A stretch of 64,000 bases of DNA from Deltaproteobacteria bacterium HGW-Deltaproteobacteria-19 (GTDB lineage: Bacteria > Desulfobacterota > Syntrophia > Syntrophales > PHBD01). The position numbers and the translations under genes are program-made. Below, piece after piece: positions 1 through 64,000 of this stretch (position 1 is its first letter; every line of letters starts with the position of its first letter). The notes beneath the pieces were generated by a model. The model ran no database searches, was not told where the DNA came from, and worked only from the letters and a program-made list of their open reading frames with translations. The stretch spans positions 6,524 to 70,523 of the forward strand of contig PHBD01000013.1 of assembly GCA_002841865.1 (NCBI GenBank), in the 5' to 3' direction.

Positions 1-189
1 CGCAAGCTGATTGAGAATCAGCGAAACGCCCTCGGCTGCCGATGCGTCTAAGGTCAAGTCACCCTGCTGTTGCCCCCGATCATGATAGACCAGAGTCGCC
101 ATTGCTCGCAGTTTCCAAACGGCATCCAGCAGATTCGCGGCGCTGTCCTGCATGGCTTTTTTTTCTGATGAAACGGCTACCTTGCCCAT
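1..189 (-). CDS. hypothetical protein, N-terminal 63 codons (runs off window edge)
   Basis: Hand-read: ATG at 189..187 on the minus strand, with AGGAGG (cctcct at 195-200 on plus) upstream. Translation starts MGKVAVSSEKKAMQDSAANLLDAVWKL... and the frame stays open to position 1. Confidence 0.35.
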   Translation of the reverse strand, partial: MGKVAVSSEKKAMQDSAANLLDAVWKLRAMATLVYHDRGQQQGDLTLDASAAEGVSLILNQLA

Positions 190-214
190 AGTTACCTCCT
201 TTGAAATGAAAAAC

Positions 215-279
215 CCCCGAAGATCTCTCCCGGGATAGGGCATCCCGCCCGGGCGTCACCGCGCCGGGGATCTTCGGGG
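215..279. other. nested GC-rich hairpin in a divergent intergenic region
   Basis: Perfect 11-bp stem: ccccgaagatc (215-225) pairs with gatcttcgggg (269-279). Inner cccggg (229-234) can pair with cccggg (248-253). A GGGATAGGGCATCCC box lies in the loop. Confidence 0.5.
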
Positions 280-399
280 ATTGTTATTGTATACTAGCCC
301 ACCCTATCTTGGAGATATTTTAGATCCCTATATCCCCTTGTATGGGATAATGTCAAGCAATCATGTTGCCCCTTCCGCCGGGATAGGGTATAAGGCATC

Positions 400-573
400 A
401 TGCCAACAGAAAAACCGAAAGTATTAATTACCCTGGAAGACGATCTTTTGCAGCGGATTGAGGATTTCCGCTATGGGAACCGCATTCCTTCACGGGCAGA
501 GGCCGTTCGCAAGCTCATAGAAGAAGGTCTGAAAAATATCGAAACATCAAAGCCACAACCGAAAAAGAAATAG
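400..573 (+). CDS. ribbon-helix-helix (CopG/Arc-like) DNA-binding protein, 57 aa
   Basis: Below the ORF-track size cutoff, so hand-translated: MPTEKPKVLITLEDDLLQRIEDFRYGNRIPSRAEAVRKLIEEGLKNIETSKPQPKKK. It shows the short beta strand plus two helices typical of RHH regulators and antitoxins. Confidence 0.55.
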   Translation: MPTEKPKVLITLEDDLLQRIEDFRYGNRIPSRAEAVRKLIEEGLKNIETSKPQPKKK

Positions 574-616
574 CTTTTGTCAGGCGTAACAGCCCCAATA
601 TTTGCGGAGGGACACC

Positions 617-904
617 ATGCATACCGTCAGGTTGTTGGTTGGTTCCGTGCTGTTTACAATTGGCATAGCTTTCTGGGTTTGGTTTCTTCGTAATCTTTTC
701 CGCCGTCAAATCAATAGAGCGCTCCTCTTTCAAGAGTACAATAAGGCCATACAGGTTATCTGCAACACTGCGTGGATCGCTTTGGGTCTCTGGATATATC
801 CTATCCCGGTGACGGTCCCGCTCGTCTCACTAATTGCCGGGTGGGGCTTGGATGGTGGATGTCTCGATAAGCTCCGGGGAGAATTAGTAAATGAACCAAT
901 GTAG
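617..904 (+). CDS. small integral membrane protein, no recognisable family
   Basis: ORF track gives 602..904. The ATG at 617 follows GGAGGG by 7 nt. Three hydrophobic helices. The gene is AT-rich relative to its neighbours. Confidence 0.5.
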   Translation: MHTVRLLVGSVLFTIGIAFWVWFLRNLFRRQINRALLFQEYNKAIQVICNTAWIALGLWIYPIPVTVPLVSLIAGWGLDGGCLDKLRGELVNEPM

Positions 905-1352
905 GAAATATAGCAAAGCAGAGGTTGCTGTTATCTGGATTGCCGTTGTTCTCATGATCCTATCTCTTTTATACCCGCCTTATGGCTATTCAAGGTTCAC
1001 GATTTCTCATTTCAAGAAAAAAGAAGGTGTAATAATTGTTAAGAAAGGAAGCATAAAACTTGATTCGCCTTCGTCATATCAGGCACCTTCGTTAGACGAT
1101 ATTCCAGATAGACATTATTCTGTTCCATGGACATATGTAAGACATGATTTCATTCTATCTGCTCCACTCAACCATGATCGTATTCTCTATGAGAAATACA
1201 GGAATTTGGAAACAGATAAATATGTCATGTTAGCTCAACCAGATGATTATAGAATCGCATGGAACATTGTCTTCATCCAGATATTCATAATCGGCCTTTT
1301 GGCCTTTGGCTCAGTATTCACTTTGAGAAGGCTCCAACGTGCGCCGCCGTGA
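891..1352 (+). CDS. membrane-anchored protein (N- and C-terminal TM helices), no recognisable family
   Basis: 153-aa ORF that overlaps the previous ORF by 14 nt. TM helices VAVIWIAVVLMILSLLY and IVFIQIFIIGLLAFGSVF flank a soluble core. AT-rich. Confidence 0.5.
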   Translation: MNQCRKYSKAEVAVIWIAVVLMILSLLYPPYGYSRFTISHFKKKEGVIIVKKGSIKLDSPSSYQAPSLDDIPDRHYSVPWTYVRHDFILSAPLNHDRILYEKYRNLETDKYVMLAQPDDYRIAWNIVFIQIFIIGLLAFGSVFTLRRLQRAPP

Positions 1353-1486
1353 CCTTGCCCTCCGGGGCGGTCTCCACGGCCTTCTGCCATACTTTCTTCT
1401 TGTTTTCGAGTTCATGGCTTGTGCAAGCGGCGATTTGAGGGATTAAGAATCTACAATATTGCGAATCGGTCCACAGGAGGCGAAAA

Positions 1487-1849
1487 ATGAAAGCTCTTTG
1501 CGCTGTCCTTTCGGTCCTCATATTCACGTTTTTTCTCGGCTGTGCTTCTACCTCAGTAAAGTACGAAGCTGCCCCCACTCCCGCTTCCACGTACATCACG
1601 CCTTCCAAGGGCATCGAAACCTGCGTTGAATGGGAGGTCGAAAAGTGCCCGCCGCGACAAGTTGCTAAAGAATCCGTTCAACCCGCACCCCGCACCGAAC
1701 ACGCCGCCAACGCCGCCTTGGTCGAAGCTCCCGACGTGCCGCCCGACAAGTACCGCGAACCCACAAAGGAGGAACGGGATGCGTATAAATTCAGTTGGGA
1801 CGACTTCTGGAAAACCATGGTCGATCTGATCCCCCCGTACATCCCCTAG
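1487..1849 (+). CDS. lipoprotein, function unknown
   Basis: Signal peptide with lipobox (LIFTFFLGC followed by AST). GGAGG lies 6 nt upstream of the ATG. Confidence 0.55.
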   Translation: MKALCAVLSVLIFTFFLGCASTSVKYEAAPTPASTYITPSKGIETCVEWEVEKCPPRQVAKESVQPAPRTEHAANAALVEAPDVPPDKYREPTKEERDAYKFSWDDFWKTMVDLIPPYIP

Positions 1850-1935
1850 TAGAACAGCGTGGCGTTCAGAACGCCGTTGTTCCCGTTCGTCGCGTTGATG
1901 AACTTCAGCTTGTCGGAGAATGGCTTCAGAAGGCG

Positions 1936-3003
1936 TTAGATCATCCCCGCGCTTTTTTTGAGGCGACCGATGTTCCCGCCGCCCATGGCAGAGGCCATTT
2001 CAGACAGGTACTTGAGCATGGCGGAACCGGAATTTGTCGTCGTGGCTGCGGAAGTCGTAGCGCTGCTCGTCATGGCGTCTGCGATAGAGGTAGGTTCAGC
2101 CGCCGCCGCTTCGGTTGTCGCCGTGGTCCCGGTATTGGAAATGATGTTCTGCGAATCCGTGCCGAACAGCTGGGAAAGGATGTTGTTGAGTCCTATTTTT
2201 GTTCCGGTGCGTGCCAGATCCCCGGCAAAACCCGACAGGATATTGCCCTGTGGTGTGCTCGAAAGCATCCCTTCCGTGGGCATTCCGGTAGAACTCCATC
2301 CCTGATCGAGTGCGCCGCCAACATCGGCAGCACCGGAGAAAAAGTCGCTTGCCAGACCCCCGGCGTAGGATGCCGCCCCGCCGATTATCGCGCTACTAAG
2401 CCCAGACTTTGCAACATCACCTATGCTGCCGCCCTTTCCCGCGGTGTCGCCCGCCTTTTTGAGGCCGGTTAGAGCTGCTCCAAGAAGAGGACCGCCTACA
2501 TATGATCCGAAAACGCCGGGGATAATGTCACCGAGGACATTCACCGAGTTTCGCACAAGGTCGTGGCCCCAATCGCCGGTATTGCCCATCGTGTTTCGGT
2601 AGGCGAGATTCAGGGCTAAATCCTTGTTCCATTCCGTAGGGCTCCTGAACGGGTTAAATGCGGCATTGACAAAGGTTCCGCCCTCTGTGTCGGTGTCCCA
2701 TGTTCCGGGGCTCTTGAGGCTCGACAGAAATTCTCCGAGAAGATTCCCCTGGTCGGTCCCCCTGGTGCTTAGAACGTAGTCCCGGTAGGCGTCGTTACTG
2801 ACATAGCCGTTCTGCGCGATTCCCCGGAGGTCCGAGATAATGGACGAATAGTCCGTAGTGTCGGCGGTCGCGGGGGTCGGTGTTTCCGTAATGGTCGTGG
2901 GAGCTGCACCTGTGGCTCCGGCACCTTGGGGACCTCCGCCGAGAACATCCCAATCCGGATTAGGAAGACTGCTCATCATGCTTGAGAGAATAGAACCGTT
3001 CAT
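1936..3003 (-). CDS. Gly/Ala/Ser/Thr-rich protein with glycine-zipper segments, function unknown
   Basis: 355-aa ORF with GGAGGAG upstream. It starts 21 nt after the preceding gene's stop. GxxxG-type runs are present (GSYVGGPLLGAALTG, IIGGAASYAGGLASDFFSGAADVGG). The termini are T/A-rich and low-complexity. No signal peptide. Confidence 0.6.
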   Translation of the reverse strand: MNGSILSSMMSSLPNPDWDVLGGGPQGAGATGAAPTTITETPTPATADTTDYSSIISDLRGIAQNGYVSNDAYRDYVLSTRGTDQGNLLGEFLSSLKSPGTWDTDTEGGTFVNAAFNPFRSPTEWNKDLALNLAYRNTMGNTGDWGHDLVRNSVNVLGDIIPGVFGSYVGGPLLGAALTGLKKAGDTAGKGGSIGDVAKSGLSSAIIGGAASYAGGLASDFFSGAADVGGALDQGWSSTGMPTEGMLSSTPQGNILSGFAGDLARTGTKIGLNNILSQLFGTDSQNIISNTGTTATTEAAAAEPTSIADAMTSSATTSAATTTNSGSAMLKYLSEMASAMGGGNIGRLKKSAGMI

Positions 3004-3023
3004 TATTTACTCCTCCGTACAGA

Positions 3024-3365
3024 CTATGAAGTGACAATAGACGGGCGTTCCCCCATCCCCGGTAGGCATCGTTGAAAATAGCCGTCAATCTGTCGGCTCC
3101 CGTGGGGATTTGCAGGACTAATTGAGACCATCCATTCCCGGTCTTTGCACCCGGTTCCTACCCGGTTCGGATTCTTGCCCATGCGGAACGGATAGAGGAC
3201 ACAGGCAGGCTTGATGCAGGCCCTCACGAAATCTGCCTTTCCGCCCTGGCAGGCAAGACAGAATTGGCGGATTAGCCGGACGGACGGACGACCCTTTCCA
3301 AGCCGGTGGGGATGAAACCCACACGGTAGGAAACCTTCCCACTTGCCGTCTCGTCGCCGTCGCAT
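3024..3365 (-). CDS. small Cys4 zinc-ribbon protein of mobile-element backbones
   Basis: The ORF-track start at 3494 is a TTG. I prefer the ATG at 3365, which has GAGGG 8 nt upstream. The motif FCLACQGG..VRAC..CVLYPFRMGKNP resembles the small C4 proteins I recall from phage and island backbones. Confidence 0.5.
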   Translation of the reverse strand: MRRRRDGKWEGFLPCGFHPHRLGKGRPSVRLIRQFCLACQGGKADFVRACIKPACVLYPFRMGKNPNRVGTGCKDREWMVSISPANPHGSRQIDGYFQRCLPGMGERPSIVTS

Positions 3366-3480
3366 CCGGCTACCCTCGCGTTCTGTCCGCCGCAACAATG
3401 GACACAGTAAGTCCTGATCGCTTGCCCTGGTGTCATCGCTTAATCTCCTTCCCTGTTGTATCGTGCGCGCACATGGGTGC

Positions 3481-3660
3481 GGCGAAATCCTCAATGGGAC
3501 GCCAACGACAGAAGCACTGAAAGCGGCAGGATACTCGGATAGTTATGCAAAAGCTCATCCGGGCGAAATCCTGAATAATCCTGAAATTCCTGCGGGGCAC
3601 TCCCTCTTCCTGCATCGCGGGCGCGGGCGCGCGTACGTTTGCGAATCCTTGCCAATCCTT
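3481..3660. repeat. cluster of AATCCT-core repeats in a gene-free tract
   Basis: ggcgaaatcctcaat (3481-3495) and ggcgaaatcctgaat (3562-3576) lie 81 nt apart. A tandem aatcctgaat/aatcctgaaa/ttcctg runs over 3567-3592. gaatcctt and caatcctt occur at 3644-3660. Confidence 0.5.
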
Positions 3661-3839
3661 CAATCTCCGGCTTTTCCCCGGTCCTTCCGCTTCAAGGTGA
3701 CGGCCTCCGGGATCGTGGTATCCTTCGGAAAGTAGATCATCCCGACAATCCCGCCGTCCGCTTCTAGGGTGTAGCGGTGAAAGCGTTTGCTGTCCTGTTC
3801 GTATTTGAACGTCCCTTTTGCTTCGTTTTCTTCTGTCAT
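3660..3839 (-). CDS. hypothetical small protein, 59 aa
   Basis: Below the ORF-track cutoff, so hand-read. GGGAGG lies 9 nt upstream of the ATG at 3839. Translation: MTEENEAKGTFKYEQDSKRFHRYTLEADGGIVGMIYFPKDTTIPEAVTLKRKDRGKAGD. Confidence 0.4.
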   Translation of the reverse strand: MTEENEAKGTFKYEQDSKRFHRYTLEADGGIVGMIYFPKDTTIPEAVTLKRKDRGKAGD

Positions 3840-3951
3840 TTTGAATACCTCCCTTTGATGTGTATGCTCTTGTTTTTATAGGTTGCTGTTGCTCATTGCG
3901 TTGTGTGTGGGTTCGTTCTTATGCCGGTCTAAATCATCTTTCATGGGTTCG

Positions 3952-4227
3952 TTACTTTGCGAAGATCTTCCGCGTGAGCCAATTCAACGAAGCCCTCCTT
4001 TTGCCTTCGTCGGTTTTCGGCCCGGTGCTGAGCCCCCCGTGATACTTGCACCTGCCGTTCTCATACAGGCGCTTACAAATGCAGGCGGTTCCGTTCCTGG
4101 TCATGGCTCCACAAGTCATACCTCGACAATCCTCTGGGAAGGGTCTCCGCCGATCCCGGCACCATTGCCGCCACAGCTTTCTCATTTCGGGTGTGCTCAT
4201 CTCGTTTCCCGCCTTCATTCTGTCCAT
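3952..4227 (-). CDS. HGGxSTG-motif protein (mobile-element associated)
   Basis: Cys-rich 91-aa ORF containing CKYHGGLSTGPKTDEGK. It overlaps the end of the PrimPol gene by 13 nt, which suggests translational coupling. Confidence 0.65.
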   Translation of the reverse strand: MDRMKAGNEMSTPEMRKLWRQWCRDRRRPFPEDCRGMTCGAMTRNGTACICKRLYENGRCKYHGGLSTGPKTDEGKRRASLNWLTRKIFAK

Positions 4228-5834
4228 TCGCTGGTGGCTTCAAACTTCGACCCACCAAAGAGTTTATAGGTCCGATGGAGCCCACGCGGGTTCCTGCCTG
4301 TTCGCCATGCCTTCGCATCGGTGATCTTGATCCGGTTGACCTTCTGGTCCGCCAGGTAATCAAGGGACAGATAAAGTCGGGCTTTTTCTTTTGAGAAGTC
4401 GCCGCCCCGTCCATCGTCCTTCCCCTCTGCTTTCTGCAAAGCAATGATGCAGATTCCATCTTTCATCTTTTTATGAATCTCCTGAATCATCTTGGCGACC
4501 TTCCAGAATTCATCATGGATTTCCAGAAAGTCGATGATGAAGATCTTTCGTTCTGGTGTGATAAGATCCGCGAAGTTACCGGCTCGGTGATAGGGGCGGA
4601 ATTTCCAGAATGACAGAGGTGTTTTTTCGAACAGTTCAAGGCGCTTTCGGAATTCGGTGTCTCCCATTTCCGAATTGAGATAGACAATATCGTGCCGGTG
4701 TTGATTCATCCGGACGACGTTCAACAGAAAGGCGGTCTTACCCGCTGATTTGCTCCCGGCAACAATGACGATGTTCCCGGGATAAAGTGAGCAAAGCTCC
4801 TCGATCTCCAACGGCCAGTTGACCGGGAATTCATCCGTGGGGGCAGAAAGGAAATTTACGGGATTCAGGTCTGTTTCTATCCGGCGATAGCATCCGCGCC
4901 TGTTCCCATGCTTCTCCAAGATCGGCTCGGGGCCTTCACAAAGTCGAAGCAGGGCCATGTTCGCCGCCCTGATCTCCTCTTTTGTGGTTAGTTGTAGCTC
5001 TTTGTGGTTAGTTGTGGTTTCGAAGTAGCCAGTTGTGGTTTCGACCCACTCCCTGACCTCGGCGGCGATGTTCCTCTCCCTCCGCTCGGCCCTCTTCAGG
5101 GCGCTGTCAATTTTCGCTCGGATTTCGTTTTTCGGGAAAGGCGGATTTGAGTTTATCGCCAATATATCAAGGACTTGTTTAGCAAATGGGATTTCACAGC
5201 CGCCCTTGATTAGACAATTTGCAGCATGGAAAAGGTCGTTGTCCCTGTGTCCTTCGGTGAAGTAGTTGTGGTCACTTGTGGTCTTTGTGGTCTCCTGTGG
5301 TTTCCGTTGACCACACCCCTCTATATTAACTGCTAAAATATTAAATAAAGATACAGACGCCGGCGCCGGGGCGACCTCGTCCAGGGAAAGCCCCTCCTGC
5401 CAGGTGTAGTGCTTGCCTTCTGCGTTGATCGAAGGCGGGGCGATGATGTACCCGCCTTCACCCCGGAAATCGACTCCCGGCATGATATTGGTGCCAACGG
5501 TGATCCCGCTGCCCTTGGGATACTGAAACCACAGATGCCAGCCACGCGGGGTCTTGGCTATGGGCAGGAGCAGAGCATCCGGAAGGAGCTTCTGCACGGA
5601 CTCGTAAGCCTCCCGGGTGTCACAGTCGATAACGAGCACCCCTGAGACTTCCCCCGTGACGATGCCGATCATGGCCCCCGGCCACTTCGTCCACCACGCC
5701 CGGATCTCTTCCACCCTGGCGCATCGCTTCTGGAAGTCTGTCCATGAGATGTAAGACCTCTTATCTCTCCCAACCGGAATTACCGAATAACCCCGCCCTG
5801 CATAGTCCAGGGCCGCCTGTAGGTTACTTCCCAT
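4215..5834 (-). CDS. bifunctional primase-polymerase (PrimPol) / P-loop helicase replication protein
   Basis: N-terminal PrimPol motifs: GYSVIPV, VLVIDCD (DxD), GGYIIAPPS. C-terminal Walker A (AGSKSAGKT) in a RecA/DnaB-like ATPase domain. 539 aa. Confidence 0.85.
   Translation of the reverse strand: MGSNLQAALDYAGRGYSVIPVGRDKRSYISWTDFQKRCARVEEIRAWWTKWPGAMIGIVTGEVSGVLVIDCDTREAYESVQKLLPDALLLPIAKTPRGWHLWFQYPKGSGITVGTNIMPGVDFRGEGGYIIAPPSINAEGKHYTWQEGLSLDEVAPAPASVSLFNILAVNIEGCGQRKPQETTKTTSDHNYFTEGHRDNDLFHAANCLIKGGCEIPFAKQVLDILAINSNPPFPKNEIRAKIDSALKRAERRERNIAAEVREWVETTTGYFETTTNHKELQLTTKEEIRAANMALLRLCEGPEPILEKHGNRRGCYRRIETDLNPVNFLSAPTDEFPVNWPLEIEELCSLYPGNIVIVAGSKSAGKTAFLLNVVRMNQHRHDIVYLNSEMGDTEFRKRLELFEKTPLSFWKFRPYHRAGNFADLITPERKIFIIDFLEIHDEFWKVAKMIQEIHKKMKDGICIIALQKAEGKDDGRGGDFSKEKARLYLSLDYLADQKVNRIKITDAKAWRTGRNPRGLHRTYKLFGGSKFEATSEWTE
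4981..5044. repeat. iteron-like direct repeats inside the PrimPol-helicase gene (cluster A)
   Basis: TTTGTGGTTAGTTGT occurs at 4981-4995 and 5001-5015 (20-bp period). AGTTGTGGTTTCGA occurs at 5010-5023 and 5031-5044 (21-bp period). Confidence 0.6.
5266..5354. repeat. candidate embedded replication origin: four tandem iterons, one inverted copy and an AT-rich tract (cluster B)
   Basis: TTGTGGTC occurs at 5266, 5276 and 5285, and CTGTGGTT at 5295 (9-10 bp period). An inverted GACCACA lies at 5309-5315. The 34-nt tract 5321-5354 has only 6 G/C. Confidence 0.5.
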
Positions 5835-6060
5835 AGGTGACGCCTCCTCCGGCCAGTTCGTGCCGGATTATCTTTTCAACGCGCTCCGCCTTGTCCGGTC
5901 TCTGGTGGCACTTTGAACACAGGCAATAGCGGAAGGCTTTCCCCGCAGATATTCCCCACATCATTGGTTTATCGGGAACGAAGATTCCCACGACACCCGG
6001 CGCTTCCCCGCATAGAAGGCAGGCGTCTGAGGGTAGCCGTTCGATAATTTCCCTGGCCAT
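5824..6060 (-). CDS. small zinc-ribbon protein (CxxC...CxxC), function unknown
   Basis: The ATG at 6060 lies 2 nt after the alpA stop. 78 aa with CLLCGE and CLCSKC. It overlaps the PrimPol start by 11 nt. The ORF-track N-terminal extension (to 6174) overlaps alpA and was rejected. Confidence 0.45.
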   Translation of the reverse strand: MAREIIERLPSDACLLCGEAPGVVGIFVPDKPMMWGISAGKAFRYCLCSKCHQRPDKAERVEKIIRHELAGGGVTYGK

Positions 6061-6062
6061 GC

Positions 6063-6287
6063 TCAATGCTTCCCCTCGATTAACGCCCTGATGTCCGACA
6101 CCCTCCACGCCGTGCACCGTATCGACAGCTTGACGGGCTGCGGATAAATTCCTTTCCGCACTCCCGCCCACCATGTCGAACGCGAGACGGGTATCACGGC
6201 GGGAATCGGTGGATTTGCCTTAGGGTCTCCTACAATCTGAGGGAGCCGGACAAAGCCCGTTTCGGGAAGAGTCATTCTGTTTGCCAC
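6063..6287 (-). CDS. alpA: AlpA-family phage/island transcriptional regulator
   Basis: GFVRLPQIV...VSRSTWWAGVRKGIYPQPVKLSIRCTAWRVSDIRALI matches the AlpA/prophage CP4-57 regulator pattern. Confidence 0.75.
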   Translation of the reverse strand: MANRMTLPETGFVRLPQIVGDPKANPPIPAVIPVSRSTWWAGVRKGIYPQPVKLSIRCTAWRVSDIRALIEGKH

Positions 6288-6290
6288 CTC

Positions 6291-6482
6291 CTAAGCCCGT
6301 TGGTCCCGCGTCGGTGTCGGGCGCTGTCTGCAAAACGCCTCGATGTCTGCCGCGTCATACCGGACAGCCTTCCCACCGATCTTGAAGAAGCGGGGGCCGA
6401 TTTTCCGGTGTCGCCAGTTTGCCAGGGTTCCCGTGGAAAGCCCCGTCCGCTCGGCTACCTCTCTGTCTTTCAGTAAGGTCAT
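6291..6482 (-). CDS. excisionase-family helix-turn-helix protein
   Basis: LLKDREVAERTGLSTGTLANWRHRKIGPRFFKIGGKAVRYDAADIEAF matches the excisionase/MerR-type HTH pattern. AGGAGGG lies 9 nt upstream of the ATG. Confidence 0.75.
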   Translation of the reverse strand: MTLLKDREVAERTGLSTGTLANWRHRKIGPRFFKIGGKAVRYDAADIEAFCRQRPTPTRDQRA

Positions 6483-6516
6483 GATTGTTTACCCTCCTGT
6501 TTTTTGCTTTCCTTAA

Positions 6517-6533
6517 TTGCACCCTCCATGCCA
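6517..6533 (-). promoter_or_regulatory. candidate sigma54 (-24/-12) promoter
   Basis: The minus strand reads TGGCAT-GGAGG-GTGCA, with exact GG-N10-GC spacing. That is 9 of 11 matches to TGGCAC-N5-TTGCA. It lies about 35-50 nt upstream of the ATG at 6482. Confidence 0.45.
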
Positions 6534-6538
6534 TAACG

Positions 6539-6572
6539 AAAAAAGGCGGCCAGCATTACGCTAACCGCCCTT
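6539..6572 (-). terminator. possible intrinsic terminator after the activator gene
   Basis: On the minus strand GGGCGG...CCGCC (with an interrupted inner stem) is followed by TTTTTT (plus-strand A-run 6539-6544). The stem is short, so this is a weak call. Confidence 0.3.
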
Positions 6573-6607
6573 AATTCTTGGTCATTATCTTTGTCTGGTA
6601 TTTCTTT

Positions 6608-7969
6608 CTACACCTTGCTGGAATCCTTCCTCGCAGGGATCATGTCCGTTATAGAGGACATAGTGTCCGCTATACAGAATTTCTTAACTTGCGTATTAAG
6701 CCATGATCTGCTGATGCCTGCCCGACGAGCCGCCTCGGATTGATTCCTACCCGTTGCCCTCAAGAGGTCCTCGTAATACCGCCGATGAAGGTCTTTCAGG
6801 GAGTATGCCGACAAATCCGGCTTCGTGTCCGGGGGCATTTCAGGCAATCGCAGAGCGTTTTTCGGTGAAGTCGCTCCAGCAAAGAGTGAGGCCAAAAGAC
6901 TGAAACCTTCGAAAGCTCGCTCAACCTCCGGAATTGTCCCGTCCGCTTGCTCTTTCGCGTTCTTGAATGGCCGAACAGAAGACTCTTCAATGTCCAGTCC
7001 ATGTCTTTGAAGGAACAACCTTATCTTACCCACATCCCCTTTCAGGGCGTCCCGTAATTCTGTCGGATATTTCTTTAAGCCCTGGCGGATTTCTGTTGAA
7101 AGATAATCGAGTCTTTTCTTTTCTGTTATGTTCTCTAACCATTGCATTGCTGCCCTAACGATGGCATCCGATTCAGGCAAGAAGCTGAGTGATGGGAAGA
7201 TTTTAGTTTTGCGCTTTCTTCTCGAATGGCAAGGCTGAGAGGACACCCCCGCATGCTTCGCTTTACAGATAGATTCGTCTAATAACCCGATCTCGATTTC
7301 CTGACCTACTCGTTCAATCTCCCGGACCCCGCCCGGCCAGGGATGCGCCAAGAGTTCCAGAACCTCCTTGGACGTCAAAGCTTCAAAGAGTGTAGGAAAG
7401 AGCCCACACAGGTAATAGAGGACGTCCCCGCGTCGTTCGTGGATGGCGGGAACCTTGAAATGATAGAAGCGGTCCAGGAAGTCCGGCCGGAAAGCTCTGT
7501 CTGGCTTGTTTGTTGTGCCAAAGAACCAAAGTTGCCCGATATTCAAATTATTCTTTCCGCCAACTCGCTGAAAATTTCCGTCCTCCAACACAGTCAAGAG
7601 TTTTGCCTGTACCCATTTGGGAATATCCCCGATCTCCTCTAATACGAGGAGGCCGTCCTCCGCTTGCTCCAAGAGACCGATTTTTTTCTCTGTAGCCCCC
7701 GTGAAGGCCCCCTTCTCATGCCCGAAGAGTTCCGATTCTATGAGATTAGGCTGTAGGGCCGCGATGTTCCGTTGGATGACCTTTCCCGTAGTGACTTTGG
7801 GATTCACCCCTATAAATTTTTGCACAAAAAGTGTCTTTCCGACACCCCGCGGCCCCCGGATGATGATCGGTTTCCGCAACAGCTTGAAATAAGTGCATAC
7901 GTCCTCGAACTGAGCAAGGGGTTCCCTGAGTCCAGGGGTTATGATCATTCCGTTCTGCTTCTTTACCAT
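6608..7969 (-). CDS. sigma54-interaction-domain AAA+ activator without an N-terminal sensory domain, with a C-terminal Fis-type HTH
   Basis: Walker A GPRGVGKT occurs by residue 40. ESELFGHEKGAFTGA carries an intact GAFTGA. LLVLEEIGD is the Walker B. FRPDFLDRF and WPGGVREIE are also present. The C-terminus has QSEAARRAGISRSWL. About 170 aa in the middle cannot be assigned. Confidence 0.8.
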   Translation of the reverse strand: MVKKQNGMIITPGLREPLAQFEDVCTYFKLLRKPIIIRGPRGVGKTLFVQKFIGVNPKVTTGKVIQRNIAALQPNLIESELFGHEKGAFTGATEKKIGLLEQAEDGLLVLEEIGDIPKWVQAKLLTVLEDGNFQRVGGKNNLNIGQLWFFGTTNKPDRAFRPDFLDRFYHFKVPAIHERRGDVLYYLCGLFPTLFEALTSKEVLELLAHPWPGGVREIERVGQEIEIGLLDESICKAKHAGVSSQPCHSRRKRKTKIFPSLSFLPESDAIVRAAMQWLENITEKKRLDYLSTEIRQGLKKYPTELRDALKGDVGKIRLFLQRHGLDIEESSVRPFKNAKEQADGTIPEVERAFEGFSLLASLFAGATSPKNALRLPEMPPDTKPDLSAYSLKDLHRRYYEDLLRATGRNQSEAARRAGISRSWLNTQVKKFCIADTMSSITDMIPARKDSSKV

Positions 7970-8080
7970 CGCCTCATCCTCTCTTCGGCTCCCGTTTAAT
8001 GACCAGGGGAAACGGGGAGGGATGCCCCCGCTTATCGGCCCGTCGGCCTATCCCCCATAGAAGGTTATATCCCGGTATCG

Positions 8081-8782
8081 CTATAACGCCTTTTTGATTC
8101 CATCATTATTGAGAAGTTCGCTCAGTCGCTTTGTTATAGCTCCATTAATCAACACATCACGTTTTTCTCTGCTTTCTCCTTTCCCTCCTAGATCATCTTC
8201 CCCTTTTATTTCAGTGGTTGCTACAGCCTGAACTCCTGCATTATTGTAAACAGTCAGTGAGACGGCATAAAAAAAACCAAGATTATAGAATTCTTCGGTC
8301 ATCCATTCGTTTATAACCACGATTATTATTTTATCATATTTTTGTAACCCGTATTTATTCAAAGAGTCGGTAGTAATTTTCTCTTTGGGTTCTATTCTTA
8401 CAGTCTCAACGCTAAAACCAGCTTTCTTCATCGCATCTGAGACTATACCAGATACGGTGTCTGCTAAACTCCTTCCGTCATCCGTAATTAAATCAATAGG
8501 TGGACTTAGAGTCGGACCCCATAGAACAACCCTTCGAATGTGTCCGGTATATTGCTGTTTAGTTTTTTCAGACACAACATAGGGACGTTGATCATGGACG
8601 ACAAGAAGAACGGAGGCTGTTCCAGAATAATTAAGAATTGGGAGGACAGATTTGTAGCTAGAAACAGGTTGATACACATAATCAGGGGCATACGGATCAC
8701 TTGTGGCAGATTTGGGGTATGGGGTTGACCAACACGCGGAAAGGAGAATCGTCAAGACGAAAAGTGCAAAGACCTTCTTCAT
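8081..8782 (-). CDS. lipoprotein, function unknown (AT-rich cargo)
   Basis: Signal peptide plus lipobox (LTILLSAC). 233 aa. Visibly AT-rich compared with int and the activator gene. No family recognised. Confidence 0.6.
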   Translation of the reverse strand: MKKVFALFVLTILLSACWSTPYPKSATSDPYAPDYVYQPVSSYKSVLPILNYSGTASVLLVVHDQRPYVVSEKTKQQYTGHIRRVVLWGPTLSPPIDLITDDGRSLADTVSGIVSDAMKKAGFSVETVRIEPKEKITTDSLNKYGLQKYDKIIIVVINEWMTEEFYNLGFFYAVSLTVYNNAGVQAVATTEIKGEDDLGGKGESREKRDVLINGAITKRLSELLNNDGIKKAL

Positions 8783-8850
8783 AACTTAACCCCCTTGGAT
8801 GTTTGAAGTAAATTACCTCCTAAAACAGCGTTCAACGCACTGAGCAAACC

Positions 8851-10083
8851 TTATCGGACCTTCCGCACCATCGGCAGGACCTTTGCCCCCGACTTTAGAC
8901 CATCTAAATAATCCGCCCAAAGCTGCATCATCTTCCGGCGCTCGGCAAGGTGCGCCGTCCGGTTGTAGGCCCGCCCATTCGGGTCTCTGACGGCATGGCC
9001 TAGCTGGTGTTCGATGAAATCCGGCCTCACTTGCAGCACTTCGTCAAGGATTGTTCGCGCCATGGCCCGGAAGCCGTGCGGAGTCATTGTTTCCTTGTCG
9101 TAATCCATCCGCCGCAGCGCTGACAGCAAGGTGTTGTTGCTCATGGGTCGGGAAAGGGATCTTCCAGAGGGGAACACATATCGGCTTGAACCGGTCAGTT
9201 CTTTCAGTTCCGTTAGTATCTCCATGGCCTGATGGCACAAGGGGACCATGTGCGGTTGCTTCATTTTCATCTTCCCTGCCGGGATGTTCCAGACCGCCTC
9301 GTCAAAGTCTATCTCTGCCCACTCAGCATGCCTCAGTTCACCAGGACGCACGAAAAAGAGCGGGGCAAGCCTCAGGGCACACTTGACAACGAAGTGGCCG
9401 TGATAGCCGTCTATGGCTCTAAGGAGCGGAGCGACTTCTTTCGGGTCGGTGATCGCGGCGTGGTGTTTCTCGCCAGGTCGCGGTAAGGCCCCCTTGAGAT
9501 CGGCGGAGGGGTCGCGTTCCGCCCTTCCTGTAGCGACTGCATACCGGAATACCTGACCGGCAATAGCTCTTATCCTGTGGGCCGATTCCAAGGCTCCCCT
9601 TGATTCGACACGGCGTAGGACCGCAAGGAGTTCGGGGGCCTTTATTTCGTTGATCGGATGCGCACCCATCCAGGGGAAGAGGTCACGTTCCATGCGGCCC
9701 ATGACGGTGACTGAATGCGACGCCGTCCACGTGGGATTGAATTTCGCGTGCCATTCACGGGCAATGACCTCGAAAGTCTCTGTTGTTTCGTTGTTAGCCT
9801 GCTTCTGTGCTTTGCGAACTGCTCCGGGATCAATGCCGTTGGCTACCTGCTTTCGCGCCATATCCCGTCTTAGCCTAGCATCGGCAAGGGTGATCTCCGG
9901 GTATGATCCAAAGGCGAGAAGTTTTTCCTTTCCGCCGAAACGGTACTTAAAGCGCCAGAGTTTCCCGCCCTCCGGAGTGACGAGAAGGAAAAGCCCCTGC
10001 CCGTCAAACAGCGTCAACCGCTTTCCTTGAGGCTTCGCTTTTTGCACCGCCATGTCCGTCAGGGGAACTATCCGCTTTGGCAT
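8851..10083 (-). CDS. int: tyrosine recombinase / integrase, P4-like (DUF4102 N-terminus)
   Basis: The ATG at 10083 follows GGGAGG; the ORF-track start at 10149 runs through upstream repeats. The N-terminus is LTDMAVQKAKPQGKRLTLFDGQGLFLLVTPEGGKLWRFKYRF. The catalytic region includes HGFRAMARTIL...HQLGHAVR...AYNRTAHL. Confidence 0.9.
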   Translation of the reverse strand: MPKRIVPLTDMAVQKAKPQGKRLTLFDGQGLFLLVTPEGGKLWRFKYRFGGKEKLLAFGSYPEITLADARLRRDMARKQVANGIDPGAVRKAQKQANNETTETFEVIAREWHAKFNPTWTASHSVTVMGRMERDLFPWMGAHPINEIKAPELLAVLRRVESRGALESAHRIRAIAGQVFRYAVATGRAERDPSADLKGALPRPGEKHHAAITDPKEVAPLLRAIDGYHGHFVVKCALRLAPLFFVRPGELRHAEWAEIDFDEAVWNIPAGKMKMKQPHMVPLCHQAMEILTELKELTGSSRYVFPSGRSLSRPMSNNTLLSALRRMDYDKETMTPHGFRAMARTILDEVLQVRPDFIEHQLGHAVRDPNGRAYNRTAHLAERRKMMQLWADYLDGLKSGAKVLPMVRKVR

Positions 10084-10094
10084 GGGAACCTCCC

Positions 10095-10151
10095 TTTTGG
10101 GTGTACGCGATTTGTTTTGGGTGTACGCAAGGCCCCCGCGTATACCCAAAA
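10095..10151. repeat. three copies of a 14-mer upstream of int (two direct, one inverted)
   Basis: TTTTGGGTGTACGC occurs at 10095-10108 and 10115-10128. GCGTATACCCAAAA at 10138-10151 is the reverse complement of TTTTGGGTATACGC. Confidence 0.6.
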
Positions 10152-10279
10152 TCGGTGGCTTTTGATGGATTGCATAGCACGGGAATGGACAACAAGCAAG
10201 AAAAAACCAGCTATTTCTAACGGGTTTTGGCCTGCATTGGTCAGCGTTGGATTATGTCGTGATGGACGACGGGTCCATC

Positions 10280-10483
10280 CTACCGCCTGCCGAAGTAGAC
10301 CAGGAGCAGCCCCGTGACGATGGCCCCCAGGCCGAGGATCCGGAGTGTCCGGTCGGGGATTTCCAGGAGCTTTACCAGGTATTGCTTGATCTGTGCCGGG
10401 AAGGCGAAATAAGGCAGGCCCTCGACGATGAAGACCAGCCCGAGGACGCAGAGGAAGAATTCAATCGCGTTTGTCTGTTCCAT
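10280..10483 (-). CDS. DUF2065-family small membrane protein
   Basis: From MEQTNAIEFFLCVLGLVFIVEGLPYFAFP...LRILGLGAIVTGLLLVYFG. I chose the ATG at 10483 instead of the ORF-track start at 10561. The hairpin gatggac/gtccatc at 10260-10279 follows the stop. Confidence 0.6.
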   Translation of the reverse strand: MEQTNAIEFFLCVLGLVFIVEGLPYFAFPAQIKQYLVKLLEIPDRTLRILGLGAIVTGLLLVYFGRR

Positions 10484-10582
10484 ATTATTTTTTATGCCTC
10501 GATGCGGGATAGGCCCGGTGGATCCGACGGCGGTCAGCTGTTGTTCCCGCAAGATAATCACGTTATTTCGCTACGGACATCC

Positions 10583-11011
10583 TTACGGAAGAAATCCCAC
10601 CTTTTGCAGGACCCGCAGGGTGTTGCGCGCCACGGGAAGGGCATCCAGATCCTTCGGAGACAGCCAGCGGGCATCTGCGGCGTCGTCATCGGCCCGGACG
10701 TCCCCCGAGACGTATTCCGCCGTCACGTCCACGATGACGTAGTGGAAGCGGATCCGCCCCGCCTGGTCGCGCTCGAAGAAGTCGAAGGTGTGAACCGGAT
10801 CGCCGGCCCGGATCACGATTCCCGTTTCCTCCAGAATCTCCCGTTCCGCCCCTTCCTGAATTGTTTCACCCAGTTCCAGGGATCCTCCGGGAATGGCCCA
10901 GAGGCCGCGGCTGGGTTCGATGCCCCGCTGGACGAGGAGAACCCTGCCCTTCCGGATGACGATGGCCCCCACGCCGACCCGGGGCCGATCGGGGTACTCC
11001 CGCCCGCTCAC
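10583..11011 (-). CDS. NUDIX hydrolase
   Basis: Nudix box GGSLELGETIQEGAEREILEETG. Confidence 0.85.
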   Translation of the reverse strand: MSGREYPDRPRVGVGAIVIRKGRVLLVQRGIEPSRGLWAIPGGSLELGETIQEGAEREILEETGIVIRAGDPVHTFDFFERDQAGRIRFHYVIVDVTAEYVSGDVRADDDAADARWLSPKDLDALPVARNTLRVLQKVGFLP

Positions 11012-11781
11012 GGCGACGCCTCCGCGGAAAATGTGAACCGGGCCGTCATCCGGGGTTCGGGAGAGCCCTGGAAGGAACGTTCGATGAACGTGATCCCGCC
11101 GCGGCGGTTCATCATTAGAATGGTCGAGGAACGAGTGCCGTACGTCGGGCTTGCGATGAACAGCGGCGACAGGATCCGTTCCCAGTCGAGGCCGATCCCC
11201 GTCTCGGGAAGATCCCCGTCGGGGACCCGCTCCATGTCCGTGAGGGGCCGGAAGAGGGCTTCCGGGTCCGGTTCGGGATTCTGCTCCAGGAGGAGGCGGA
11301 AGGCCTCCCGGCCCCGGCGGATCTTTGGCCAGGGCGTGTCCAGGAGGGCGTTGGACAGTCCGTGGACACCCGGGGATACGGGACCCGACGGCCCCCTGCT
11401 GGATAGATAGAAAAGGGAATCCTGATCACCCGCGAAGAGATTGAAAGGGTTGTAGTCCCGCGCCCGGGGGGCAAGTCTTTCCATGTACTCCGCCGGCCGT
11501 TCCGATCCGGCCAGGAAGTCCCGAACGAGCCATCCCCGGGAGGGTGTCCCGGACCGGATGGCCGCCGGATCCCGGAAGTTCGTCAGGGCCGCCCAGCGTC
11601 CCTGACGGGTCACGCCGAGCCAGGTCCCTCCGTCCTGGAGGTCCCGCCCGCCCAGGATGTCGGGCCGGTCTGACCAGAAATCCGCCGCCGCTGTCGGCCG
11701 GTCGTAGAATTCGTCCCGGTTGGCTGCCAGGATCAGCGGGTATTCAGGATGGGCCTGCCAGGCCAGGAGAATCAGGCACAT
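11008..11781 (-). CDS. NRDE-family (TANGO2-like) protein
   Basis: MCLILLAWQAHPEYPLILAANRDEFYDRP, starting at the ATG at 11781. Confidence 0.75.
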   Translation of the reverse strand: MCLILLAWQAHPEYPLILAANRDEFYDRPTAAADFWSDRPDILGGRDLQDGGTWLGVTRQGRWAALTNFRDPAAIRSGTPSRGWLVRDFLAGSERPAEYMERLAPRARDYNPFNLFAGDQDSLFYLSSRGPSGPVSPGVHGLSNALLDTPWPKIRRGREAFRLLLEQNPEPDPEALFRPLTDMERVPDGDLPETGIGLDWERILSPLFIASPTYGTRSSTILMMNRRGGITFIERSFQGSPEPRMTARFTFSAEASP

Positions 11782-11782
11782 A

Positions 11783-12565
11783 TCAGGACTGCCCGGTCCG
11801 GACGCCCGCCAGGATCTTCTCCATTGCATCCCCGGCGCCTGCCTGGAGGACCAGGTCCGCGTCCATGTCGTAAGGGGTGGGCGTCATATTGATGATGACG
11901 AGCTTCGCGCCGGCCTCCTTGGCGTAGGCGGGCATGTAGGCGGCGGGATAGACGACGAGGGAGGAGCCGATGACGATGAAGAGGTCGCAGCTCCGGGCGT
12001 GGTTGGTCGCGTCCCGCAGGACCTCCGGGGGAAGCATCTCGCCGAAGAAAATCACGTCGGGTTTCAGGATGCCGCGGCACTTTTTGCATACCGGCACGTC
12101 GGGACCGGACATGGACTGCCACAGGATCGACTCCAGGGCGTAGCGCTCGCTGCAGTCAAGGCACTTCACAAAGGCCATATTGCCGTGAAGCTCGTAGACG
12201 CGCTCGGGGTTGTTCCCTGCCTTCTGGTGCAGGTTGTCCACGTTCTGGGTGATGACGGCCCGCAGCCGGCCCATCCGCTCCAGCTCCGCCACGGCCCGGT
12301 GGGCCCGGTTCGGCTCGGCGGAGGTGAAAAGCCCGCTCTCCAGGAGAAAACGCCATTGTTTCCGGCGGGTCTGCGGGCTGGAGAGAAACTTGTCGATGGT
12401 GAAGTCCTCGGGGTCGAACTTCGTCCAGATCCCCCCGGGGCTCCGGAAGTCGGGGATGCCGGATTCGGTGCTCACGCCGGCGCCGGTGAAGACGACGATG
12501 TCGGACGACCGGGCGATCATCCCGGCCACGGCGCCGATCTGCTTTTCCAGGCTCGTCTCCGTCAT
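11783..12565 (-). CDS. cobB: Sir2-family NAD-dependent protein deacylase
   Basis: Motifs [15 protein letters not shown] and QNVDNLH, plus the Zn ribbon CLDC...CKKC. Confidence 0.85.
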
Positions 12566-12772
12566 GCTCGTTTTCCACCCCTTCTGGAAGTCGTTCCTCT
12601 GTATGGAGAATGGCCGGCGATGTCAACGGGAAAGACGCCGGGGGGACAGCCGGTGCGGCCCCTGCGCAGGGTCTCGACCGCCACGTCCCGTACTTTTTGT
12701 TTGTCTTTGGCCCGTGATTTGGTTAAGGATAATCGCTCCGTTCAGGACAGGGGCTCTCCGACAGAGGAAACC

Positions 12773-13843
12773 ATGGCGAGACGCAGGATCAAGCGGTCGG
12801 CAAAGTCCGGCCTACCCCCCGGAACGCTTGTGCACATCGGTGAACGCCGCGCGGAAGAGTCGCGGATCACCATGCTCCGGTACGAAGGGGAGCATTTCGA
12901 GGAGCGCATCGTTCCGGCCCACCAGGTGGTCCGCCCGCCCCGGGACCAGGGAGGGGTCGCCTGGTACCACGTGGCGGGGTTGCACGACGTCGCGGTCCTG
13001 GCGCGCCTGGGCGAGGTCTTCGGCCTCCACCCCCTGATCCTGGAGGACATACTCAACACGGAGCAGCGTCCCAAGATCGATGAGACGGAGGAATACGTCT
13101 TTCTCGTCCTCAAGGGCTTCGTCAGCAGCGAGGAACCCACGGGCCAGCTGATTTCCGAGCAGATCAGCATTGTCTTTGGGCCCAACTGGGTCCTGTCGCT
13201 TCAGGAGCGGGAGGGGAACCGTTTCAGTACCCTCCGTGACCGGATCGCCTCCTGCCAGGGGCGGATCTGCAGCCAAGGCGCCGACTACCTGGCCTACGCC
13301 CTCCTGGATCAACTGGTGGACGGTTATTTCACAGTCCTGGAACAGATGAGGGAGCGGATCGGGGAGGTGGAGGATGCGGTCCTGCAGCGTCCCGTCCCGG
13401 CAACGCTTCACGCCATTCAACAACTGAAGCGGGAGGGGATGTTCCTCCGGAAATCCGTCTGGCCCCTGCGCGAGGTCGTAAGCCGCCTGGAGCGGCTGGA
13501 AGAGCCCCTGATCCGGCCGGCCACGGGGATCTACCTCCGGGACGTGTACGATCACGTGATCCAGGTCAACGACGCCATCGAGAACGACCGGGACATGCTC
13601 TCGGCCATGCTCGACATCTACCTGTCGAGCATCAACAACCGGATGAACGAGGTCATGAAGGTGCTGACCGTCATCGCCACCATCTTCATGCCCATGACGT
13701 TCCTGGCCGGGGTGTACGGCATGAACTTCAAGCATTTCCCGGAAATCGAATGGGTCTGGGGCTATCCTTACCTGTTCTGGGGGCTGATCCTGGTGATGGG
13801 CCTGTCGATGTTTGCTTATTTCAAAAGAAGAAAATGGATGTAA
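12773..13843 (+). CDS. corA: magnesium/cobalt transporter CorA
   Basis: ATG at 12773 (MARRRIKRS...). The C-terminus has two TM helices and the YGMNF motif. The 707-aa ORF-track version is an antisense-overlap artefact. Confidence 0.85.
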
Positions 13844-13876
13844 TGAAACGAAAATAGAATCGAGGAGGTATTTGCA

Positions 13877-14362
13877 ATGGGAAACCTGTTTGACGCCACG
13901 GACATCGTCCAGTTTGCCGTCCGCATTGAAGAAAACGGAGCGAACTTCTATCGTTTCGCTGTCCAGATCACGAAGGATGATGACGCGAAGAAGATTTTCG
14001 AGAAGCTTGCCGAGGAGGAGGTGAAGCACGGGAAGACCTTCTCGCAGATCTTCGCAGCCATGGAGAAGAGCCCCCCCCCAACTGAGCTGTTCGAGGGGGA
14101 ATACGGCGCGTACCTGCGCAGCTACGTGGACAATGCCATCATCTTCAAGAAGGAGGCCCTCGACCAGGAACTGGCGCTCGTGAAGGACACCGTCGGCGCC
14201 CTGGATTTCGGTATCCGCCGGGAGCTCGACTCCATCACCTACTACCACGAGATCAAGCAGCTCCTGGGAGCCGGAAACTTCGACGCGGTGGACAAGATCA
14301 TCGCCGAGGAGCGGAAGCACTTCTGCATCCTGACGGACCTGAAGGCGAAGTACTCGAAGTAA
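13877..14362 (+). CDS. ferritin-like / rubrerythrin-family diiron protein
   Basis: Two ExxH motifs (AEEEVKH and AEERKH) in a four-helix pattern. Confidence 0.6.
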   Translation: MGNLFDATDIVQFAVRIEENGANFYRFAVQITKDDDAKKIFEKLAEEEVKHGKTFSQIFAAMEKSPPPTELFEGEYGAYLRSYVDNAIIFKKEALDQELALVKDTVGALDFGIRRELDSITYYHEIKQLLGAGNFDAVDKIIAEERKHFCILTDLKAKYSK

Positions 14363-14438
14363 ATTCGGCATGGATGCCTGGAGCGATCCGTTTCGGGCAT
14401 CCATGTGTAGGAAGAAGGAAGGGGGAGAGATTGAATTC

Positions 14439-15119
14439 ATGGCAACAATGAATCTGACAAAGGAAGGGTCCGTTTACGTCCTCACCATGACGAACGGAGT
14501 GGAACAGAACACCATGACCCTGGACTGGACCGCCGAATTCCAGGCCGCCTTGGACGAAGTCGCGGCGGCCGAGGGAAACGCGGCCTTTATGGTCACAAGC
14601 AACGATCCGAAATTCTGGAGCAACGGGATCAACCTGCCCTGGCTCCTCGCCCAGCCGAAGGAGTGCTTCCCCCGGCTGAAGGAAAAGCTTGACGGCCTGT
14701 TCGTGCGGATCGCCCTCCTGGACATGCCCACGGTGGCCTGTCTCGTGGGGCACACCTTCGCCGGGGCGGCCGTCATGTCCACCTGCTTCGACTTCCGCCT
14801 CATGCGGGAGGACCGGGGCTTTTTCTGCTTCTCCGAAGTGGACGTCCGGGTCCCCTTCACGCCCCTGATGCATGAGATGATCGCCACCCTCACGGATTAT
14901 CCCAGCCTCCGGGAACTGATGCTGACGGGGAAGCGGATCGCCGGGCCCGAGGCCTTGGCCATGAAGGTCGTCTCGGCGATCTATCCGGGTGACGTCCTGC
15001 CGGCGAAAGCAATGGAATTCGCTGATTTCCTGTCCAAGAAGGATCGGGCGACGTTCACTTCGATCAAGCGGGGCCTCCGGCAGGGATTGATCGACAAGGT
15101 GGAGGCGCAGAAAAAATAG
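14439..15119 (+). CDS. enoyl-CoA hydratase/isomerase (crotonase) family protein
   Basis: ATG at 14439 follows GGAAGGGGGAG. Crotonase-like core GHTFAGAAVMSTCFDFRLMREDRGFFCFSEVDV. Confidence 0.7.
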   Translation: MATMNLTKEGSVYVLTMTNGVEQNTMTLDWTAEFQAALDEVAAAEGNAAFMVTSNDPKFWSNGINLPWLLAQPKECFPRLKEKLDGLFVRIALLDMPTVACLVGHTFAGAAVMSTCFDFRLMREDRGFFCFSEVDVRVPFTPLMHEMIATLTDYPSLRELMLTGKRIAGPEALAMKVVSAIYPGDVLPAKAMEFADFLSKKDRATFTSIKRGLRQGLIDKVEAQKK

Positions 15120-15183
15120 ACCCGTCCCCGGAGACGGATTTCAACTCTGTCCCCGGGGGTACGGACCCTGTGGCAAAGGACGT

Positions 15184-16536
15184 GTGAACGACATGGCAAG
15201 CCGGGTGAACGACGACCACATATTCTATCGAAGTCCCGCGAAGTTCTACCCCATGGTGGAGCGGGGAGAGGGCGTCTACCTCTGGGATACGGAGGGGAAG
15301 CGCTATCTCGACGGCTCCGGCGGGGCCGTGGTGTCCTCCATCGGCCACGGCATCCGGGAGATTGCCGCGGCCGCGGCGGCCCAGATGGAGAAGGTCACCT
15401 TCACCCACGGCAGCCAGTTCACGAGCCGTCCCGCCGTGGAGCTGGCGGAGCGCCTGGTGCGGATGGCGCCTCCCGGGCTGGAGCGGGTCTACTACTGCTC
15501 CATCGGCTCCGAGGCGGTGGAGACGGCCGTCAAGATGGTCCGGCAGTACCAGGTGGACCGGGGGAAGCCCTCGAAATACAAGGTCATCTCCCGCTGGACG
15601 AGCTTCCACGGCAACTCCCTGGGGGCCCTGTCTCTGGGGGGACACATGGGACGGCGGAAGTATTACCTGCCCCTTTTCCCCCACACGCCCCACATCCCGC
15701 CGGCCTACTGCTACCGCTGCCCCTGGGGCCGGGAGCCCGGCTCGTGCTCCCTGGAGTGCGCCGACGAGCTGGAGCGGGCCATTCTGTACGAGGGGCCCGA
15801 CGCCGTGTCGGCCTTCATCGCCGAGCCCGTCGTCGGGGCCACCGCGGGCTGCCTGGTGCCGAGGGACGGCTATTTCCAGAGGATCCGGGAGATCTGCGAC
15901 CGCTACGACGTGCTCCTCATCGCCGACGAGGTGATGACCGGGATCGGCCGGACGGGCCGGAACTTCGCCCTCGAACACTGGAACACCGTCCCGGACCTGA
16001 TCGTCTGCGCCAAGGGTCTCTCGGCGGGCTACCATCCCGTCAACGTGGTCATCGCGAAGGGGGAGATCCATCGGGTCATCCGGGAGGCCACGGGCACCTT
16101 CGTCCATGGCCACACCTACAGCCAGAACCCCCTGGGATGCGCCGTCGCCCTGGCGGTCCTCGATTACATGGACGCCCACAGCTTGGTGAACCGGTCCGCC
16201 GCCCTGGGGGCGTATCTCCTCGAAAAACTCCAGGTTCTCCGCCGGCACCCCATGGTCGGGGACATCCGCGGGCTGGGGCTCTTCGCCGGGGTCGAACTGG
16301 TGAAGGACCGGGAGACGAAGGAGACCTTCGCCCCGGCGCAGAAGGTCAACGCCCTGGTGGGGAACCGGGCCTTCGCCAAGGGCCTCATCACCTATCCCGG
16401 CGGAGGCGGCGCCAACGGCGTCCACGGCGACCACATTCTCCTGGCGCCGCCCTTCATCATCACGGAGGCCCAGATCGACGACCTGGTCTCCGTGCTCGAC
16501 GAGGCGATCGGGGAGGTGGCGGCGGAGCTGCGGTAA
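15184..16536 (+). CDS. class-III (omega-type) PLP aminotransferase
   Basis: GEGVYLWDTEGKRYLDGSGGAVVSSIGHG, LLIADEVMTGIGRTG and the CAKGLS lysine region. Confidence 0.85.
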   Translation: MNDMASRVNDDHIFYRSPAKFYPMVERGEGVYLWDTEGKRYLDGSGGAVVSSIGHGIREIAAAAAAQMEKVTFTHGSQFTSRPAVELAERLVRMAPPGLERVYYCSIGSEAVETAVKMVRQYQVDRGKPSKYKVISRWTSFHGNSLGALSLGGHMGRRKYYLPLFPHTPHIPPAYCYRCPWGREPGSCSLECADELERAILYEGPDAVSAFIAEPVVGATAGCLVPRDGYFQRIREICDRYDVLLIADEVMTGIGRTGRNFALEHWNTVPDLIVCAKGLSAGYHPVNVVIAKGEIHRVIREATGTFVHGHTYSQNPLGCAVALAVLDYMDAHSLVNRSAALGAYLLEKLQVLRRHPMVGDIRGLGLFAGVELVKDRETKETFAPAQKVNALVGNRAFAKGLITYPGGGGANGVHGDHILLAPPFIITEAQIDDLVSVLDEAIGEVAAELR

Positions 16537-16715
16537 TCCCTGCGGCATGCATCAGAGAAGAGACGCCGGCTGATGATGGAGTCGAGTGCCGTGGCTGGCA
16601 CGTCCTGGTGCACGTGTAAAAAATTTCCGGATGCATGGAAACGGCATCAACTCTCGCGATTGCTGGATCGTTGGAGAGCTTGGCGGGTCGCGATTCCGCA
16701 GGCAGGATTATCTCG

Positions 16716-16744
16716 TTGACAATCTGTAGCCAGGAGGCTACATT
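16716..16744 (+). promoter_or_regulatory. possible sigma70 promoter with an embedded palindromic operator for the TA operon
   Basis: TTGACA (16716-16721), a 17-nt spacer, then TACATT (16739-16744). The palindrome TGTAGCC-AGGA-GGCTACA (16725-16742) lies in the spacer. The -10 ends only 5 nt before the ATG, so either the mRNA is near-leaderless or this promoter call is wrong. Confidence 0.3.
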
Positions 16745-16749
16745 TTTTC

Positions 16750-17040
16750 ATGGTAGAGATCCGCAAGACAGAAACATTTGCGAAGTGGATTGATTCATTG
16801 GATGACGTCCGTGCACGAGCCCGGATTCTTGTCAGAATTGAAAGATTGGCGGCTGGCAATCCTAGAGATGTCAAGGCTGTTAGCGAGGGCGTTTCGGAGT
16901 TGCGAGTCGATTATGGCCCCGGTTATCGAGTGTATTACATAAAGCACGGACTGAACGTCGTCATTTTGTTAGCCGGTGGCGACAAGGCTACGCAAGCCAG
17001 AGATATCAAGACGGCTTTGCGCCTGGCGAAGAATCTGTAG
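16750..17040 (+). CDS. type II toxin, RelE/ParE superfamily (addiction module killer, HigB-like)
   Basis: ETFAKWIDSLDD..ARARILVRIERLAAGNPGDVK-type pattern, followed by GYRVYY...VVILLAGGDKATQARDI. Confidence 0.8.
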   Translation: MVEIRKTETFAKWIDSLDDVRARARILVRIERLAAGNPRDVKAVSEGVSELRVDYGPGYRVYYIKHGLNVVILLAGGDKATQARDIKTALRLAKNL

Positions 17041-17049
17041 GAGAGAACC

Positions 17050-17352
17050 ATGGCCGGAACCATAACGACGAAGTTCGATGTCGCCGAGCATCTTCGCACA
17101 CCGGAGGAGATGGCCGCCTATCTTGAAGCATGCCTGGAAGAGGCAAATGGCGATGCCGCTTTTATTGCGAAAGCCCTGGGTGACATAGCCCGAGCCAAAG
17201 GCATGTCGCAAGTGGCGCGTGATGCCGGCCTGTCACGGGAAAGCCTTTACAAGGCTCTTTCCGGGGAACGCAGTCCAGGTTTTGACACAATCCTGAAAGT
17301 TATCAACGCACTCGGCCTGAAGTTGCACGCGGAAGCCGTACCGGGAAAATGA
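17050..17352 (+). CDS. type II antitoxin, HigA-like HTH (addiction module antidote)
   Basis: FDVAEHLRTPEEMAAYLEACLEE...IAKALGDIARAKGMSQVARDAGLSRESLYKALS. Confidence 0.8.
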   Translation: MAGTITTKFDVAEHLRTPEEMAAYLEACLEEANGDAAFIAKALGDIARAKGMSQVARDAGLSRESLYKALSGERSPGFDTILKVINALGLKLHAEAVPGK

Positions 17353-17390
17353 TCAACAGCCCCCGTCAAGCCATTTGACGGGAAAACCGT

Positions 17391-18002
17391 TCAGGAGTGG
17401 GTGGAACTCCCGCCGATAGCGTTGTCCGTTTCCCGCTGGTAGGCGATCTGCCGGCCCCGGCGGGTGTAGGCGTCCGTCAGGATATCCTCCCGGTTGCGGA
17501 AGATGTCCGTCTCAGAGATTCCCAGGCCCGCCAGCATGCGCCGTTCCGTCTCCCGGTGCGGTTCGACGGTTCCGTCCGCCAGGATGTGCAGCACCTCGAC
17601 TCCGCGCTCCTGGAGGCGGCGGGCCACGAGAATGCCCCGGTGGCAGTCCAGCGGATCTTTCTCCGCGCACATCAAGGCGATGCGATAGGTTTCAATTCCC
17701 CTCAGGACGCGCTCAATACCCTGCCTGAACGATTCATCCCGGGCCAACCGTTCGAAACAGACCCTGCCGTCAAGATAATGGGACGGGTTTTCGCTCCGCG
17801 CCCCGAGCTCGCGGCCGAGGAAGGCGTACGCGATGCCCGCTTCCTGCAGCTTCCGCTGGATCTCGCTTTTGTTGAACCGGGGAACGTGGCGGCTGTAGGG
17901 CCGGGAGCGGACGTCCGCCACGGCGTCGATGCGGTGCCGCTCCAGCAGGAGGAGGAATTCCTCCCAGGTGTGGTTCGAGTGGCCGATGGTGTAGACCTTC
18001 AT
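17391..18002 (-). CDS. DUF488-domain protein
   Basis: MKVYTIGHSNHTWEEFLLLL..IDAVADVRSRPYSRHVPRFNK. Confidence 0.75.
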   Translation of the reverse strand: MKVYTIGHSNHTWEEFLLLLERHRIDAVADVRSRPYSRHVPRFNKSEIQRKLQEAGIAYAFLGRELGARSENPSHYLDGRVCFERLARDESFRQGIERVLRGIETYRIALMCAEKDPLDCHRGILVARRLQERGVEVLHILADGTVEPHRETERRMLAGLGISETDIFRNREDILTDAYTRRGRQIAYQRETDNAIGGSSTHS

Positions 18003-18050
18003 GATCGACCGGCCCGCCCGGCGGGAGGAGAATGGAGAGGCCGTTCCATG

Positions 18051-20252
18051 TCAGGTCCTGCCCGGATCCCCCGGTGCCGGAGCGGCCATGCCGAACAGCT
18101 GCTCCACCCGGGCCAGCCGCCGGGACGCTTCCCGGGTCGGTTTCCCCGCCGCGGAGACGATCTTCCGGATGGCTTCGAGCGCCCGCGCCCGCAGGCGGGC
18201 ATCCGCGGGCAGCATAGCCGGGATTGCGGCCAGCGCCGCGTCGCGGTCCAGAAGCAGGCTGTAGAACTGCCGCCTCACCATGCGCTTGAATTCCTCCAGG
18301 GTGACGGCGTCGTTGCGGGCGCGCATCATGCGCAGCGCCTTAAAGTGGCGCTCGTCCACCCCGAACCCCGCCTCCAGCGTGCCGATGTAAATCAGGCTGC
18401 GGATGGCCGCCTCGTGGAGCCCGCCCTCGGCGATGCGGGCCTTGAAGGCGGCGATGCGCCCCCGGATGAACTCGATCCGCTCCGGCTCCACGCCGGGCCG
18501 CCGGCGCGGGCCCGCGTCGGTCGCTCGCAATCCCACCAGCGCCTGCAGCAGTGGGGAGCCGTACGTCCACAGGAAGACCTGCTCCACGCTCCGGTCCCTC
18601 CAGTCGCGCCAGCCGTCGAGGGCGGCGACGATCCCCTCCGAGACCGCCGACTGCACCTCCTGCAGCCAGTTGTCGGGCGGCAGGGGACGGCGCTCCCCGC
18701 GGACTTCCCCGGCGAGCCGGGCGAGAGGCTTCATCAGCGGGTTCTTGTCGGAAAAGAGCTCGAAGGGAAGCACCGCGGGGTTCGTCATGTGCAGCCACGA
18801 GGCGGCGGCGTCGTTGGCGAAGGTCTGCACGAAGGGCTGCAGCGTCATGCGGTACAGGCCGAGATTGATTTCGGAGACCCGGCGGGCCGTCGCGAACCGG
18901 CGATCGTTTTCCAGGCTCGGCCGAACGATGGCCCGGATGTCGTCCAGGGTGCGGGGCTCGAAACGCACGATCCAGTCGCCGGCGACCAGGTCCGGGCTGA
19001 CGGCCTCGCCGGTCTTGGGGGTCATGACCGCCTCGAACAGCCCGGGCGGCAGCACGTCGATCAGGTCGATGTTGGAGGCGAACTCCTCATGCTCTTTCCG
19101 GGCCACCGAGCCGGACACGAAGATGCCCAGGTGGCCGATGCTCTCGTGGACCGCATAGACGATGGTCTGGTCGCAGGCGAACAGGTCCTCGTCCTTCTCG
19201 TACAGGTCGACGATCCATCCGAGGGCCTGCTGGGGCGGTGTGATGTTGTCGCCCTTCGAGCAGAAGCAGACGATGGGCGAGCGGATGTTGCGCAGATCGA
19301 CGCGGATCCCGTCACTGGTGGTGATCTCGGCGGTGGCGAGCCGGTTGCCGACGAACAGATGGTCGACGATCCACTGCATCTCCGAGGCGTTGAGGTTGAC
19401 GTGGCCGCCCCAGTAGTTCTCGAACTCCAGGAAGCGGGCCGCCTCGGTATCCACCTTCGCCCAGACGTTGTAGTTCTTGGCCCACAGGGTGTTGGCCGGG
19501 TTGAGGTTCTCGAAGTTTTCCACCAGGTAGGCGCCGTCGAACTTGCCGTTGCCCAGGTCTCCGGTGAGGGCGGTGAGCCAGCTTCCCCCCAGCAGCCCGC
19601 CGCTGTAGCGCATGGGATTCTGCCCCTCCACGCCGGCCCAGTAGGAAAGCGGAGCGCCGGCGATGATGATCGGGCCGAATAGCTCCGGCCTGAGCGCCGC
19701 CAGCATCATGACCGACCAGCCGGCCTGGCAGTTGCCGATCACGCAGGGCCGGCCCTCTGCGTCCGGGTGCAGCTCGATCACCTTTTCCAGGAAGACCGCC
19801 TCGGCCCGGATGATGTCCTCGATGGTCTGGTCGGGCATCGGTTCGGGCAGGAAGCCGATGAAATAGCAGGGGTGTCCGGCGCGCATAGCCACGCCGATCT
19901 CGCTGTCGGCCTTGAACCCGCCGATCCCCGGCCCGTGCCCGGCCCGCGGATCGACCACGACGAAGGGGCGTTTCAGCGGGTCGATGACGATCCCCGCGGG
20001 CGGCTTGATCCGCACCAGTCCATAGCTGGCGGGCCGCTCGAAGAACAGGCCGTTGAGAACCGGTTCGGCCTCGAAATGAAGAACGTTCGGCACCACCATC
20101 GCCTTGTGCCGGCGATACTGGTTGCCCCGTTGCCGAAGCACGTCCCAGTACAGGATCGTGCGCTGCCACGCATCCGCCCAGTAGTCGAAGGCCTGCCGGG
20201 CAAAATCGGGTACAACCTGCATGGCAAACGGGGATTCCGGAGGAGTTGTCAT
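18051..20252 (-). CDS. DUF3141-family protein (alpha/beta-fold, PHA-synthase-like)
   Basis: 733 aa. The N-terminus is YWDVLRQRGNQY...PFVVVDPRAGHGPGIGGFK, and it contains VIGNCQAGW. Confidence 0.7.
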   Translation of the reverse strand: MTTPPESPFAMQVVPDFARQAFDYWADAWQRTILYWDVLRQRGNQYRRHKAMVVPNVLHFEAEPVLNGLFFERPASYGLVRIKPPAGIVIDPLKRPFVVVDPRAGHGPGIGGFKADSEIGVAMRAGHPCYFIGFLPEPMPDQTIEDIIRAEAVFLEKVIELHPDAEGRPCVIGNCQAGWSVMMLAALRPELFGPIIIAGAPLSYWAGVEGQNPMRYSGGLLGGSWLTALTGDLGNGKFDGAYLVENFENLNPANTLWAKNYNVWAKVDTEAARFLEFENYWGGHVNLNASEMQWIVDHLFVGNRLATAEITTSDGIRVDLRNIRSPIVCFCSKGDNITPPQQALGWIVDLYEKDEDLFACDQTIVYAVHESIGHLGIFVSGSVARKEHEEFASNIDLIDVLPPGLFEAVMTPKTGEAVSPDLVAGDWIVRFEPRTLDDIRAIVRPSLENDRRFATARRVSEINLGLYRMTLQPFVQTFANDAAASWLHMTNPAVLPFELFSDKNPLMKPLARLAGEVRGERRPLPPDNWLQEVQSAVSEGIVAALDGWRDWRDRSVEQVFLWTYGSPLLQALVGLRATDAGPRRRPGVEPERIEFIRGRIAAFKARIAEGGLHEAAIRSLIYIGTLEAGFGVDERHFKALRMMRARNDAVTLEEFKRMVRRQFYSLLLDRDAALAAIPAMLPADARLRARALEAIRKIVSAAGKPTREASRRLARVEQLFGMAAPAPGDPGRT

Positions 20253-20274
20253 CTGTGGCCTCCCTGGTCGTTCT

Positions 20275-21054
20275 TCATTTGGTGATCAGCATCTCATCCC
20301 ACTTGCAATAGAGAAAGCGGAGAAAATCGTACTCGAAGGGATAACCGCTGTCGTAATAGCCAAACCGCACCCGATGCCTCATGTCGATGGCTTCCACCGT
20401 GGACACGCCCGCGAGAATGACGTCTCCGTGGTTGACATTTCCGAGGGGGTCGATTGTGTGGATCGCCGCATAGCGGATGCCCGCGTCCACCGCGAACCCT
20501 CCGGCGCTGCGCATCGTGTTGGGCCCCAGCACCGGAAGTACCAGGTAGGGTCCGGCACCGACGTTCCAGCGGCCCAGGGTCTGGCCGAAGTCCCCGTGCT
20601 GCTTTTTCAGGCCCATCTGCGTGGCCGGGTCGAGCAGGCCGCCGATGCCGATGGTGCTGTTGGCCAGGAAGCGGCCGAACGTGATCAGGAACTTCTTCCC
20701 TTTCAACTGGAAGGCGCTGTTATAGAGCGTCCGAAGCTCTCCAATGTTGCCGAAAAAGTTGGTGATTCCTTTCTGGGCAAGGGTGGGAACGATGAACTCG
20801 TACCCCTTCACGACGGGGAGAAAGACGTATTTGTCGAGGCGGTAATTGAAATTGTACATGCTGCGGTTGAAGCCCTCCCAGGGATCCGCAATGTCGGCGA
20901 CCCGCTCGTCGTCAGTGAATTCGGCGACCGTGTGCCTGGCCGGCTCCTCGGGAAGCAGCGCCGAGGTCCTTGTCGCGGCGCACCCGGAAAGGGACAGAAC
21001 CAGGTACAGGGCGGCGACGAGGAACGGGAATGCGTGTCGGAGGAGAATCTTCAT
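20275..21054 (-). CDS. mlaA: MlaA/VacJ-family outer-membrane lipoprotein
   Basis: Lipobox LSLSGC. EGFNRSMYNFNYRLDKYVFLPVVKGY. Confidence 0.8.
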   Translation of the reverse strand: MKILLRHAFPFLVAALYLVLSLSGCAATRTSALLPEEPARHTVAEFTDDERVADIADPWEGFNRSMYNFNYRLDKYVFLPVVKGYEFIVPTLAQKGITNFFGNIGELRTLYNSAFQLKGKKFLITFGRFLANSTIGIGGLLDPATQMGLKKQHGDFGQTLGRWNVGAGPYLVLPVLGPNTMRSAGGFAVDAGIRYAAIHTIDPLGNVNHGDVILAGVSTVEAIDMRHRVRFGYYDSGYPFEYDFLRFLYCKWDEMLITK

Positions 21055-21064
21055 GCGGTGCGCC

Positions 21065-22342
21065 TCATTCCTGTTTGAAGAAGCCGATGAAGTCGGCCAT
21101 GTTGTCCCGGTATTCGAGATTGCCCATGTGGCCCCCGCGGGGATAGATCCTGGCCCGTTCGCCGAACAGCCCGCGGAGGTAGTCGACTTCCTCCTTCACC
21201 AGGATGAAGTCGTCTTCGTTCGTCATGGCCCCGAACTTGGGGGACGCCTTCAGGTACCCCTCGATGCTCCTGAGGCCCAGCGAAGCGATGTAAGCGGACC
21301 GGTCGAGACCGGGCCGCTTCTTTCGAAAGTATGGATAGACGTACTCGTCGAAGTAGTTGAGGAAACTGAGATGGACGGCCACCCGGAAATAGTCGCCAAG
21401 CGGGTCGGTGGCACCGAGAACCCGGTTTTTCGGCACGACGTAGCCGCTGTTGGTCATGACGTCCGAGGAAAAGATCAATCCGGCCAGGGAGATCCGGAAG
21501 GAGAGACCGATCAGGCCTCCGCTTTCATCGTGGGAGAAGAGATGGGCTTTGTAGACCGCGTAGAGTAAATTGTCGTCGATGTCGACGTAATCCCCCCTGC
21601 GGTAGAACTCAGTGACCTTAGCGAGCATCCGGTTGAAATAGGCTCCGATCTTCCGCGGACCTCCGGGAATTCTCTCCAGCAGTCCCTCGATGCGGTTCAC
21701 GGAGTTGAAGAGGTTCACCGCCGGATTGACCAGAAGGACCTTGCGAAAGTTGAAAACCTTCCTCTCTTCGTCCAGCCGGGCCACGAAAGCGGCATGGGTC
21801 CCGCCCAGGCTGTATCCGCAGAGGTGGAACTCGGACACCTCGACATCCGCCTTGACCCTGTCCCAGGCGAGTTCCATTGCCCGGTGGAGATCCTCCGCGT
21901 CTTCCGTCAGATCGCCGGGGACGTGGCTTCGGGAGGCATTGATGATGAAGTTCGGGTGGGTGGGGGAGGGCAGGGTGATGACATGGTAGCCCGCTCCGTA
22001 GAGTGCCGCCATCATCGCCAGCGCTTTTTGCGACTGGTCGTCGGCGCCGGTCCCGGCGATCAGGAAAACCAGGGGCGCCTTCTTGTCCTGGTAGGCCAGC
22101 GTGCAGCGGAGACCTTCGTCGTAAAAGAAAACATCGGGCTTCCGGAGAGCGGGGCTGATGTCCAGGAAGAGCTGGCGCACGGACATTCGCTCCGGACGCG
22201 GGGCTTTGAGGGGACCGGGCGTCCCCAGGATCGTTGCCTCGTAGGCGCCGGGGATCGGATAGCCATATTCGTCCGCCGCCGGGACTGCAGCCGGCAACAG
22301 CAAAAGCCAGAGAATAACGAGGGCGATCAGTCGCTTCATCAA
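21065..22342 (-). CDS. secreted alpha/beta-hydrolase-fold protein
   Basis: Signal peptide and a nucleophile elbow GYSLGG. 425 aa. Confidence 0.55.
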   Translation of the reverse strand: MMKRLIALVILWLLLLPAAVPAADEYGYPIPGAYEATILGTPGPLKAPRPERMSVRQLFLDISPALRKPDVFFYDEGLRCTLAYQDKKAPLVFLIAGTGADDQSQKALAMMAALYGAGYHVITLPSPTHPNFIINASRSHVPGDLTEDAEDLHRAMELAWDRVKADVEVSEFHLCGYSLGGTHAAFVARLDEERKVFNFRKVLLVNPAVNLFNSVNRIEGLLERIPGGPRKIGAYFNRMLAKVTEFYRRGDYVDIDDNLLYAVYKAHLFSHDESGGLIGLSFRISLAGLIFSSDVMTNSGYVVPKNRVLGATDPLGDYFRVAVHLSFLNYFDEYVYPYFRKKRPGLDRSAYIASLGLRSIEGYLKASPKFGAMTNEDDFILVKEEVDYLRGLFGERARIYPRGGHMGNLEYRDNMADFIGFFKQE

Positions 22343-22652
22343 CGGGACCTCGTTCCTGCAAGTTTTGTATCGCCAGGATCATCGGCCGAACATGCGGTGC
22401 GCCGCGACATCTCCATGAAGGGTGAATGCCGGGGACGATCCTTTATACATGAACGAAGGCCATATGCAGAGAAAAAAAACCGACGGCCCGGCTGTGACGT
22501 GCTCTCCCCGTTGTCTGTTCGCTGCATCGGAGCACGGGCGCCGTGGGGAGTGAAAGAACATCTTGCCCAACAGCCGGGAGGATTGTATTCTCTGCCGCGT
22601 CGTTGCTTTTTCGTTTGCCGTATCCCTTGCATCCCTCGAAAAGGAGAAAATC

Positions 22653-24368
22653 ATGTCCCTGAATAAATTCATGATTCGTGGCGATCGTATGCAACATTGC
22701 CTCGGGAGATTCCTCTCCCTTCTTCTTCTGCTGTTCCTGGCCGTGCCGGCAATGCCCGCCGGGTCCTCCGAGACGGTCCCGTCGAAGATCCGGGACGTCA
22801 CCCTCTTCACGGACCAGGCCCTGGTTACCCGGGAGGCGTCGCTCCGCGTCAAGCCGGGGCTCCACGAGCTGCTCCTGGACGTGGAGGCCTTCCAGGTGGA
22901 CGGCGACTCCGTCACGGCCAAGGTCTTCGGGGACGGGGAGATCCTGGGTGTCCAGTTCCGGGAGGTGCCCCTCCGGGAGGCGGCCCAGGAGAACATCCGG
23001 GCCCTGGAGCAGAAGCTCAGGTCACTGCGCCAGGCCGAGCGGCGCCTGAACGACGACAAGGAGGTGCTGGCGAAAAAGGAGCAGTTCCTGAAATCCGTCG
23101 TGTCCTTCTCCGAGGGGCAGGTACCCAAGGACATCAAGACGTCCTTCCCGAAAACGGAAGACCTGGACAAGACCGTCCGGTTCCTGGGAACGAACTTCGA
23201 CGCCGTCGCGCGGGACCGGCGGGTCCTGGACGAGAAGATCGAGGACGTCCGGAAGGACATCAAGGTCGCCGAGAAGGAGCTGCAGGCCCTGCGGAGGCCG
23301 TCGGGAGAGTCGAAGAAGGTCATCGAGGTGACCTTTCGGGCCACCCGGGAGCAGCGGATCCGCATCGAGGCGTCCTACCTGGTGCGCCAGGCGACGTGGG
23401 GCGCCCTCTACCGGGCCTCGGTCCCCGCATCCCTGGACGGTGTGGACCTTTCCCTGTTTTCCCGGATCCGGCAGAAGACGGGAGAGGACTGGGACCGGGT
23501 GTCCCTCTCCCTCTCCAACGTGATCCCCCTCAAGGGCGTCGACCTCCCCGAGCCCGCCCCCTGGATCCTCTCGCTCCCGAGACCCGCGCCGACTGCCTAC
23601 AAGCGGGCCGAGCGGTATGACATGAACCGGACCAAGGCCGCCATGGCGGCTCCGGCGCCAATGCAGGAAGCCGTGGGTGGAGTGGAGGAGGACGAGGCCC
23701 CGGCCCGGGAAGCCGCTTTTGTCGCCGCCGCCCGGGAGGCTTCTGCACTGTCCTTCGAGTACCGCATCCCCCAGGCGGTGAGCATCGAGTCGCGGGACAA
23801 GGAGACCGTTCTGCCCCTGACGACGAAGCGCCTCAAGGGGGATTTCTTCCTCTACACCGTGCCGAAGACCAGCAACCTCGCCTTCCTGGTGTGCCGGACC
23901 GCCTCCGACGCGGAGCTCCTGAGCGGCCCGCTGAACGTCTATTTCAGCGGGCGCTACGTGGGCAAGACCACGCTCGCCGAAAAACGACCGGGCAAGGAGT
24001 TCTACCTGAACCTGGGGGCTGACCGGGAGGTGAAGGTCCAGCGGGTGAAGAGCCGGGACAGGCTGAAGGAAACCCTCTTCGGGATGGAGCGGAACACGAT
24101 CGTCCGCGAGCTTGCCTACACGCTGACCGTCGAGAACCTGAAGGATAAACCCGTCACCGTCCGGATTCTCGACGCCGCGCCGGTCTCCCGGACCGACCGG
24201 ATCCAGGTGAAGGACCTGAAGCTCGATCCCCAGCCGAAGGAAAAGGACGTCCAGGGCCAGGAGGGCGTCTACCTCTGGGAAGTCACGCTGAAGCCGCGGG
24301 AAAAGCGGGACGTCGGGATCTCCTTCGAGGTCTCCTACCCCAAGGACTCGCCGCCTGTCGGCCTGTAA
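22653..24368 (+). CDS. DUF4140/DUF4139 (mucoidy-inhibitor MuiA-like) protein
   Basis: ATG at 22653 follows AAGGAG. Signal peptide. IRDVTLFTDQALVTREASL...; coiled-coil middle region. Confidence 0.65.
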   Translation: MSLNKFMIRGDRMQHCLGRFLSLLLLLFLAVPAMPAGSSETVPSKIRDVTLFTDQALVTREASLRVKPGLHELLLDVEAFQVDGDSVTAKVFGDGEILGVQFREVPLREAAQENIRALEQKLRSLRQAERRLNDDKEVLAKKEQFLKSVVSFSEGQVPKDIKTSFPKTEDLDKTVRFLGTNFDAVARDRRVLDEKIEDVRKDIKVAEKELQALRRPSGESKKVIEVTFRATREQRIRIEASYLVRQATWGALYRASVPASLDGVDLSLFSRIRQKTGEDWDRVSLSLSNVIPLKGVDLPEPAPWILSLPRPAPTAYKRAERYDMNRTKAAMAAPAPMQEAVGGVEEDEAPAREAAFVAAAREASALSFEYRIPQAVSIESRDKETVLPLTTKRLKGDFFLYTVPKTSNLAFLVCRTASDAELLSGPLNVYFSGRYVGKTTLAEKRPGKEFYLNLGADREVKVQRVKSRDRLKETLFGMERNTIVRELAYTLTVENLKDKPVTVRILDAAPVSRTDRIQVKDLKLDPQPKEKDVQGQEGVYLWEVTLKPREKRDVGISFEVSYPKDSPPVGL

Positions 24369-24388
24369 GGGCCGCGGGGAGGGCGCCC

Positions 24389-24751
24389 ATGGGAGCGGCC
24401 GGGCGGCGGCTGTCCCGGGAGCGGAAGACCCTGGAGGCCATGATCCGCCTCCGGTGCCGGGACGTTCACAAACCGGATGGAGGCGATCTCTGCGGGGAGT
24501 GCCGCGATCTCCTCGGGTATGCCGAAGAGCGCCTCGCGAAGTGCCCCTTCGGGGAGGGGAAGCCCACCTGCGCCCGCTGCCCCGTCCACTGCTACCGGCC
24601 GGAGATGCGGGAGCGGATCCGGGAGGTCATGCGCTACGCCGGTCCCCGGATGATCCGGGAGCATCCCTGGCTGGCCCTGATGCACCTCCTGGACGGACGC
24701 CGGAAAACACCGGGGCGGCCGGGTAAAAAGAGCGGCGGCCCGGAGGGATGA
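24389..24751 (+). CDS. nitrous-oxide-stimulated-promoter (YgbA_NO) family Cys-rich protein
   Basis: RERKTLEAMIRLRCRDVH..LCGECRDLLGYAEERLAKCPFGEGKPTCARCPVHCYRPEMRERIREVMRYAGPRM. Confidence 0.65.
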   Translation: MGAAGRRLSRERKTLEAMIRLRCRDVHKPDGGDLCGECRDLLGYAEERLAKCPFGEGKPTCARCPVHCYRPEMRERIREVMRYAGPRMIREHPWLALMHLLDGRRKTPGRPGKKSGGPEG

Positions 24752-24800
24752 CAGCCGGATCTATCCGCCCCGAATCAAACCATTCAGGAGAGTTCACTTC

Positions 24801-25619
24801 ATGGACAAGGTCATCATCACCGCCGCCATCACGGGCAGCCGCATGATGCGCGACGTCGCCCCCCACATCCCCATCACGCCGGAGGAGATTGCGACCTCAG
24901 CCGTCGAGGCCTGGCAGGCCGGGGCCTCCATCGTTCACCTTCATGTCCGGGATCCGGAGACGGGCCTCGGCTCCCAGGATCTCGACCTGTTCCGGCGGGT
25001 CGTGGAGCCCCTCCGGGAGAAGACGGACCTGATCCTGAGCCTCACCACCAGCGGCATTCCCGGGCGGAACCTGCCGACGGAGGAGCGCCTGGCGCCCCTG
25101 GCCCTGAAGCCCGAGCTGGCCTCCTTTGACGCCGGCTCGATCAATCTCGGCGGCCGCGTCTTCGCCAACAGCCCGGACTTCCTGGACGATGCCGCCCGGA
25201 TGATGCGGGAGGCGGGGGTGAAGCCGGAGATCGAGGTCTTCGACCTGGGAATGCTCGTCACGGCCGTCCGGATGCGGGACGAGGGGAAACTGGACGACCC
25301 GCTCCATTTCCAGTTCGTCCTGGGGACCCCCTGGGGCGCGCCGGCGACGCCCAAGTCTTTCCTCCACCTTCACGAGCATCTGCCCGCGGACGCCACCTGG
25401 TCGACCATCGGCATCGGCCGGGGCTCCCTGCCCATGGCCATGATGGCCCTCATCCTGGACGGCCACATCCGGGTGGGCATGGAAGACAACATCTACCTGG
25501 ACCGGGGGGTGCCGGCGAAGACGAACGCCGAGCTGGTGGAGCGGGTGGTCCGCATCTGCCGGGCCTACGGCCGGGACATCGCCACGCCCGCCGAGGCGAG
25601 AAAGATCCTGGGATTTTAG
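24801..25619 (+). CDS. 3-keto-5-aminohexanoate cleavage enzyme family (BKACE/DUF849)
   Basis: VIITAAITGS...PITPEEIATSAVEAWQAGASIVHLHVRD. Confidence 0.8.
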   Translation: MDKVIITAAITGSRMMRDVAPHIPITPEEIATSAVEAWQAGASIVHLHVRDPETGLGSQDLDLFRRVVEPLREKTDLILSLTTSGIPGRNLPTEERLAPLALKPELASFDAGSINLGGRVFANSPDFLDDAARMMREAGVKPEIEVFDLGMLVTAVRMRDEGKLDDPLHFQFVLGTPWGAPATPKSFLHLHEHLPADATWSTIGIGRGSLPMAMMALILDGHIRVGMEDNIYLDRGVPAKTNAELVERVVRICRAYGRDIATPAEARKILGF

Positions 25620-25892
25620 TTTCCTGCCGAAATTCGGATTCATTCTTTCAACGAGGCAAACCATTCGTTTCCACCGGATTGCCGCCTTCCGGGCGGCAAT
25701 CCACCGTTCCAAGGACCGGACTATCCCATTGCCCCGCCACACCTGCTCCGACGGGGACAAAGCCGGCCGACCGGCTTCCACGTGTGGTAGGCAAAGGTTT
25801 TCTTCCCTTCTGTACGGCTGACGTGCACCCGCTTCAGCCCCGTTTGATTTCCCCGTAATAATTTTCATCCCGGATGCACCTATCGGCCATGA

Positions 25893-26762
25893 CCAAACGG
25901 TAAGGAGGAGGCACAGATCAAGCAGACCCTGGCGAAACGGAAGCTGTACGATGTCGAGAGCGCCGTCCTGGCCGGCAAGACGACGGCCTCCAGCCTGGCG
26001 GGATTGAAGGCGGCCGTGGCCGACGAGGACCAGAACCTTCTGAAGATCCGGATCCAGATCGACGACTATTCCGCCGACCTGAGGCACCTGATCGGACTGC
26101 CGTTCTCAACTCCATTCGTCCTCGATCCGGTGAGCTTCGACGATGCCGCATACGATCTCTTGCCGGTGGACGCCCTGGCGCGGGAGGCACAGGCCGGCAA
26201 CAGCGATCTGAAGGCGGCGGCCGTTCAGAAAGCCAAGGCCGAGCATGCGATCGATGCCAGCCGATACAGCTACCTGCCGGATTTCGGCGTGATGGGCGGC
26301 TATACCTGGCAGGAGGGCAGCGCGCACTTCCGGCAGAGCGCGATCCATTCCGGGTTCGATCCGGGCTGGAACGTCCGGGATGCCTTCATCGGCGTCTCTC
26401 TCCAGTGGAACATCCAGGATGCCGTCTCCAACGTGTACGTGAAGAGGCAGCGCCTCGCCCTGAAAAGGCAGGCCGAAGAGAACCTGGCCAACACGCGGGA
26501 GCAGGTGAATGCGGACATCGAAAAGGCGCACCGGAAGGCCTCCCAGGCGGTTGAACTGATTGCCGTCGCCGGGAAGGTGGTCGATTACCGCCGGGAGGAT
26601 TACCGGATCCAGAAGGACCGGTACGAGGCCGGGCTGAGTCTCGAAGCGGACTATCTCACGGCGAAGGCGGCCCTCATGAAGGCCGAATCGGATCTATTCG
26701 CCGCGCAGCTGAATTACCGGGTCGTCGTGACGGACCTGCAGCTTCTGGCGGGGAGGCTGTAG
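25893..26762 (+). pseudogene. 5'-truncated TolC-family outer-membrane channel gene (C-terminal half only)
   Basis: The frame is open from 25893, after an in-frame TGA at 25890. It starts mid-protein (EAQIKQTLAKRKLYDVESAVLAG...) and ends with the typical LEADYLTAKAALMKAESDLFAAQLNYRVVVTDLQLLAG. There is no signal peptide or first repeat, and no MFP or pump genes are nearby. Confidence 0.6.
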
Positions 26763-26973
26763 CGGTTCGAGAGGGCATGGAAGTCCGATTCCACCAGTCC
26801 GTTTTCAGCGGCCAACGCCGATTCAGTCGTGTCTCTGCGGGGAACTCCGTTTGCGGCAGGCGGCATCCGGCTCACACCAATCGATGCCGGCCTGGAACCG
26901 GATCGACCTTTTCCACTGTGATCGGAATCGCCGCACCCGGGGCCACTCGATTGGAATGGATCCGTATATTTCT

Positions 26974-27002
26974 TTGACATACCAGGGTGTTTCGTTTATA
27001 CA
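26974..27002 (+). promoter_or_regulatory. possible sigma70 promoter
   Basis: TTGACA (26974-26979), a 17-nt spacer, then TATACA (26997-27002). It lies about 65 nt upstream of the ATG at 27066. Confidence 0.4.
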
Positions 27003-27065
27003 GGCCAGCAAAACAATAGTTGTTTTCTATCAATTCCCTCAACTCAACCGCGAAAGGAGAACGTC

Positions 27066-28061
27066 ATGATCTTTCCCCGCCGATTTTCCCTCTCCCTGTG
27101 CCGAACTTTTTCGGTTGCCATTGTTATTTTGTTCTTCCTCTGTATCCCTCAGGTCCAGGCGTTTTCCCTGGAGGGGGCACTGAAAAAGGTGATCCCGCCG
27201 ATCAAGAAGTCGCCCGCAGCGCAAGCGCAGCCGTCTGACCAGAGATCCTCACCGACCGGCGGCTCCGCGATCTCGTCCGGCATCCCCGTGAAAGGGCTGG
27301 CAGGTGAGATTTCGCCGAACCTGCAGTTTTCCGTGACAAAGAACCTCACGACCTATGAAGGCTCAAACATGGAGTTTGTGCCGGGAGACTGGGTCGTCGG
27401 ATTTACAAAGAGTTTCGACAAGCAGGTCGCCGCTGAAAACCAGGACAAGGACGTGACCTTCATCTACGAGTTCCATACGGACGGCAAACTGCTGGCAACG
27501 CATTCCTTCAAACGGAAATTTCAGCTTCAGGGCAGCTACTTCCAGTTCAACATCCTGCCGGATCCCTCGTCCTCGGTGAACAAGTCCCTGCGCTGGGACT
27601 GGTCCGGCCGCTTTGCTGTCGCCCTGTCCACCCTGTCCGCAGGCAAACATCCCATCCTGGTCAAGGGATACATCGAGTCGAGCGGCAAGAAGACGTTGGT
27701 GATGCTCGGCACCGTGACGTACAACAATACGGCCGGTAACGGCCAAATGGCCAGTTACGGCCCGCAGATCGACAAAAACGCCAGCTTCGATATCGAGGCG
27801 GAGAACGCCAAATTCAAGAGCAAGGGGGAGTGGGAGGACTTCAGGCTAAACGTCTACAACGACTGCGGCGTGAGGGTGATCATCAAATTTGCCAACAAGA
27901 AAAGCTCCGACTGGACCTTGTCGCTGTCTCCCCTTGAGACCAAGAGCATCACCATCACGGATATGGAGTCCATTTACGTCAAAAAACCCGGTCGGGATTT
28001 TATCAGCGGTCCGTCCGTGTCGACCTTCGACAAGGGGAAAACCATCCGACTGTGCCGCTGA
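27066..28061 (+). CDS. secreted protein, function unknown
   Basis: AGGAGAA RBS. Signal peptide ending VQA|FS. 331 aa. GC is lower than in the core genes. No family recognised. Confidence 0.55.
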   Translation: MIFPRRFSLSLCRTFSVAIVILFFLCIPQVQAFSLEGALKKVIPPIKKSPAAQAQPSDQRSSPTGGSAISSGIPVKGLAGEISPNLQFSVTKNLTTYEGSNMEFVPGDWVVGFTKSFDKQVAAENQDKDVTFIYEFHTDGKLLATHSFKRKFQLQGSYFQFNILPDPSSSVNKSLRWDWSGRFAVALSTLSAGKHPILVKGYIESSGKKTLVMLGTVTYNNTAGNGQMASYGPQIDKNASFDIEAENAKFKSKGEWEDFRLNVYNDCGVRVIIKFANKKSSDWTLSLSPLETKSITITDMESIYVKKPGRDFISGPSVSTFDKGKTIRLCR

Positions 28062-28236
28062 CAGAGCAGGCGGCTTCAAGAAAACGGTCGGGAAGGAAAA
28101 TGTGAAACTGAAAAAATCGCGAACAGGAACGATCGATATTTAGAATTTTCTTGAGCCCGGATACGGGTTTATAAAAACGCGGTTGTCCATTTTGGATGGT
28201 GCTCAAGAGATTTCAAAAAAACTTAAAGGAGGATGT

Positions 28237-28488
28237 ATGAAGAAATTGTTGATCGGAATCGTTGTGGTTGCTTTTTTCGCGTCGAGCAGTGCGTTTGCCC
28301 TCCAGGGCAAGGAATTGGTGGACTGCGGCATTCAGGTTTCTAAAGCATTGGACGAAGATAATAAGAAATGCCATGAAAAGTATGGGCAGGACGGATCGAA
28401 AGACAGAAAAGGATTCAATAAGTGCAAATATTATGCGAAAGATAAGTATGAGGAAGGCAACAAGAAGTGCAAAGAAAGAACTAAGTAG
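28237..28488 (+). CDS. small secreted Lys/Cys-rich protein, 83 aa
   Basis: AAAGGAGG lies 6 nt upstream of the ATG at 28237. Signal peptide ends SSAFA|LQ. NKKC/NKC motifs recur (DNKKCHEKY, FNKCKYY, GNKKCKE). Confidence 0.5.
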   Translation: MKKLLIGIVVVAFFASSSAFALQGKELVDCGIQVSKALDEDNKKCHEKYGQDGSKDRKGFNKCKYYAKDKYEEGNKKCKERTK

Positions 28489-28580
28489 ATAACAGTATTT
28501 CTTGTGGCGAGTGGACTTGCGGATCAACAGGTCGCGATAGCTGATATCCTGTGCGCCAGCCTTCCACTCCGTCAGCACAA

Positions 28581-28620
28581 AGAAAGGGCTGCAGGCCGTT
28601 GGTGGTCTGCAGCCCTTTCT
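28581..28620. terminator. strong hairpin (bidirectional terminator candidate)
   Basis: agaaagggctgcag (28581-28594) pairs with ctgcagccctttct (28607-28620). The 14-bp stem is perfect and is flanked by A-rich and T-rich tracts. Confidence 0.6.
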
Positions 28621-28767
28621 TATGTTGGCCGCCGGACGCAGCGTGGCGGCGGGCGCTGATTGACGGGGCCACGCCCTTTCTTCGAGGGATCGTTCATCAT
28701 TTGTTGCTGTGATTTCAATCGGATGTATCAGAACCGTGAAAATTCTATTTCTGCAAGAGAAATTTCA

Positions 28768-28900
28768 TGGTTCATGCCCAGGCTGAGTCCAGGTGGGACT
28801 TGACAGGCGGTCGTTGTTTTCGAACGCCCGTGCGTGTACAGCGGCTGTCGGTAAGATACAGCCCCCGACAGCGGTTCATCCCCACGCCCGTGGGGAAGGC
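28768..28900 (-). CRISPR. decayed orphan type I-E-like CRISPR remnant (one good repeat, degenerate copies distal)
   Basis: The minus strand at 28900..28872 reads GCCTTCCCCACGGGCGTGGGGATGAACCG. This is 29 nt, with a CCCCAC/GTGGGG stem and an ...ATGAACCG 3' end. A degenerate copy sharing CACGGGCGT lies 60 nt away (28808-28840), and a more eroded copy at 28768-28798. No cas genes are in the window. Confidence 0.4.
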
Positions 28901-29085
28901 CTGTGTTTTCGCCGCAGTTATGAACAGAAGGGGGGTGGCAAATTTCCCCCACCCTTTGGGTAAGCCCTTGTCACAGCGATTCAATTGACTGCTGCATGTG
29001 CATCCGTGTTTGGGCCGGATGATTCTTCGTGCACGAGAGTAGCAGGCGTTTTTTCCCCTGCCGGCGTTGTGGGGCGCCCGACCCA

Positions 29086-29955
29086 TCATGGTTTCAGCCG
29101 CCCCATCCACCCGTCGATGAAGCCCGCCACCTCCTGCCAGCCCGGTTCGGCGATGAGGAAGTGGTCGCGGCCGGGGAACTCACGGTACATGGAGACGGCC
29201 CCGTACTTCTGGTGGATCTTCTTGACGATGGAGGGGGGCAGGAGGCGGTCCTCCCCGGCGGCGATAGTCAGGACGGGACAGGTCACCTTTGATGCGTCCA
29301 CCTCCGTCGCCTTGCTGTGGTCGAGGAACCAGAAGCTGATCTCCAGGGCCGCCTTCGGAGACTCGTAGGTCATTTTTTCGAATACCCGCTTCCGCTGATC
29401 TTCCGGCATGCGGTGGAAGGAAGAGTATACGGCCCCTTCGAAGGTCGGGCGGATCGGCTCTTTCCATGATCCCCAGCGTCCCATGTTCATCCAGGCGCTT
29501 TTGAAACCGGTCCAGGAAAGGGGGCTGACGCCCCGGGGAAAGGCCGGTGCCACGAGGACCGCCGCCTTCGCCAGGCCCCGGCTTGCCAGGATCTGGGCGA
29601 CGAGGCCGCCCATGGAATGGCCGATGATGATCGGCTTCGTGGGGAGGGCCCGGATCTCTTTCTCAACATCCGCTGCGTAATCCAGGATGCCCGTGTCCGT
29701 GAGGCGCGGATCCGGCGGGGAGCTGAGGGGGATGTTGTGATACCGGAGGGTCGGGGTGACGACCTTGTAGCCCCGGGCCTCGAAGTAGGTTCGGAAGGAA
29801 TCCCAGCACCAGGGGCCGACGAACATGCCATGGATCATGACGAGGATCGGTTTTTCCCCCTGGGGCTTGTTCACGGCATCTGCGGCCGGTGCCGGGGCCG
29901 CAAAGACCAGCAGGGCGGTCAGGATTGCCAGGACGCAGTTCAAAGCACGTTTCAT
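29086..29955 (-). CDS. alpha/beta hydrolase (secreted)
   Basis: ATG at 29955 follows GGAGGAAG. Signal peptide. HGMFVG...GHSMGG nucleophile elbow. Confidence 0.75.
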   Translation of the reverse strand: MKRALNCVLAILTALLVFAAPAPAADAVNKPQGEKPILVMIHGMFVGPWCWDSFRTYFEARGYKVVTPTLRYHNIPLSSPPDPRLTDTGILDYAADVEKEIRALPTKPIIIGHSMGGLVAQILASRGLAKAAVLVAPAFPRGVSPLSWTGFKSAWMNMGRWGSWKEPIRPTFEGAVYSSFHRMPEDQRKRVFEKMTYESPKAALEISFWFLDHSKATEVDASKVTCPVLTIAAGEDRLLPPSIVKKIHQKYGAVSMYREFPGRDHFLIAEPGWQEVAGFIDGWMGRLKP

Positions 29956-30016
29956 GTCTTCCTCCAGGTGAGGCTCCCCGGGATTCAATGTCCCGCGGAA
30001 CAGCGAATATGAAGGA

Positions 30017-30793
30017 TCAGCCGGCAGTCCAGGCGTACATCAGGATCGCCGCCGCCTGCGGCAGGCTGAGCGATTCGGCGTCGCCTTTCCCGGGGATCGT
30101 CCAGTGCTCGTCCGCCAGGGCCAGGAGATCCTCCGGCAGGCCGTGGCTCTCGCTCCCCAGCAGGATCGCCGACGCGCCGCCCGTGTGAGGAGGAATGCCG
30201 CCCGCGGCGACGGCCGCCGCCACCGGCCCGCGCTTCTTCAGGACCGGGATCGCCTCCCGGAGTTCCATGTCCTCCAGGACATTCAGGTGGAAAAGACTCC
30301 CCATGGAGGCCCGGACCGCCTTCGGGTTTGTCGGGCTCACCGATCCAGGGTCGATCAGGATCGTCCGGATGCCGAACCAGTGGGCTGTCCGGAGCAGGGC
30401 GCCCAGGTTGTTCGGATTGTTCACCTCGTGGAGGCAGAGAACGGGGCCGGCCTCCCGCAAGAAGACCGCCGCTGGCTCCTCCCGCTCGGTAACGGGTACG
30501 ACGGCTATGATCCCCTCGGGCTGGACGTCCTGGCTCAGTCCCTTCCAGTCTTCCTCTCTCACTGTGTAGACGGGGGCTCTTCCGGCCAGAGCGGCCAGGA
30601 AGGGCGACCAGGATTCCTCGCGATCCTTCCGGACGAGGACCGCCTCGACGGGCCGGGCACTTCGTTCGAGCTCCCGGACGACCTTCACCCCCTCCGCCAG
30701 GAACAGGCCTTCCTGCCGCCGGTATTTCGCCATGCGGAGCTTCCGCCAGGCCTGGATCTCGGATCGGGAGGGGGCTGGAAAGCGCTCGGTCAA
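30017..30793 (-). CDS. TrmH/SpoU-family RNA 2'-O-methyltransferase
   Basis: FLAEGVKVVRE.., NPNNLGALLRTA, LLGSESHGL, SLSLPQAAAILMY. Confidence 0.8.
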   Translation of the reverse strand: MTERFPAPSRSEIQAWRKLRMAKYRRQEGLFLAEGVKVVRELERSARPVEAVLVRKDREESWSPFLAALAGRAPVYTVREEDWKGLSQDVQPEGIIAVVPVTEREEPAAVFLREAGPVLCLHEVNNPNNLGALLRTAHWFGIRTILIDPGSVSPTNPKAVRASMGSLFHLNVLEDMELREAIPVLKKRGPVAAAVAAGGIPPHTGGASAILLGSESHGLPEDLLALADEHWTIPGKGDAESLSLPQAAAILMYAWTAG

Positions 30794-30808
30794 AGTCGAA
30801 TCCTCCGG

Positions 30809-31771
30809 TTATGCCGGCGGGGGGCCGTCTTCCATTGAGACGCCGATATCTCCCTCTTCGACCGGCTTGGGCCACAGGATGGAGGCCAGGATGGACAGGG
30901 CCAGGACGCCGACGATCACCCCGAGGGAGACGAAAACAGGGATCTTCACCAGTTCCGTCAGGAGCATCTTGACGCCCACGAACGTGAGGATGACCACCAG
31001 GCCGTAGTGGAGGTAGTGAAAGATCCGCATCAGGCCCGAGAGGGCAAAGAAGAGGGAACGAAGCCCCAGGATGGCGAAGACGTTGGACGTGTAGACGATG
31101 AAGGGGTCCGTTGTGATGGCCAGGACCGCCGGGATGGAGTCGACGGCGAAGAGGATGTCCGTCGTCTCCAGGGCCAGCACCACGGCGAACAGCGGCGTGG
31201 CGTGGCGGACGCCGTCTTTGACCAGGAAGAAGCGCCCCCCGTCGTAGGAGTTGTCCACCGGCATGATCCTGCAGAGACCCCTCAGGACGGGGTTCTTCTC
31301 CGGGTGGACCTCCCGGTCCTTGCTCACGGCCATCTTGGCCGCCGTGAAGATCAGGAACAGGCCAAAGACGTAGATGACCCACTCGAATCGCTCGATGAGG
31401 GCGACGCCGGCAAAGATGAAGATGGCCCGGATGATCAGGGCCCCGAGGATGCCCCAGAAGAGGGCCTTGTGCTCGTACCGGGCGGGCACCTGGAAGTACC
31501 CGAAAATCATGAGGAAGACGAAGAGATTGTCGACGCTCAGCGAATACTCTATGAGGTAGCCCGCCAGGAACTCCAGGGCCTTGTGGTGCCCCTCGAACCA
31601 GTAGATGCCGCCGCAGAAGAGCATTGCCAGGCCGACCCAGAAGCCGGTCCACAGGAGGGCCTCCTTGACGTCGACCACGTGGGCCTTCCGGTTGAAAACC
31701 CCCAGGTCCAGGGCTAGAAAAACGAGAACGAGAATGGCGAAAACGATCCAGCCGACCACAGTAACGGTCAT
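30809..31771 (-). CDS. TerC-family integral membrane protein
   Basis: AGYLIEYSLSVDNLFVFLMIF and FAVDSIPAVLAIT motifs. Multi-pass membrane protein. Confidence 0.85.
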   Translation of the reverse strand: MTVTVVGWIVFAILVLVFLALDLGVFNRKAHVVDVKEALLWTGFWVGLAMLFCGGIYWFEGHHKALEFLAGYLIEYSLSVDNLFVFLMIFGYFQVPARYEHKALFWGILGALIIRAIFIFAGVALIERFEWVIYVFGLFLIFTAAKMAVSKDREVHPEKNPVLRGLCRIMPVDNSYDGGRFFLVKDGVRHATPLFAVVLALETTDILFAVDSIPAVLAITTDPFIVYTSNVFAILGLRSLFFALSGLMRIFHYLHYGLVVILTFVGVKMLLTELVKIPVFVSLGVIVGVLALSILASILWPKPVEEGDIGVSMEDGPPPA

Positions 31772-31786
31772 TTTTCCCTGCCTTGG

Positions 31787-32974
31787 TTACGATTCCGGAA
31801 AACCGGCACGGATGGTATGCCCTGCGAACTGGGAGAGGTTGTGAATGATGCCCTTCTCCCGGCGAAAGCCGAGGCCGCAGGGCTCCCAGGAGAAGAAGAC
31901 CCCCGCCTGGTAGAGACGGCCTTCGCCGTCGGTGGGGAGGTCCGCGAACTCCTGAAAAATGGAGCGATACGATACATAATCCCCGTCCCTTCTGTCCAGT
32001 TCATTTCCCGCCTTGTCGAGGATCCGTACGTTGTCCCCCTCCCGGCTGAAGGTTTTCTTCTCCACGCAGGAGGTTCCGCGGAGCGGCTCGAAGGAAGTCT
32101 CCAGAAGGAGCGGATGGCCCGGGAAAAGGTCCCAGAGGACCTTCAGAATGCCCTTCGACTGGAAGAGGAGCGAGTAGGGCGGATTCATGAGGATGACCTT
32201 GTCCCGCCGGAGCAGGCCCGTCAGCAGTTCCGCCAGCTCCGGCTCCTCCATGGCGATGTACTCGTAGGGAAGGAGCTTGTACCAGAAATCGAAGCGGTCG
32301 CCCGCATGATTGGAGATTCCCTCCTCATCGAAGCATACATCGTGTGCGTACTCGAAGCCGGTGATGAATCCCGCCTCGTAGGCCATTTCCTCGAGGAGGC
32401 GGGTCGTGTTCTCGTCTTCCAGGCCCATGTCCAGGCAGGAGAAGAGGACGCAGGGGATGGGGGCGTCGGCGCCGGCGAAGGCGGGGTGGATATTGCGGGT
32501 CCGGATGAAGGATTCCTGCACGGTCTCGTAAAGTCGGTTGAACTGCCTCTCCTCGTCCAGGCCGTTGTGGCGGAGGATCATCCACTGGATGAGGGCCGTC
32601 TCGAAAATCGTCGAGGGCGTGTCGGCGTTGAATTCGATGAGCTTGATGGGTATTCCGTCCAGCCCGCCGGCCAGGTCGAAGCGCCCGAGCAGGTGAAAGT
32701 GGCGGTCGTCCTCCCAGCTGAGCCGGATCATCTCCACCAGGTTTTCCGGGATGTCCAGGAGTTCGAAAAGCTTCTGATCGATGACGTGCTGGGCCGCCTG
32801 GACATACATGCCGTAGAGCTCTTCCGCAGCCCGGTAGAAGGCCTCCCCTTCCCCGGCCGTCACCTGGACCAGTTCGTCCGCCACGTAGTCCAGATCGCCG
32901 GGGGACTGGTACCAGTAGAACCCGACCTGTTCGAAGATGGACGGGGGGATGGGATTCACCGGAAGGGTATGCAC
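31787..32974 (-). CDS. glutathionylspermidine-synthase-like ATP-grasp protein (YgiC/YjfC family)
   Basis: LLGRFDLAGGLDGIPIKLIEFNADTPSTIFE and the RLYQAGVFFSWE region. Confidence 0.8.
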   Translation of the reverse strand: MHTLPVNPIPPSIFEQVGFYWYQSPGDLDYVADELVQVTAGEGEAFYRAAEELYGMYVQAAQHVIDQKLFELLDIPENLVEMIRLSWEDDRHFHLLGRFDLAGGLDGIPIKLIEFNADTPSTIFETALIQWMILRHNGLDEERQFNRLYETVQESFIRTRNIHPAFAGADAPIPCVLFSCLDMGLEDENTTRLLEEMAYEAGFITGFEYAHDVCFDEEGISNHAGDRFDFWYKLLPYEYIAMEEPELAELLTGLLRRDKVILMNPPYSLLFQSKGILKVLWDLFPGHPLLLETSFEPLRGTSCVEKKTFSREGDNVRILDKAGNELDRRDGDYVSYRSIFQEFADLPTDGEGRLYQAGVFFSWEPCGLGFRREKGIIHNLSQFAGHTIRAGFPES

Positions 32975-32979
32975 GGCCG

Positions 32980-33600
32980 TCAGCCCGAGAAGCTTCGGAA
33001 GCTGCTGGTCATCCGGGAGAAAAACCCGGTTTTCCGGGCGCCCGGCGAGGATGACGCATAATTGCGGTTTCCGTAGCTGTATCCGTAGTAACGGCTTCCA
33101 TACCAGTAGCTTGACCTGGGGCTGCCCGTCCGCCTCTCCTCTTCCTTGAGGCGCTCCTCCAGGGGCAGGCGGCTGGCCAGGCTCTGCTGGTAGACGGCCT
33201 CGTTTCCGTAGACGAAGGGATTCGGGGACGTGTTCTTGCCCATCATGTACCCCAGGAGGCCCGCCGACAGGACGGTTCCCATGCCCAGCATGTTCCGCTC
33301 CTGGCCCGCCCCGTCCATCAGGCCCCGGACCTTGTCCTCCGGAAGGGTCTCGCTGGTTCCGTCCCGCCTTTTCACAACGACCCCCGTGGTGCTGCTGGGG
33401 TATTCCCTCATGATCTTGTAGTCCCCCGGTGCCGTTTCCTCGAGCTCGGTCATGACGCCGGCCTTCCGCTCCTGCATGACGTTTCCGTCCGTGCCGCCGG
33501 TCGTCGTAACCGGCGCCTCGTCGCAGCCCGTGAGAAGGGTATGGGCCAGGAAAAAGACACCTCCCGCTATCATTCGGCTTTTGCGCCCCGGCTGTTTCAT
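32980..33600 (-). CDS. DUF1190 (YgiB/YjfM-like) lipoprotein
   Basis: Lipobox LLTGC. LSAGLLGYMMGK segment. The C-terminal tail is Ser/Gly/Tyr-rich, like E. coli YgiB. Confidence 0.6.
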   Translation of the reverse strand: MKQPGRKSRMIAGGVFFLAHTLLTGCDEAPVTTTGGTDGNVMQERKAGVMTELEETAPGDYKIMREYPSSTTGVVVKRRDGTSETLPEDKVRGLMDGAGQERNMLGMGTVLSAGLLGYMMGKNTSPNPFVYGNEAVYQQSLASRLPLEERLKEEERRTGSPRSSYWYGSRYYGYSYGNRNYASSSPGARKTGFFSRMTSSFRSFSG

Positions 33601-33619
33601 GGCTTCCTCCTGATCCCGG

Positions 33620-34441
33620 TCAAACGATCATGCGGCTGATGACGACGGCGAGGGCGATGACAAGCCCCTGCACCAGGAGGGCCGCGGCGCTGTTTCCCGC
33701 CTGGATCTGGTCTCCCAGTTTCGTCTTCGGGAGAAAGATCCAGTCGGAGATCTTCTCGAAAATCAGGAGAAACAGCATTCCCGAAGCAGCGCTGATGAGG
33801 AACCAGCCCAGGCTCTCGGCCCAGCCGACAAAATCGCCGGCGATGCTGGACCGCAGGATGATGCTGTAGGCCACGAGCAGCCCCGCCACGGTGATCCCGG
33901 CGCTGAGGTTGCCCTCCTGCAGGCAGGCCGCCGTCCGGAAACGGTAGATCCGCTGGTGCAGGAAGACCGCCAGGTACAGGAAGATCTGGGCCAGGGCGAA
34001 GAAGGCCACGGCCGAAAGCAGGCTCCCGGTTTCGCCGGCGAAGGCACCGTTCAGCAGGATGCCCGTGGCAATGAAGCTGCCGGCCTCCACGATCCCCGTC
34101 GGCACGTTTCCCGCCTTGATCAGGTCATTGTTGCGGACGCCCGGGACGAGGATGCGGTCGTTCAGGAGGTGGGCGGCGAAAAAGAGAACCGTCGTGATGG
34201 CCCCGTCGGTGAGAAAAACCACCAGGTCCGCCCTCCGGAGCCCCCCCTGGAAAACCCCCGCCAGGGCGGTGCAGATCCCCACGTAGAGCCCGAACCGGCG
34301 CAGCGCAACGGCGGTGTTTCCCTCCTTTTCCACGGCGAGGTCGTCGTCGAACTTTGTGAGGACATCGGCGATCCGCTTCGAAATGTAGAGGAATGCCAGG
34401 ATGAGCGCCACGTACACCACAATCATGCCGTATCGTTCCAT
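33620..34441 (-). CDS. DUF350-repeat (YjfL-like) membrane protein
   Basis: Four GN-containing DUF350-like repeats (EKEGNTAVAL, IKAGNVPTGI, QEGNLSAGI, IQAGNSAAAL), each followed by TM helices. Confidence 0.6.
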   Translation of the reverse strand: MERYGMIVVYVALILAFLYISKRIADVLTKFDDDLAVEKEGNTAVALRRFGLYVGICTALAGVFQGGLRRADLVVFLTDGAITTVLFFAAHLLNDRILVPGVRNNDLIKAGNVPTGIVEAGSFIATGILLNGAFAGETGSLLSAVAFFALAQIFLYLAVFLHQRIYRFRTAACLQEGNLSAGITVAGLLVAYSIILRSSIAGDFVGWAESLGWFLISAASGMLFLLIFEKISDWIFLPKTKLGDQIQAGNSAAALLVQGLVIALAVVISRMIV

Positions 34442-34503
34442 CGTTCACTCCTTGTCGTCAGGTCGTTCCGCCGGTATCGGCGCAATCCGGGTTCGCGGAT
34501 TGT

Positions 34504-35838
34504 TCAAAGCTTCCGGAGCAGCCCCTGGGCGGCGATGTGGATCGGGTCCCACGGGCCGCTGAAGGGTGGGGCATAGGCCAGGTCGAGATAGGCAACATCC
34601 TCCAGGGACATGCCCGCCCAGAGGGCCGCCGAGAGGGTGTTGATGCGGCTCACCGCGCCCTTCTCTCCGATGGCCTGGGCACCCAGGAGCCGTCCCGTTC
34701 CCCGGTCCGCCGTCAATTTCAGGCCCACTTTCGTGGCGGTGGGCATGGATCGGGCTGCGCTGGTTCCCCACAGGATGGTGCTTACGGGATGGAAACCCGC
34801 AGCGGTGGCTTCCCGCTCGCTCAGCCCGGCAGTCGCGGCCTCCAGGTCGAAGACCTTGAAGGACTGGGCTCCCACGATGCCGGGAAAGACCATGGAGCCG
34901 CCGCCGATGTTGCTGCCCGCCACGCGGCCCTGCTTGTTGGCGATGTCCCCCAGGGGAACGTGGACCCAGCGGCCGCTCACCCGGTGGAAGGACTCGCTGC
35001 AGTCCCCGGCGGCGTAGATGTTTTCCACGGATGTGCGCTGGGCGAAGTTGACGGCGATGGCCCCCGTCGGACCGATGGTCACGCCCGCCTCCCGGGCCAG
35101 GTCCACGTCCGGGAGGACGCCCACGGCCAGAAGGATGATGTCCGCTTCCAGGGGACCGGCACTCGTGTTGAGGCGGTTGCGGCAGGAGGATCCGGCCTCG
35201 ATGGAGACCGTTGTCGTCTCCGGAAGGAACGTAACATTGTTGCGGCCCAGTTCATCAATGATCAATTTGGAAAATTCGGGATCCCAGCGGGTCGCCGGCA
35301 GGGTTCCCCGGTAGACCATGGTCGTCTCGATCCCCGCCTGGCGGAAGGCCTCGGCCATCTCCAGGCCGATGAATCCGGCGCCGACGATGACGGCCTTCCT
35401 GCAGGGCATGTCCCGGATGAGCTGCTTGATGCGGATGGCGTCGGTGAGGCGCTTCAGGACGAAGACCCCTTCCCGGTCCTCTCCGGGCATCCCCGGCGTG
35501 ACCGCCTTGACACCCGTGCCGAAGACGAGGAAGTCGAAGGGAAGCGTCTTCCCGCCCTCCGCACGCACCGTCTGTTCCTTGAGGTCCACGGCTTCGACAC
35601 CTGTGTTCGTGAAGACTTCGACCCCCGACTCCCGGAACTGCTCCGGAGTCCTTGCCACCAACTTCCGCTCGTCCTTGATCAGATCGCCGATGTAGTACGG
35701 CATCGGACAGGCGGCGGTGGATGTATAAGCCGTCCGCTCGATCATTGTAACGGTCAGTCCCGGGTCCTTCCGCCGGGCCTCCGCTGCCGCAGAGGCGCCT
35801 CCGGCGCCGGCGCCGATCACGATCAGGTTCTTGCTCAT
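34504..35838 (-). CDS. pyridine-nucleotide-disulfide oxidoreductase, CoA-disulfide reductase/NADH oxidase type
   Basis: IVIGAGAGGASAA FAD fold. Single redox Cys in STAACPMPYY. Second Rossmann fold VIVGAGFIGLE. Confidence 0.8.
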   Translation of the reverse strand: MSKNLIVIGAGAGGASAAAEARRKDPGLTVTMIERTAYTSTAACPMPYYIGDLIKDERKLVARTPEQFRESGVEVFTNTGVEAVDLKEQTVRAEGGKTLPFDFLVFGTGVKAVTPGMPGEDREGVFVLKRLTDAIRIKQLIRDMPCRKAVIVGAGFIGLEMAEAFRQAGIETTMVYRGTLPATRWDPEFSKLIIDELGRNNVTFLPETTTVSIEAGSSCRNRLNTSAGPLEADIILLAVGVLPDVDLAREAGVTIGPTGAIAVNFAQRTSVENIYAAGDCSESFHRVSGRWVHVPLGDIANKQGRVAGSNIGGGSMVFPGIVGAQSFKVFDLEAATAGLSEREATAAGFHPVSTILWGTSAARSMPTATKVGLKLTADRGTGRLLGAQAIGEKGAVSRINTLSAALWAGMSLEDVAYLDLAYAPPFSGPWDPIHIAAQGLLRKL

Positions 35839-35857
35839 GCCGGATCCTCCTTTGTGA

Positions 35858-36700
35858 TTACCGATTCCGCTTTACAGCGGTTTTGCGTATCCAGAAGACC
35901 GCCAGTCCCGCCCCGATCATGAGCAGGCAAAGGATCTGGCCCATGCTGAGGGAAAACAAGAGAAGCCCGAGCTGAGCATCGGGTTCCCGGAAGAACTCGA
36001 TGACAAACCGGATGAGGCCGTAGCCGATGAGATACAGCGAGAAAAGAAATCCGTCAAAGGGACTTTTCCGGCGGATCGCCCAGAGAATCGCAAAGAGGAC
36101 GATGCCTTCGAAAAGGGCCTCATAGAGCTGGGAGGGGTGGCGAAGCTGTCCCGTGGGGTCGAGGGGAAAGTACATCCCCCATGGCATCGTCGTGGCGCGT
36201 CCCCAGAGCTCGCCGTTCAGGAAATTCCCGAGCCGGCCGAAGGTGTAGCCCAGCGGAACGGCAGGGCAGATCAGGTCCACTATGTTCCAGAAGGCGATGC
36301 CGTTGCGCCGGCAGAACCAGATCGCCGCCAGGAGCACTCCCACGAGACCGCCGTGAAACGACATGCCGCTGATGCCGACAAAACGCACGCCGCCGGTGAA
36401 TTCGAAGGGCAGGAAGATTTCCAGGAGGTGATGTGAGTAATAATCCAGGTTGTAGAACAGGACGTAGCCGAGACGGCCGCCCAGGATCAGGCCGAGAACT
36501 ATCCAGATGAAGAGGTCCTGGATCGTCTCCGGCGTGTAGGGGAATTTTTCCTGCCGGATCCGGCGGACCACCAGGAAATAGGTGAGGCCGAAGGCCACGA
36601 GGTACATCAGGCTGTACCAGCGGAGCTGGAAGGAGCCGATCTGGAAGAGAACAGGGCTGATGTGGCTGGGGAGACTCGCCCAGCCGGTCGGATTGTCCAT
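35858..36700 (-). CDS. lgt: prolipoprotein diacylglyceryl transferase
   Basis: ATG at 36700 (MDNPTGW...). RWYSLMYLVAF, GGRLGYVLFY, GRLGNFLNGELWGR. The ORF-track 429-aa version is an unsupported N-terminal extension. Confidence 0.85.
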   Translation of the reverse strand: MDNPTGWASLPSHISPVLFQIGSFQLRWYSLMYLVAFGLTYFLVVRRIRQEKFPYTPETIQDLFIWIVLGLILGGRLGYVLFYNLDYYSHHLLEIFLPFEFTGGVRFVGISGMSFHGGLVGVLLAAIWFCRRNGIAFWNIVDLICPAVPLGYTFGRLGNFLNGELWGRATTMPWGMYFPLDPTGQLRHPSQLYEALFEGIVLFAILWAIRRKSPFDGFLFSLYLIGYGLIRFVIEFFREPDAQLGLLLFSLSMGQILCLLMIGAGLAVFWIRKTAVKRNR

Positions 36701-36998
36701 GAGGTCTGCTTTCTCCCGCCTTGCATTCCTGCGGATCCGGCGGGGACCGGAAAAGTGGAGGTTCCGGACGGGTGGCCCTTTGGAGTACCCGGCCAGTCCC
36801 GTTCGGGACGCATACCGGCAGTCTCTTACCACAGCCGGCGGCCGATGTGCAATGGAAGTCCGGGAATCTGGGGCGTATTGACAGCAGGCAGCGCCTTCTG
36901 TATCGTTGCTGCGGTCCGAACGGGCCGCGGTCGTGTCAGTGGATGCGCGTTGCACCCGGAGCATCCCTCCCCTAGACGACACTGGAAACGGAGGCGGC

Positions 36999-37622
36999 AT
37001 GAATTGGGGCGTCCTGATTTTCCCGAACGTGGAGGAACTGGATTTCGCGGGTCCCTGGGAAATCCTCGGCATGTGGAGCAAGTTCTCCGGGGGACCGGAT
37101 AAACGGTTGATCGTTGCCGAGGCGTACGAGCCGGTCACCTGCGCCAAGGGCCTGATCGTCGTCCCGCACGTTTCCTTCGCACAGTGCCCGCCGCTGGATT
37201 ATCTCCTCGTCCCGGGAGGCGAGGGGACGCGCCGGGAGGTCTACAATCCGGCCCTGATCGATTTCATCGCCGGGCAGGCGAAATCGTGCCGGGCCGTGCT
37301 TTCCGTCTGCACCGGCTCCTTTCTGCTGCACCGCGCCGGGCTCCTGAACGGCAGGAAGGCGACCACACACTGGGGCTCCCTGGAGCGGCTGCGGAAACTG
37401 GGAGACGTGCACGTCGAGGAAGAGCGGTTCACCCGCGACGGCAACGTCTGGACCGCCGCCGGCGTGTCCGCCGGGATCGACATGATGCTCGCCTTCATCG
37501 CCGAAACGGCGGGGGAGCGGGCCGCGGGCATCGCCCAGTTTGCCGCTGAGTACTACCCGTCCAGCCGGGCCTACGGTGACTTTCACACGGGTCCCGATGC
37601 GCCGGCGTATCTGAAAAAATAG
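36999..37622 (+). CDS. DJ-1/PfpI-family protein
   Basis: ATG at 36999 follows GGAAACGGAGG. Nucleophile elbow VCTGSFLL. TTHW. Confidence 0.8.
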   Translation: MNWGVLIFPNVEELDFAGPWEILGMWSKFSGGPDKRLIVAEAYEPVTCAKGLIVVPHVSFAQCPPLDYLLVPGGEGTRREVYNPALIDFIAGQAKSCRAVLSVCTGSFLLHRAGLLNGRKATTHWGSLERLRKLGDVHVEEERFTRDGNVWTAAGVSAGIDMMLAFIAETAGERAAGIAQFAAEYYPSSRAYGDFHTGPDAPAYLKK

Positions 37623-37742
37623 CGTTGAGCAACGCGGGCGGCTGCCTTTGCCGGGTTCGCCCGGTCCAAGCACATCAAACCATGGCATGCGGCGCCGGGG
37701 ATGGCGAAGCCCCCGACGGGCTGCATGCGCCGGGGGATTTTC

Positions 37743-38075
37743 ATGAAGCAATGGGTTTTTCTCGCGATCGCAATCGTCAGCGAGGTGGCGGCCACCTCTG
37801 CGCTAAAAAGCAGCGAGGGGTTCACGAGGCTCCTGCCCTCGCTTCTCGTCGTCGCGGGCTACGGTGCTGCGTTCTATTTCCTGTCCCTGACGCTCCGCTC
37901 CATTCCGGTGGGGGTTGCCTACGCCGTCTGGTCGGGGGCGGGCATGGCGCTCATCTCCGTGGTGGCCTGGATTTTCCTGGACCAGAAGCTCGACGCCCCG
38001 GCGATCCTGGGAATCGTCCTGATTGCGGCCGGGGTTGTCGTCATGAACGTTTTTTCAAGGACACTCGTACATTAG
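37743..38075 (+). CDS. SMR-family multidrug efflux protein (EmrE/QacE-like)
   Basis: [24 protein letters not shown] (membrane Glu), [11 protein letters not shown], and C-terminal NVFSRTLVH as in EmrE. Confidence 0.85.
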
Positions 38076-38156
38076 ACGGCAGAAAAGGAGAAAGGGGACA
38101 GATATTTATAAGTCCCCCCGCCACTTGTTCTTGCCGATCGGAGGCTCGCGGACCTG

Positions 38157-38576
38157 ATGGAAAACCGTTTCCGGGATTACAACCTGGCCCTTTTCTGCGG
38201 GGGGCGGCGGGTCTTTGCGTCGCAGGGGAAGGGGCTCCGGCCGCTGGTGGAGTGCCTGGACGCCTGCCGGGACCTTCGGGACTGCGTGCTCCACGACAAG
38301 ATCATGGGGCTGGCGGCGGCGCGGCTGGCGGCTGATTCGGGGATTGTACGGGAAATCGCGGCACGGACGGCCTCGGAGCCGGCGGCGCGATTTCTCGAAT
38401 CGAGAGGCATTCCCCTGGAGGCGGAGGGAACCGTTCCCGCCATCCTGACACAGGACGGAAGCGCCGTCTGCCCCGGGGAGCGGATCGCCTTGGCCGTGGA
38501 AGATCCGGTGCGATTTGAAAAGGAAATCCGGGCAATGCTCGCCTCCGGTGCGGCCGGGATACCCGCCGGTCAGTAG
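38157..38576 (+). CDS. DUF1893-domain protein
   Basis: HDKIMGLAAARLAADSGIVREIAARTASEPAARFLESRGIPLE...VCPGE. Confidence 0.6.
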   Translation: MENRFRDYNLALFCGGRRVFASQGKGLRPLVECLDACRDLRDCVLHDKIMGLAAARLAADSGIVREIAARTASEPAARFLESRGIPLEAEGTVPAILTQDGSAVCPGERIALAVEDPVRFEKEIRAMLASGAAGIPAGQ

Positions 38577-39535
38577 GCCGTGCCCTTGATGTCCTCCACG
38601 TAGAGCTGGGCCGAGTTGGCCGCAACGGCACCGTCGCCGCAGGCGGTGATGACCTGCCTCAGGGGGGTAACTGTGCAGTCCCCGCAGGCGAAAATGCCCG
38701 GCGCCGAAGTCCGCATCGCCCGGTCCACCCGGACGGCCCCGTCGGGTTCGCGGTCGGCAAGGTCATGGACAAGGTCGGTATTGGGGATCAGCCCCACGAA
38801 GAGGAACACGCCCTCCGTCGGGATTTCACGCTCCTCCCCCGTCTTGACGTCCCGGAGGCGCACGGCCTCCACCGTCTCTTTCCCGAGAATCTCCCGGACG
38901 ACGGAATTCCATGCAAAGGCGATTTTCCCGTTGGCGAAGGCCCGGTCCTGGAGGATCCCCGTGGCGCGAAGGCGGTCCCGCCTATGGACCACGGTGACCT
39001 TGTCGGCGAAGTGGGTCAGGAACAGGGCCTCCTGGATGGCCGTGTTGCCTCCCCCGACGACGACCACCTCCCGGTTCCGGTAGAACGGCCCGTCGCAGGT
39101 GGCGCAGAAGGATACGCCCCGGCCGATGAACTGTTCTTCCCCCGGGACGCCGAGCCTTCTCCAGGAGGCCCCCGTCGCCAGGATGACCGAGAGGGCTTCG
39201 ATGGTTTTCCCGCCCGCAATGATCCGCCAGGCGGGATGATCTCCCCAGCGGCCGGGTTCCAGGGAGCTCGTATCTTCGGACAGGGTTTCCAGCCCGAACT
39301 GGACGGCCTGCTTCCGGAGGCGCTCCACCAGGTCAAAACCGTTGATGCCCTCCGGAAACCCGGGATAATTCTCGATCATGTCGGTGATGGTGATCTGGGA
39401 GACCGTGGATGCCCCCTGGATCATGAGCGTCCGGAGGTTGGCCCGGGCGGCGTAGATGCCCGCCGTCAGACCTGCCGGTCCGCCGCCGATGATGGCCACG
39501 TCGTAGGGGTGGTCCGGTTGCACCGCTTCTTCCAT
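38570..39535 (-). CDS. trxB: thioredoxin-disulfide reductase
   Basis: ATG at 39535 follows AGGAGG. YDVAIIGGGPAGLTAGIYAAR, redox CATCDG, VVVVGGGNTAIQEA. Confidence 0.85.
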   Translation of the reverse strand: MEEAVQPDHPYDVAIIGGGPAGLTAGIYAARANLRTLMIQGASTVSQITITDMIENYPGFPEGINGFDLVERLRKQAVQFGLETLSEDTSSLEPGRWGDHPAWRIIAGGKTIEALSVILATGASWRRLGVPGEEQFIGRGVSFCATCDGPFYRNREVVVVGGGNTAIQEALFLTHFADKVTVVHRRDRLRATGILQDRAFANGKIAFAWNSVVREILGKETVEAVRLRDVKTGEEREIPTEGVFLFVGLIPNTDLVHDLADREPDGAVRVDRAMRTSAPGIFACGDCTVTPLRQVITACGDGAVAANSAQLYVEDIKGTAY

Positions 39536-39715
39536 GGAGAGCCTCCTGTCCGCCGGATGCGGAATCGTTTTCCACCCTTTAGACAATCGGGACGGACCTG
39601 TCAACGGATGGCCTTTTTTGCCTTGGCAAGCGGGAGCGGGTATGCTATGAAACGGCGAATAAATCAGAATATTTATGGAACTTGACCCGTTCCGTTTCCA
39701 AGGAGAAAATCCGTT

Positions 39716-40462
39716 ATGTCCGGCCATTCCAAATGGAGCACAATCAAGCGGAAAAAAGGCGCCATCGACGCAAAGCGCGGCAAGATCTTCACGAAGCTCG
39801 CCAAGGAAATCAGCCTGGCCGCCAGGCTCGGCGGCAGCGATCCCGAAGCGAACGCGCGGCTCCGCCAGGCGGTCCTGGCCGCCCGGGATGAAAACATGCC
39901 CAAGGACAACATCGAGCGGGCCATCAAGAAGGGCGCGGGCGAACTGGGATCGGTAAGTTACGAGGAAATCACCTATGAAGGGTATGGCCCCGGCGGCGTG
40001 GCCCTGATGGTGGAAATCATGACGGATAACAAGAACCGGACCGTGGCCGAGATCCGCCACATCCTCTCCAAGCACGGGGGGAACCTGGGGGAAAACGGCT
40101 GCGTCTCCTGGATCTTTTCGAAGCATGGCAGCATTCTCATCGACAAGAAGCTGATCGGCGAGGACGAGCTCATGGAAATGGCCCTGGAGGCCGGGGCGGA
40201 AGACGTCCGGGAGGAGGAGAACGAATTCGAGGTCCTCACCGATCCGCTGTCCTTCGAGGGCGTCCGGAAGGTCCTGCAGGAGAAGGGTTTGAAGTTCCTC
40301 GAGGCGAAGGTGACCATGATCCCCCAGAATCTCGTCAACCTGGACGAGAAAAAGGCGGAGCAGATGCTCAAGATGATGGAAAAGCTTGAGGACAACGACG
40401 ACGTCCAGAACGTCTACGCGAATTTTGACATCGCCGACGACGTAATGGAAAAATTGAGCTGA
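39716..40462 (+). CDS. YebC/PmpR-family DNA-binding transcriptional regulator
   Basis: [28 protein letters not shown]... Confidence 0.9.
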
Positions 40463-40488
40463 CCGGCTTTTCGCGCGTCTCCTTCGGC

Positions 40489-40986
40489 ATGCGACCGGAT
40501 AACCCCTTTCGAATCCTCGGCATCGACCCCGGCAGCCACGTGACGGGGTACGGCGTGGTGGAGAAGCGGAGGAATGACCTCGCCTGCATGACCTATGGGG
40601 AGATCCGCCCGCCCCGGGGGGCCTCGCTTACCATTGCCCTGTCCACGGTGTACAAAGGGATCGAGGAACTGATCCGCGAGTCCGCCCCGGACGTCATGGC
40701 CATCGAGGACATCTTTTTCGGAAAGAACGTCCGGAGCCTGATCCGCCAGGGCCAGCTGCGGGGCGTCGCCATCTTCGCCGGAACCCATGGCGGTCTGCCG
40801 GTTTTTGAATACACCCCCCTGGAGATCAAGAAGGCCGTTGTCGGATACGGAAGGGCGGAGAAAACCCAGGTGCAGAGCATGGTCAGGGCAATCCTGCGGC
40901 TTCCCGGGGAGGCGCCCGCGGATGCCTCGGACGCCCTGGCAGTGGCCATTTGCCACGCCCATTTCGGAAAGGACAAAACGGTCTGA
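40489..40986 (+). CDS. ruvC: crossover junction endodeoxyribonuclease RuvC
   Basis: ILGIDPGSHVTGYGVV; ...AIEDIFFGKN; DASDALAVAICH. Confidence 0.9.
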   Translation: MRPDNPFRILGIDPGSHVTGYGVVEKRRNDLACMTYGEIRPPRGASLTIALSTVYKGIEELIRESAPDVMAIEDIFFGKNVRSLIRQGQLRGVAIFAGTHGGLPVFEYTPLEIKKAVVGYGRAEKTQVQSMVRAILRLPGEAPADASDALAVAICHAHFGKDKTV

Positions 40987-41591
40987 TGATCGCACGGATT
41001 CAGGGCATTCTTCTCGAGAAGTCGCTCAGCTCCGTCACTCTGGACGTGGGTGGTGTGGGATACCGCGTCTTCGTTCCCCTCACCGCCATCTACGATCTCC
41101 CGGAGGCGGGCGAGAATCTGGTCCTTCACATCCATACGCACGTGCGCGAGGACGCCATCCAGCTGTTCGGCTTCCCCGATCCGGACCAGCGGGGACTCTT
41201 CCAGATGATGATCGCCGTCAGTGGAATCGGCCCCCGGCTGGCCATGAACATCCTCTCGGGAATCACCCCGGAGGAACTGGCGGCGGCCATTACCCGGGGA
41301 GACCTGGCTCGTCTGGTTAGAATTCCCGGCGTGGGCCGCAAAATGGCCGAGCGGATGGTCTTGGAACTGAAGGACCGGATCCTGAAGGCCGGATTCACGA
41401 CCACGGCGGGACTCGGCGAGAAGCCACAGGGAGTCGCCGGCATGGAAGAGGATGTCCTCTCGGCACTCCTGAACCTGGGTTACAAGGAGGCATCGGCGAA
41501 GAGTGCGCTGGACAAGGCGGCCCGGGAAATCCCCGCCCCGACGACGTTGGACGGGCTATTGAAAGGCGCCCTGAAAATCCTTTCAGGCTGA
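40986..41591 (+). CDS. ruvA: Holliday junction DNA helicase subunit RuvA
   Basis: The ATG at 40986 overlaps the ruvC stop. MIARIQGILLEKS...VGGVGYRVFVP; GIGPRLAMNILSG; IPGVGRKMAERM. Confidence 0.9.
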   Translation: MIARIQGILLEKSLSSVTLDVGGVGYRVFVPLTAIYDLPEAGENLVLHIHTHVREDAIQLFGFPDPDQRGLFQMMIAVSGIGPRLAMNILSGITPEELAAAITRGDLARLVRIPGVGRKMAERMVLELKDRILKAGFTTTAGLGEKPQGVAGMEEDVLSALLNLGYKEASAKSALDKAAREIPAPTTLDGLLKGALKILSG

Positions 41592-41599
41592 TGAAAAAG

Positions 41600-41840
41600 G
41601 GCTGTCTGCTGCGTTCCCCTCGTCCCTAGCCGTTCGACGTACGGAAAAGTACGCCTCACGGCTCGGGACATCGGGCGCCTTGCATCCAACCCTTTTTGAT
41701 CAGCCTGAAGAGGCGATACCGTGGCAGGTGGTTGAAAGCGGCCGTCTGCGGCGTTGCCCTTGTCCTTCGCCATTCGACGTACAAAAAGAACGCCTCATGG
41801 CTCGGGACATCGGGCGCCTTGCATCCAGCCACTTTTGAAC
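41600..41840. repeat. two copies of a roughly 100-bp structured element, 140-bp period, in the ruvA-ruvB spacer
   Basis: Copy 1 is 41600-41700 and copy 2 is 41740-41840. Shared blocks are GG(C/T)(T/C)GTCTGC, TTCGACGTAC and GGCTCGGGACATCGGGCGCCTTGCATCCA. Copy 1 is bracketed by an 18/19 inverted repeat (41583-41601 against 41690-41708). Confidence 0.7.
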
Positions 41841-41902
41841 TGCCTGTGCCGATGATTTGCTGCTGGCGGGGCGAGCCGGTTTAACCGGGAGAACGGGCGG
41901 CT

Positions 41903-43009
41903 ATGGTTCCGTCGGGGACGGGAGCACCGGATTTGGGACAGGAAAGGAAAGACCGGGTGGCAAACACGCGGAAACAGGAAGCCCCGGAAGAGAGAAATCC
42001 ACTGGTCCATCCGGCGGTCATCGAGGAAGATGTGGGCCTGGATGTGTCACTGCGTCCCCGGAGCCTGGATGAGTACATCGGCCAGCCGAAGATCAAGGGA
42101 AACCTGTCTCTTTTCATCCAGGCCGCCCGGGAGCGAAGCGAGGCCCTCGATCATGTGCTCCTCTACGGCCCTCCCGGCCTTGGCAAGACGACCCTGGCCT
42201 ACATTGTAGCCCGGGAGATGGGGGTGGACATCAAGGTGACCTCGGGGCCCGTCGTCGAGCGACCCGGAGACCTGGCGGCGATCCTCACGAACCTCCACGA
42301 CCAGGACGTGCTCTTCATCGACGAGATCCACCGCCTGTCCCACGTGGTCGAAGAGATTCTCTACCCGGCCATGGAGGATTACCACATCGACATCCTGATC
42401 GGCCAAGGGCCTTCCGCCCGCTCCATGAAGTTGGGCATTCCCCGGTTCACCCTGATCGGCGCCACCACGAAGGCGGGGCTTTTGACCTCTCCGCTCCGGG
42501 ACCGGTTCGGCATGAGCTTTCGCTTCGAGTTTTACGACCCGGAAGAGTTGGCCGTGATCATCCGGCGCTCTGCCGGCATCCTGTCCATTGCCGTCGATGA
42601 CGACGGCGCGGTGGAACTGGCCCGCCGCTGCCGGGGCACCCCCCGGATCGCCAACCGGCTTCTCCGGCGCGTCCGGGACTATGCCCAGGTCAAGGCCCGG
42701 GGAAAGGTCGACCGGGAAGTAGTGGTTCGGGCCCTGGAACTCTTCGAGGTGGACGGCCGGGGTTTCGATCACATGGACCGGCGGATCCTCCTGACCCTGA
42801 TTGAAAAGTTCGGCGGCGGGCCCGTGGGCATCGACAGCCTGTCGTCGGCCATCGGGGAGGAGCGAACCACCCTGGAAGACGTCTACGAACCCTTCCTGGT
42901 GCAGGAAGGCTACATTCAGCGGACCGCCCGGGGGCGGCTGGCGACGAAGGCGGCCTATGACCACTTCGGCCTGGCCTGGCCCGGGGCCCGCCAGGGGGAA
43001 TTGTTATGA
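41903..43009 (+). CDS. ruvB: Holliday junction DNA helicase RuvB
   Basis: [12 protein letters not shown], Walker [10 protein letters not shown], Walker [10 protein letters not shown]. The exact start is uncertain. Confidence 0.9.
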
Positions 43010-43602
43010 ACATTCTGCTTCACATCTGCTGCGCCCCGTGCGCCATCGTGCCCGTGGAAGAGCTCCGGGACGAGGGCCACGAAGTCACGGGCATGTTTTT
43101 CAATCCCAACATCCATCCCTTCCAGGAACATCAACGGCGCCTGGAGACGCTCCGGGAGTACGCGGAGATGGTGCCGTTCCCGGTCATCTGGCCCGAGGAC
43201 TATCCCCTCGAGGAGTACATCCAGGCCGTCTGTTCCCTGGGGCCCGACCGTTGCATCCAGTGTTACCGGATCCGTCTGGACCGGGTGGCCGGGGCCGCCA
43301 AGGCCGGTGGATACGACGCCTTCACATCGAGCCTTCTCTACAGCCGGTACCAGCGGCACGACCAGATCCGGGAAGTTGCTGCGGAAATGAGCCGGCAGCA
43401 CGACGTCCCTTTCCTCTACCGGGATTTCCGGGAGGGATGGCAGGAGGGGCTCCGTCTGTCCCGCCATATGGGTCTCTATCGACAGCCCTATTGCGGCTGC
43501 ATCTTCAGCGAGAAGGAACGGTTTTACCGCCCGCACCGAACAGCAAAGCAAACGGCAGCGAAGGAACCGACTGTGGACAGGATGCCTCCCGGATGCGGAT
43601 GA
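43006..43602 (+). CDS. queH: epoxyqueuosine reductase QueH (DUF208)
   Basis: [11 protein letters not shown]...FFNPNIHP...CIQCY...QPYCGC. Confidence 0.8.
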
Positions 43603-43850
43603 TGGCAGTTCCGGGGCATGCCTCGGGCTCCGGGGGCATGCCCCGAAGCCCGATTGCGGGCTGATGGACGCCCTGTGTTCTTTTCGACACACCCTCGAAG
43701 GATGCCCGATCGGGCAGGCCGAAGATTCTTCCCGTTAAACGTTCAATATGAGGGATCATTCCAAGGCCCAGCCTTTTTTTTGCCTTGCCTGGGAAGCATG
43801 GTGTGGATCTTGCTCTTTACCAGTCCATCACTTTTTTCATCGCAGGTCCT

Positions 43851-44783
43851 ATGCATTTACAGAGAACGCTCAAGAAAGAAATCTATTGTCGCAGCACAGG
43901 GTTGCACTCGGGACGGAAAGTCTCCATGACGATTCGGCCCGCCGGGGTGGACGAAGGGATTGTGTTCATCCGCAAGGACATCCCCTCGGGATATCGGATT
44001 CAGGCGGACTATAACAACGTCGCCGATACGACCCTCGCCACCACCCTTGGAACCAACGGCGCCAGCGTTTCCACGGTGGAGCACCTCCTGTCGGCCTTCT
44101 GGGGCATGGGAATCGACAACGCCGTCGTGGAAGTGGATGCCCCGGAAGTTCCCATCATGGACGGCAGCGCCCGGCCCTTCGTAGAGATGCTCAAGGGTGT
44201 GGGAACCAAGACCCAGGGCAAGTACAAGAAAGTGCTGGTTGTTCGCCGGGAGATCTCGGTCTCGGACGGAGTGGGGACGGCGATGTTCCTGCCGGCGACG
44301 GAGTTCAAAATCACCTACAAGATCGATTTCAAGCACCCCATTATCGGCCAGCAATCCTATTCCATGACCTTCACCGATGAGCGTTACGAACGGGAGATCT
44401 GCCCCGCCCGCACGTTCGGCTTCCTGCGGGACGTCGAGTACCTGCAAGCCCGGGGGCTCGCTTTGGGCGGCTCCCTGGGGAACGCCATCGTCCTGGATGA
44501 CGAGCGGGTCCTGAACAAGGAAGGCCTCCGGTTTCCGGACGAGTTCGTGAAACACAAGATCCTGGACGCCGTCGGCGACCTTGCCCTTCTGGGAATGCCC
44601 ATCATCGGCCACTTCGTGGCCTACAAGTCGGGGCACAAACTGAACAACCTCCTCCTGAAGGAACTGATGTCCCGGGAGGAAAACAGGGAGATCATCGACC
44701 GCCCCGCCGGAGAAGCCACCCCGGAGCGGTTCCGGTCGCTGCGCATTCCGGCCTTCCGGATCCTCGATGCCGGCCGGGCCTGA
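43851..44783 (+). CDS. lpxC: UDP-3-O-acyl-N-acetylglucosamine deacetylase
   Basis: ATG at 43851. RTLKKEI..TGLHSGRKV.., STVEHLLSA, PIMDGSA, HKILDAVGDLAL. Confidence 0.9.
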   Translation: MHLQRTLKKEIYCRSTGLHSGRKVSMTIRPAGVDEGIVFIRKDIPSGYRIQADYNNVADTTLATTLGTNGASVSTVEHLLSAFWGMGIDNAVVEVDAPEVPIMDGSARPFVEMLKGVGTKTQGKYKKVLVVRREISVSDGVGTAMFLPATEFKITYKIDFKHPIIGQQSYSMTFTDERYEREICPARTFGFLRDVEYLQARGLALGGSLGNAIVLDDERVLNKEGLRFPDEFVKHKILDAVGDLALLGMPIIGHFVAYKSGHKLNNLLLKELMSREENREIIDRPAGEATPERFRSLRIPAFRILDAGRA

Positions 44784-44964
44784 TCACGCTTGGAAAATAT
44801 CAATCTTCCCGCCTTGTTGTAGCTTCCACGGTCCACATCTGGAGCTTGCAATTTCCGTGACAGTTCCTTAAGATGCTCCCTTGCCTTCCCGGTGGATGGA
44901 GTTCGGGACGTCCCGAGAGCCTGTGCCGTCCGGGGAGGATCGCTTTTGTAAGGGAAAGGCATCC

Positions 44965-45534
44965 ATGAAAAAAATCAGCTTGTCGGCATCGGTCGCCCTG
45001 ATCCTGCTGACCGCCGTTATCGCAGCGGCAGCTGCAACGGTGAATCCGCTCATCCGGGACATTCTTGTCACCACGAAGGGAGAACAGCTTCTCCTTTACG
45101 GCAAGGTGTCCGACGGTTTCACCCCGGACATGAACGCGGCGGTTATGGCCGGTTTCCCCGTCCAGTTCACCTTTTACGCCGGTATCTACCAGGAGCGTTC
45201 CTTCTGGTTCGACCGCCAGCTTTCGGAAATCAAGATAACCCGGACGCTCAAGTTCGACAACCTGAAGAAGACCTTCCAGGTTTCCTCCGACAGCGGACCT
45301 GATCCTGCGGTGTTTCAGACCCTCAGTGAGGCAAAGGTCGCCATGTCGGACCTGAACGGGTTCCCGGTTGCTTCGGTGAAGGCGCTTTCAAAGGACACGG
45401 AATACTACCTGAAAGTGATGGCCAAGCTGGATCGGGTGCAGTTGCCCCTCCGGCTGGAATATGTCTTTTTGTTCGTCTCCCTGTGGGATCTTGAGACGCC
45501 GTGGCATACATACAGGTTCATCTATCGCGAATGA
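44965..45534 (+). CDS. DUF4390-domain protein
   Basis: ATG at 44965. Signal/anchor sequence. It sits in the position typical for the DUF4390 partner, directly upstream of an NtrY-like kinase, with an ATGA overlap. Confidence 0.6.
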   Translation: MKKISLSASVALILLTAVIAAAAATVNPLIRDILVTTKGEQLLLYGKVSDGFTPDMNAAVMAGFPVQFTFYAGIYQERSFWFDRQLSEIKITRTLKFDNLKKTFQVSSDSGPDPAVFQTLSEAKVAMSDLNGFPVASVKALSKDTEYYLKVMAKLDRVQLPLRLEYVFLFVSLWDLETPWHTYRFIYRE

Positions 45535-47801
45535 AACCGAAACGGAAGAACCCGGCAATCGACGAGAAGGAAGCCCGCAAAAGGCGGAGAGAGCGCCTCA
45601 TCATCCTCCTGACGGTGGGCCTGATCCTCCTGCTGGCCTACGTGGAAAGCAAAATCTCCTGGCGGGGCCAAGTTCTGCCCATCTCGGACAACGTCCTGAT
45701 CTTCGGCTTCATCAACATCAACATCATCCTGATTATTCTGCTCATTTTCCTGATTGTCCGCAACGTGGTGAAGCTCGTGTTCGAGCGCAGGCGCGGCGTC
45801 ATCGGTTCGAAATGGCGGTCCAAGCTGGTGGCGGCCTTTGTGAGCCTGTCCCTGATTCCCACGGCTCTCCTGTTTTTCGTGTCCATTAACTTTCTCTCCT
45901 ACAGCATCGAGAACTGGTTCAATGTGCGCCTCGGGGACGCCCTGAACACGACCCTGGAGGTTGCCCAGTATTATTACCAGCAGGGGACCGAATACGCCCG
46001 GTACCATGCCCGCGCCATCAGCGGGGAGATCACGGACAATCGTCTCTACGAGTCGGACAAGCATCCTTACCTGAAGGCTCTCATGGAGCGGCGCCAGACC
46101 AGCCTGAACCTCGGTGTCCTGGAAGTGCATTTCGACAGCCAGCGGGAGGGGATGATCGTTCGCAGCACATCCGTGGAAACGATTCCTCCGTCCGTTTTGA
46201 CGGCCTCACAACTCGAGAAGGTGTACGGGGGACAGGAAGTGGCGGAAATCGAGTCCACGACCGCCGCCGGGGAGATCATCCGGGGAATCGCGCCGGTTTA
46301 CACATCGCTGGTTCCCAGGGAGGTGATCGGGTACGTAACGGTCAGTTACGTCATGCCCAAGACCATGGTGGACAAAATGGCGGTCATCTCCGCTGCCTCG
46401 GAACAGTACCGCCAGCTGAAAATCCTGAAGAATCCGGTCAAGTTTACCTATGTGGTCACCCTGTCTGTGGTGACGCTGCTGATCCTTTTTTTCGCCACCT
46501 GGTTCGGCCTTTTTCTGGCAAAAGGCATAAACGAACCTCTTGAAGACCTGGCGGAAGCGACCCGGAAAATCGCCGCCGGTGACCTGGATCACCAGATCAA
46601 CCTCACCGGGGATGACGAGATCGGGGTCCTCGGACAGTCTTTCAACGCCATGACCCGGGAACTCAAGAAGTCGAACCAGCGCCTGGAAGAGGCGAACGAA
46701 GACCTGGAAGAGCGCCGGAAATACATGGAAACGGTCCTGGGAAACGTCTCGGCGGGCGTCATCGCTGTCGACCGGGACGGCATTGTAACCGCTGTCAACC
46801 GGGCGGCGGAGCGGATGCTCCACATCCAGACGGGACAGATCATCTGGAAATCGTACCTGGAGATCCTGACGGCAGAGCAACTGGTACTGGCCCGGGAACT
46901 GCTGCAGGAAATGAGAGAGAGCCCGGAGGGATCCCTCCAGAAACAGATGGAGATCGTCGTGGATGGCCGGGCCATCACGATCCTCATGACCGCCACGGAC
47001 ATCCGGGACGATGAGGGGCGAGACATGGGGGTCGTGGTGGTATTCGAGGACCTGACGGAGATGCAGAAGGCTGAACGGGCCGCGGCCTGGCGGGAGGTGG
47101 CGCGGCGCATGGCCCACGAGATCAAAAACCCCTTGACGCCGATTCAGCTTTCTGCCCAGAGACTTCAGCGGAAATACGGGGACCGCCTCGGGGAGGACGT
47201 TAAAGTCTTCCAGGAATGTACGAATACCATCATCGACCAGGTGGACGTCCTGAAGAACCTGGTGAACGCATTTTCCCAATATGCACGGATGCCCGTGACG
47301 AACCCGTCGCCCAACGACCTCAATGCGGTCATCGCCGACCCGGTGGTCCTGTTCCAGGACGCCCACAAGGACCTCAGGTTCGACCTCGATCTCGATCCGG
47401 AGATTCCCCGGCTCCTTATCGACGCCGAGCAGATCAAACGGGTCATGGTCAACCTCCTGGACAACGCCGTAGCGGCGGTCCAGAACACCACCGGGTGCAT
47501 TGCCGTCCGGTCTGCCTATGACCGTCAGAACTCCCGGGTGACAGTGGCCGTGGCGGACAATGGCTGCGGGGTGCCGCCGCGCTACAAGATGAAAATCTTT
47601 GAACCCTATTTCTCGACGAAAGTAACCGGGACCGGCCTCGGCCTCGCCATCGTCAGTTCCATCATCTCCGACCACAAGGGTGAGGTGCAGGTGGCGGACA
47701 ACGCACCCTGCGGAACCATCGTGTCTTTCAGGCTTCCCGTGACGGAAGGGGACGGGAGCGCGGCAATGAAGCAACCTTCCCTGGAATCGGAACATGCATA
47801 A
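45531..47801 (+). CDS. NtrY-like sensor histidine kinase (TM, HAMP, PAS, HisKA, HATPase)
   Basis: H-box HEIKNPLTPI, N-box NLLDNA, G-box GTGLGLAIV. Confidence 0.8.
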   Translation: MKPKRKNPAIDEKEARKRRRERLIILLTVGLILLLAYVESKISWRGQVLPISDNVLIFGFININIILIILLIFLIVRNVVKLVFERRRGVIGSKWRSKLVAAFVSLSLIPTALLFFVSINFLSYSIENWFNVRLGDALNTTLEVAQYYYQQGTEYARYHARAISGEITDNRLYESDKHPYLKALMERRQTSLNLGVLEVHFDSQREGMIVRSTSVETIPPSVLTASQLEKVYGGQEVAEIESTTAAGEIIRGIAPVYTSLVPREVIGYVTVSYVMPKTMVDKMAVISAASEQYRQLKILKNPVKFTYVVTLSVVTLLILFFATWFGLFLAKGINEPLEDLAEATRKIAAGDLDHQINLTGDDEIGVLGQSFNAMTRELKKSNQRLEEANEDLEERRKYMETVLGNVSAGVIAVDRDGIVTAVNRAAERMLHIQTGQIIWKSYLEILTAEQLVLARELLQEMRESPEGSLQKQMEIVVDGRAITILMTATDIRDDEGRDMGVVVVFEDLTEMQKAERAAAWREVARRMAHEIKNPLTPIQLSAQRLQRKYGDRLGEDVKVFQECTNTIIDQVDVLKNLVNAFSQYARMPVTNPSPNDLNAVIADPVVLFQDAHKDLRFDLDLDPEIPRLLIDAEQIKRVMVNLLDNAVAAVQNTTGCIAVRSAYDRQNSRVTVAVADNGCGVPPRYKMKIFEPYFSTKVTGTGLGLAIVSSIISDHKGEVQVADNAPCGTIVSFRLPVTEGDGSAAMKQPSLESEHA

Positions 47802-49185
47802 GAATATCCTGATCGTCGATGACGAGAAGAGCATCTGCCAGTCCCTCGAGGGAATTCTTTCCGACGAGGGTTACGAAGTCCAGACGGCGGCCAGTGCCGA
47901 AGACGCCCTCCGCATGATGGAGGAGGAGCCCCCGCACCTGGTGCTTCTGGACATCTGGCTCCCCGGGATGGATGGCATCGAGGCCCTCAAGATCATCAAG
48001 ACAGAATATCCCCAGACCCGGGTGGTCATGATGTCCGGACACGGAACCATCGAGACGGCCGTCAAGGCAACCAAACTGGGCGCCTTCGATTTTATCGAGA
48101 AGCCCCTCTCGCTGGAGAAGATCATTCTGGTGATCAACCATGCGATGGACATGATGCGCCTGGAGGATGAAAACGTCCTCCTGAAGCAGAAGCTCACCCA
48201 GAACTACGAACTGACGGGCAAGAGCGCCGCCATCTCGGAGCTGAAGGAGAGCATCGCCATCGTGGCCCCGACCAACGCCTGGATTCTCATCATGGGGGAA
48301 AATGGAACCGGCAAGGAGCTGGTGGCCCGTTCCATTCACCGCAAGAGCCGTCGGAACCAGAAGCCCTTCGTGGAGGTGAACTGTGCGGCCATTCCCGAGG
48401 AACTCATCGAGAGCGAGCTTTTCGGCCATGAAAAGGGCGCTTTCACGGGAGCAACCTCGAAGAAGCGGGGCAAGTTCGACCTGGCCAACGAGGGAACCAT
48501 TTTTCTCGACGAAGTGGCCGATATGAGCCAGAAGGCCCAGGCGAAAATTCTCCGGATTCTCCAGGAGAAGACCTTTGAACGGGTGGGGGGCAATCGGCTT
48601 ATTTCGACGGACGTCCGGGTCCTGGCAGCCACCAACAAGGATCTGGAACGGGAAATGGAGGAAGGGCGATTCCGCCAGGATCTCTACTACCGGTTGAACG
48701 TCATTCCCCTGAATGTGCCGCACCTGCGGGATCGACGGGAGGACATCCCGCTCTTGGTAACCCGTTTCATCCGCGATTTTTCGCTGAAGGAAGGGGAGGT
48801 GGAAAAGACCATGAGCGACGAGGCCCTGGAGACGCTCATGCGGCACGACTGGCCCGGGAATGTCCGGGAGCTGAAGAACATCGTCGAGCGCCTCGTCATC
48901 ATGGCGCCCGGCAGAGTCATCGGCGTGGCGGATATTCCGCCGCTCCAGAAAACGGAGAACGGCCATCGGCCGGAGGCCCCTGCCTCCCCCTCCGAGTTGG
49001 ACTCCCTCCGGGAGGCCCGGCAGGACTTCGAGAAGCAGTTCATCATGAAGAAGCTGAAGGAGTTCGAAGGGAACATATCCAAGACGGCGGAGGCCATCGG
49101 GCTGGAGCGGAGCAACCTCCACCGGAAGATCAAGTCCTTCGGGTTGGAAGCCAAACCCGACGACCGGGACTCCCAGCCTTCCTGA
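47794..49185 (+). CDS. sigma54-dependent response regulator (NtrX/NtrC family)
   Basis: Receiver domain (ILIVDDE..LLDIWLPGMDG). AAA+ domain (GENGTGKE, ESELFGHEKGAFTGA). Fis-type HTH at the C-terminus. Confidence 0.85.
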   Translation: MHKNILIVDDEKSICQSLEGILSDEGYEVQTAASAEDALRMMEEEPPHLVLLDIWLPGMDGIEALKIIKTEYPQTRVVMMSGHGTIETAVKATKLGAFDFIEKPLSLEKIILVINHAMDMMRLEDENVLLKQKLTQNYELTGKSAAISELKESIAIVAPTNAWILIMGENGTGKELVARSIHRKSRRNQKPFVEVNCAAIPEELIESELFGHEKGAFTGATSKKRGKFDLANEGTIFLDEVADMSQKAQAKILRILQEKTFERVGGNRLISTDVRVLAATNKDLEREMEEGRFRQDLYYRLNVIPLNVPHLRDRREDIPLLVTRFIRDFSLKEGEVEKTMSDEALETLMRHDWPGNVRELKNIVERLVIMAPGRVIGVADIPPLQKTENGHRPEAPASPSELDSLREARQDFEKQFIMKKLKEFEGNISKTAEAIGLERSNLHRKIKSFGLEAKPDDRDSQPS

Positions 49186-50178
49186 TCAGGGCTTTCCCCC
49201 TCCGTTCATCTGCTGTTGCAGGTCCGCCAGTGAGAATTTCATGAAGGGCAGGAACGGAAGCCCCATAATCACGATAAACAGCACGGAAATGAAGTGATAG
49301 ACCACGGCGAAGGGCAACGCCTCTGCCTTGGGAATGCCGAACAGCCCGAGGCCCAGGATGCAGGCGTAGTGCCAGTTCCCGATGAATCCGGGGGCCGTGG
49401 GGATGGCGATCCCGATCAGGAGGACGACCATCACGATCAGGGCCGCCGGCACGGACAGGGGCAGCGCGAAGGCGGCGAACATGGCGTAGATGATCGCCAC
49501 GTCCACGACCCAGATCAGGAGTGACAAGGCAAACACCTGGAAAAGAAGGCGGATGTTCCGGATGATCTGAAAACCATCGATGAAATGATGGAGCATCCCC
49601 CGGATCGGGTTGGCAACTCGGTCCGGGAACCGGCGGATGATGAACTCCGCCGCCTGAATCGAGTTTTCCCGCCGGAATGATAGAAAAATCATCAGGAAGA
49701 TCAACCCCAGCATGACTGTTCCGAACAGGATGCCCGAGCGGACAAGCCAAGGGGGAAAGGGCGTCCACTGCAGGGCGACCATTGCCATGAGGAGCACGGT
49801 CGCGCCGTCCATGACCCGTTCCACCAGGATCGTGCCGAGGGCGGCGGTCATCCGGATCTTGCTGTTTCGGGCGATGAGATAGGGCCGGACGAGTTCTCCC
49901 AGGCGGGCCGGCAGAGCCGTGATGGCCAGGAATCCTACGTTGGACACTTCAAAAACGGTCCACGGGCGGACCGTTTCCAGGGGCTTCAGGATCAATCCCC
50001 AGCGCCAGGAGCGGAGGACCTGCATGACGAGCATGCCCGCAAACGCCGGGGCGATAAAACCATAGCGGATCGACCGGAATCCTTCAGCGACGTCCCCGAA
50101 ACGGATGCCCCGCACGGAAAGCCAGACCAGAACCGCACTCAACAGGATTCCAAGGATCAGTTTCTTTTTCATGGGCAT
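49186..50178 (-). CDS. UPF0104 / lysylphosphatidylglycerol-synthase-TM-region family membrane protein
   Basis: Multi-pass membrane protein. RSWRWGLILKP...LPARLGELVRPYL. The start is either 50178 or 50172. Confidence 0.7.
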   Translation of the reverse strand: MPMKKKLILGILLSAVLVWLSVRGIRFGDVAEGFRSIRYGFIAPAFAGMLVMQVLRSWRWGLILKPLETVRPWTVFEVSNVGFLAITALPARLGELVRPYLIARNSKIRMTAALGTILVERVMDGATVLLMAMVALQWTPFPPWLVRSGILFGTVMLGLIFLMIFLSFRRENSIQAAEFIIRRFPDRVANPIRGMLHHFIDGFQIIRNIRLLFQVFALSLLIWVVDVAIIYAMFAAFALPLSVPAALIVMVVLLIGIAIPTAPGFIGNWHYACILGLGLFGIPKAEALPFAVVYHFISVLFIVIMGLPFLPFMKFSLADLQQQMNGGGKP

Positions 50179-50397
50179 TCCCGGCCGGCGCACAGCGCTC
50201 GATCCGTCGTTCCCCTCGCAGGGGCCGGGATCCCTCATCCGTTTGGGAAATTCCCCCGGATCCGGTCGTGGGTGCAGCTGCGGGGAGACCGTGCTTTAGA
50301 ACGGTCCCGACCGGACGGAGGCATTTATTATGCCTTATCCTCGTCTGCCGGACGGAAGGTCGCCTCCTGCCCGCAGCGGTCGGCTTTGCTTGTTTCC

Positions 50398-50892
50398 TTA
50401 CCGATTCATGGGTGCGGGACTGCTTCCTGCCGGTGCGGCACCGCCCGCCGACGCGGGACTGGTTCCCAGCCCTTCCTGCCCGCTCCTTACGAGGTTGTCC
50501 CGAATCCTGTCCTGGACGAGCTGCGAGGAGACCTTGTTGCCGAACAGCCCCACCCGGACCGAGACGGTCGTGACGGTCTTGTCCTTGTACTTGAGTCCGA
50601 TGGTCACGTCTTCCCCGTCGATGGCGGCCTTGATCGTTCCCTCGCCGATCCTGCGGTCCGGCACCACGTCCCGGCCCTTCATGTCCGCCACGGTCTTCTC
50701 ACAGGCTTTCCATGTCTTGTCCATCGGGTAGTAGTAATCGGTCTTCATCTCTCCGTTGATGTAGGCATAGGTCCCGCCTCCAGCTCCCGCCGCGGCGACC
50801 CCCCCAACGATCAGGGCCGTCTCCACACCGCATCCGGCAAGCATCAGAACCCCGAACATGACCGCCAGCGCTTTTCTCAACTTGTCCGTCAT
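50398..50892 (-). CDS. DUF3568-family lipoprotein
   Basis: ATG at 50892 follows AAGGAGG. Lipobox MLAGC. GGGTYAYINGEMK..DKTWKA. Confidence 0.6.
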   Translation of the reverse strand: MTDKLRKALAVMFGVLMLAGCGVETALIVGGVAAAGAGGGTYAYINGEMKTDYYYPMDKTWKACEKTVADMKGRDVVPDRRIGEGTIKAAIDGEDVTIGLKYKDKTVTTVSVRVGLFGNKVSSQLVQDRIRDNLVRSGQEGLGTSPASAGGAAPAGSSPAPMNR

Positions 50893-51034
50893 AGAACCTC
50901 CTTTTGCGTCCTGGAGTTGGTGGCCGCCGGTGCGGTATCGAGGGGTGAACCGCCGGCACCGGGGGTGTGGGTCTCTTAGCACATTTTCACGGCGCCGTCA
51001 CGAACGAGCGCACCGGGAAGGAAGGGAGAATCCG

Positions 51035-52087
51035 TCATTCTCTCCCGAGGCGTTCAAATTCCCGGAGGAGTTCTTCCTGCTTCCTGTTCAGCGACGTCGG
51101 GATGGCAACCACGGTTTCAATGATCTGATCGCCCCGTCCATGTCCCCGCAGGCGGGAGATTCCCTTTCCCTTCAGGCGGAAGGTCTTGCCGCCCTGGGTC
51201 CCTCGCGGGATCTTCAGCTTTTCCGTTCCTTCCAGCGTGGGCACTTCAACGTTCGCTCCGAGGGTGGCCTGAACAAAGGAGATGGGGATGCGGCAGTAGA
51301 TGTCGTCGCCGTTGCGCTCGAAGAACTCATGCTGCTCCACGTGGATGAAGATGTAGAGATCACCGCTGGGACCGCCGTACCCTCCCTGTTCGCCTTCTCC
51401 CCTCAGGCGCAGGCGGGATCCCGTCTCCACACCGGCGGGGATCCTCAAGTTCACGGTCTTCTGCACGCGTTCCCGACCGGATCCCCGGCAGGCTTTGCAG
51501 GGGCTCGTGATGACCGCTCCCTGTCCCCGGCAGGAGGGGCAGGTTGAGCTGATGCTGAAAAAACCGCTCGTTTGGGTGACTTGGCCGCGGCCGCGGCAGC
51601 GGCTGCAGATTTCCGGAGCCGTTCCGGGAGCCGATCCGGATCCTTCACACTCCCGGCACTGTTCATATTTCTCGATGTCGATGTCTCTGGAGATGCCCGT
51701 AACGGCCTCCATGAATGAGAGGGAAAGGTCGTAACGGAGGTCCGCTCCGGCCCTGGCCGCCGTGCGGGAGCGGCCGCCGCGAAAGCCGAAGATGTCCTCG
51801 AAGACGCTGCCGAAGCTGGAAAAAATGTCCTCGAACCCGGAAAATCCGCGGAATCCGCTGCTGGTAAGCCCTTCGTGGCCGTAACGGTCATAAATCTCGC
51901 GTTTCTGGGGATCGCTCAGGACCTCGTAGGCCTCCGCAGCTTCCTTGAACTTCTCCTCCGCCTCCCCGTCCCCGGGATTCCTGTCCGGGTGGTACTGCAT
52001 CGCCAGCCGGCGGTAACTCTTCTTCAGTTCATCCTCGCTGGCCGCCCGCTGGACCTCGAGGGTTTCATAGTAACAGCGCTTGCTCAT
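51035..52087 (-). CDS. dnaJ: molecular chaperone DnaJ
   Basis: J domain YYETLEV...[10 protein letters not shown] region. Four CxxCxGxG zinc motifs. Confidence 0.85.
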
Positions 52088-52485
52088 GGAACACCCCCGT
52101 CGTCCGCTGTCGCCTTCCCGGCCTCATGAACCTGCCGGAGACCTTCGGTGTTGCCGCTCTTCTCGAAGGCGTGGCGGGCAAACATGAGGCGGCCCCTCCG
52201 GAGGGCCTGTTCGCCGAGCCGGTTCCACTCCTCTCTTGTCGCTTCCCGGTTCAGGGCCTTGAGGACCTGGAGGAAGAACTGGACGTCTCCCTCTTCTTCG
52301 GCGAGGGCCAGGATGGTACGGAGCTTATCCGTGTCATTTCCCAGGCCGAAGCACTCGATGGCGTCGGCGATCCGGCCGGCAGCCAGGTATCGGTCTCCCA
52401 GGGCGGACAGCGCGGCGGGAGCCGTCTTGACGAGATAGAGAACTCGCTGTTTTTCTTTGTAATCGGGAAGTTCTTGATGTTTCAT
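52084..52485 (-). CDS. hypothetical helical protein
   Basis: 133-aa ORF with an ATGA overlap to dnaJ. No motif recognised. Confidence 0.45.
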
Positions 52486-52599
52486 GAGGAATTACGGGAC
52501 CACCCCTGTCCGGCCGGTATGCGTCGCGACGATACCGGATCCGCTTATTCAACAACCAAAGCTAATCATGGGGCATGGGTCTGTCAAGGCGGGCGCCTG

Positions 52600-53487
52600 T
52601 TATCCTGTCAGCCGCTGGAGGGCTTCCTCATACCGGCTCAGGGTCTTCCGGACGATTTCGTCGGGCAGGGGCGGTGGCGGCGGCTTCTGGTTCCAGTTCA
52701 GTGAAAGGAGATAATCCCGGAGGAACTGCTTGTCGAAGCTCCTCTGGGAACGTCCCTCCTCGTAGGAATCGGCCGGCCAGAAACGCGAAGAATCGGGCGT
52801 CAGCAGTTCGTCGATGAGGATCAACTCGCCGTTCAGGAGACCGAATTCCATCTTCGTGTCGGCGATGATGATTCCCGCCTTGAGGGCCCGGTCGGCGGCC
52901 CGCCGGTAGACGGCAACGCTCAGCTTGATAACCCGTTCCGTAAGGTCCGTCCCGATTGTCTCCTCCATTTCCTTTCGCGTCATGGGCAAGTCGTGCTGGC
53001 CGATCTCCGCCTTGGTGGTCGGTGTGAACAGGGGCTCCGGCAGGCGGGACGACTCCTTCAGCCCGTCCGGCAGGGGAATGCCGCAGATGGAGCGGCTCTT
53101 CCGGTATTCCTGCCAGCCGGAGCCGCTCAGATAGCCGCGGACGATGCATTCCACGGGCAGGGGCCGGGCCTTTTCCACCATCATCGAACGCCCGTCCAGA
53201 ATCTCCAGGTACGGGGCGCAGGATGCCGGGAAGTCCGCCGGATTCGTGGACAGCAGGTGGTGCCGCACGAGGTCCGTCATGTTCCCGAACCAGAACGAGG
53301 ACATGCGTGTCAGGATCTTGCCCTTGCCGGGGATGGGATCGGACATCACCACGTCGAAGGCGGAGATCCGGTCCGTCGTCACGATGAGAAGCCGGTCCCC
53401 CAGGTCGTAGACGTCGCGGACCTTCCCGCGGCCCGCCAGCTGCAGGCCGCTCAGGCTCGTTTCCATCAGGCCTTTCGATTCCTTCAT
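52600..53487 (-). CDS. purC: phosphoribosylaminoimidazole-succinocarboxamide synthase
   Basis: GKVRDVYD.., LLIVTTDRISAFD, IIADTKMEFG. Confidence 0.9.
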   Translation of the reverse strand: MKESKGLMETSLSGLQLAGRGKVRDVYDLGDRLLIVTTDRISAFDVVMSDPIPGKGKILTRMSSFWFGNMTDLVRHHLLSTNPADFPASCAPYLEILDGRSMMVEKARPLPVECIVRGYLSGSGWQEYRKSRSICGIPLPDGLKESSRLPEPLFTPTTKAEIGQHDLPMTRKEMEETIGTDLTERVIKLSVAVYRRAADRALKAGIIIADTKMEFGLLNGELILIDELLTPDSSRFWPADSYEEGRSQRSFDKQFLRDYLLSLNWNQKPPPPPLPDEIVRKTLSRYEEALQRLTG

Positions 53488-53540
53488 TGTATCTTGCGCC
53501 TCCGCTTGTATGGTTTTTTCAGTGCCCGGCGGGCATCCGG

Positions 53541-54170
53541 TTATCGCAGGAACGGATTGAATTTCTTTTCGTGACCGATTGTCGAGGTCGGCCGGCGGCC
53601 GTAGTTGTGGCCCGGCAGGACCACGGTGTCTTCGGGGAGCGTGAGCAACCGCTCCCGAATGGAACGACTCATGACCTGCCAGGAGCCGCCGGGAAGGTCT
53701 GTCCGTCCCACCGCCTCGACGAACAGAGTATCTCCCGTGAAGACGCAGCCTTCCGTGTAGAGAGCCATCCCTCCGGGAGTGTGGCCGGGGGTATGGAGGA
53801 CCTTCAGGGACACGCCGCCGACGCTGATCATATCGCCGTCCCGGACGGTGAGGTCGGCCGCAGGCGATTTCTGGGCCCGGAACATGGCAAGCATCATGGC
53901 CGGCGTGGACGTCAGCATGTCCGCATCGGCCTCATGGATGATAATTTGGGCGCCGGTCTTCTTCTTCATCTCCTGGTTGCCCGAGATGTGATCCACGTGG
54001 CCGTGGGTGTTCACGATATACTTGATGGTGAGGCCAGCCCGGTTGACTTCCTCGAGAATGCCGGCGATGTTTGCCGCCGGGTCGATGACCAGCGCTTCCC
54101 CCGTCTCGGGGTCGCCGACGATGTAGGCGAAAACGGCCATCATCCCCACCTGCATCTGTTTCAGAAACAT
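53541..54170 (-). CDS. MBL-fold metallo-hydrolase (glyoxalase II-like)
   Basis: NTHGHVDHISG; HTPGHTPG. Confidence 0.8.
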   Translation of the reverse strand: MFLKQMQVGMMAVFAYIVGDPETGEALVIDPAANIAGILEEVNRAGLTIKYIVNTHGHVDHISGNQEMKKKTGAQIIIHEADADMLTSTPAMMLAMFRAQKSPAADLTVRDGDMISVGGVSLKVLHTPGHTPGGMALYTEGCVFTGDTLFVEAVGRTDLPGGSWQVMSRSIRERLLTLPEDTVVLPGHNYGRRPTSTIGHEKKFNPFLR

Positions 54171-54339
54171 GATCTTCCCCTTACGCGGACAATTCGGGGC
54201 AGGCCTATCACTTTTCCTTTTTGCCCGTCAATGGAATTCAGCCGGCAGCCGGCGGGCGGTTTTTTTTGACACGCCCGGCGCCGATGCCGTATGGTGCGGC
54301 TGTTTCATCATCACCAGTGGACCGGAGAGGCGAACACCC

Positions 54340-54636
54340 ATGATCCGGGAGGAATCGACCCGCCACGACTGCGTCGGCTGCGGATATTGCTGCATCCGCC
54401 ACGCCTGTACCTACGGCCTGTACCGCCACCCGGGAAAGCCCGACCGCCGCTGCCCAGAGCTGCAGTGGAACGGGACGCGCTACATCTGCCGCCTCATGGT
54501 GGAACCCGGGGGGATGTCCTACTTCATTCGTGACCAGCTGCAGGCGGGATTGGGATGCCGGTCCTACTGCAATCCATGGCGCGCCGAAGTGCGCGAGCGG
54601 ACGGCAGAAGAAGAGAAGGCCCTGTTCGACCGCTGA
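54340..54636 (+). CDS. YkgJ-like cysteine-cluster protein
   Basis: ATG at 54340 follows GGAGAGG. CVGCGYCC (CxxCxxCC) plus further Cys residues. Confidence 0.5.
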   Translation: MIREESTRHDCVGCGYCCIRHACTYGLYRHPGKPDRRCPELQWNGTRYICRLMVEPGGMSYFIRDQLQAGLGCRSYCNPWRAEVRERTAEEEKALFDR

Positions 54637-54677
54637 GCGTTCAGCGGCGGGAAACCATTTCTCCTCGGGGGAATGAG

Positions 54678-55469
54678 TCAGAGCAGCGACCGGTCGTGGA
54701 GGATCCGGAGGAGTTCCCCCGCCTTCTCCTCCATCGTCCCTTCCAGGAAGAGACACGATGCGGGCGGCGGGGCCGAAACCCGAAGGGAACGTTCCCGGAT
54801 TTGCGGAGCGGGAAGGGTGTCGGCCGGGATTTCCGTGAGCCCCTGGGAGCGGGCCCGGAGTACGTGTGACAGGGCCGGATAGCGGGGGCGGTTGATTCCG
54901 GACTGTACCGCAACCAGCGCCGGAAGGCGGATCGCCAGGACCTCCCTTGTCCCTCCCTCCATTTCCCTTTCCACGCCGATGGACGGGCCTTCCATGCCGG
55001 CCTGCGCCTCCCAGCCGACGTCCAGGCGGATTGCCGAGGTGGCCCACGGCCAGTCCAGATGCGCAGCCAGCATGGGTCCCGTCTGGCCGTGCATGTCGTC
55101 TTCCGAGAGGGATCCCGCCAGGATCAGGTCGTAGCCCCTGCCGCCGGCCCAGGCGGCCAGGAGGGCGGATATCTCCGAGGGCATCGGGTTCCGGTCATCG
55201 TCGAGACGGATGTGGTAACCTTCATCGGCGCCCATCTCCAGGGCGCGGCGCAGGGCCGCCCGGACGCGCGGGGGACCGGCGGAGACGGTGTCGATCCGCG
55301 TGCCCGGCATCGCCTCCCGGATCCGCAGGGCCTCTTCCAGGGCGTGCTCGTCGTAACGGTTGATCCTCCAGTCCGCCCCCTCCGCCGCCCTCCAGCAGGT
55401 GCCGCTCTCATCCGGCACGACGGCGATGTCATCGTCGGGGACCTGCTTGATGCATACCAGGATCTTCAT
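54678..55469 (-). CDS. etfB: electron-transfer-flavoprotein beta-subunit-like protein (no EtfA partner)
   Basis: ATG at 55469. MKILVCIKQVPDDD..., INRYDEHALEEALRIRE, LRRALEMGADEGY, YDLILAGSLSEDDMHGQTGPMLAAHL. Confidence 0.75.
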   Translation of the reverse strand: MKILVCIKQVPDDDIAVVPDESGTCWRAAEGADWRINRYDEHALEEALRIREAMPGTRIDTVSAGPPRVRAALRRALEMGADEGYHIRLDDDRNPMPSEISALLAAWAGGRGYDLILAGSLSEDDMHGQTGPMLAAHLDWPWATSAIRLDVGWEAQAGMEGPSIGVEREMEGGTREVLAIRLPALVAVQSGINRPRYPALSHVLRARSQGLTEIPADTLPAPQIRERSLRVSAPPPASCLFLEGTMEEKAGELLRILHDRSLL

Positions 55470-55477
55470 CGTTTTGC

Positions 55478-56851
55478 CTACATCAGCCCGTACTGCTTCA
55501 GCTTCTTGTGGAGGGTGCGGCGCGTGATGCCGAGCCGGCGGGCGGCCTCGCTCTTGTTTCCCCCGGCACCCTCCAGGGTCTTCAGGATGGCGACCCGCTC
55601 CAGTTCGTCGAGGGAGGTTCCCTCCACGGCAAGACCCGGTTCTTCCGGGGACTCCGCCGAAGCAGACGGGGCGCCGTCGGGAAGCGTCAGGGCCAGATCC
55701 TCCACCCCGAGCCATTCCGATCTGGCCAGGACGACGCCCCGCTCAACGGCGTTCATGAGTTCGCGGACGTTTCCCGGCCAGTCATACCGGAGGAGGCCGT
55801 CCATGGCCCGCGGTGTGAAGCCCTTTATGCTCTTCCTGTTCTTTTCCGCAAACTGGACCAGGAAATGCTGGGCCAACAGCGGAATGTCCTCTCGGCGCTC
55901 CCGGAGAGGGGGCATGGCCAGGTTGACGACATTGAGACGGTAGTAAAGGTCGTCCCGAAAGCGCCCCTGGCCGATTTCCTGGCGGAGATCCTTGTTCGTG
56001 GCGGCGATGATTCGCACGTCCACCTTCAGGACGTCGCTGCCGCCCACTCTCGTGATCTCCCGTTCCTGGAGAACCCGGAGGAGCTTCACCTGCATCCCCA
56101 GGGACATCTCGCTCACCTCGTCGAGGAAGAGGGTTCCCCCGTCGGCCTGGCGAAATTTCCCCTCCTTGCGCCGGTCGGCCCCGGTGAAGGCTCCCTTCTC
56201 GTGGCCGAAGAGCTCCGACTCCAGGAGGCTTTCCGTCAGGGCGGCGCAGTTGATCTTGACGAACGGGCCGTTCTTCCGGGAGCTGTTGTGATGGATCGCC
56301 CCCGCGATCAGTTCCTTGCCCGTGCCTGAATCGCCGGTGACGAGAACCGTCGCCTCCGTGGGGGCGATCTGCACAACCGTCTCCAGGAGCCGGGTCATTG
56401 CGGCGGAGCGACCCAGGATGTTCAGGCGGTCATAGCGGCCTTCAATGTTTTCCCGGAGGAGCCGGTTTTCCTCCGCCAGGCGAAGGTGTTCCATGGCCCG
56501 CCGGATCGTCAGTCGCAGCTCATCGAAGTCGAGAGGTTTGGTGAGGTAATCGTAGGCACCCTTTTTGAGGGCCTCCACTGCGGTTTCCACCGAGGCGTAG
56601 GCCGTCATGAGGATGACCGGGATGGCGGGATTGAAGGCCTTGATTTCCGTCAGGGCCTCGATTCCCGAGACATTGATCATCCGGATGTCCATCAGGACCA
56701 GGTCAAACGGTTCCTCCCGGACCGCTGCCACGGCGGCGGCGCCGTCGTCGGCCTCGGTGACGGCGTATCCCCAGCCGCCCAGGAGCGTCTTCAGCATGGT
56801 TCGGTGCGCCCGGTCGTCGTCTACAACGAGGATATGTTCGCTCTTCTTCAT
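55478..56851 (-). CDS. sigma54-dependent response regulator (ZraR/AtoC-like)
   Basis: Receiver domain (ILVVDDD...LMDIRM). GDSGTGKE and ESELFGHEKGAFTGA. C-terminal Fis-type HTH. Confidence 0.85.
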   Translation of the reverse strand: MKKSEHILVVDDDRAHRTMLKTLLGGWGYAVTEADDGAAAVAAVREEPFDLVLMDIRMINVSGIEALTEIKAFNPAIPVILMTAYASVETAVEALKKGAYDYLTKPLDFDELRLTIRRAMEHLRLAEENRLLRENIEGRYDRLNILGRSAAMTRLLETVVQIAPTEATVLVTGDSGTGKELIAGAIHHNSSRKNGPFVKINCAALTESLLESELFGHEKGAFTGADRRKEGKFRQADGGTLFLDEVSEMSLGMQVKLLRVLQEREITRVGGSDVLKVDVRIIAATNKDLRQEIGQGRFRDDLYYRLNVVNLAMPPLRERREDIPLLAQHFLVQFAEKNRKSIKGFTPRAMDGLLRYDWPGNVRELMNAVERGVVLARSEWLGVEDLALTLPDGAPSASAESPEEPGLAVEGTSLDELERVAILKTLEGAGGNKSEAARRLGITRRTLHKKLKQYGLM

Positions 56852-58611
56852 GTCCCTTTCCCGCCGGGGATCCGGAACGTCACAACGGTTCCCTTGCCCG
56901 GTTCGCTCTCCAGCCGGATGTCTCCGCCGTGGGCCTCGACGATCTTGTGGACGATTGCAAGGCCCAGGCCCGTTCCAGAAGGTTTGGTCGTGTAATAGGG
57001 GTCGAATACTCGCTCCAGGTCGTCCGCCGGGATGCCCGTCCCCGTATCGGCAATCCTCACCTGGACAGTCCCATCCGGATCGGTAGCCGCCATAGTGGTC
57101 AGAACCCCGCCCTTCTCCATGGCCGCCAGGGCGTTCAGGTACAGGTTGAGGAAGACCTGCTGCAGCCGGTCCGGGTCTGCCTTGATGGCCGGCAGATCCG
57201 CAGAAATTTTGATCTCGATGGCAATGTTTTTCTCCCGGGCCTGGGCCGCGATGACCCGGACGGCCCGTTCGGCTGCTTCCGCAACGGAAACCGGAACCCG
57301 CTGGAGAGTCATGGGGCGGGCGAACTCCAGGAGCTGGGTGATGACCCGGTTGAGCCTGTCCACCTCCTGGATCATAATGTCCGCGGTGCCGCTGTCTTCC
57401 GGGACATCCCGGTAGCGCTCCCGGAAGTACGTGGCAAATCCCTTGATGGAGCTCAGGGGGTTGCGGATCTCATGAGCCACGCCGGCGGCCAGGCTGCCGA
57501 GGGACGCCAGGCGCTGGCTCCGGGCGACTTCTTCCTTGAGCTGGCGCATTTCCGTGATATCCCGGAACAAAAGAATGGATCCGGGCGATGTGCCTTCTTC
57601 CGAATCCAGGGTTGTAGCCAGGGTCTCCAGGGGAAGGGTGCGGCCGTCCTCCAGCGGGCATTCCAGTTCCTTCTCAATGGTTTTCCCGCTTTCCCGCAAC
57701 TCCGTCAGCAGATCCAGCAGGCATTGGGGGAGGATTTCCCGGGCCGGTTTGCCGTCCACCCCGCCCGGGACAAGGCCGAGGATGTCCTCGGCCGACCGGT
57801 TGCAGGCGGCAATGAGGCCGTCGTTTCCGACGGCGACGAGACCGATGGGCATGTGCTCCACGAGCCGGTCCGAGAAGGCCTTGATCCGGGAGAGCGACCG
57901 CCGGGTCGTTCGCCATTCCTGCACGACGAAGAGAATCAGGAATCCGGCGCATCCGACCAGGAGGAACAGAGCGCCCTGGGCGATCGACTGGTTTCTCTGC
58001 CGTTTCCGGATATCCTCGAGAGGGGTTGTGTCCAGACCGACGAAAACGATCATCTGCCGGATCGTCTCCGGGTCCACCGGAGGAGAAATCCGTCCCCCCT
58101 GCCCGAAAAGAGGGCGGTTGGCAGCCGGCGAGAACCCGCGGTAGACCTCGAAGCTGTCTTCCCCGCCGGGGTTTGGAACCAGTCTCCAGCGGACCTGCCC
58201 GGAGCCGGCGATCTCTTTCAGGTTCAGATCGGTTCCATAGGGACGGCCGACGGACGAGGGGTCGCTGTCCGCCAGGATCGTACCCTCGCCGTCCACGACA
58301 ACCATGTAATCGACCCCCGCCTGCTGGGCCGTCTCGATGAGCAGCTTCTGCAGCTCCAGGTATCCCCAGTTGTGCAGACCAAGACCCGTTCTGGCCCCCG
58401 CCTCGTAGGAGCGGATGAGGGCCTCTCCCTTCTCCAGGAGAAGCTGGTTCATGAACGCTTCATGACGGGTCATGTTTGTCAGGGCCATCCAGCTGTACAG
58501 GGGGGCAAGAATGGCGGCGACGCCGAGGATGAACCAGGGCGAGAAACGAGCCCAGAAAGGCTTTCCGAAGGAGATGCGGGCTGGTTTTGTCCGTTTCGTC
58601 CGGACTGTCAT
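56848..58611 (-). CDS. sensor histidine kinase (ZraS-like; two TM, periplasmic domain, PAS, HisKA, HATPase)
   Basis: ATG at 58611. H-box HEIRNPLSSI, N-box NLYLNA, G-box GTGLGLAIV. 4-nt overlap with the regulator gene. Confidence 0.8.
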   Translation of the reverse strand: MTVRTKRTKPARISFGKPFWARFSPWFILGVAAILAPLYSWMALTNMTRHEAFMNQLLLEKGEALIRSYEAGARTGLGLHNWGYLELQKLLIETAQQAGVDYMVVVDGEGTILADSDPSSVGRPYGTDLNLKEIAGSGQVRWRLVPNPGGEDSFEVYRGFSPAANRPLFGQGGRISPPVDPETIRQMIVFVGLDTTPLEDIRKRQRNQSIAQGALFLLVGCAGFLILFVVQEWRTTRRSLSRIKAFSDRLVEHMPIGLVAVGNDGLIAACNRSAEDILGLVPGGVDGKPAREILPQCLLDLLTELRESGKTIEKELECPLEDGRTLPLETLATTLDSEEGTSPGSILLFRDITEMRQLKEEVARSQRLASLGSLAAGVAHEIRNPLSSIKGFATYFRERYRDVPEDSGTADIMIQEVDRLNRVITQLLEFARPMTLQRVPVSVAEAAERAVRVIAAQAREKNIAIEIKISADLPAIKADPDRLQQVFLNLYLNALAAMEKGGVLTTMAATDPDGTVQVRIADTGTGIPADDLERVFDPYYTTKPSGTGLGLAIVHKIVEAHGGDIRLESEPGKGTVVTFRIPGGKGT

Positions 58612-58630
58612 TCTCAAATGCTCCCCGGGT

Positions 58631-58677
58631 GGATAGTTAGTATCCAAGCGGATACCACAGGCGGTTATTCTGTATCC
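58631..58677. promoter_or_regulatory. palindromic candidate activator-binding sites (UAS)
   Basis: GGATA-GTTAG-TATCC lies at 58631-58645. GGATAC-N16-GTATCC lies at 58650-58677. Both are about 100-145 bp upstream of the -24 element. Confidence 0.45.
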
Positions 58678-58772
58678 ACTTTTTTCTCGTTCGTGCGCCG
58701 GGCAGGGGAATTCAGGACCATTGTTTTTGAAAAGCATAATGGAATCGCGTAATTGTGTTTCGCCTGCCGGGT

Positions 58773-58788
58773 TGGCACAGCCGTTGCT
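58773..58788 (+). promoter_or_regulatory. sigma54 promoter of the Spy/ZraP-like gene
   Basis: TGGCAC-AGCCG-TTGCT is a perfect match to TGGCAC-N5-TTGC. It lies 83 nt upstream of the ATG at 58871, divergent from the kinase/regulator operon. Confidence 0.75.
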
Positions 58789-58870
58789 CTTAATCCACAT
58801 AAAAGGGAAACAACACGGCACGGCAAAGAATGCAAATTCGGAAAGAGCAATACAGAAAGGAGATCCAAAA

Positions 58871-59404
58871 ATGAAAGGCAAGACATGGATGACAACGGTG
58901 GCAATCCTGGCTGTTGTCCTGATGGCGACCACGACCTGGGCCTATGGCCCGGGCGGAGGAAGAGGCTGGGGGAGAGGCCCCTGTTACAACGCCGCTGACG
59001 TCGGCGGTCCGGTGGGCATGAACCTGACGGCGGATCAGAACGAGAAGATCCGGGCACTGCGGGTGGCCCACCAGAAGGAAGTCCAGCCCCTCCAGGCGGC
59101 GATGTTCGCGAAGCGGGGCGAGCTCCGGACCCTCTGGCTCGAGACGACCCCGAACGAGGAGAAGATCCTGAAAGTGAACAGAGATATCGATGCCATCAAG
59201 GCCCAGTTGAATGAAAAAGCAACGAAACACCGCCTCCAGATGCTGAACGTACTGACGCCCGAGCAGAAAGCCCAGGTCCAGTCCCGCGGTTCCGGCTTCG
59301 GTCGCGGTCGCGGCCTCGGCCCGGGAGCGGGAGCGGGTGCCGGATGCGACGGCCCGGGTTACGGCCCCGGCCAGGGTCGGGGAATGGGTCCCCGAGGCTG
59401 GTAA
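58871..59404 (+). CDS. periplasmic Spy/CpxP/ZraP-family protein
   Basis: AAAGGAG RBS and a signal peptide. LTADQNEKIRALRVAHQKEVQPLQ...LTPEQKAQV (LTxxQ repeats). Gly-rich tail. Confidence 0.7.
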   Translation: MKGKTWMTTVAILAVVLMATTTWAYGPGGGRGWGRGPCYNAADVGGPVGMNLTADQNEKIRALRVAHQKEVQPLQAAMFAKRGELRTLWLETTPNEEKILKVNRDIDAIKAQLNEKATKHRLQMLNVLTPEQKAQVQSRGSGFGRGRGLGPGAGAGAGCDGPGYGPGQGRGMGPRGW

Positions 59405-59441
59405 ACTCCCAACCGGCGCACAGCGCCTGACATAGAGAAAA

Positions 59442-59474
59442 GGGTCGGAGGATCGTGAACCTCCGGCCCTTTTT
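59442..59474 (+). terminator. intrinsic terminator
   Basis: gggtcggagg pairs with cctccggccc (one G-U pair), followed by TTTTT. Confidence 0.7.
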
Positions 59475-59759
59475 GCGTCAGGGTCGCGGGGGCTGTCACA
59501 GGGGCTTCCTCCATCGCGGAAGCGTTTCTGCAATCCACCGTTTCCGCTCGGGAAGCCGTCCGGATGGAAACGCCTCCCGAATGCTCCTCCGGAAACCCCC
59601 GGCCGCGCCCCCGTGGTTGGGTGAAGTATCCACTCTATCATTGAAATTCGTTCCTGTCCCACCTTGTGGCCGTGCCTCCGCAACTGCAACCTGACGGTTG
59701 ATGTCCGGGCCTGGAAAGCGTAGAAGAAGTGTCCTGTTGCATTCCTGGAGCAAACCCGA

Positions 59760-60770
59760 ATGATCCGGAAAATCAATCGAACGTTTCTCTCCATCGCATC
59801 GCCGCGCCGGTCCTCTCCCCGGGGATCCCTTCTGCCGCTCGGGCGAGTCGTTCCGTTGCTGCTCTCCCTGCTTCTCCTGCTCGCTGCCCTTCCGGCCGCG
59901 ACGGCGGAGCGTGCCTACCGGCATCTCGTAATCCTGGGGGATCCCCATATCCCCGGGCAGTACCTGGATACGAAGGAACAGGTTATCCGGACCGTCAACT
60001 CCTGGCCAGACGTAGACATGGTCGTTGCCGTGGGCGACCTCTGCGAAGACCTGGGGACTGTCGGGGAGTATGAAACGGTGAAACATTTTTTCGGCCGGCT
60101 CAAGAAACCGTTTCTGCCGATTCCGGGCAACCATGACGTCGTTTACCGGGACGAACTGAATGTGAAGGGGAGAAGGATCCGGGGCGACGACGCCGCCCGG
60201 GAGGAGAAGCGGCGCCGTTTCCGGGAGGCCTTCGGCCAGCGGGCCGACTACCACAGCAGAAAGATGGACGGCTACCTGCTCGTCTTCCTCGCGCCGGAGC
60301 GGCCCGAGCATCTCGCGGAGATGTCGTACCGGCAGGTCGCCTGGCTCAGGTCGGAACTGAAAAAGCACCGGCGGCTCCCGACCATCGTTTTTTTTCACGC
60401 TCCCCTCCGGGGCACCCTCCCGGATTACAATTTCCGCGTCAACACCCCGAATTACATTGCCCAGCCGGCCGACCGGATCCACGAGGTCCTGATGGAGAAT
60501 CCCCAAGTCTTCCTCTGGGTCTCCGGACACACCCACACCGTGCCGTTCCGGGACGGTTTCGCCTCGCCGATCAACACATACGGGAAACGCGTTACGAACA
60601 TCCACAATCCCGACCTGAACCGGGCCCGGATCTGGACCAATTCCCTCTACCTTTTCCCCGACCGGGTCGTCGTCCGGACCTACGACCACGGAAAAGGGGC
60701 CTGGCTGACGGAGTTCGAGCGGATTATCCGGCCGGAGTGCCTTGGGGAAGCGGAACGCCGGCGTAACTGA
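59760..60770 (+). CDS. metallophosphoesterase (calcineurin-like), secreted/anchored
   Basis: Motifs GDPH, GDL, GNHD, FFHAP and SGHTH, after an N-terminal hydrophobic signal. Confidence 0.7.
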   Translation: MIRKINRTFLSIASPRRSSPRGSLLPLGRVVPLLLSLLLLLAALPAATAERAYRHLVILGDPHIPGQYLDTKEQVIRTVNSWPDVDMVVAVGDLCEDLGTVGEYETVKHFFGRLKKPFLPIPGNHDVVYRDELNVKGRRIRGDDAAREEKRRRFREAFGQRADYHSRKMDGYLLVFLAPERPEHLAEMSYRQVAWLRSELKKHRRLPTIVFFHAPLRGTLPDYNFRVNTPNYIAQPADRIHEVLMENPQVFLWVSGHTHTVPFRDGFASPINTYGKRVTNIHNPDLNRARIWTNSLYLFPDRVVVRTYDHGKGAWLTEFERIIRPECLGEAERRRN

Positions 60771-60874
60771 AGCCCTCCGTCGCAACAGCGGAGGGGCTCC
60801 GGAACGTTCGGGTTGATTAACGGGCGAAGATATTATAGAAAGAACGCCACCCGGCATTTTCGGAGCGAATACAA

Positions 60875-62134
60875 ATGGGCCTCACCATCACCGAGAAAAT
60901 CCTTCTCCGACACACCGACCTGACGGACATCCGTCCGGGCATGCTCATCAATGCCCGTGTGGACGTGGCCCTGGGGCACGACATCACGGCGCCCATCGCC
61001 ATCGACGAGTTTCGCAAGGCCGGAGGCGGGAAGGTCTTCGATCCTGCGAAGGTCGTCCTGGTGGCGGACCATTTCACCCCCAACAAGGACATTCTGTCGG
61101 CCGGACAGGTGAAGATCCTCCGGGAATTCGCCCGGGAGCAGGGCCTGACCCACTATTACGAGGGGGGGCGCTGCGGCGTCGAGCACGTCCTGCTCCACGA
61201 AAAGGGGATCGTCGTCCCCGGCGACGTGGTCATCGGCGCCGACAGCCACACCTGCACGTACGGCGCCCTGGGGGCCTTCTCCACCGGCGTCGGGAGCACC
61301 GACCTCGCGGCGGTCATGATGACCGGCGAGGTGTGGCTCCGCGTTCCCGAGAGCATGGAGATCGTCCTTCACGGCCGTCCGGGGCGCTGGGTAAGCGGGA
61401 AGGACGTCATCCTCCACGTCATCGGCCGGATCGGCGTCGACGGTGCCCTGTACAAAGCCATGGAATTCAAGGGCGACGGTGTCTCTGCCCTGACCCTGGC
61501 GGACCGGCTCACCATGGCCAACATGGTCATCGAGGCGGGGGCCAAAAACGGGATCTTCGCCCCCGACGCAATCACGGAGGCCTACGTGAAGGAACGGGCC
61601 GACCGGCCCGGCATTCTCCTTGCCTCCGACCCGGACGCCCGGTACGCCGAGCGCCTGGAAGTGGATGTGGCCGCCCTGGAACCCCAGGTGGCCTTTCCCC
61701 ACCTGCCCTCCAACACCCGGGGGATCCGCGACGTGGGGAACGTCCCCATTGACCAGGTCTACATCGGCTCCTGCACGAACGGCCGGATCGAAGACCTGCG
61801 GATCGCCGCCGCGCTGCTCAAGGGCAGGAAGGCGGCGCCGGGCCTCCGCCTGATCGTTGTCCCTACTACGCCGGAGGTGTACGGTATGGCCCTGCGGGAA
61901 GGGCTCCTGGAGATTTTCCTGGCCGCCGACGCCGTCATCGGCCCCCCCACGTGCGGCGCCTGTCTGGGCGGGCACATGGGGATCCTGGCGGAGGGCGAGC
62001 GGGCCGTGGCGACGACGAACCGGAACTTCGTGGGCCGCATGGGGCACACGAAGAGCGAAGTCTACCTGGCCAACCCCGCCGTGGCGGCGGCGTCGGCCGT
62101 CCTGGGCCGGATCGCCGGACCCGACGAACTGTAG
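60875..62134 (+). CDS. leuC: 3-isopropylmalate dehydratase large subunit (short, 419-aa type)
   Basis: DHFTPN, GADSHT, GSCTNGR and the CGACLGG Fe-S ligand motifs. Confidence 0.9.
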   Translation: MGLTITEKILLRHTDLTDIRPGMLINARVDVALGHDITAPIAIDEFRKAGGGKVFDPAKVVLVADHFTPNKDILSAGQVKILREFAREQGLTHYYEGGRCGVEHVLLHEKGIVVPGDVVIGADSHTCTYGALGAFSTGVGSTDLAAVMMTGEVWLRVPESMEIVLHGRPGRWVSGKDVILHVIGRIGVDGALYKAMEFKGDGVSALTLADRLTMANMVIEAGAKNGIFAPDAITEAYVKERADRPGILLASDPDARYAERLEVDVAALEPQVAFPHLPSNTRGIRDVGNVPIDQVYIGSCTNGRIEDLRIAAALLKGRKAAPGLRLIVVPTTPEVYGMALREGLLEIFLAADAVIGPPTCGACLGGHMGILAEGERAVATTNRNFVGRMGHTKSEVYLANPAVAAASAVLGRIAGPDEL

Positions 62135-62144
62135 GGGGTGCCCG

Positions 62145-62657
62145 ATGAAATTCCGGGGCCGCGTCTGGAAATTCGGGGACAACGTCGACACCGACGTCAT
62201 CTATCCCGCCCGGTACATGAACATCCACGATCCGAAGCAGATGGGCGCCCACTGCATGGAGGACGCCGATCCGGACTTCCTGAAGAAGATCCGCCCCGGC
62301 GACATCATTGTTGCGGGGGAGAACTTCGGCTGCGGGTCCTCCCGGGAGCACGCCCCCATCGCCATCCGCGAGGCGGGGCTGTCGTGCGTCGTGGCCCGGA
62401 GCTTCGCCCGCATCTTCTACCGCAATGCCTTCAATATGGGGCTGCCCATCTTCGAGTCCGCCGAACTGTGGGACCGGGTCCCGGAAGGGGCCGAGATCGA
62501 GGTGGACGGCGCCGCCGGGACGATCCGCTTCCTCGGTGAGAGCGGAGAATCCCTGGCCATCCAGCCTATTCCGCCGTTCATGCTCGAGTTGCTGAAGGAC
62601 GGCGGTCTCATGAAGCACCTGGAAAAAAAGCGATCCGCCGGGGAGGGACACTCATGA
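62145..62657 (+). CDS. leuD: 3-isopropylmalate dehydratase small subunit
   Basis: ATG at 62145. [28 protein letters not shown]. Confidence 0.9.
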
Positions 62658-63748
62658 GCCGGAATCATTTCCGGATCGCCGTGCTCCCCGGCGACGGCAT
62701 CGGGCCGGAAGTCGTCCGGGAGGCCCTGCGGGTCCTTGCGGCTCTGTCGGAGGAGACCGGCCTGTCCCTGGATATCCGGGAAGGCTTCGTAGGCGGCGCC
62801 GCCTACGACCGGTTCGGAGAGCCCCTGCCGGAAGCGAGCCTTTCCCTGGCGATGGAGTCCGACGCCGTCCTCCTGGGCGCCGTGGGTGGTCCGAAATGGG
62901 AGTCCCTCGACTATGCCCTTCGGCCGGAGCGGGCCCTCCTGGGGCTCCGGGAGCGCTTGGGCCTCTTCGCCAATCTCCGCCCCGTCCACGTCTTTGACGA
63001 CCTGCTGGACGCCTCCCCCCTGAAGCGCTCCGTCGTCGAAGGGACCGACATCCTCATCGTCCGGGAACTGACGGGGGACCTCTACTTCGGAAAGCCCCGC
63101 GGCGTCCGCGTGGAGGGAGGACAGCGGATCGGTGTCAACACCCTCGTCTACACGGAGGGGGAGATCCGCCGCATCGCCCGGACGGGTTTTGAGGCTGCGA
63201 GGGCGCGGAGGAAACAGCTGCTCTCCGTCGACAAGGCGAACGTCCTGGAGAGCACCCAGCTCTGGAGGGACGTGGTGACGGAGGTGGGCCGGGACTACCC
63301 GGACGTCGCGCTCGGGCACATGTACGTGGACAACTGCGCCATGCAGCTTGTCCGCAACCCGCGCCAGTTCGACGTCATCGTCACGACGAACATGTTCGGC
63401 GACATCCTGAGCGACGAGGCGGCCATGATCACCGGCTCCATCGGCATGCTGCCGTCGGCGAGCCTGGGGGACGGCCGGGGGATGTACGAGCCCATCCACG
63501 GATCGGCCCCGGACATCGCCGGGACGGATTCCGCCAATCCCCTGGGAACGATCCTCTCCGTTGCGATGATGCTTCGCCACTCCTTCAGCCTCGATACGGA
63601 GGCCCGGCGGATCGAGGATGCGGTCCGGGCGGTCCTCCGGGACGGGCTTCGGACCCGGGACATCGCCGGGGACGGAACGGGGCTGACCCCCGTCGGAACC
63701 GTCGCCATGGGGGACGCCGTCGTCCGCAAGATCCGGGACGGGGCCTGA
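62654..63748 (+). CDS. leuB: 3-isopropylmalate dehydrogenase
   Basis: [48 protein letters not shown]. Confidence 0.9.
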
Positions 63749-63807
63749 CGGGATCCTTTGCAAAGGACCGCCGGCGAATCGATACGAACACCCCGCAGGG
63801 AACGAAC

Positions 63808-64000
63808 ATGCAGGATGAATCCGGCCGGCCGGGGCCGGTCACCGTTTTTGAAACCATTCCCCTCCGAACGCCCGTCCGGGAGATCTACCGCCGCCTCGGC
63901 TGGCGGTCCGGACAGACGGAACTCCCGGAGGAGCGGCGACAGGAGGTGGACCGGCACATCCGGGATGCAGAGTCCCTCATTCGTCTCCGGGGGGCGGCAC
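63808..64000 (+). CDS. hypothetical protein, N-terminal fragment (runs off window edge)
   Basis: Hand-read from the ATG at 63808: MQDESGRPGPVTVFETIPLRTPVREIYRRLGWRSGQTELPEERRQEV... The frame is open to the window end. Confidence 0.3.
   Translation, partial: MQDESGRPGPVTVFETIPLRTPVREIYRRLGWRSGQTELPEERRQEVDRHIRDAESLIRLRGAA

Follow-up and report, generated by a model that had tools for sequence, protein, structure and literature searches.

A sigma-54 activator without an input domain and a predicted -24/-12 promoter as a putative regulatory cassette of excision and replication genes in small integrative elements

Sigma-54 RNA polymerase binds its promoters but cannot open them unaided and, to our knowledge, these are the only bacterial promoters that remain closed until an ATPase opens them. 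The best solved match to the sigma-54 activator (bEBP) described here is PspF, the E. coli phage-shock model of a bEBP devoid of an N-terminal regulatory domain, which carries a C-terminal HTH, acts on an adjacent sigma-54 promoter via upstream sites, and is contacted at Trp56 by PspA. Other bEBPs, including XylR and DmpR, reside on mobile DNA (catabolic plasmids, transposons) and act on nearby sigma-54 promoters via upstream activating sequences (UAS) and DNA looping. Element-encoded activators of excision and replication/transfer operons are represented by SetCD of SXT and BisDC of ICEclc, which are FlhDC-like, function with a sigma-70-type holoenzyme and involve no ATP-dependent opening of the promoter. 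Lastly, PICIs and P4-like or capsid-forming satellites carry a tyrosine integrase and Xis/AlpA-type HTH genes followed by a PrimPol-helicase, and the described satellites, as far as we know, are controlled at sigma-70 promoters by repressors such as Stl, by AlpA or by an anti-repressor circuit.

The window analysed here, i.e., the whole stretch of 64,000 nucleotides from Deltaproteobacteria bacterium HGW-Deltaproteobacteria-19, contains part of a small integrative element (Table 1) whose activator and sigma-54 promoter, as judged from sequence and with a probability of roughly 0.8, constitute a regulatory cassette of its excision and replication genes. Like SXT and ICEclc, the element would bring the activator of its own excision and replication operon, but the protein family is unrelated. 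Like XylR and DmpR, the activator is a bEBP on mobile DNA close to a sigma-54 promoter; unlike it, those proteins bind effectors through an N-terminal domain and serve catabolic operons carried as cargo instead of the mobility genes of the element. The satellites share the integrase, the Xis/AlpA-type regulators and the primase (Pfam, PHROG), and four related loci (L001-L004, on contigs of ~8-11 kb) also carry a small terminase (Terminase_4) and a major capsid gene (Phage_capsid), whereas the operon of the present element is preceded by a bEBP gene and a predicted -24/-12 promoter, and no packaging or capsid genes are found in window positions 1-10200, the element running beyond the left edge of the window.

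Table 1. Coordinates (window numbering), strand and basis of the features of the element
Feature	Position	Strand	Basis or remark
PrimPol + DnaB-like helicase replication protein	4215..5834	-	Pfam Prim-Pol E 2e-34; weak DnaB_C; PHROG primase
Iteron-like repeats AACCACAA, four copies, 20-21 bp period	4981..5044	.	inside PrimPol-helicase gene
Small Cys-rich protein, CxxC...CxxC (Zn-ribbon-like)	5824..6174	-	translation
AlpA-like small gene	6063..6287	-	Pfam Phage_AlpA 20.0 bits, just below cut-off 21
HTH_17 protein, excisionase/regulator type, 63 aa	6291..6482	-	Pfam HTH_17 E 4e-8; phrog_66
Predicted sigma-54 (-24/-12) promoter	6518..6533	-	TGGCAT-GGAGG-GTGCA; cross-lineage conservation
Intrinsic terminator, end of integrase-activator unit	6542..6572	-	hairpin + T-run
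Sigma-54 activator (bEBP), mobile-element family, 453 aa	6608..7969	-	Pfam, motifs, PspF alignment
Candidate UAS	6643..6676	-	three TATARCGGACA half-sites, overlapping dyads
Predicted lipoprotein, 233 aa, MKKVFALFVLTILLSAC...	8081..8782	-	between integrase and activator
Tyrosine integrase, P4-type arm-binding N-terminus	8851..10149	-	Pfam Arm-DNA-bind_3, Phage_int_M, Phage_integrase
GCGTAYACCCAAAA, three copies (two direct, one inverted)	10095..10151	.	3 matches vs 0.18 expected

By its domain content, the product of the activator gene is a sigma-54 activator without an N-terminal input domain, in which a short N-terminal motif, the AAA+ domain, an all-helical family-specific region of ~170 aa and a Fis-like DNA-binding domain follow one another. 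Specifically, PF00158 covers residues 31-162 (E 1e-34), the Walker A motif GPRGVGKT occupies residues 39-46, the GAFTGA loop is intact at residues 88-93, FRPDFLDR and WPGGVRE are both present, and Walker B reads LEE, with a D-to-E change with respect to the usual LDE that is found family-wide. Residues 26-222 align to PspF 23-233 (E 2e-30) with the same N-terminal offset and with Walker A, GAFTGA, arginine fingers and sensor II in register, and the AF2 model of the protein matches NtrC1, FlrC, FleQ and PspF with TM scores up to 0.76 on the target; residues 222-453 modelled alone reach a pLDDT of 60, with ~45-58 in the middle part. At the C-terminus, ~85 profile positions align with full-length Fis (Fis 12-98, E 1e-7, profile against PDB sequences); they represent the predicted DNA-binding domain, with candidate cognate sites upstream of the promoter. 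Pfam detects no REC, GAF or PAS domain, and searches of Pfam, PHROG and PDB sequences leave the ~170-aa region unmatched. Hence, the earlier note, made from the letters of this DNA, was right in describing an AAA+ domain close to the N-terminus with GPRGVGKT by residue 40 and an intact GAFTGA, no receiver, GAF or PAS domain, an unassignable middle part of about 170 aa (since subjected to the profile search) and a closing Fis-type HTH; moreover, the input-less state turns out to be a property of the whole family. The protein departs from PspF in several respects: the helical region separates its ATPase from its DNA-binding domain, the DNA-binding end matches full-length Fis, Trp56 has no counterpart, the element shows no PspA-like gene, comparison of the family loci reveals no conserved partner gene, and, rather than forming part of a stress operon, the gene has an integrase on one side and the excision/replication operon on the other. 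RtcR-type CARF-AAA+-HTH proteins, the sole PADLOC match, share the AAA+ sigma-54 domain (E 3e-37), but only profile positions 191-392 (AAA+) are aligned and the window protein lacks a CARF domain; PADLOC found no defence system in the element.

Profile scores place the activator in a separate and distinct bEBP family of mobile elements, with a gap on the family profile between its members (311 bits or more) and generic bEBPs (212 bits or less). The family comprises more than 150 clusters at 50% identity, and its best 150 representatives at this identity without exception exceed 350 bits over an end-to-end match, which in most of them sets in within the first ~40 residues. Most of the family loci inspected place Walker A at about residues 36-62, and the GAFTGA position reads G[AS][FY]T[GDT]A. 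The region between the AAA+ and DNA-binding domains (~120-250 aa) is kept family-wide and includes the conserved motifs LNxYGL and GLxxFxxLF. Members occur in Desulfobacterota (Syntrophaceae, Smithella, Desulfomonile, Desulfococcaceae), Gemmatimonadales, Lentisphaera and one metagenome-assembled Firmicutes genome; none was found in IMG/VR, in which a scan with the full-length family alignment gave only generic bEBPs (at most 212 bits). Across 62 loci (45 lineages) a recurrent order is observed, namely integrase, bEBP, dyad repeats, often a terminator, TGGCAY-N5-TTGCW, a small HTH_17 gene and variable replication modules. When the ORFs of 39 representative loci were clustered all against all, no more than three gene families proved to be shared: the bEBP (39/39), the tyrosine integrase (25 loci, in 21 of which it is upstream on the same strand) and the small HTH_17 protein (14/39, downstream on the same strand at a median of 184 nt past the bEBP stop). 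In loci with a same-strand integrase, this gene usually abuts the bEBP. Replication and cargo genes differ between these loci, and no anti-activator or partner gene is conserved among them.

The predicted promoter has the exact GG-N10-GC spacing and lies 51 nt ahead of the ATG (6482) of the HTH_17/Xis gene, with AGGAGGG in between; taking C(-12) as position 6519, transcription would start at about 6507, 25 nt before the ATG. The sequence, spacing and start distance had all been given in the earlier note and check out. The sigma-54 motif scan that it proposed has a twofold outcome, since the strict motif is at the expected site but is not above chance in the window alone, where the -24/-12 pattern with up to two mismatches gives 9 matches versus 12 expected in 64 kb; the significance of the promoter thus comes only from its conservation in related elements. 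A second sigma-54 promoter in the element was considered and rejected: the sole other strict match, CGGCAC-GTCGG-GAGCT at 1741-1726, is within chance expectation.

Conservation in homologous islands, which had been proposed as a test, is extensive. The strict motif GGCAY-N5-NNGCW is found within 260 nt past the bEBP stop in 13 of 19 loci, against a background of 0.017 per locus (P ~2e-19), and, with the inclusion of metagenome loci, activator and strict promoter recur together in 19 of ~41 evaluable lineages. In these 19 lineages the positions that were not selected for also fit the consensus TGGCACR-N4-TTGCW: 17 have a T ahead of GG, 15 a T at -14 and 18 a purine after GGCAY. Twelve further lineages keep TGGCAY and deviate at -12 (A or T for C), and eight of them retain TTG at -15 to -13 (P 6e-12); as the loose GGYAY occurs by chance about once per 300 nt, these deviant cases rest on where they lie with respect to the terminator, past which they are found, and on the retained TTG, and the sites in which the TTGCW-type -12 element is replaced are considered putative, non-canonical promoters. 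About 10 of the 41 evaluable lineages have no motif, and several of these have a frameshifted or disrupted bEBP, which misplaces "downstream". The family promoter is located 49-224 nt past the activator stop and ~35-70 nt ahead of the next start codon and, lineage after lineage, what follows is an HTH_17/Xis or AlpA-type gene first and replication genes thereafter, in agreement with the target originally proposed. The gene for sigma-54, rpoN, is not among the genes in the window; the host flank encodes two canonical bEBP response regulators (REC-AAA+-HTH_8), suggesting that the host uses sigma-54.

The candidate UAS consists of TATARCGGACA half-sites, two in direct orientation 21 bp apart and one inverted, within 6643-6674; this sequence has five matches in the window versus 0.35 expected, and none of 100 shuffles reaches five. 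It lies within the terminal ~20 codons of the activator coding sequence and is not intergenic, a location that had gone unremarked when the repeats (6643-6655 and 6664-6676), the dyad (6642-6661) and their distance from the promoter were pointed out, all of which stand. The dyad of the window is centred 119.5 bp upstream of the -24 GG, and in nine lineages the dyad centres fall at 118-131 bp from it wherever the stop codon falls, while six lineages have direct repeats with a 20-21 bp period. Dyads or direct repeats are lineage-specific in sequence and are found at about this distance in most lineages examined, irrespective of whether the coding end still covers them or the stop codon precedes them. 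As for IHF, the best site of the window in the UAS-promoter interval has two mismatches and none is convincing; family-wide, the enrichment is marginal (mean best mismatch of 1.55 vs 1.91 in shuffles).

These data bear on whether the activator governs the element at all. It could be a cargo regulator of host or accessory genes, in which case the motif would be no target of the activator or no functional promoter, and HTH_17/AlpA would control excision and replication from a sigma-70 promoter. Element-borne bEBPs that control cargo are known, as XylR and DmpR on catabolic plasmids, AlpA-type control is the rule described for comparable islands, and the chance-level occurrence of the motif in the single window also speaks for such a scheme. 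Nevertheless, we consider it very unlikely, as bEBP, integrase and HTH_17 are the sole genes shared by the 39 loci amid varying replication and cargo genes, promoter and dyads hold their mutual position across lineages, and a consensus scan reports no sigma-70-like site between 6483 and 6607.

The terminator located between the activator gene and the promoter is strong (13-14 bp stem followed by a T-run, -23 kcal/mol, z -4.05) and is predicted to insulate the promoter, with its T-run ending 6 nt ahead of TGGCAT. Homologous hairpins with a T-run are present in about 16 of 31 lineages, and 7 of the 11 hairpin pairs show compensatory changes across lineages. It is also observed that this terminator is absent from the earlier reading of the region, in which only an AT-rich tract was reported. 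The GTT of the hairpin 5' arm is invariant while its pairing partner varies (A/G), which hints at a constraint beyond pairing and, together with the adjacency of the block to an xis-type gene, is compatible with hairpin and TGGCA block forming a single DNA or RNA element, such as an HTH_17/Xis operator, a site for recombination or packaging, or an RNA structure. This reading appears highly improbable, given that the block past the hairpin fits the sigma-54 consensus at unselected positions, that about half of the lineages have the promoter without the hairpin, that the compensatory changes of the stem are typical of a transcribed terminator, and that Rfam provides no credible match (L20 leader, 22 bits vs a cut-off of 58.7).

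The gene content around the putative cassette is in line with a mobile element. The packed order of xis, AlpA-like, Zn-ribbon-like and PrimPol-helicase genes 3' of the promoter, as first read from the open reading frames, is upheld, with Pfam and PHROG matches for the xis and PrimPol-helicase genes. The HTH_17 gene that heads the predicted sigma-54 operon falls in a group annotated as "excisionase and transcriptional regulator" and has homologues in the same place in at least nine loci; AlpA-like homologues are the first post-promoter gene in three loci (L097, L101, L096). The Cys-rich protein likely starts at the ATG near 6060 and has no Pfam or PHROG match, and the PrimPol-helicase is 45% identical to the equivalent gene in one family locus (L005), its internal repeats being a possible replication origin. 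On the other side, the true start of the integrase is likely the ATG at 10083, preceded by GGGAGG, and integrases with 65-70% identity are found directly upstream of family bEBPs in four loci (L097, L188, L183, L226). The GCGTAYACCCAAAA repeats are immediately upstream of the integrase start and may serve either as arm sites for the integrase or as operator for the integrase-bEBP transcription unit. The intervening lipoprotein gene has no Pfam, PHROG or PADLOC match and no tblastn homologue in the other family loci tested, and is probably cargo. No direct repeat that could represent att joins the integrase end (~10150-10280) to the rest of 1-11500, and no tRNA is found in the window.

In the mechanism that best accommodates these features, the integrase, the inserted lipoprotein and the activator genes would probably be co-transcribed, in a unit that would stop at the intrinsic terminator seen in the sequence. 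The Fis-like domain of the activator would bind to the tandem dyads ~120-145 bp upstream of the promoter, within the end of its own gene; by analogy with the bEBP family, the activator would then assemble into an AAA+ ring and loop over the AT-rich spacer, and ATP hydrolysis and the GAFTGA loop would open the promoter. The resulting transcript would encode the Xis/HTH_17, the AlpA-like and the small Cys-rich proteins and the PrimPol-helicase. With this operon placed behind a sigma-54 promoter, excision and replication would be silent unless the activator is active and, as there is no N-terminal sensor, its activity would be set by its amount, by the ~170-aa region, or by a partner whose gene is not part of the conserved cassette.

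A possible variant, to which we give limited credence, is that the cassette is real and the activator constitutively active, with control exerted wholly via the amount of the integrase-bEBP transcript, e.g., at the repeats 10095-10151. The lack of both an input domain and a conserved partner gene, the triple repeat just upstream of the integrase start, and the adjacency of integrase and bEBP in most lineages with a same-strand integrase are consistent with it. Conversely, the family-wide retention of the ~120-250-aa region with its LNxYGL and GLxxFxxLF motifs is unexpected for a mere linker, and a constitutive activator co-transcribed with the integrase would leave excision without separate control. 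A more speculative extension of the cassette reading, which we put forward tentatively and regard as rather unlikely to hold, is that the ~170-aa region is a sensor that holds the activator off until a helper-phage protein or a stress signal intervenes, that the elements make up a hitherto unrecognized class of satellite-like islands in which the strict dependence of sigma-54 on an activator provides a zero-leak, switch-like trigger of excision and replication, and that the TTGAT/TTGTA variants of the -12 element tune the lock of each element.

A full-text search of the literature retrieved no integrative element, satellite or prophage with a sigma-54-headed excision/replication module and a resident activator, in accordance with the statement in the earlier note that no sigma-54-gated satellite was known to its author. 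The putative cassette therefore seems to represent a strategy, not described before, by which mobile DNA may hold its life-cycle genes silent until a trigger arrives. A promoter that is closed until an ATPase opens it would suit an integrated element, which has to be silent and then switched on, and the cassette recurs in dozens of unrelated elements with interchangeable replication modules. It provides a sequence signature to find small mobile elements in poorly studied anaerobes, and activator, UAS and promoter make up a compact and portable set that is testable in a reporter.

At the sequence level, comparison of related loci establishes the parts, order, spacing, and conservation of a cassette made of a tyrosine integrase gene, a sigma-54 activator (bEBP) gene, dyad repeats, often a terminator, a sigma-54 promoter, and a small HTH_17 gene. 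The window element that carries one copy occupies the first ~10.2 kb, with a G+C content of ~52% versus ~62% in the remainder, and extends past the left edge of the window, so that its boundary lies outside; no tRNA and no att repeats are found in the window. Its genes run on the minus strand from 10149 down to about 1300, with a few plus-strand ORFs further left, and after the HTH_17 gene the AlpA-like, small Cys-rich, and PrimPol-helicase genes are tightly packed on the same strand, where neighbours overlap or lie a few bases apart.

Features of the window element and of the host flank (window positions)
Feature	Position	Strand	Remark
Triple repeat	10095-10151		three copies of GCGTAYACCCAAAA, two direct 20 bp apart and one inverted
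Tyrosine integrase, P4-type	8851-10149	-	likely start ATG at 10083
Predicted lipoprotein	8081-8782	-	233 aa, signal …LLSAC; between integrase and activator
Activator (bEBP)	6608-7969	-	453 aa
Walker B of the activator	7618-7635	-	residues ~107-114
Candidate enhancer sites	6643-6674		TATARCGGACA three times, as a direct pair at a 21-bp distance plus an inverted copy
Intrinsic terminator	6572-6542	-	strong; 13-14 bp stem, T-run, -23 kcal/mol, z -4
Sigma-54 motif	6533-6518	-	TGGCAT-GGAGG-GTGCA
HTH_17 protein, excisionase/regulator type	ATG at 6482	-	63 aa; preceded by AGGAGGG
Iteron-like repeats	4981-5044		inside the PrimPol-helicase gene; TTTGTGGTTAGTTGT twice and AGTTGTGGTTTCGA twice
Small genes, left part	1318-1614	-
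Small genes, left part	400-1352	+
Histidine kinase and sigma-54 response regulator pair	45501-49185		host flank; AtoS/AtoC-like
Strict -24/-12 match	49374-49359	-	host flank; within an ORF
Second sigma-54 response regulator	55478-56851		ZraR-like
Unannotated ORF	56848-58932		694 aa; adjoins the ZraR-like gene
Strict -24/-12 match	58773-58788	+	host flank; within an ORF

The GCGTAYACCCAAAA repeats lie directly upstream of the likely integrase start codon (three matches versus 0.18 expected) and are candidate arm-type sites or a candidate operator of the integrase-activator unit. The iteron-like repeats, in which the core AACCACAA recurs four times on the coding strand with a period of 20-21 bp, are a possible origin of replication. 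For the predicted lipoprotein there is no family match, and the tested loci of other family members lack a homologue. The small genes of the left low-GC part lie in opposite orientations and have no significant family match; they encode a 57-aa protein resembling a ribbon-helix-helix antitoxin, two predicted membrane proteins, and a 98-aa lipoprotein-like protein.

Residues 31-162 of the activator match PF00158, and the domain search finds neither a receiver nor a GAF or PAS domain. Among solved proteins, PspF is the best match; it aligns from the same N-terminal offset (window residue 26, PspF residue 23) across Walker A, GAFTGA, Walker B, the arginine fingers, and sensor II, while the AlphaFold model (pLDDT 83) matches the ATPase domains of NtrC1, FlrC, FleQ, and PspF. 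Walker B reads LEE, in contrast to LDE in the PspF alignment; most family members carry hhhLEE at this position in alignment A1, and the usual hhhLDE is kept by only a few. Full-length Fis is matched by the last ~85 profile positions (E 1e-7). The ~170 residues between the ATPase and this Fis-like end are predicted, with modest confidence, to be helical, and searches of Pfam, PHROGs, and PDB sequences yield no match to them. The description in the earlier note of an activator devoid of input domain, unassignable over ~170 aa in its middle and closed by a Fis-type HTH, agrees with the domain searches, the PspF-like offset of the AAA+ domain, and the Fis match.

The activator belongs to a discrete family. 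The first homology search shows a score step, with about 23 clusters at 141-220 bits, all devoid of an input domain and sharing an N-terminal W-I-x-P-P-G-L motif, and ordinary NtrC-type proteins below; with the family profile, members score at least 311 bits and generic bEBPs at most 212, the gap between them being empty. The 150 best matches among 1.84 billion representatives all exceed 350 bits and match end to end, most of them from within the first ~40 residues, and no member occurs among the IMG/VR contigs retrieved. Genome and metagenome scans provide 62 loci in 45 lineages at 70% identity, and the same arrangement surrounds every member with a readable contig. Genome-derived members are mostly Desulfobacterota (Syntrophaceae, Smithella, Desulfomonile, Desulfohalobiaceae, Desulfococcaceae, Syntrophobacteraceae), with others in Gemmatimonadales, Lentisphaera, and one Firmicutes genome assembled from a metagenome. 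All-against-all ORF clustering of 39 representative loci finds only three common gene families, namely the activator, the tyrosine integrase (25/39, in 21 of these directly upstream on the same strand), and the HTH_17 protein (14/39, same strand, median 184 nt downstream). Downstream replication modules vary by lineage (PrimPol-helicase; DUF3854 with AAA_25; DEAD-box helicase with AAA_24), and in one lineage genes for a small terminase and a major capsid protein are also present.

In L103 (Solidesulfovibrio sp. DCME, NZ_CP188261) the activator at 6611-7660 is truncated to 339 aa, GAFTGA is not found in it, and the ORF directly after it resembles an IS5-type transposase; this cassette appears to be disrupted by an insertion sequence. 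L098, a Smithella contig, has in addition to its family activator a further bEBP-like match at 4246-4929, which is more distant (34% identity with the AAA+ part of the window activator) and lies ~1.7 kb upstream of the family member.

The -24/-12 promoter proposed in the earlier note does not stand out in the window alone, where the motif occurs at chance level (9 matches with at most 2 mismatches versus 12 expected), but it is conserved at the same position in homologous islands. Of the first 19 loci, 13 have the strict pattern GGCAY-N5-NNGCW no more than 260 nt past the activator stop codon, compared with a background elsewhere in those loci of 6.4e-5 per base and strand, or 0.017 expected matches per locus (binomial P about 2e-19). 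Once metagenome loci are included, 19 lineages are strict, and another 12 keep TGGCAY-N5 with a deviant -12 element. Since a loose GGYAY arises by chance about once per 300 nt, positions outside the selection were examined: among the 19 strict lineages, T precedes GG in 17, T occupies -14 in 15, and a purine follows GGCAY in 18, while TTG is found at -15 to -13 in 8 of the 12 deviant lineages (P 6e-12). The motif lies ~35-70 nt upstream of a ribosome-binding site and start codon. It is absent from about 10 of 41 evaluable lineages, several of which have a frameshifted or truncated activator (L103, L178, L192, L200). Eight lineages (L005, L089, L096, L194, L198, L201, L204, L215) keep TGGCAY-N5-TTG with C at -12 replaced by A or T (TTGAT, TTGTA, TTGAA, TTGAG, TTGTT, TTGTC), and this recurrent non-canonical -12 element may alter the tightness of promoter locking.

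The upstream activating sequence suspected in the earlier note also has counterparts in other lineages. TATARCGGACA has five matches in the whole window versus 0.35 expected; other lineages have dyads or direct repeats of their own, different in sequence, with a direct-repeat period of 20-21 bp in six lineages. In nine lineages, the dyad centre of the candidate sites is placed 118-131 bp upstream of the -24 GG (window 119.5, L092 120.5, L094 120, L096 118.5, L097 121.5, L001 130.5, L005 128.5, L088 128.5, L089 130.5 bp), across a spacer that is AT-rich (66% on average). IHF consensus sites are marginally enriched across the family (mean best mismatch 1.55 versus 1.91 in shuffled sequences), and the best candidate in the window has 2 mismatches. 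The sites fall inside the end of the activator reading frame in the window and L096 and just past the stop codon elsewhere, with the promoter distance kept, and therefore their position follows the promoter and not the gene end. The C-terminal tail of the window protein, which exceeds that of relatives by ~20 aa, is encoded by the DNA that holds the candidate sites.

A GC-rich hairpin with a T-run precedes the promoter by 3-7 nt in about half of the lineages, and 15 such hairpins align as an 11-pair stem with compensatory changes at 7 of the 11 pairs, which argues that the integrase-activator unit ends just before the sigma-54 promoter. Such a terminator would block read-through from this unit into the excision/replication genes. 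The 5' arm carries an invariant G-T-T (GCRGTT) in 15 lineages, including the window, L001, L089, L201, L202, and L226, with A or G as the 3' partner; in the alignment, this GTT points to a sequence constraint beyond base pairing.

By analogy with established bEBP and sigma-54 systems, the host sigma-54 holoenzyme would rest closed on the -24/-12 element. Binding of the element's activator to the tandem sites, about 120-145 bp upstream, would be followed by oligomerisation and looping, and ATP hydrolysis would drive promoter opening; the resulting transcript would provide Xis/AlpA-type proteins and the replication protein. The host flank encodes two canonical receiver-AAA+-HTH_8 activators, which implies that the host uses sigma-54; rpoN is not in the window. 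As to the control of the activator, ORF clustering finds no partner gene conserved with it across the 39 loci. One option is regulation of its synthesis through the candidate operator/arm sites upstream of the integrase gene; another is that the family-specific middle region, in which conserved motifs persist, acts as the sensor; a third is a partner encoded elsewhere, e.g., by a helper phage.

In its genes, the core of the window element is similar to PICI and P4-type islands; no packaging genes are present in its visible part, and the element is at most a putative satellite. The earlier note knew of no sigma-54-gated satellite, and the literature searched, among it a 2025 survey of sigma-54 regulons across phyla and the Desulfovibrio vulgaris sigma-54 regulome, likewise describes no integrative element, satellite, or prophage whose excision/replication operon has at its head a sigma-54 promoter accompanied by a resident activator. 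The parts of the cassette are all of known kinds; their combination is new relative to the literature searched, and it recurs widely.
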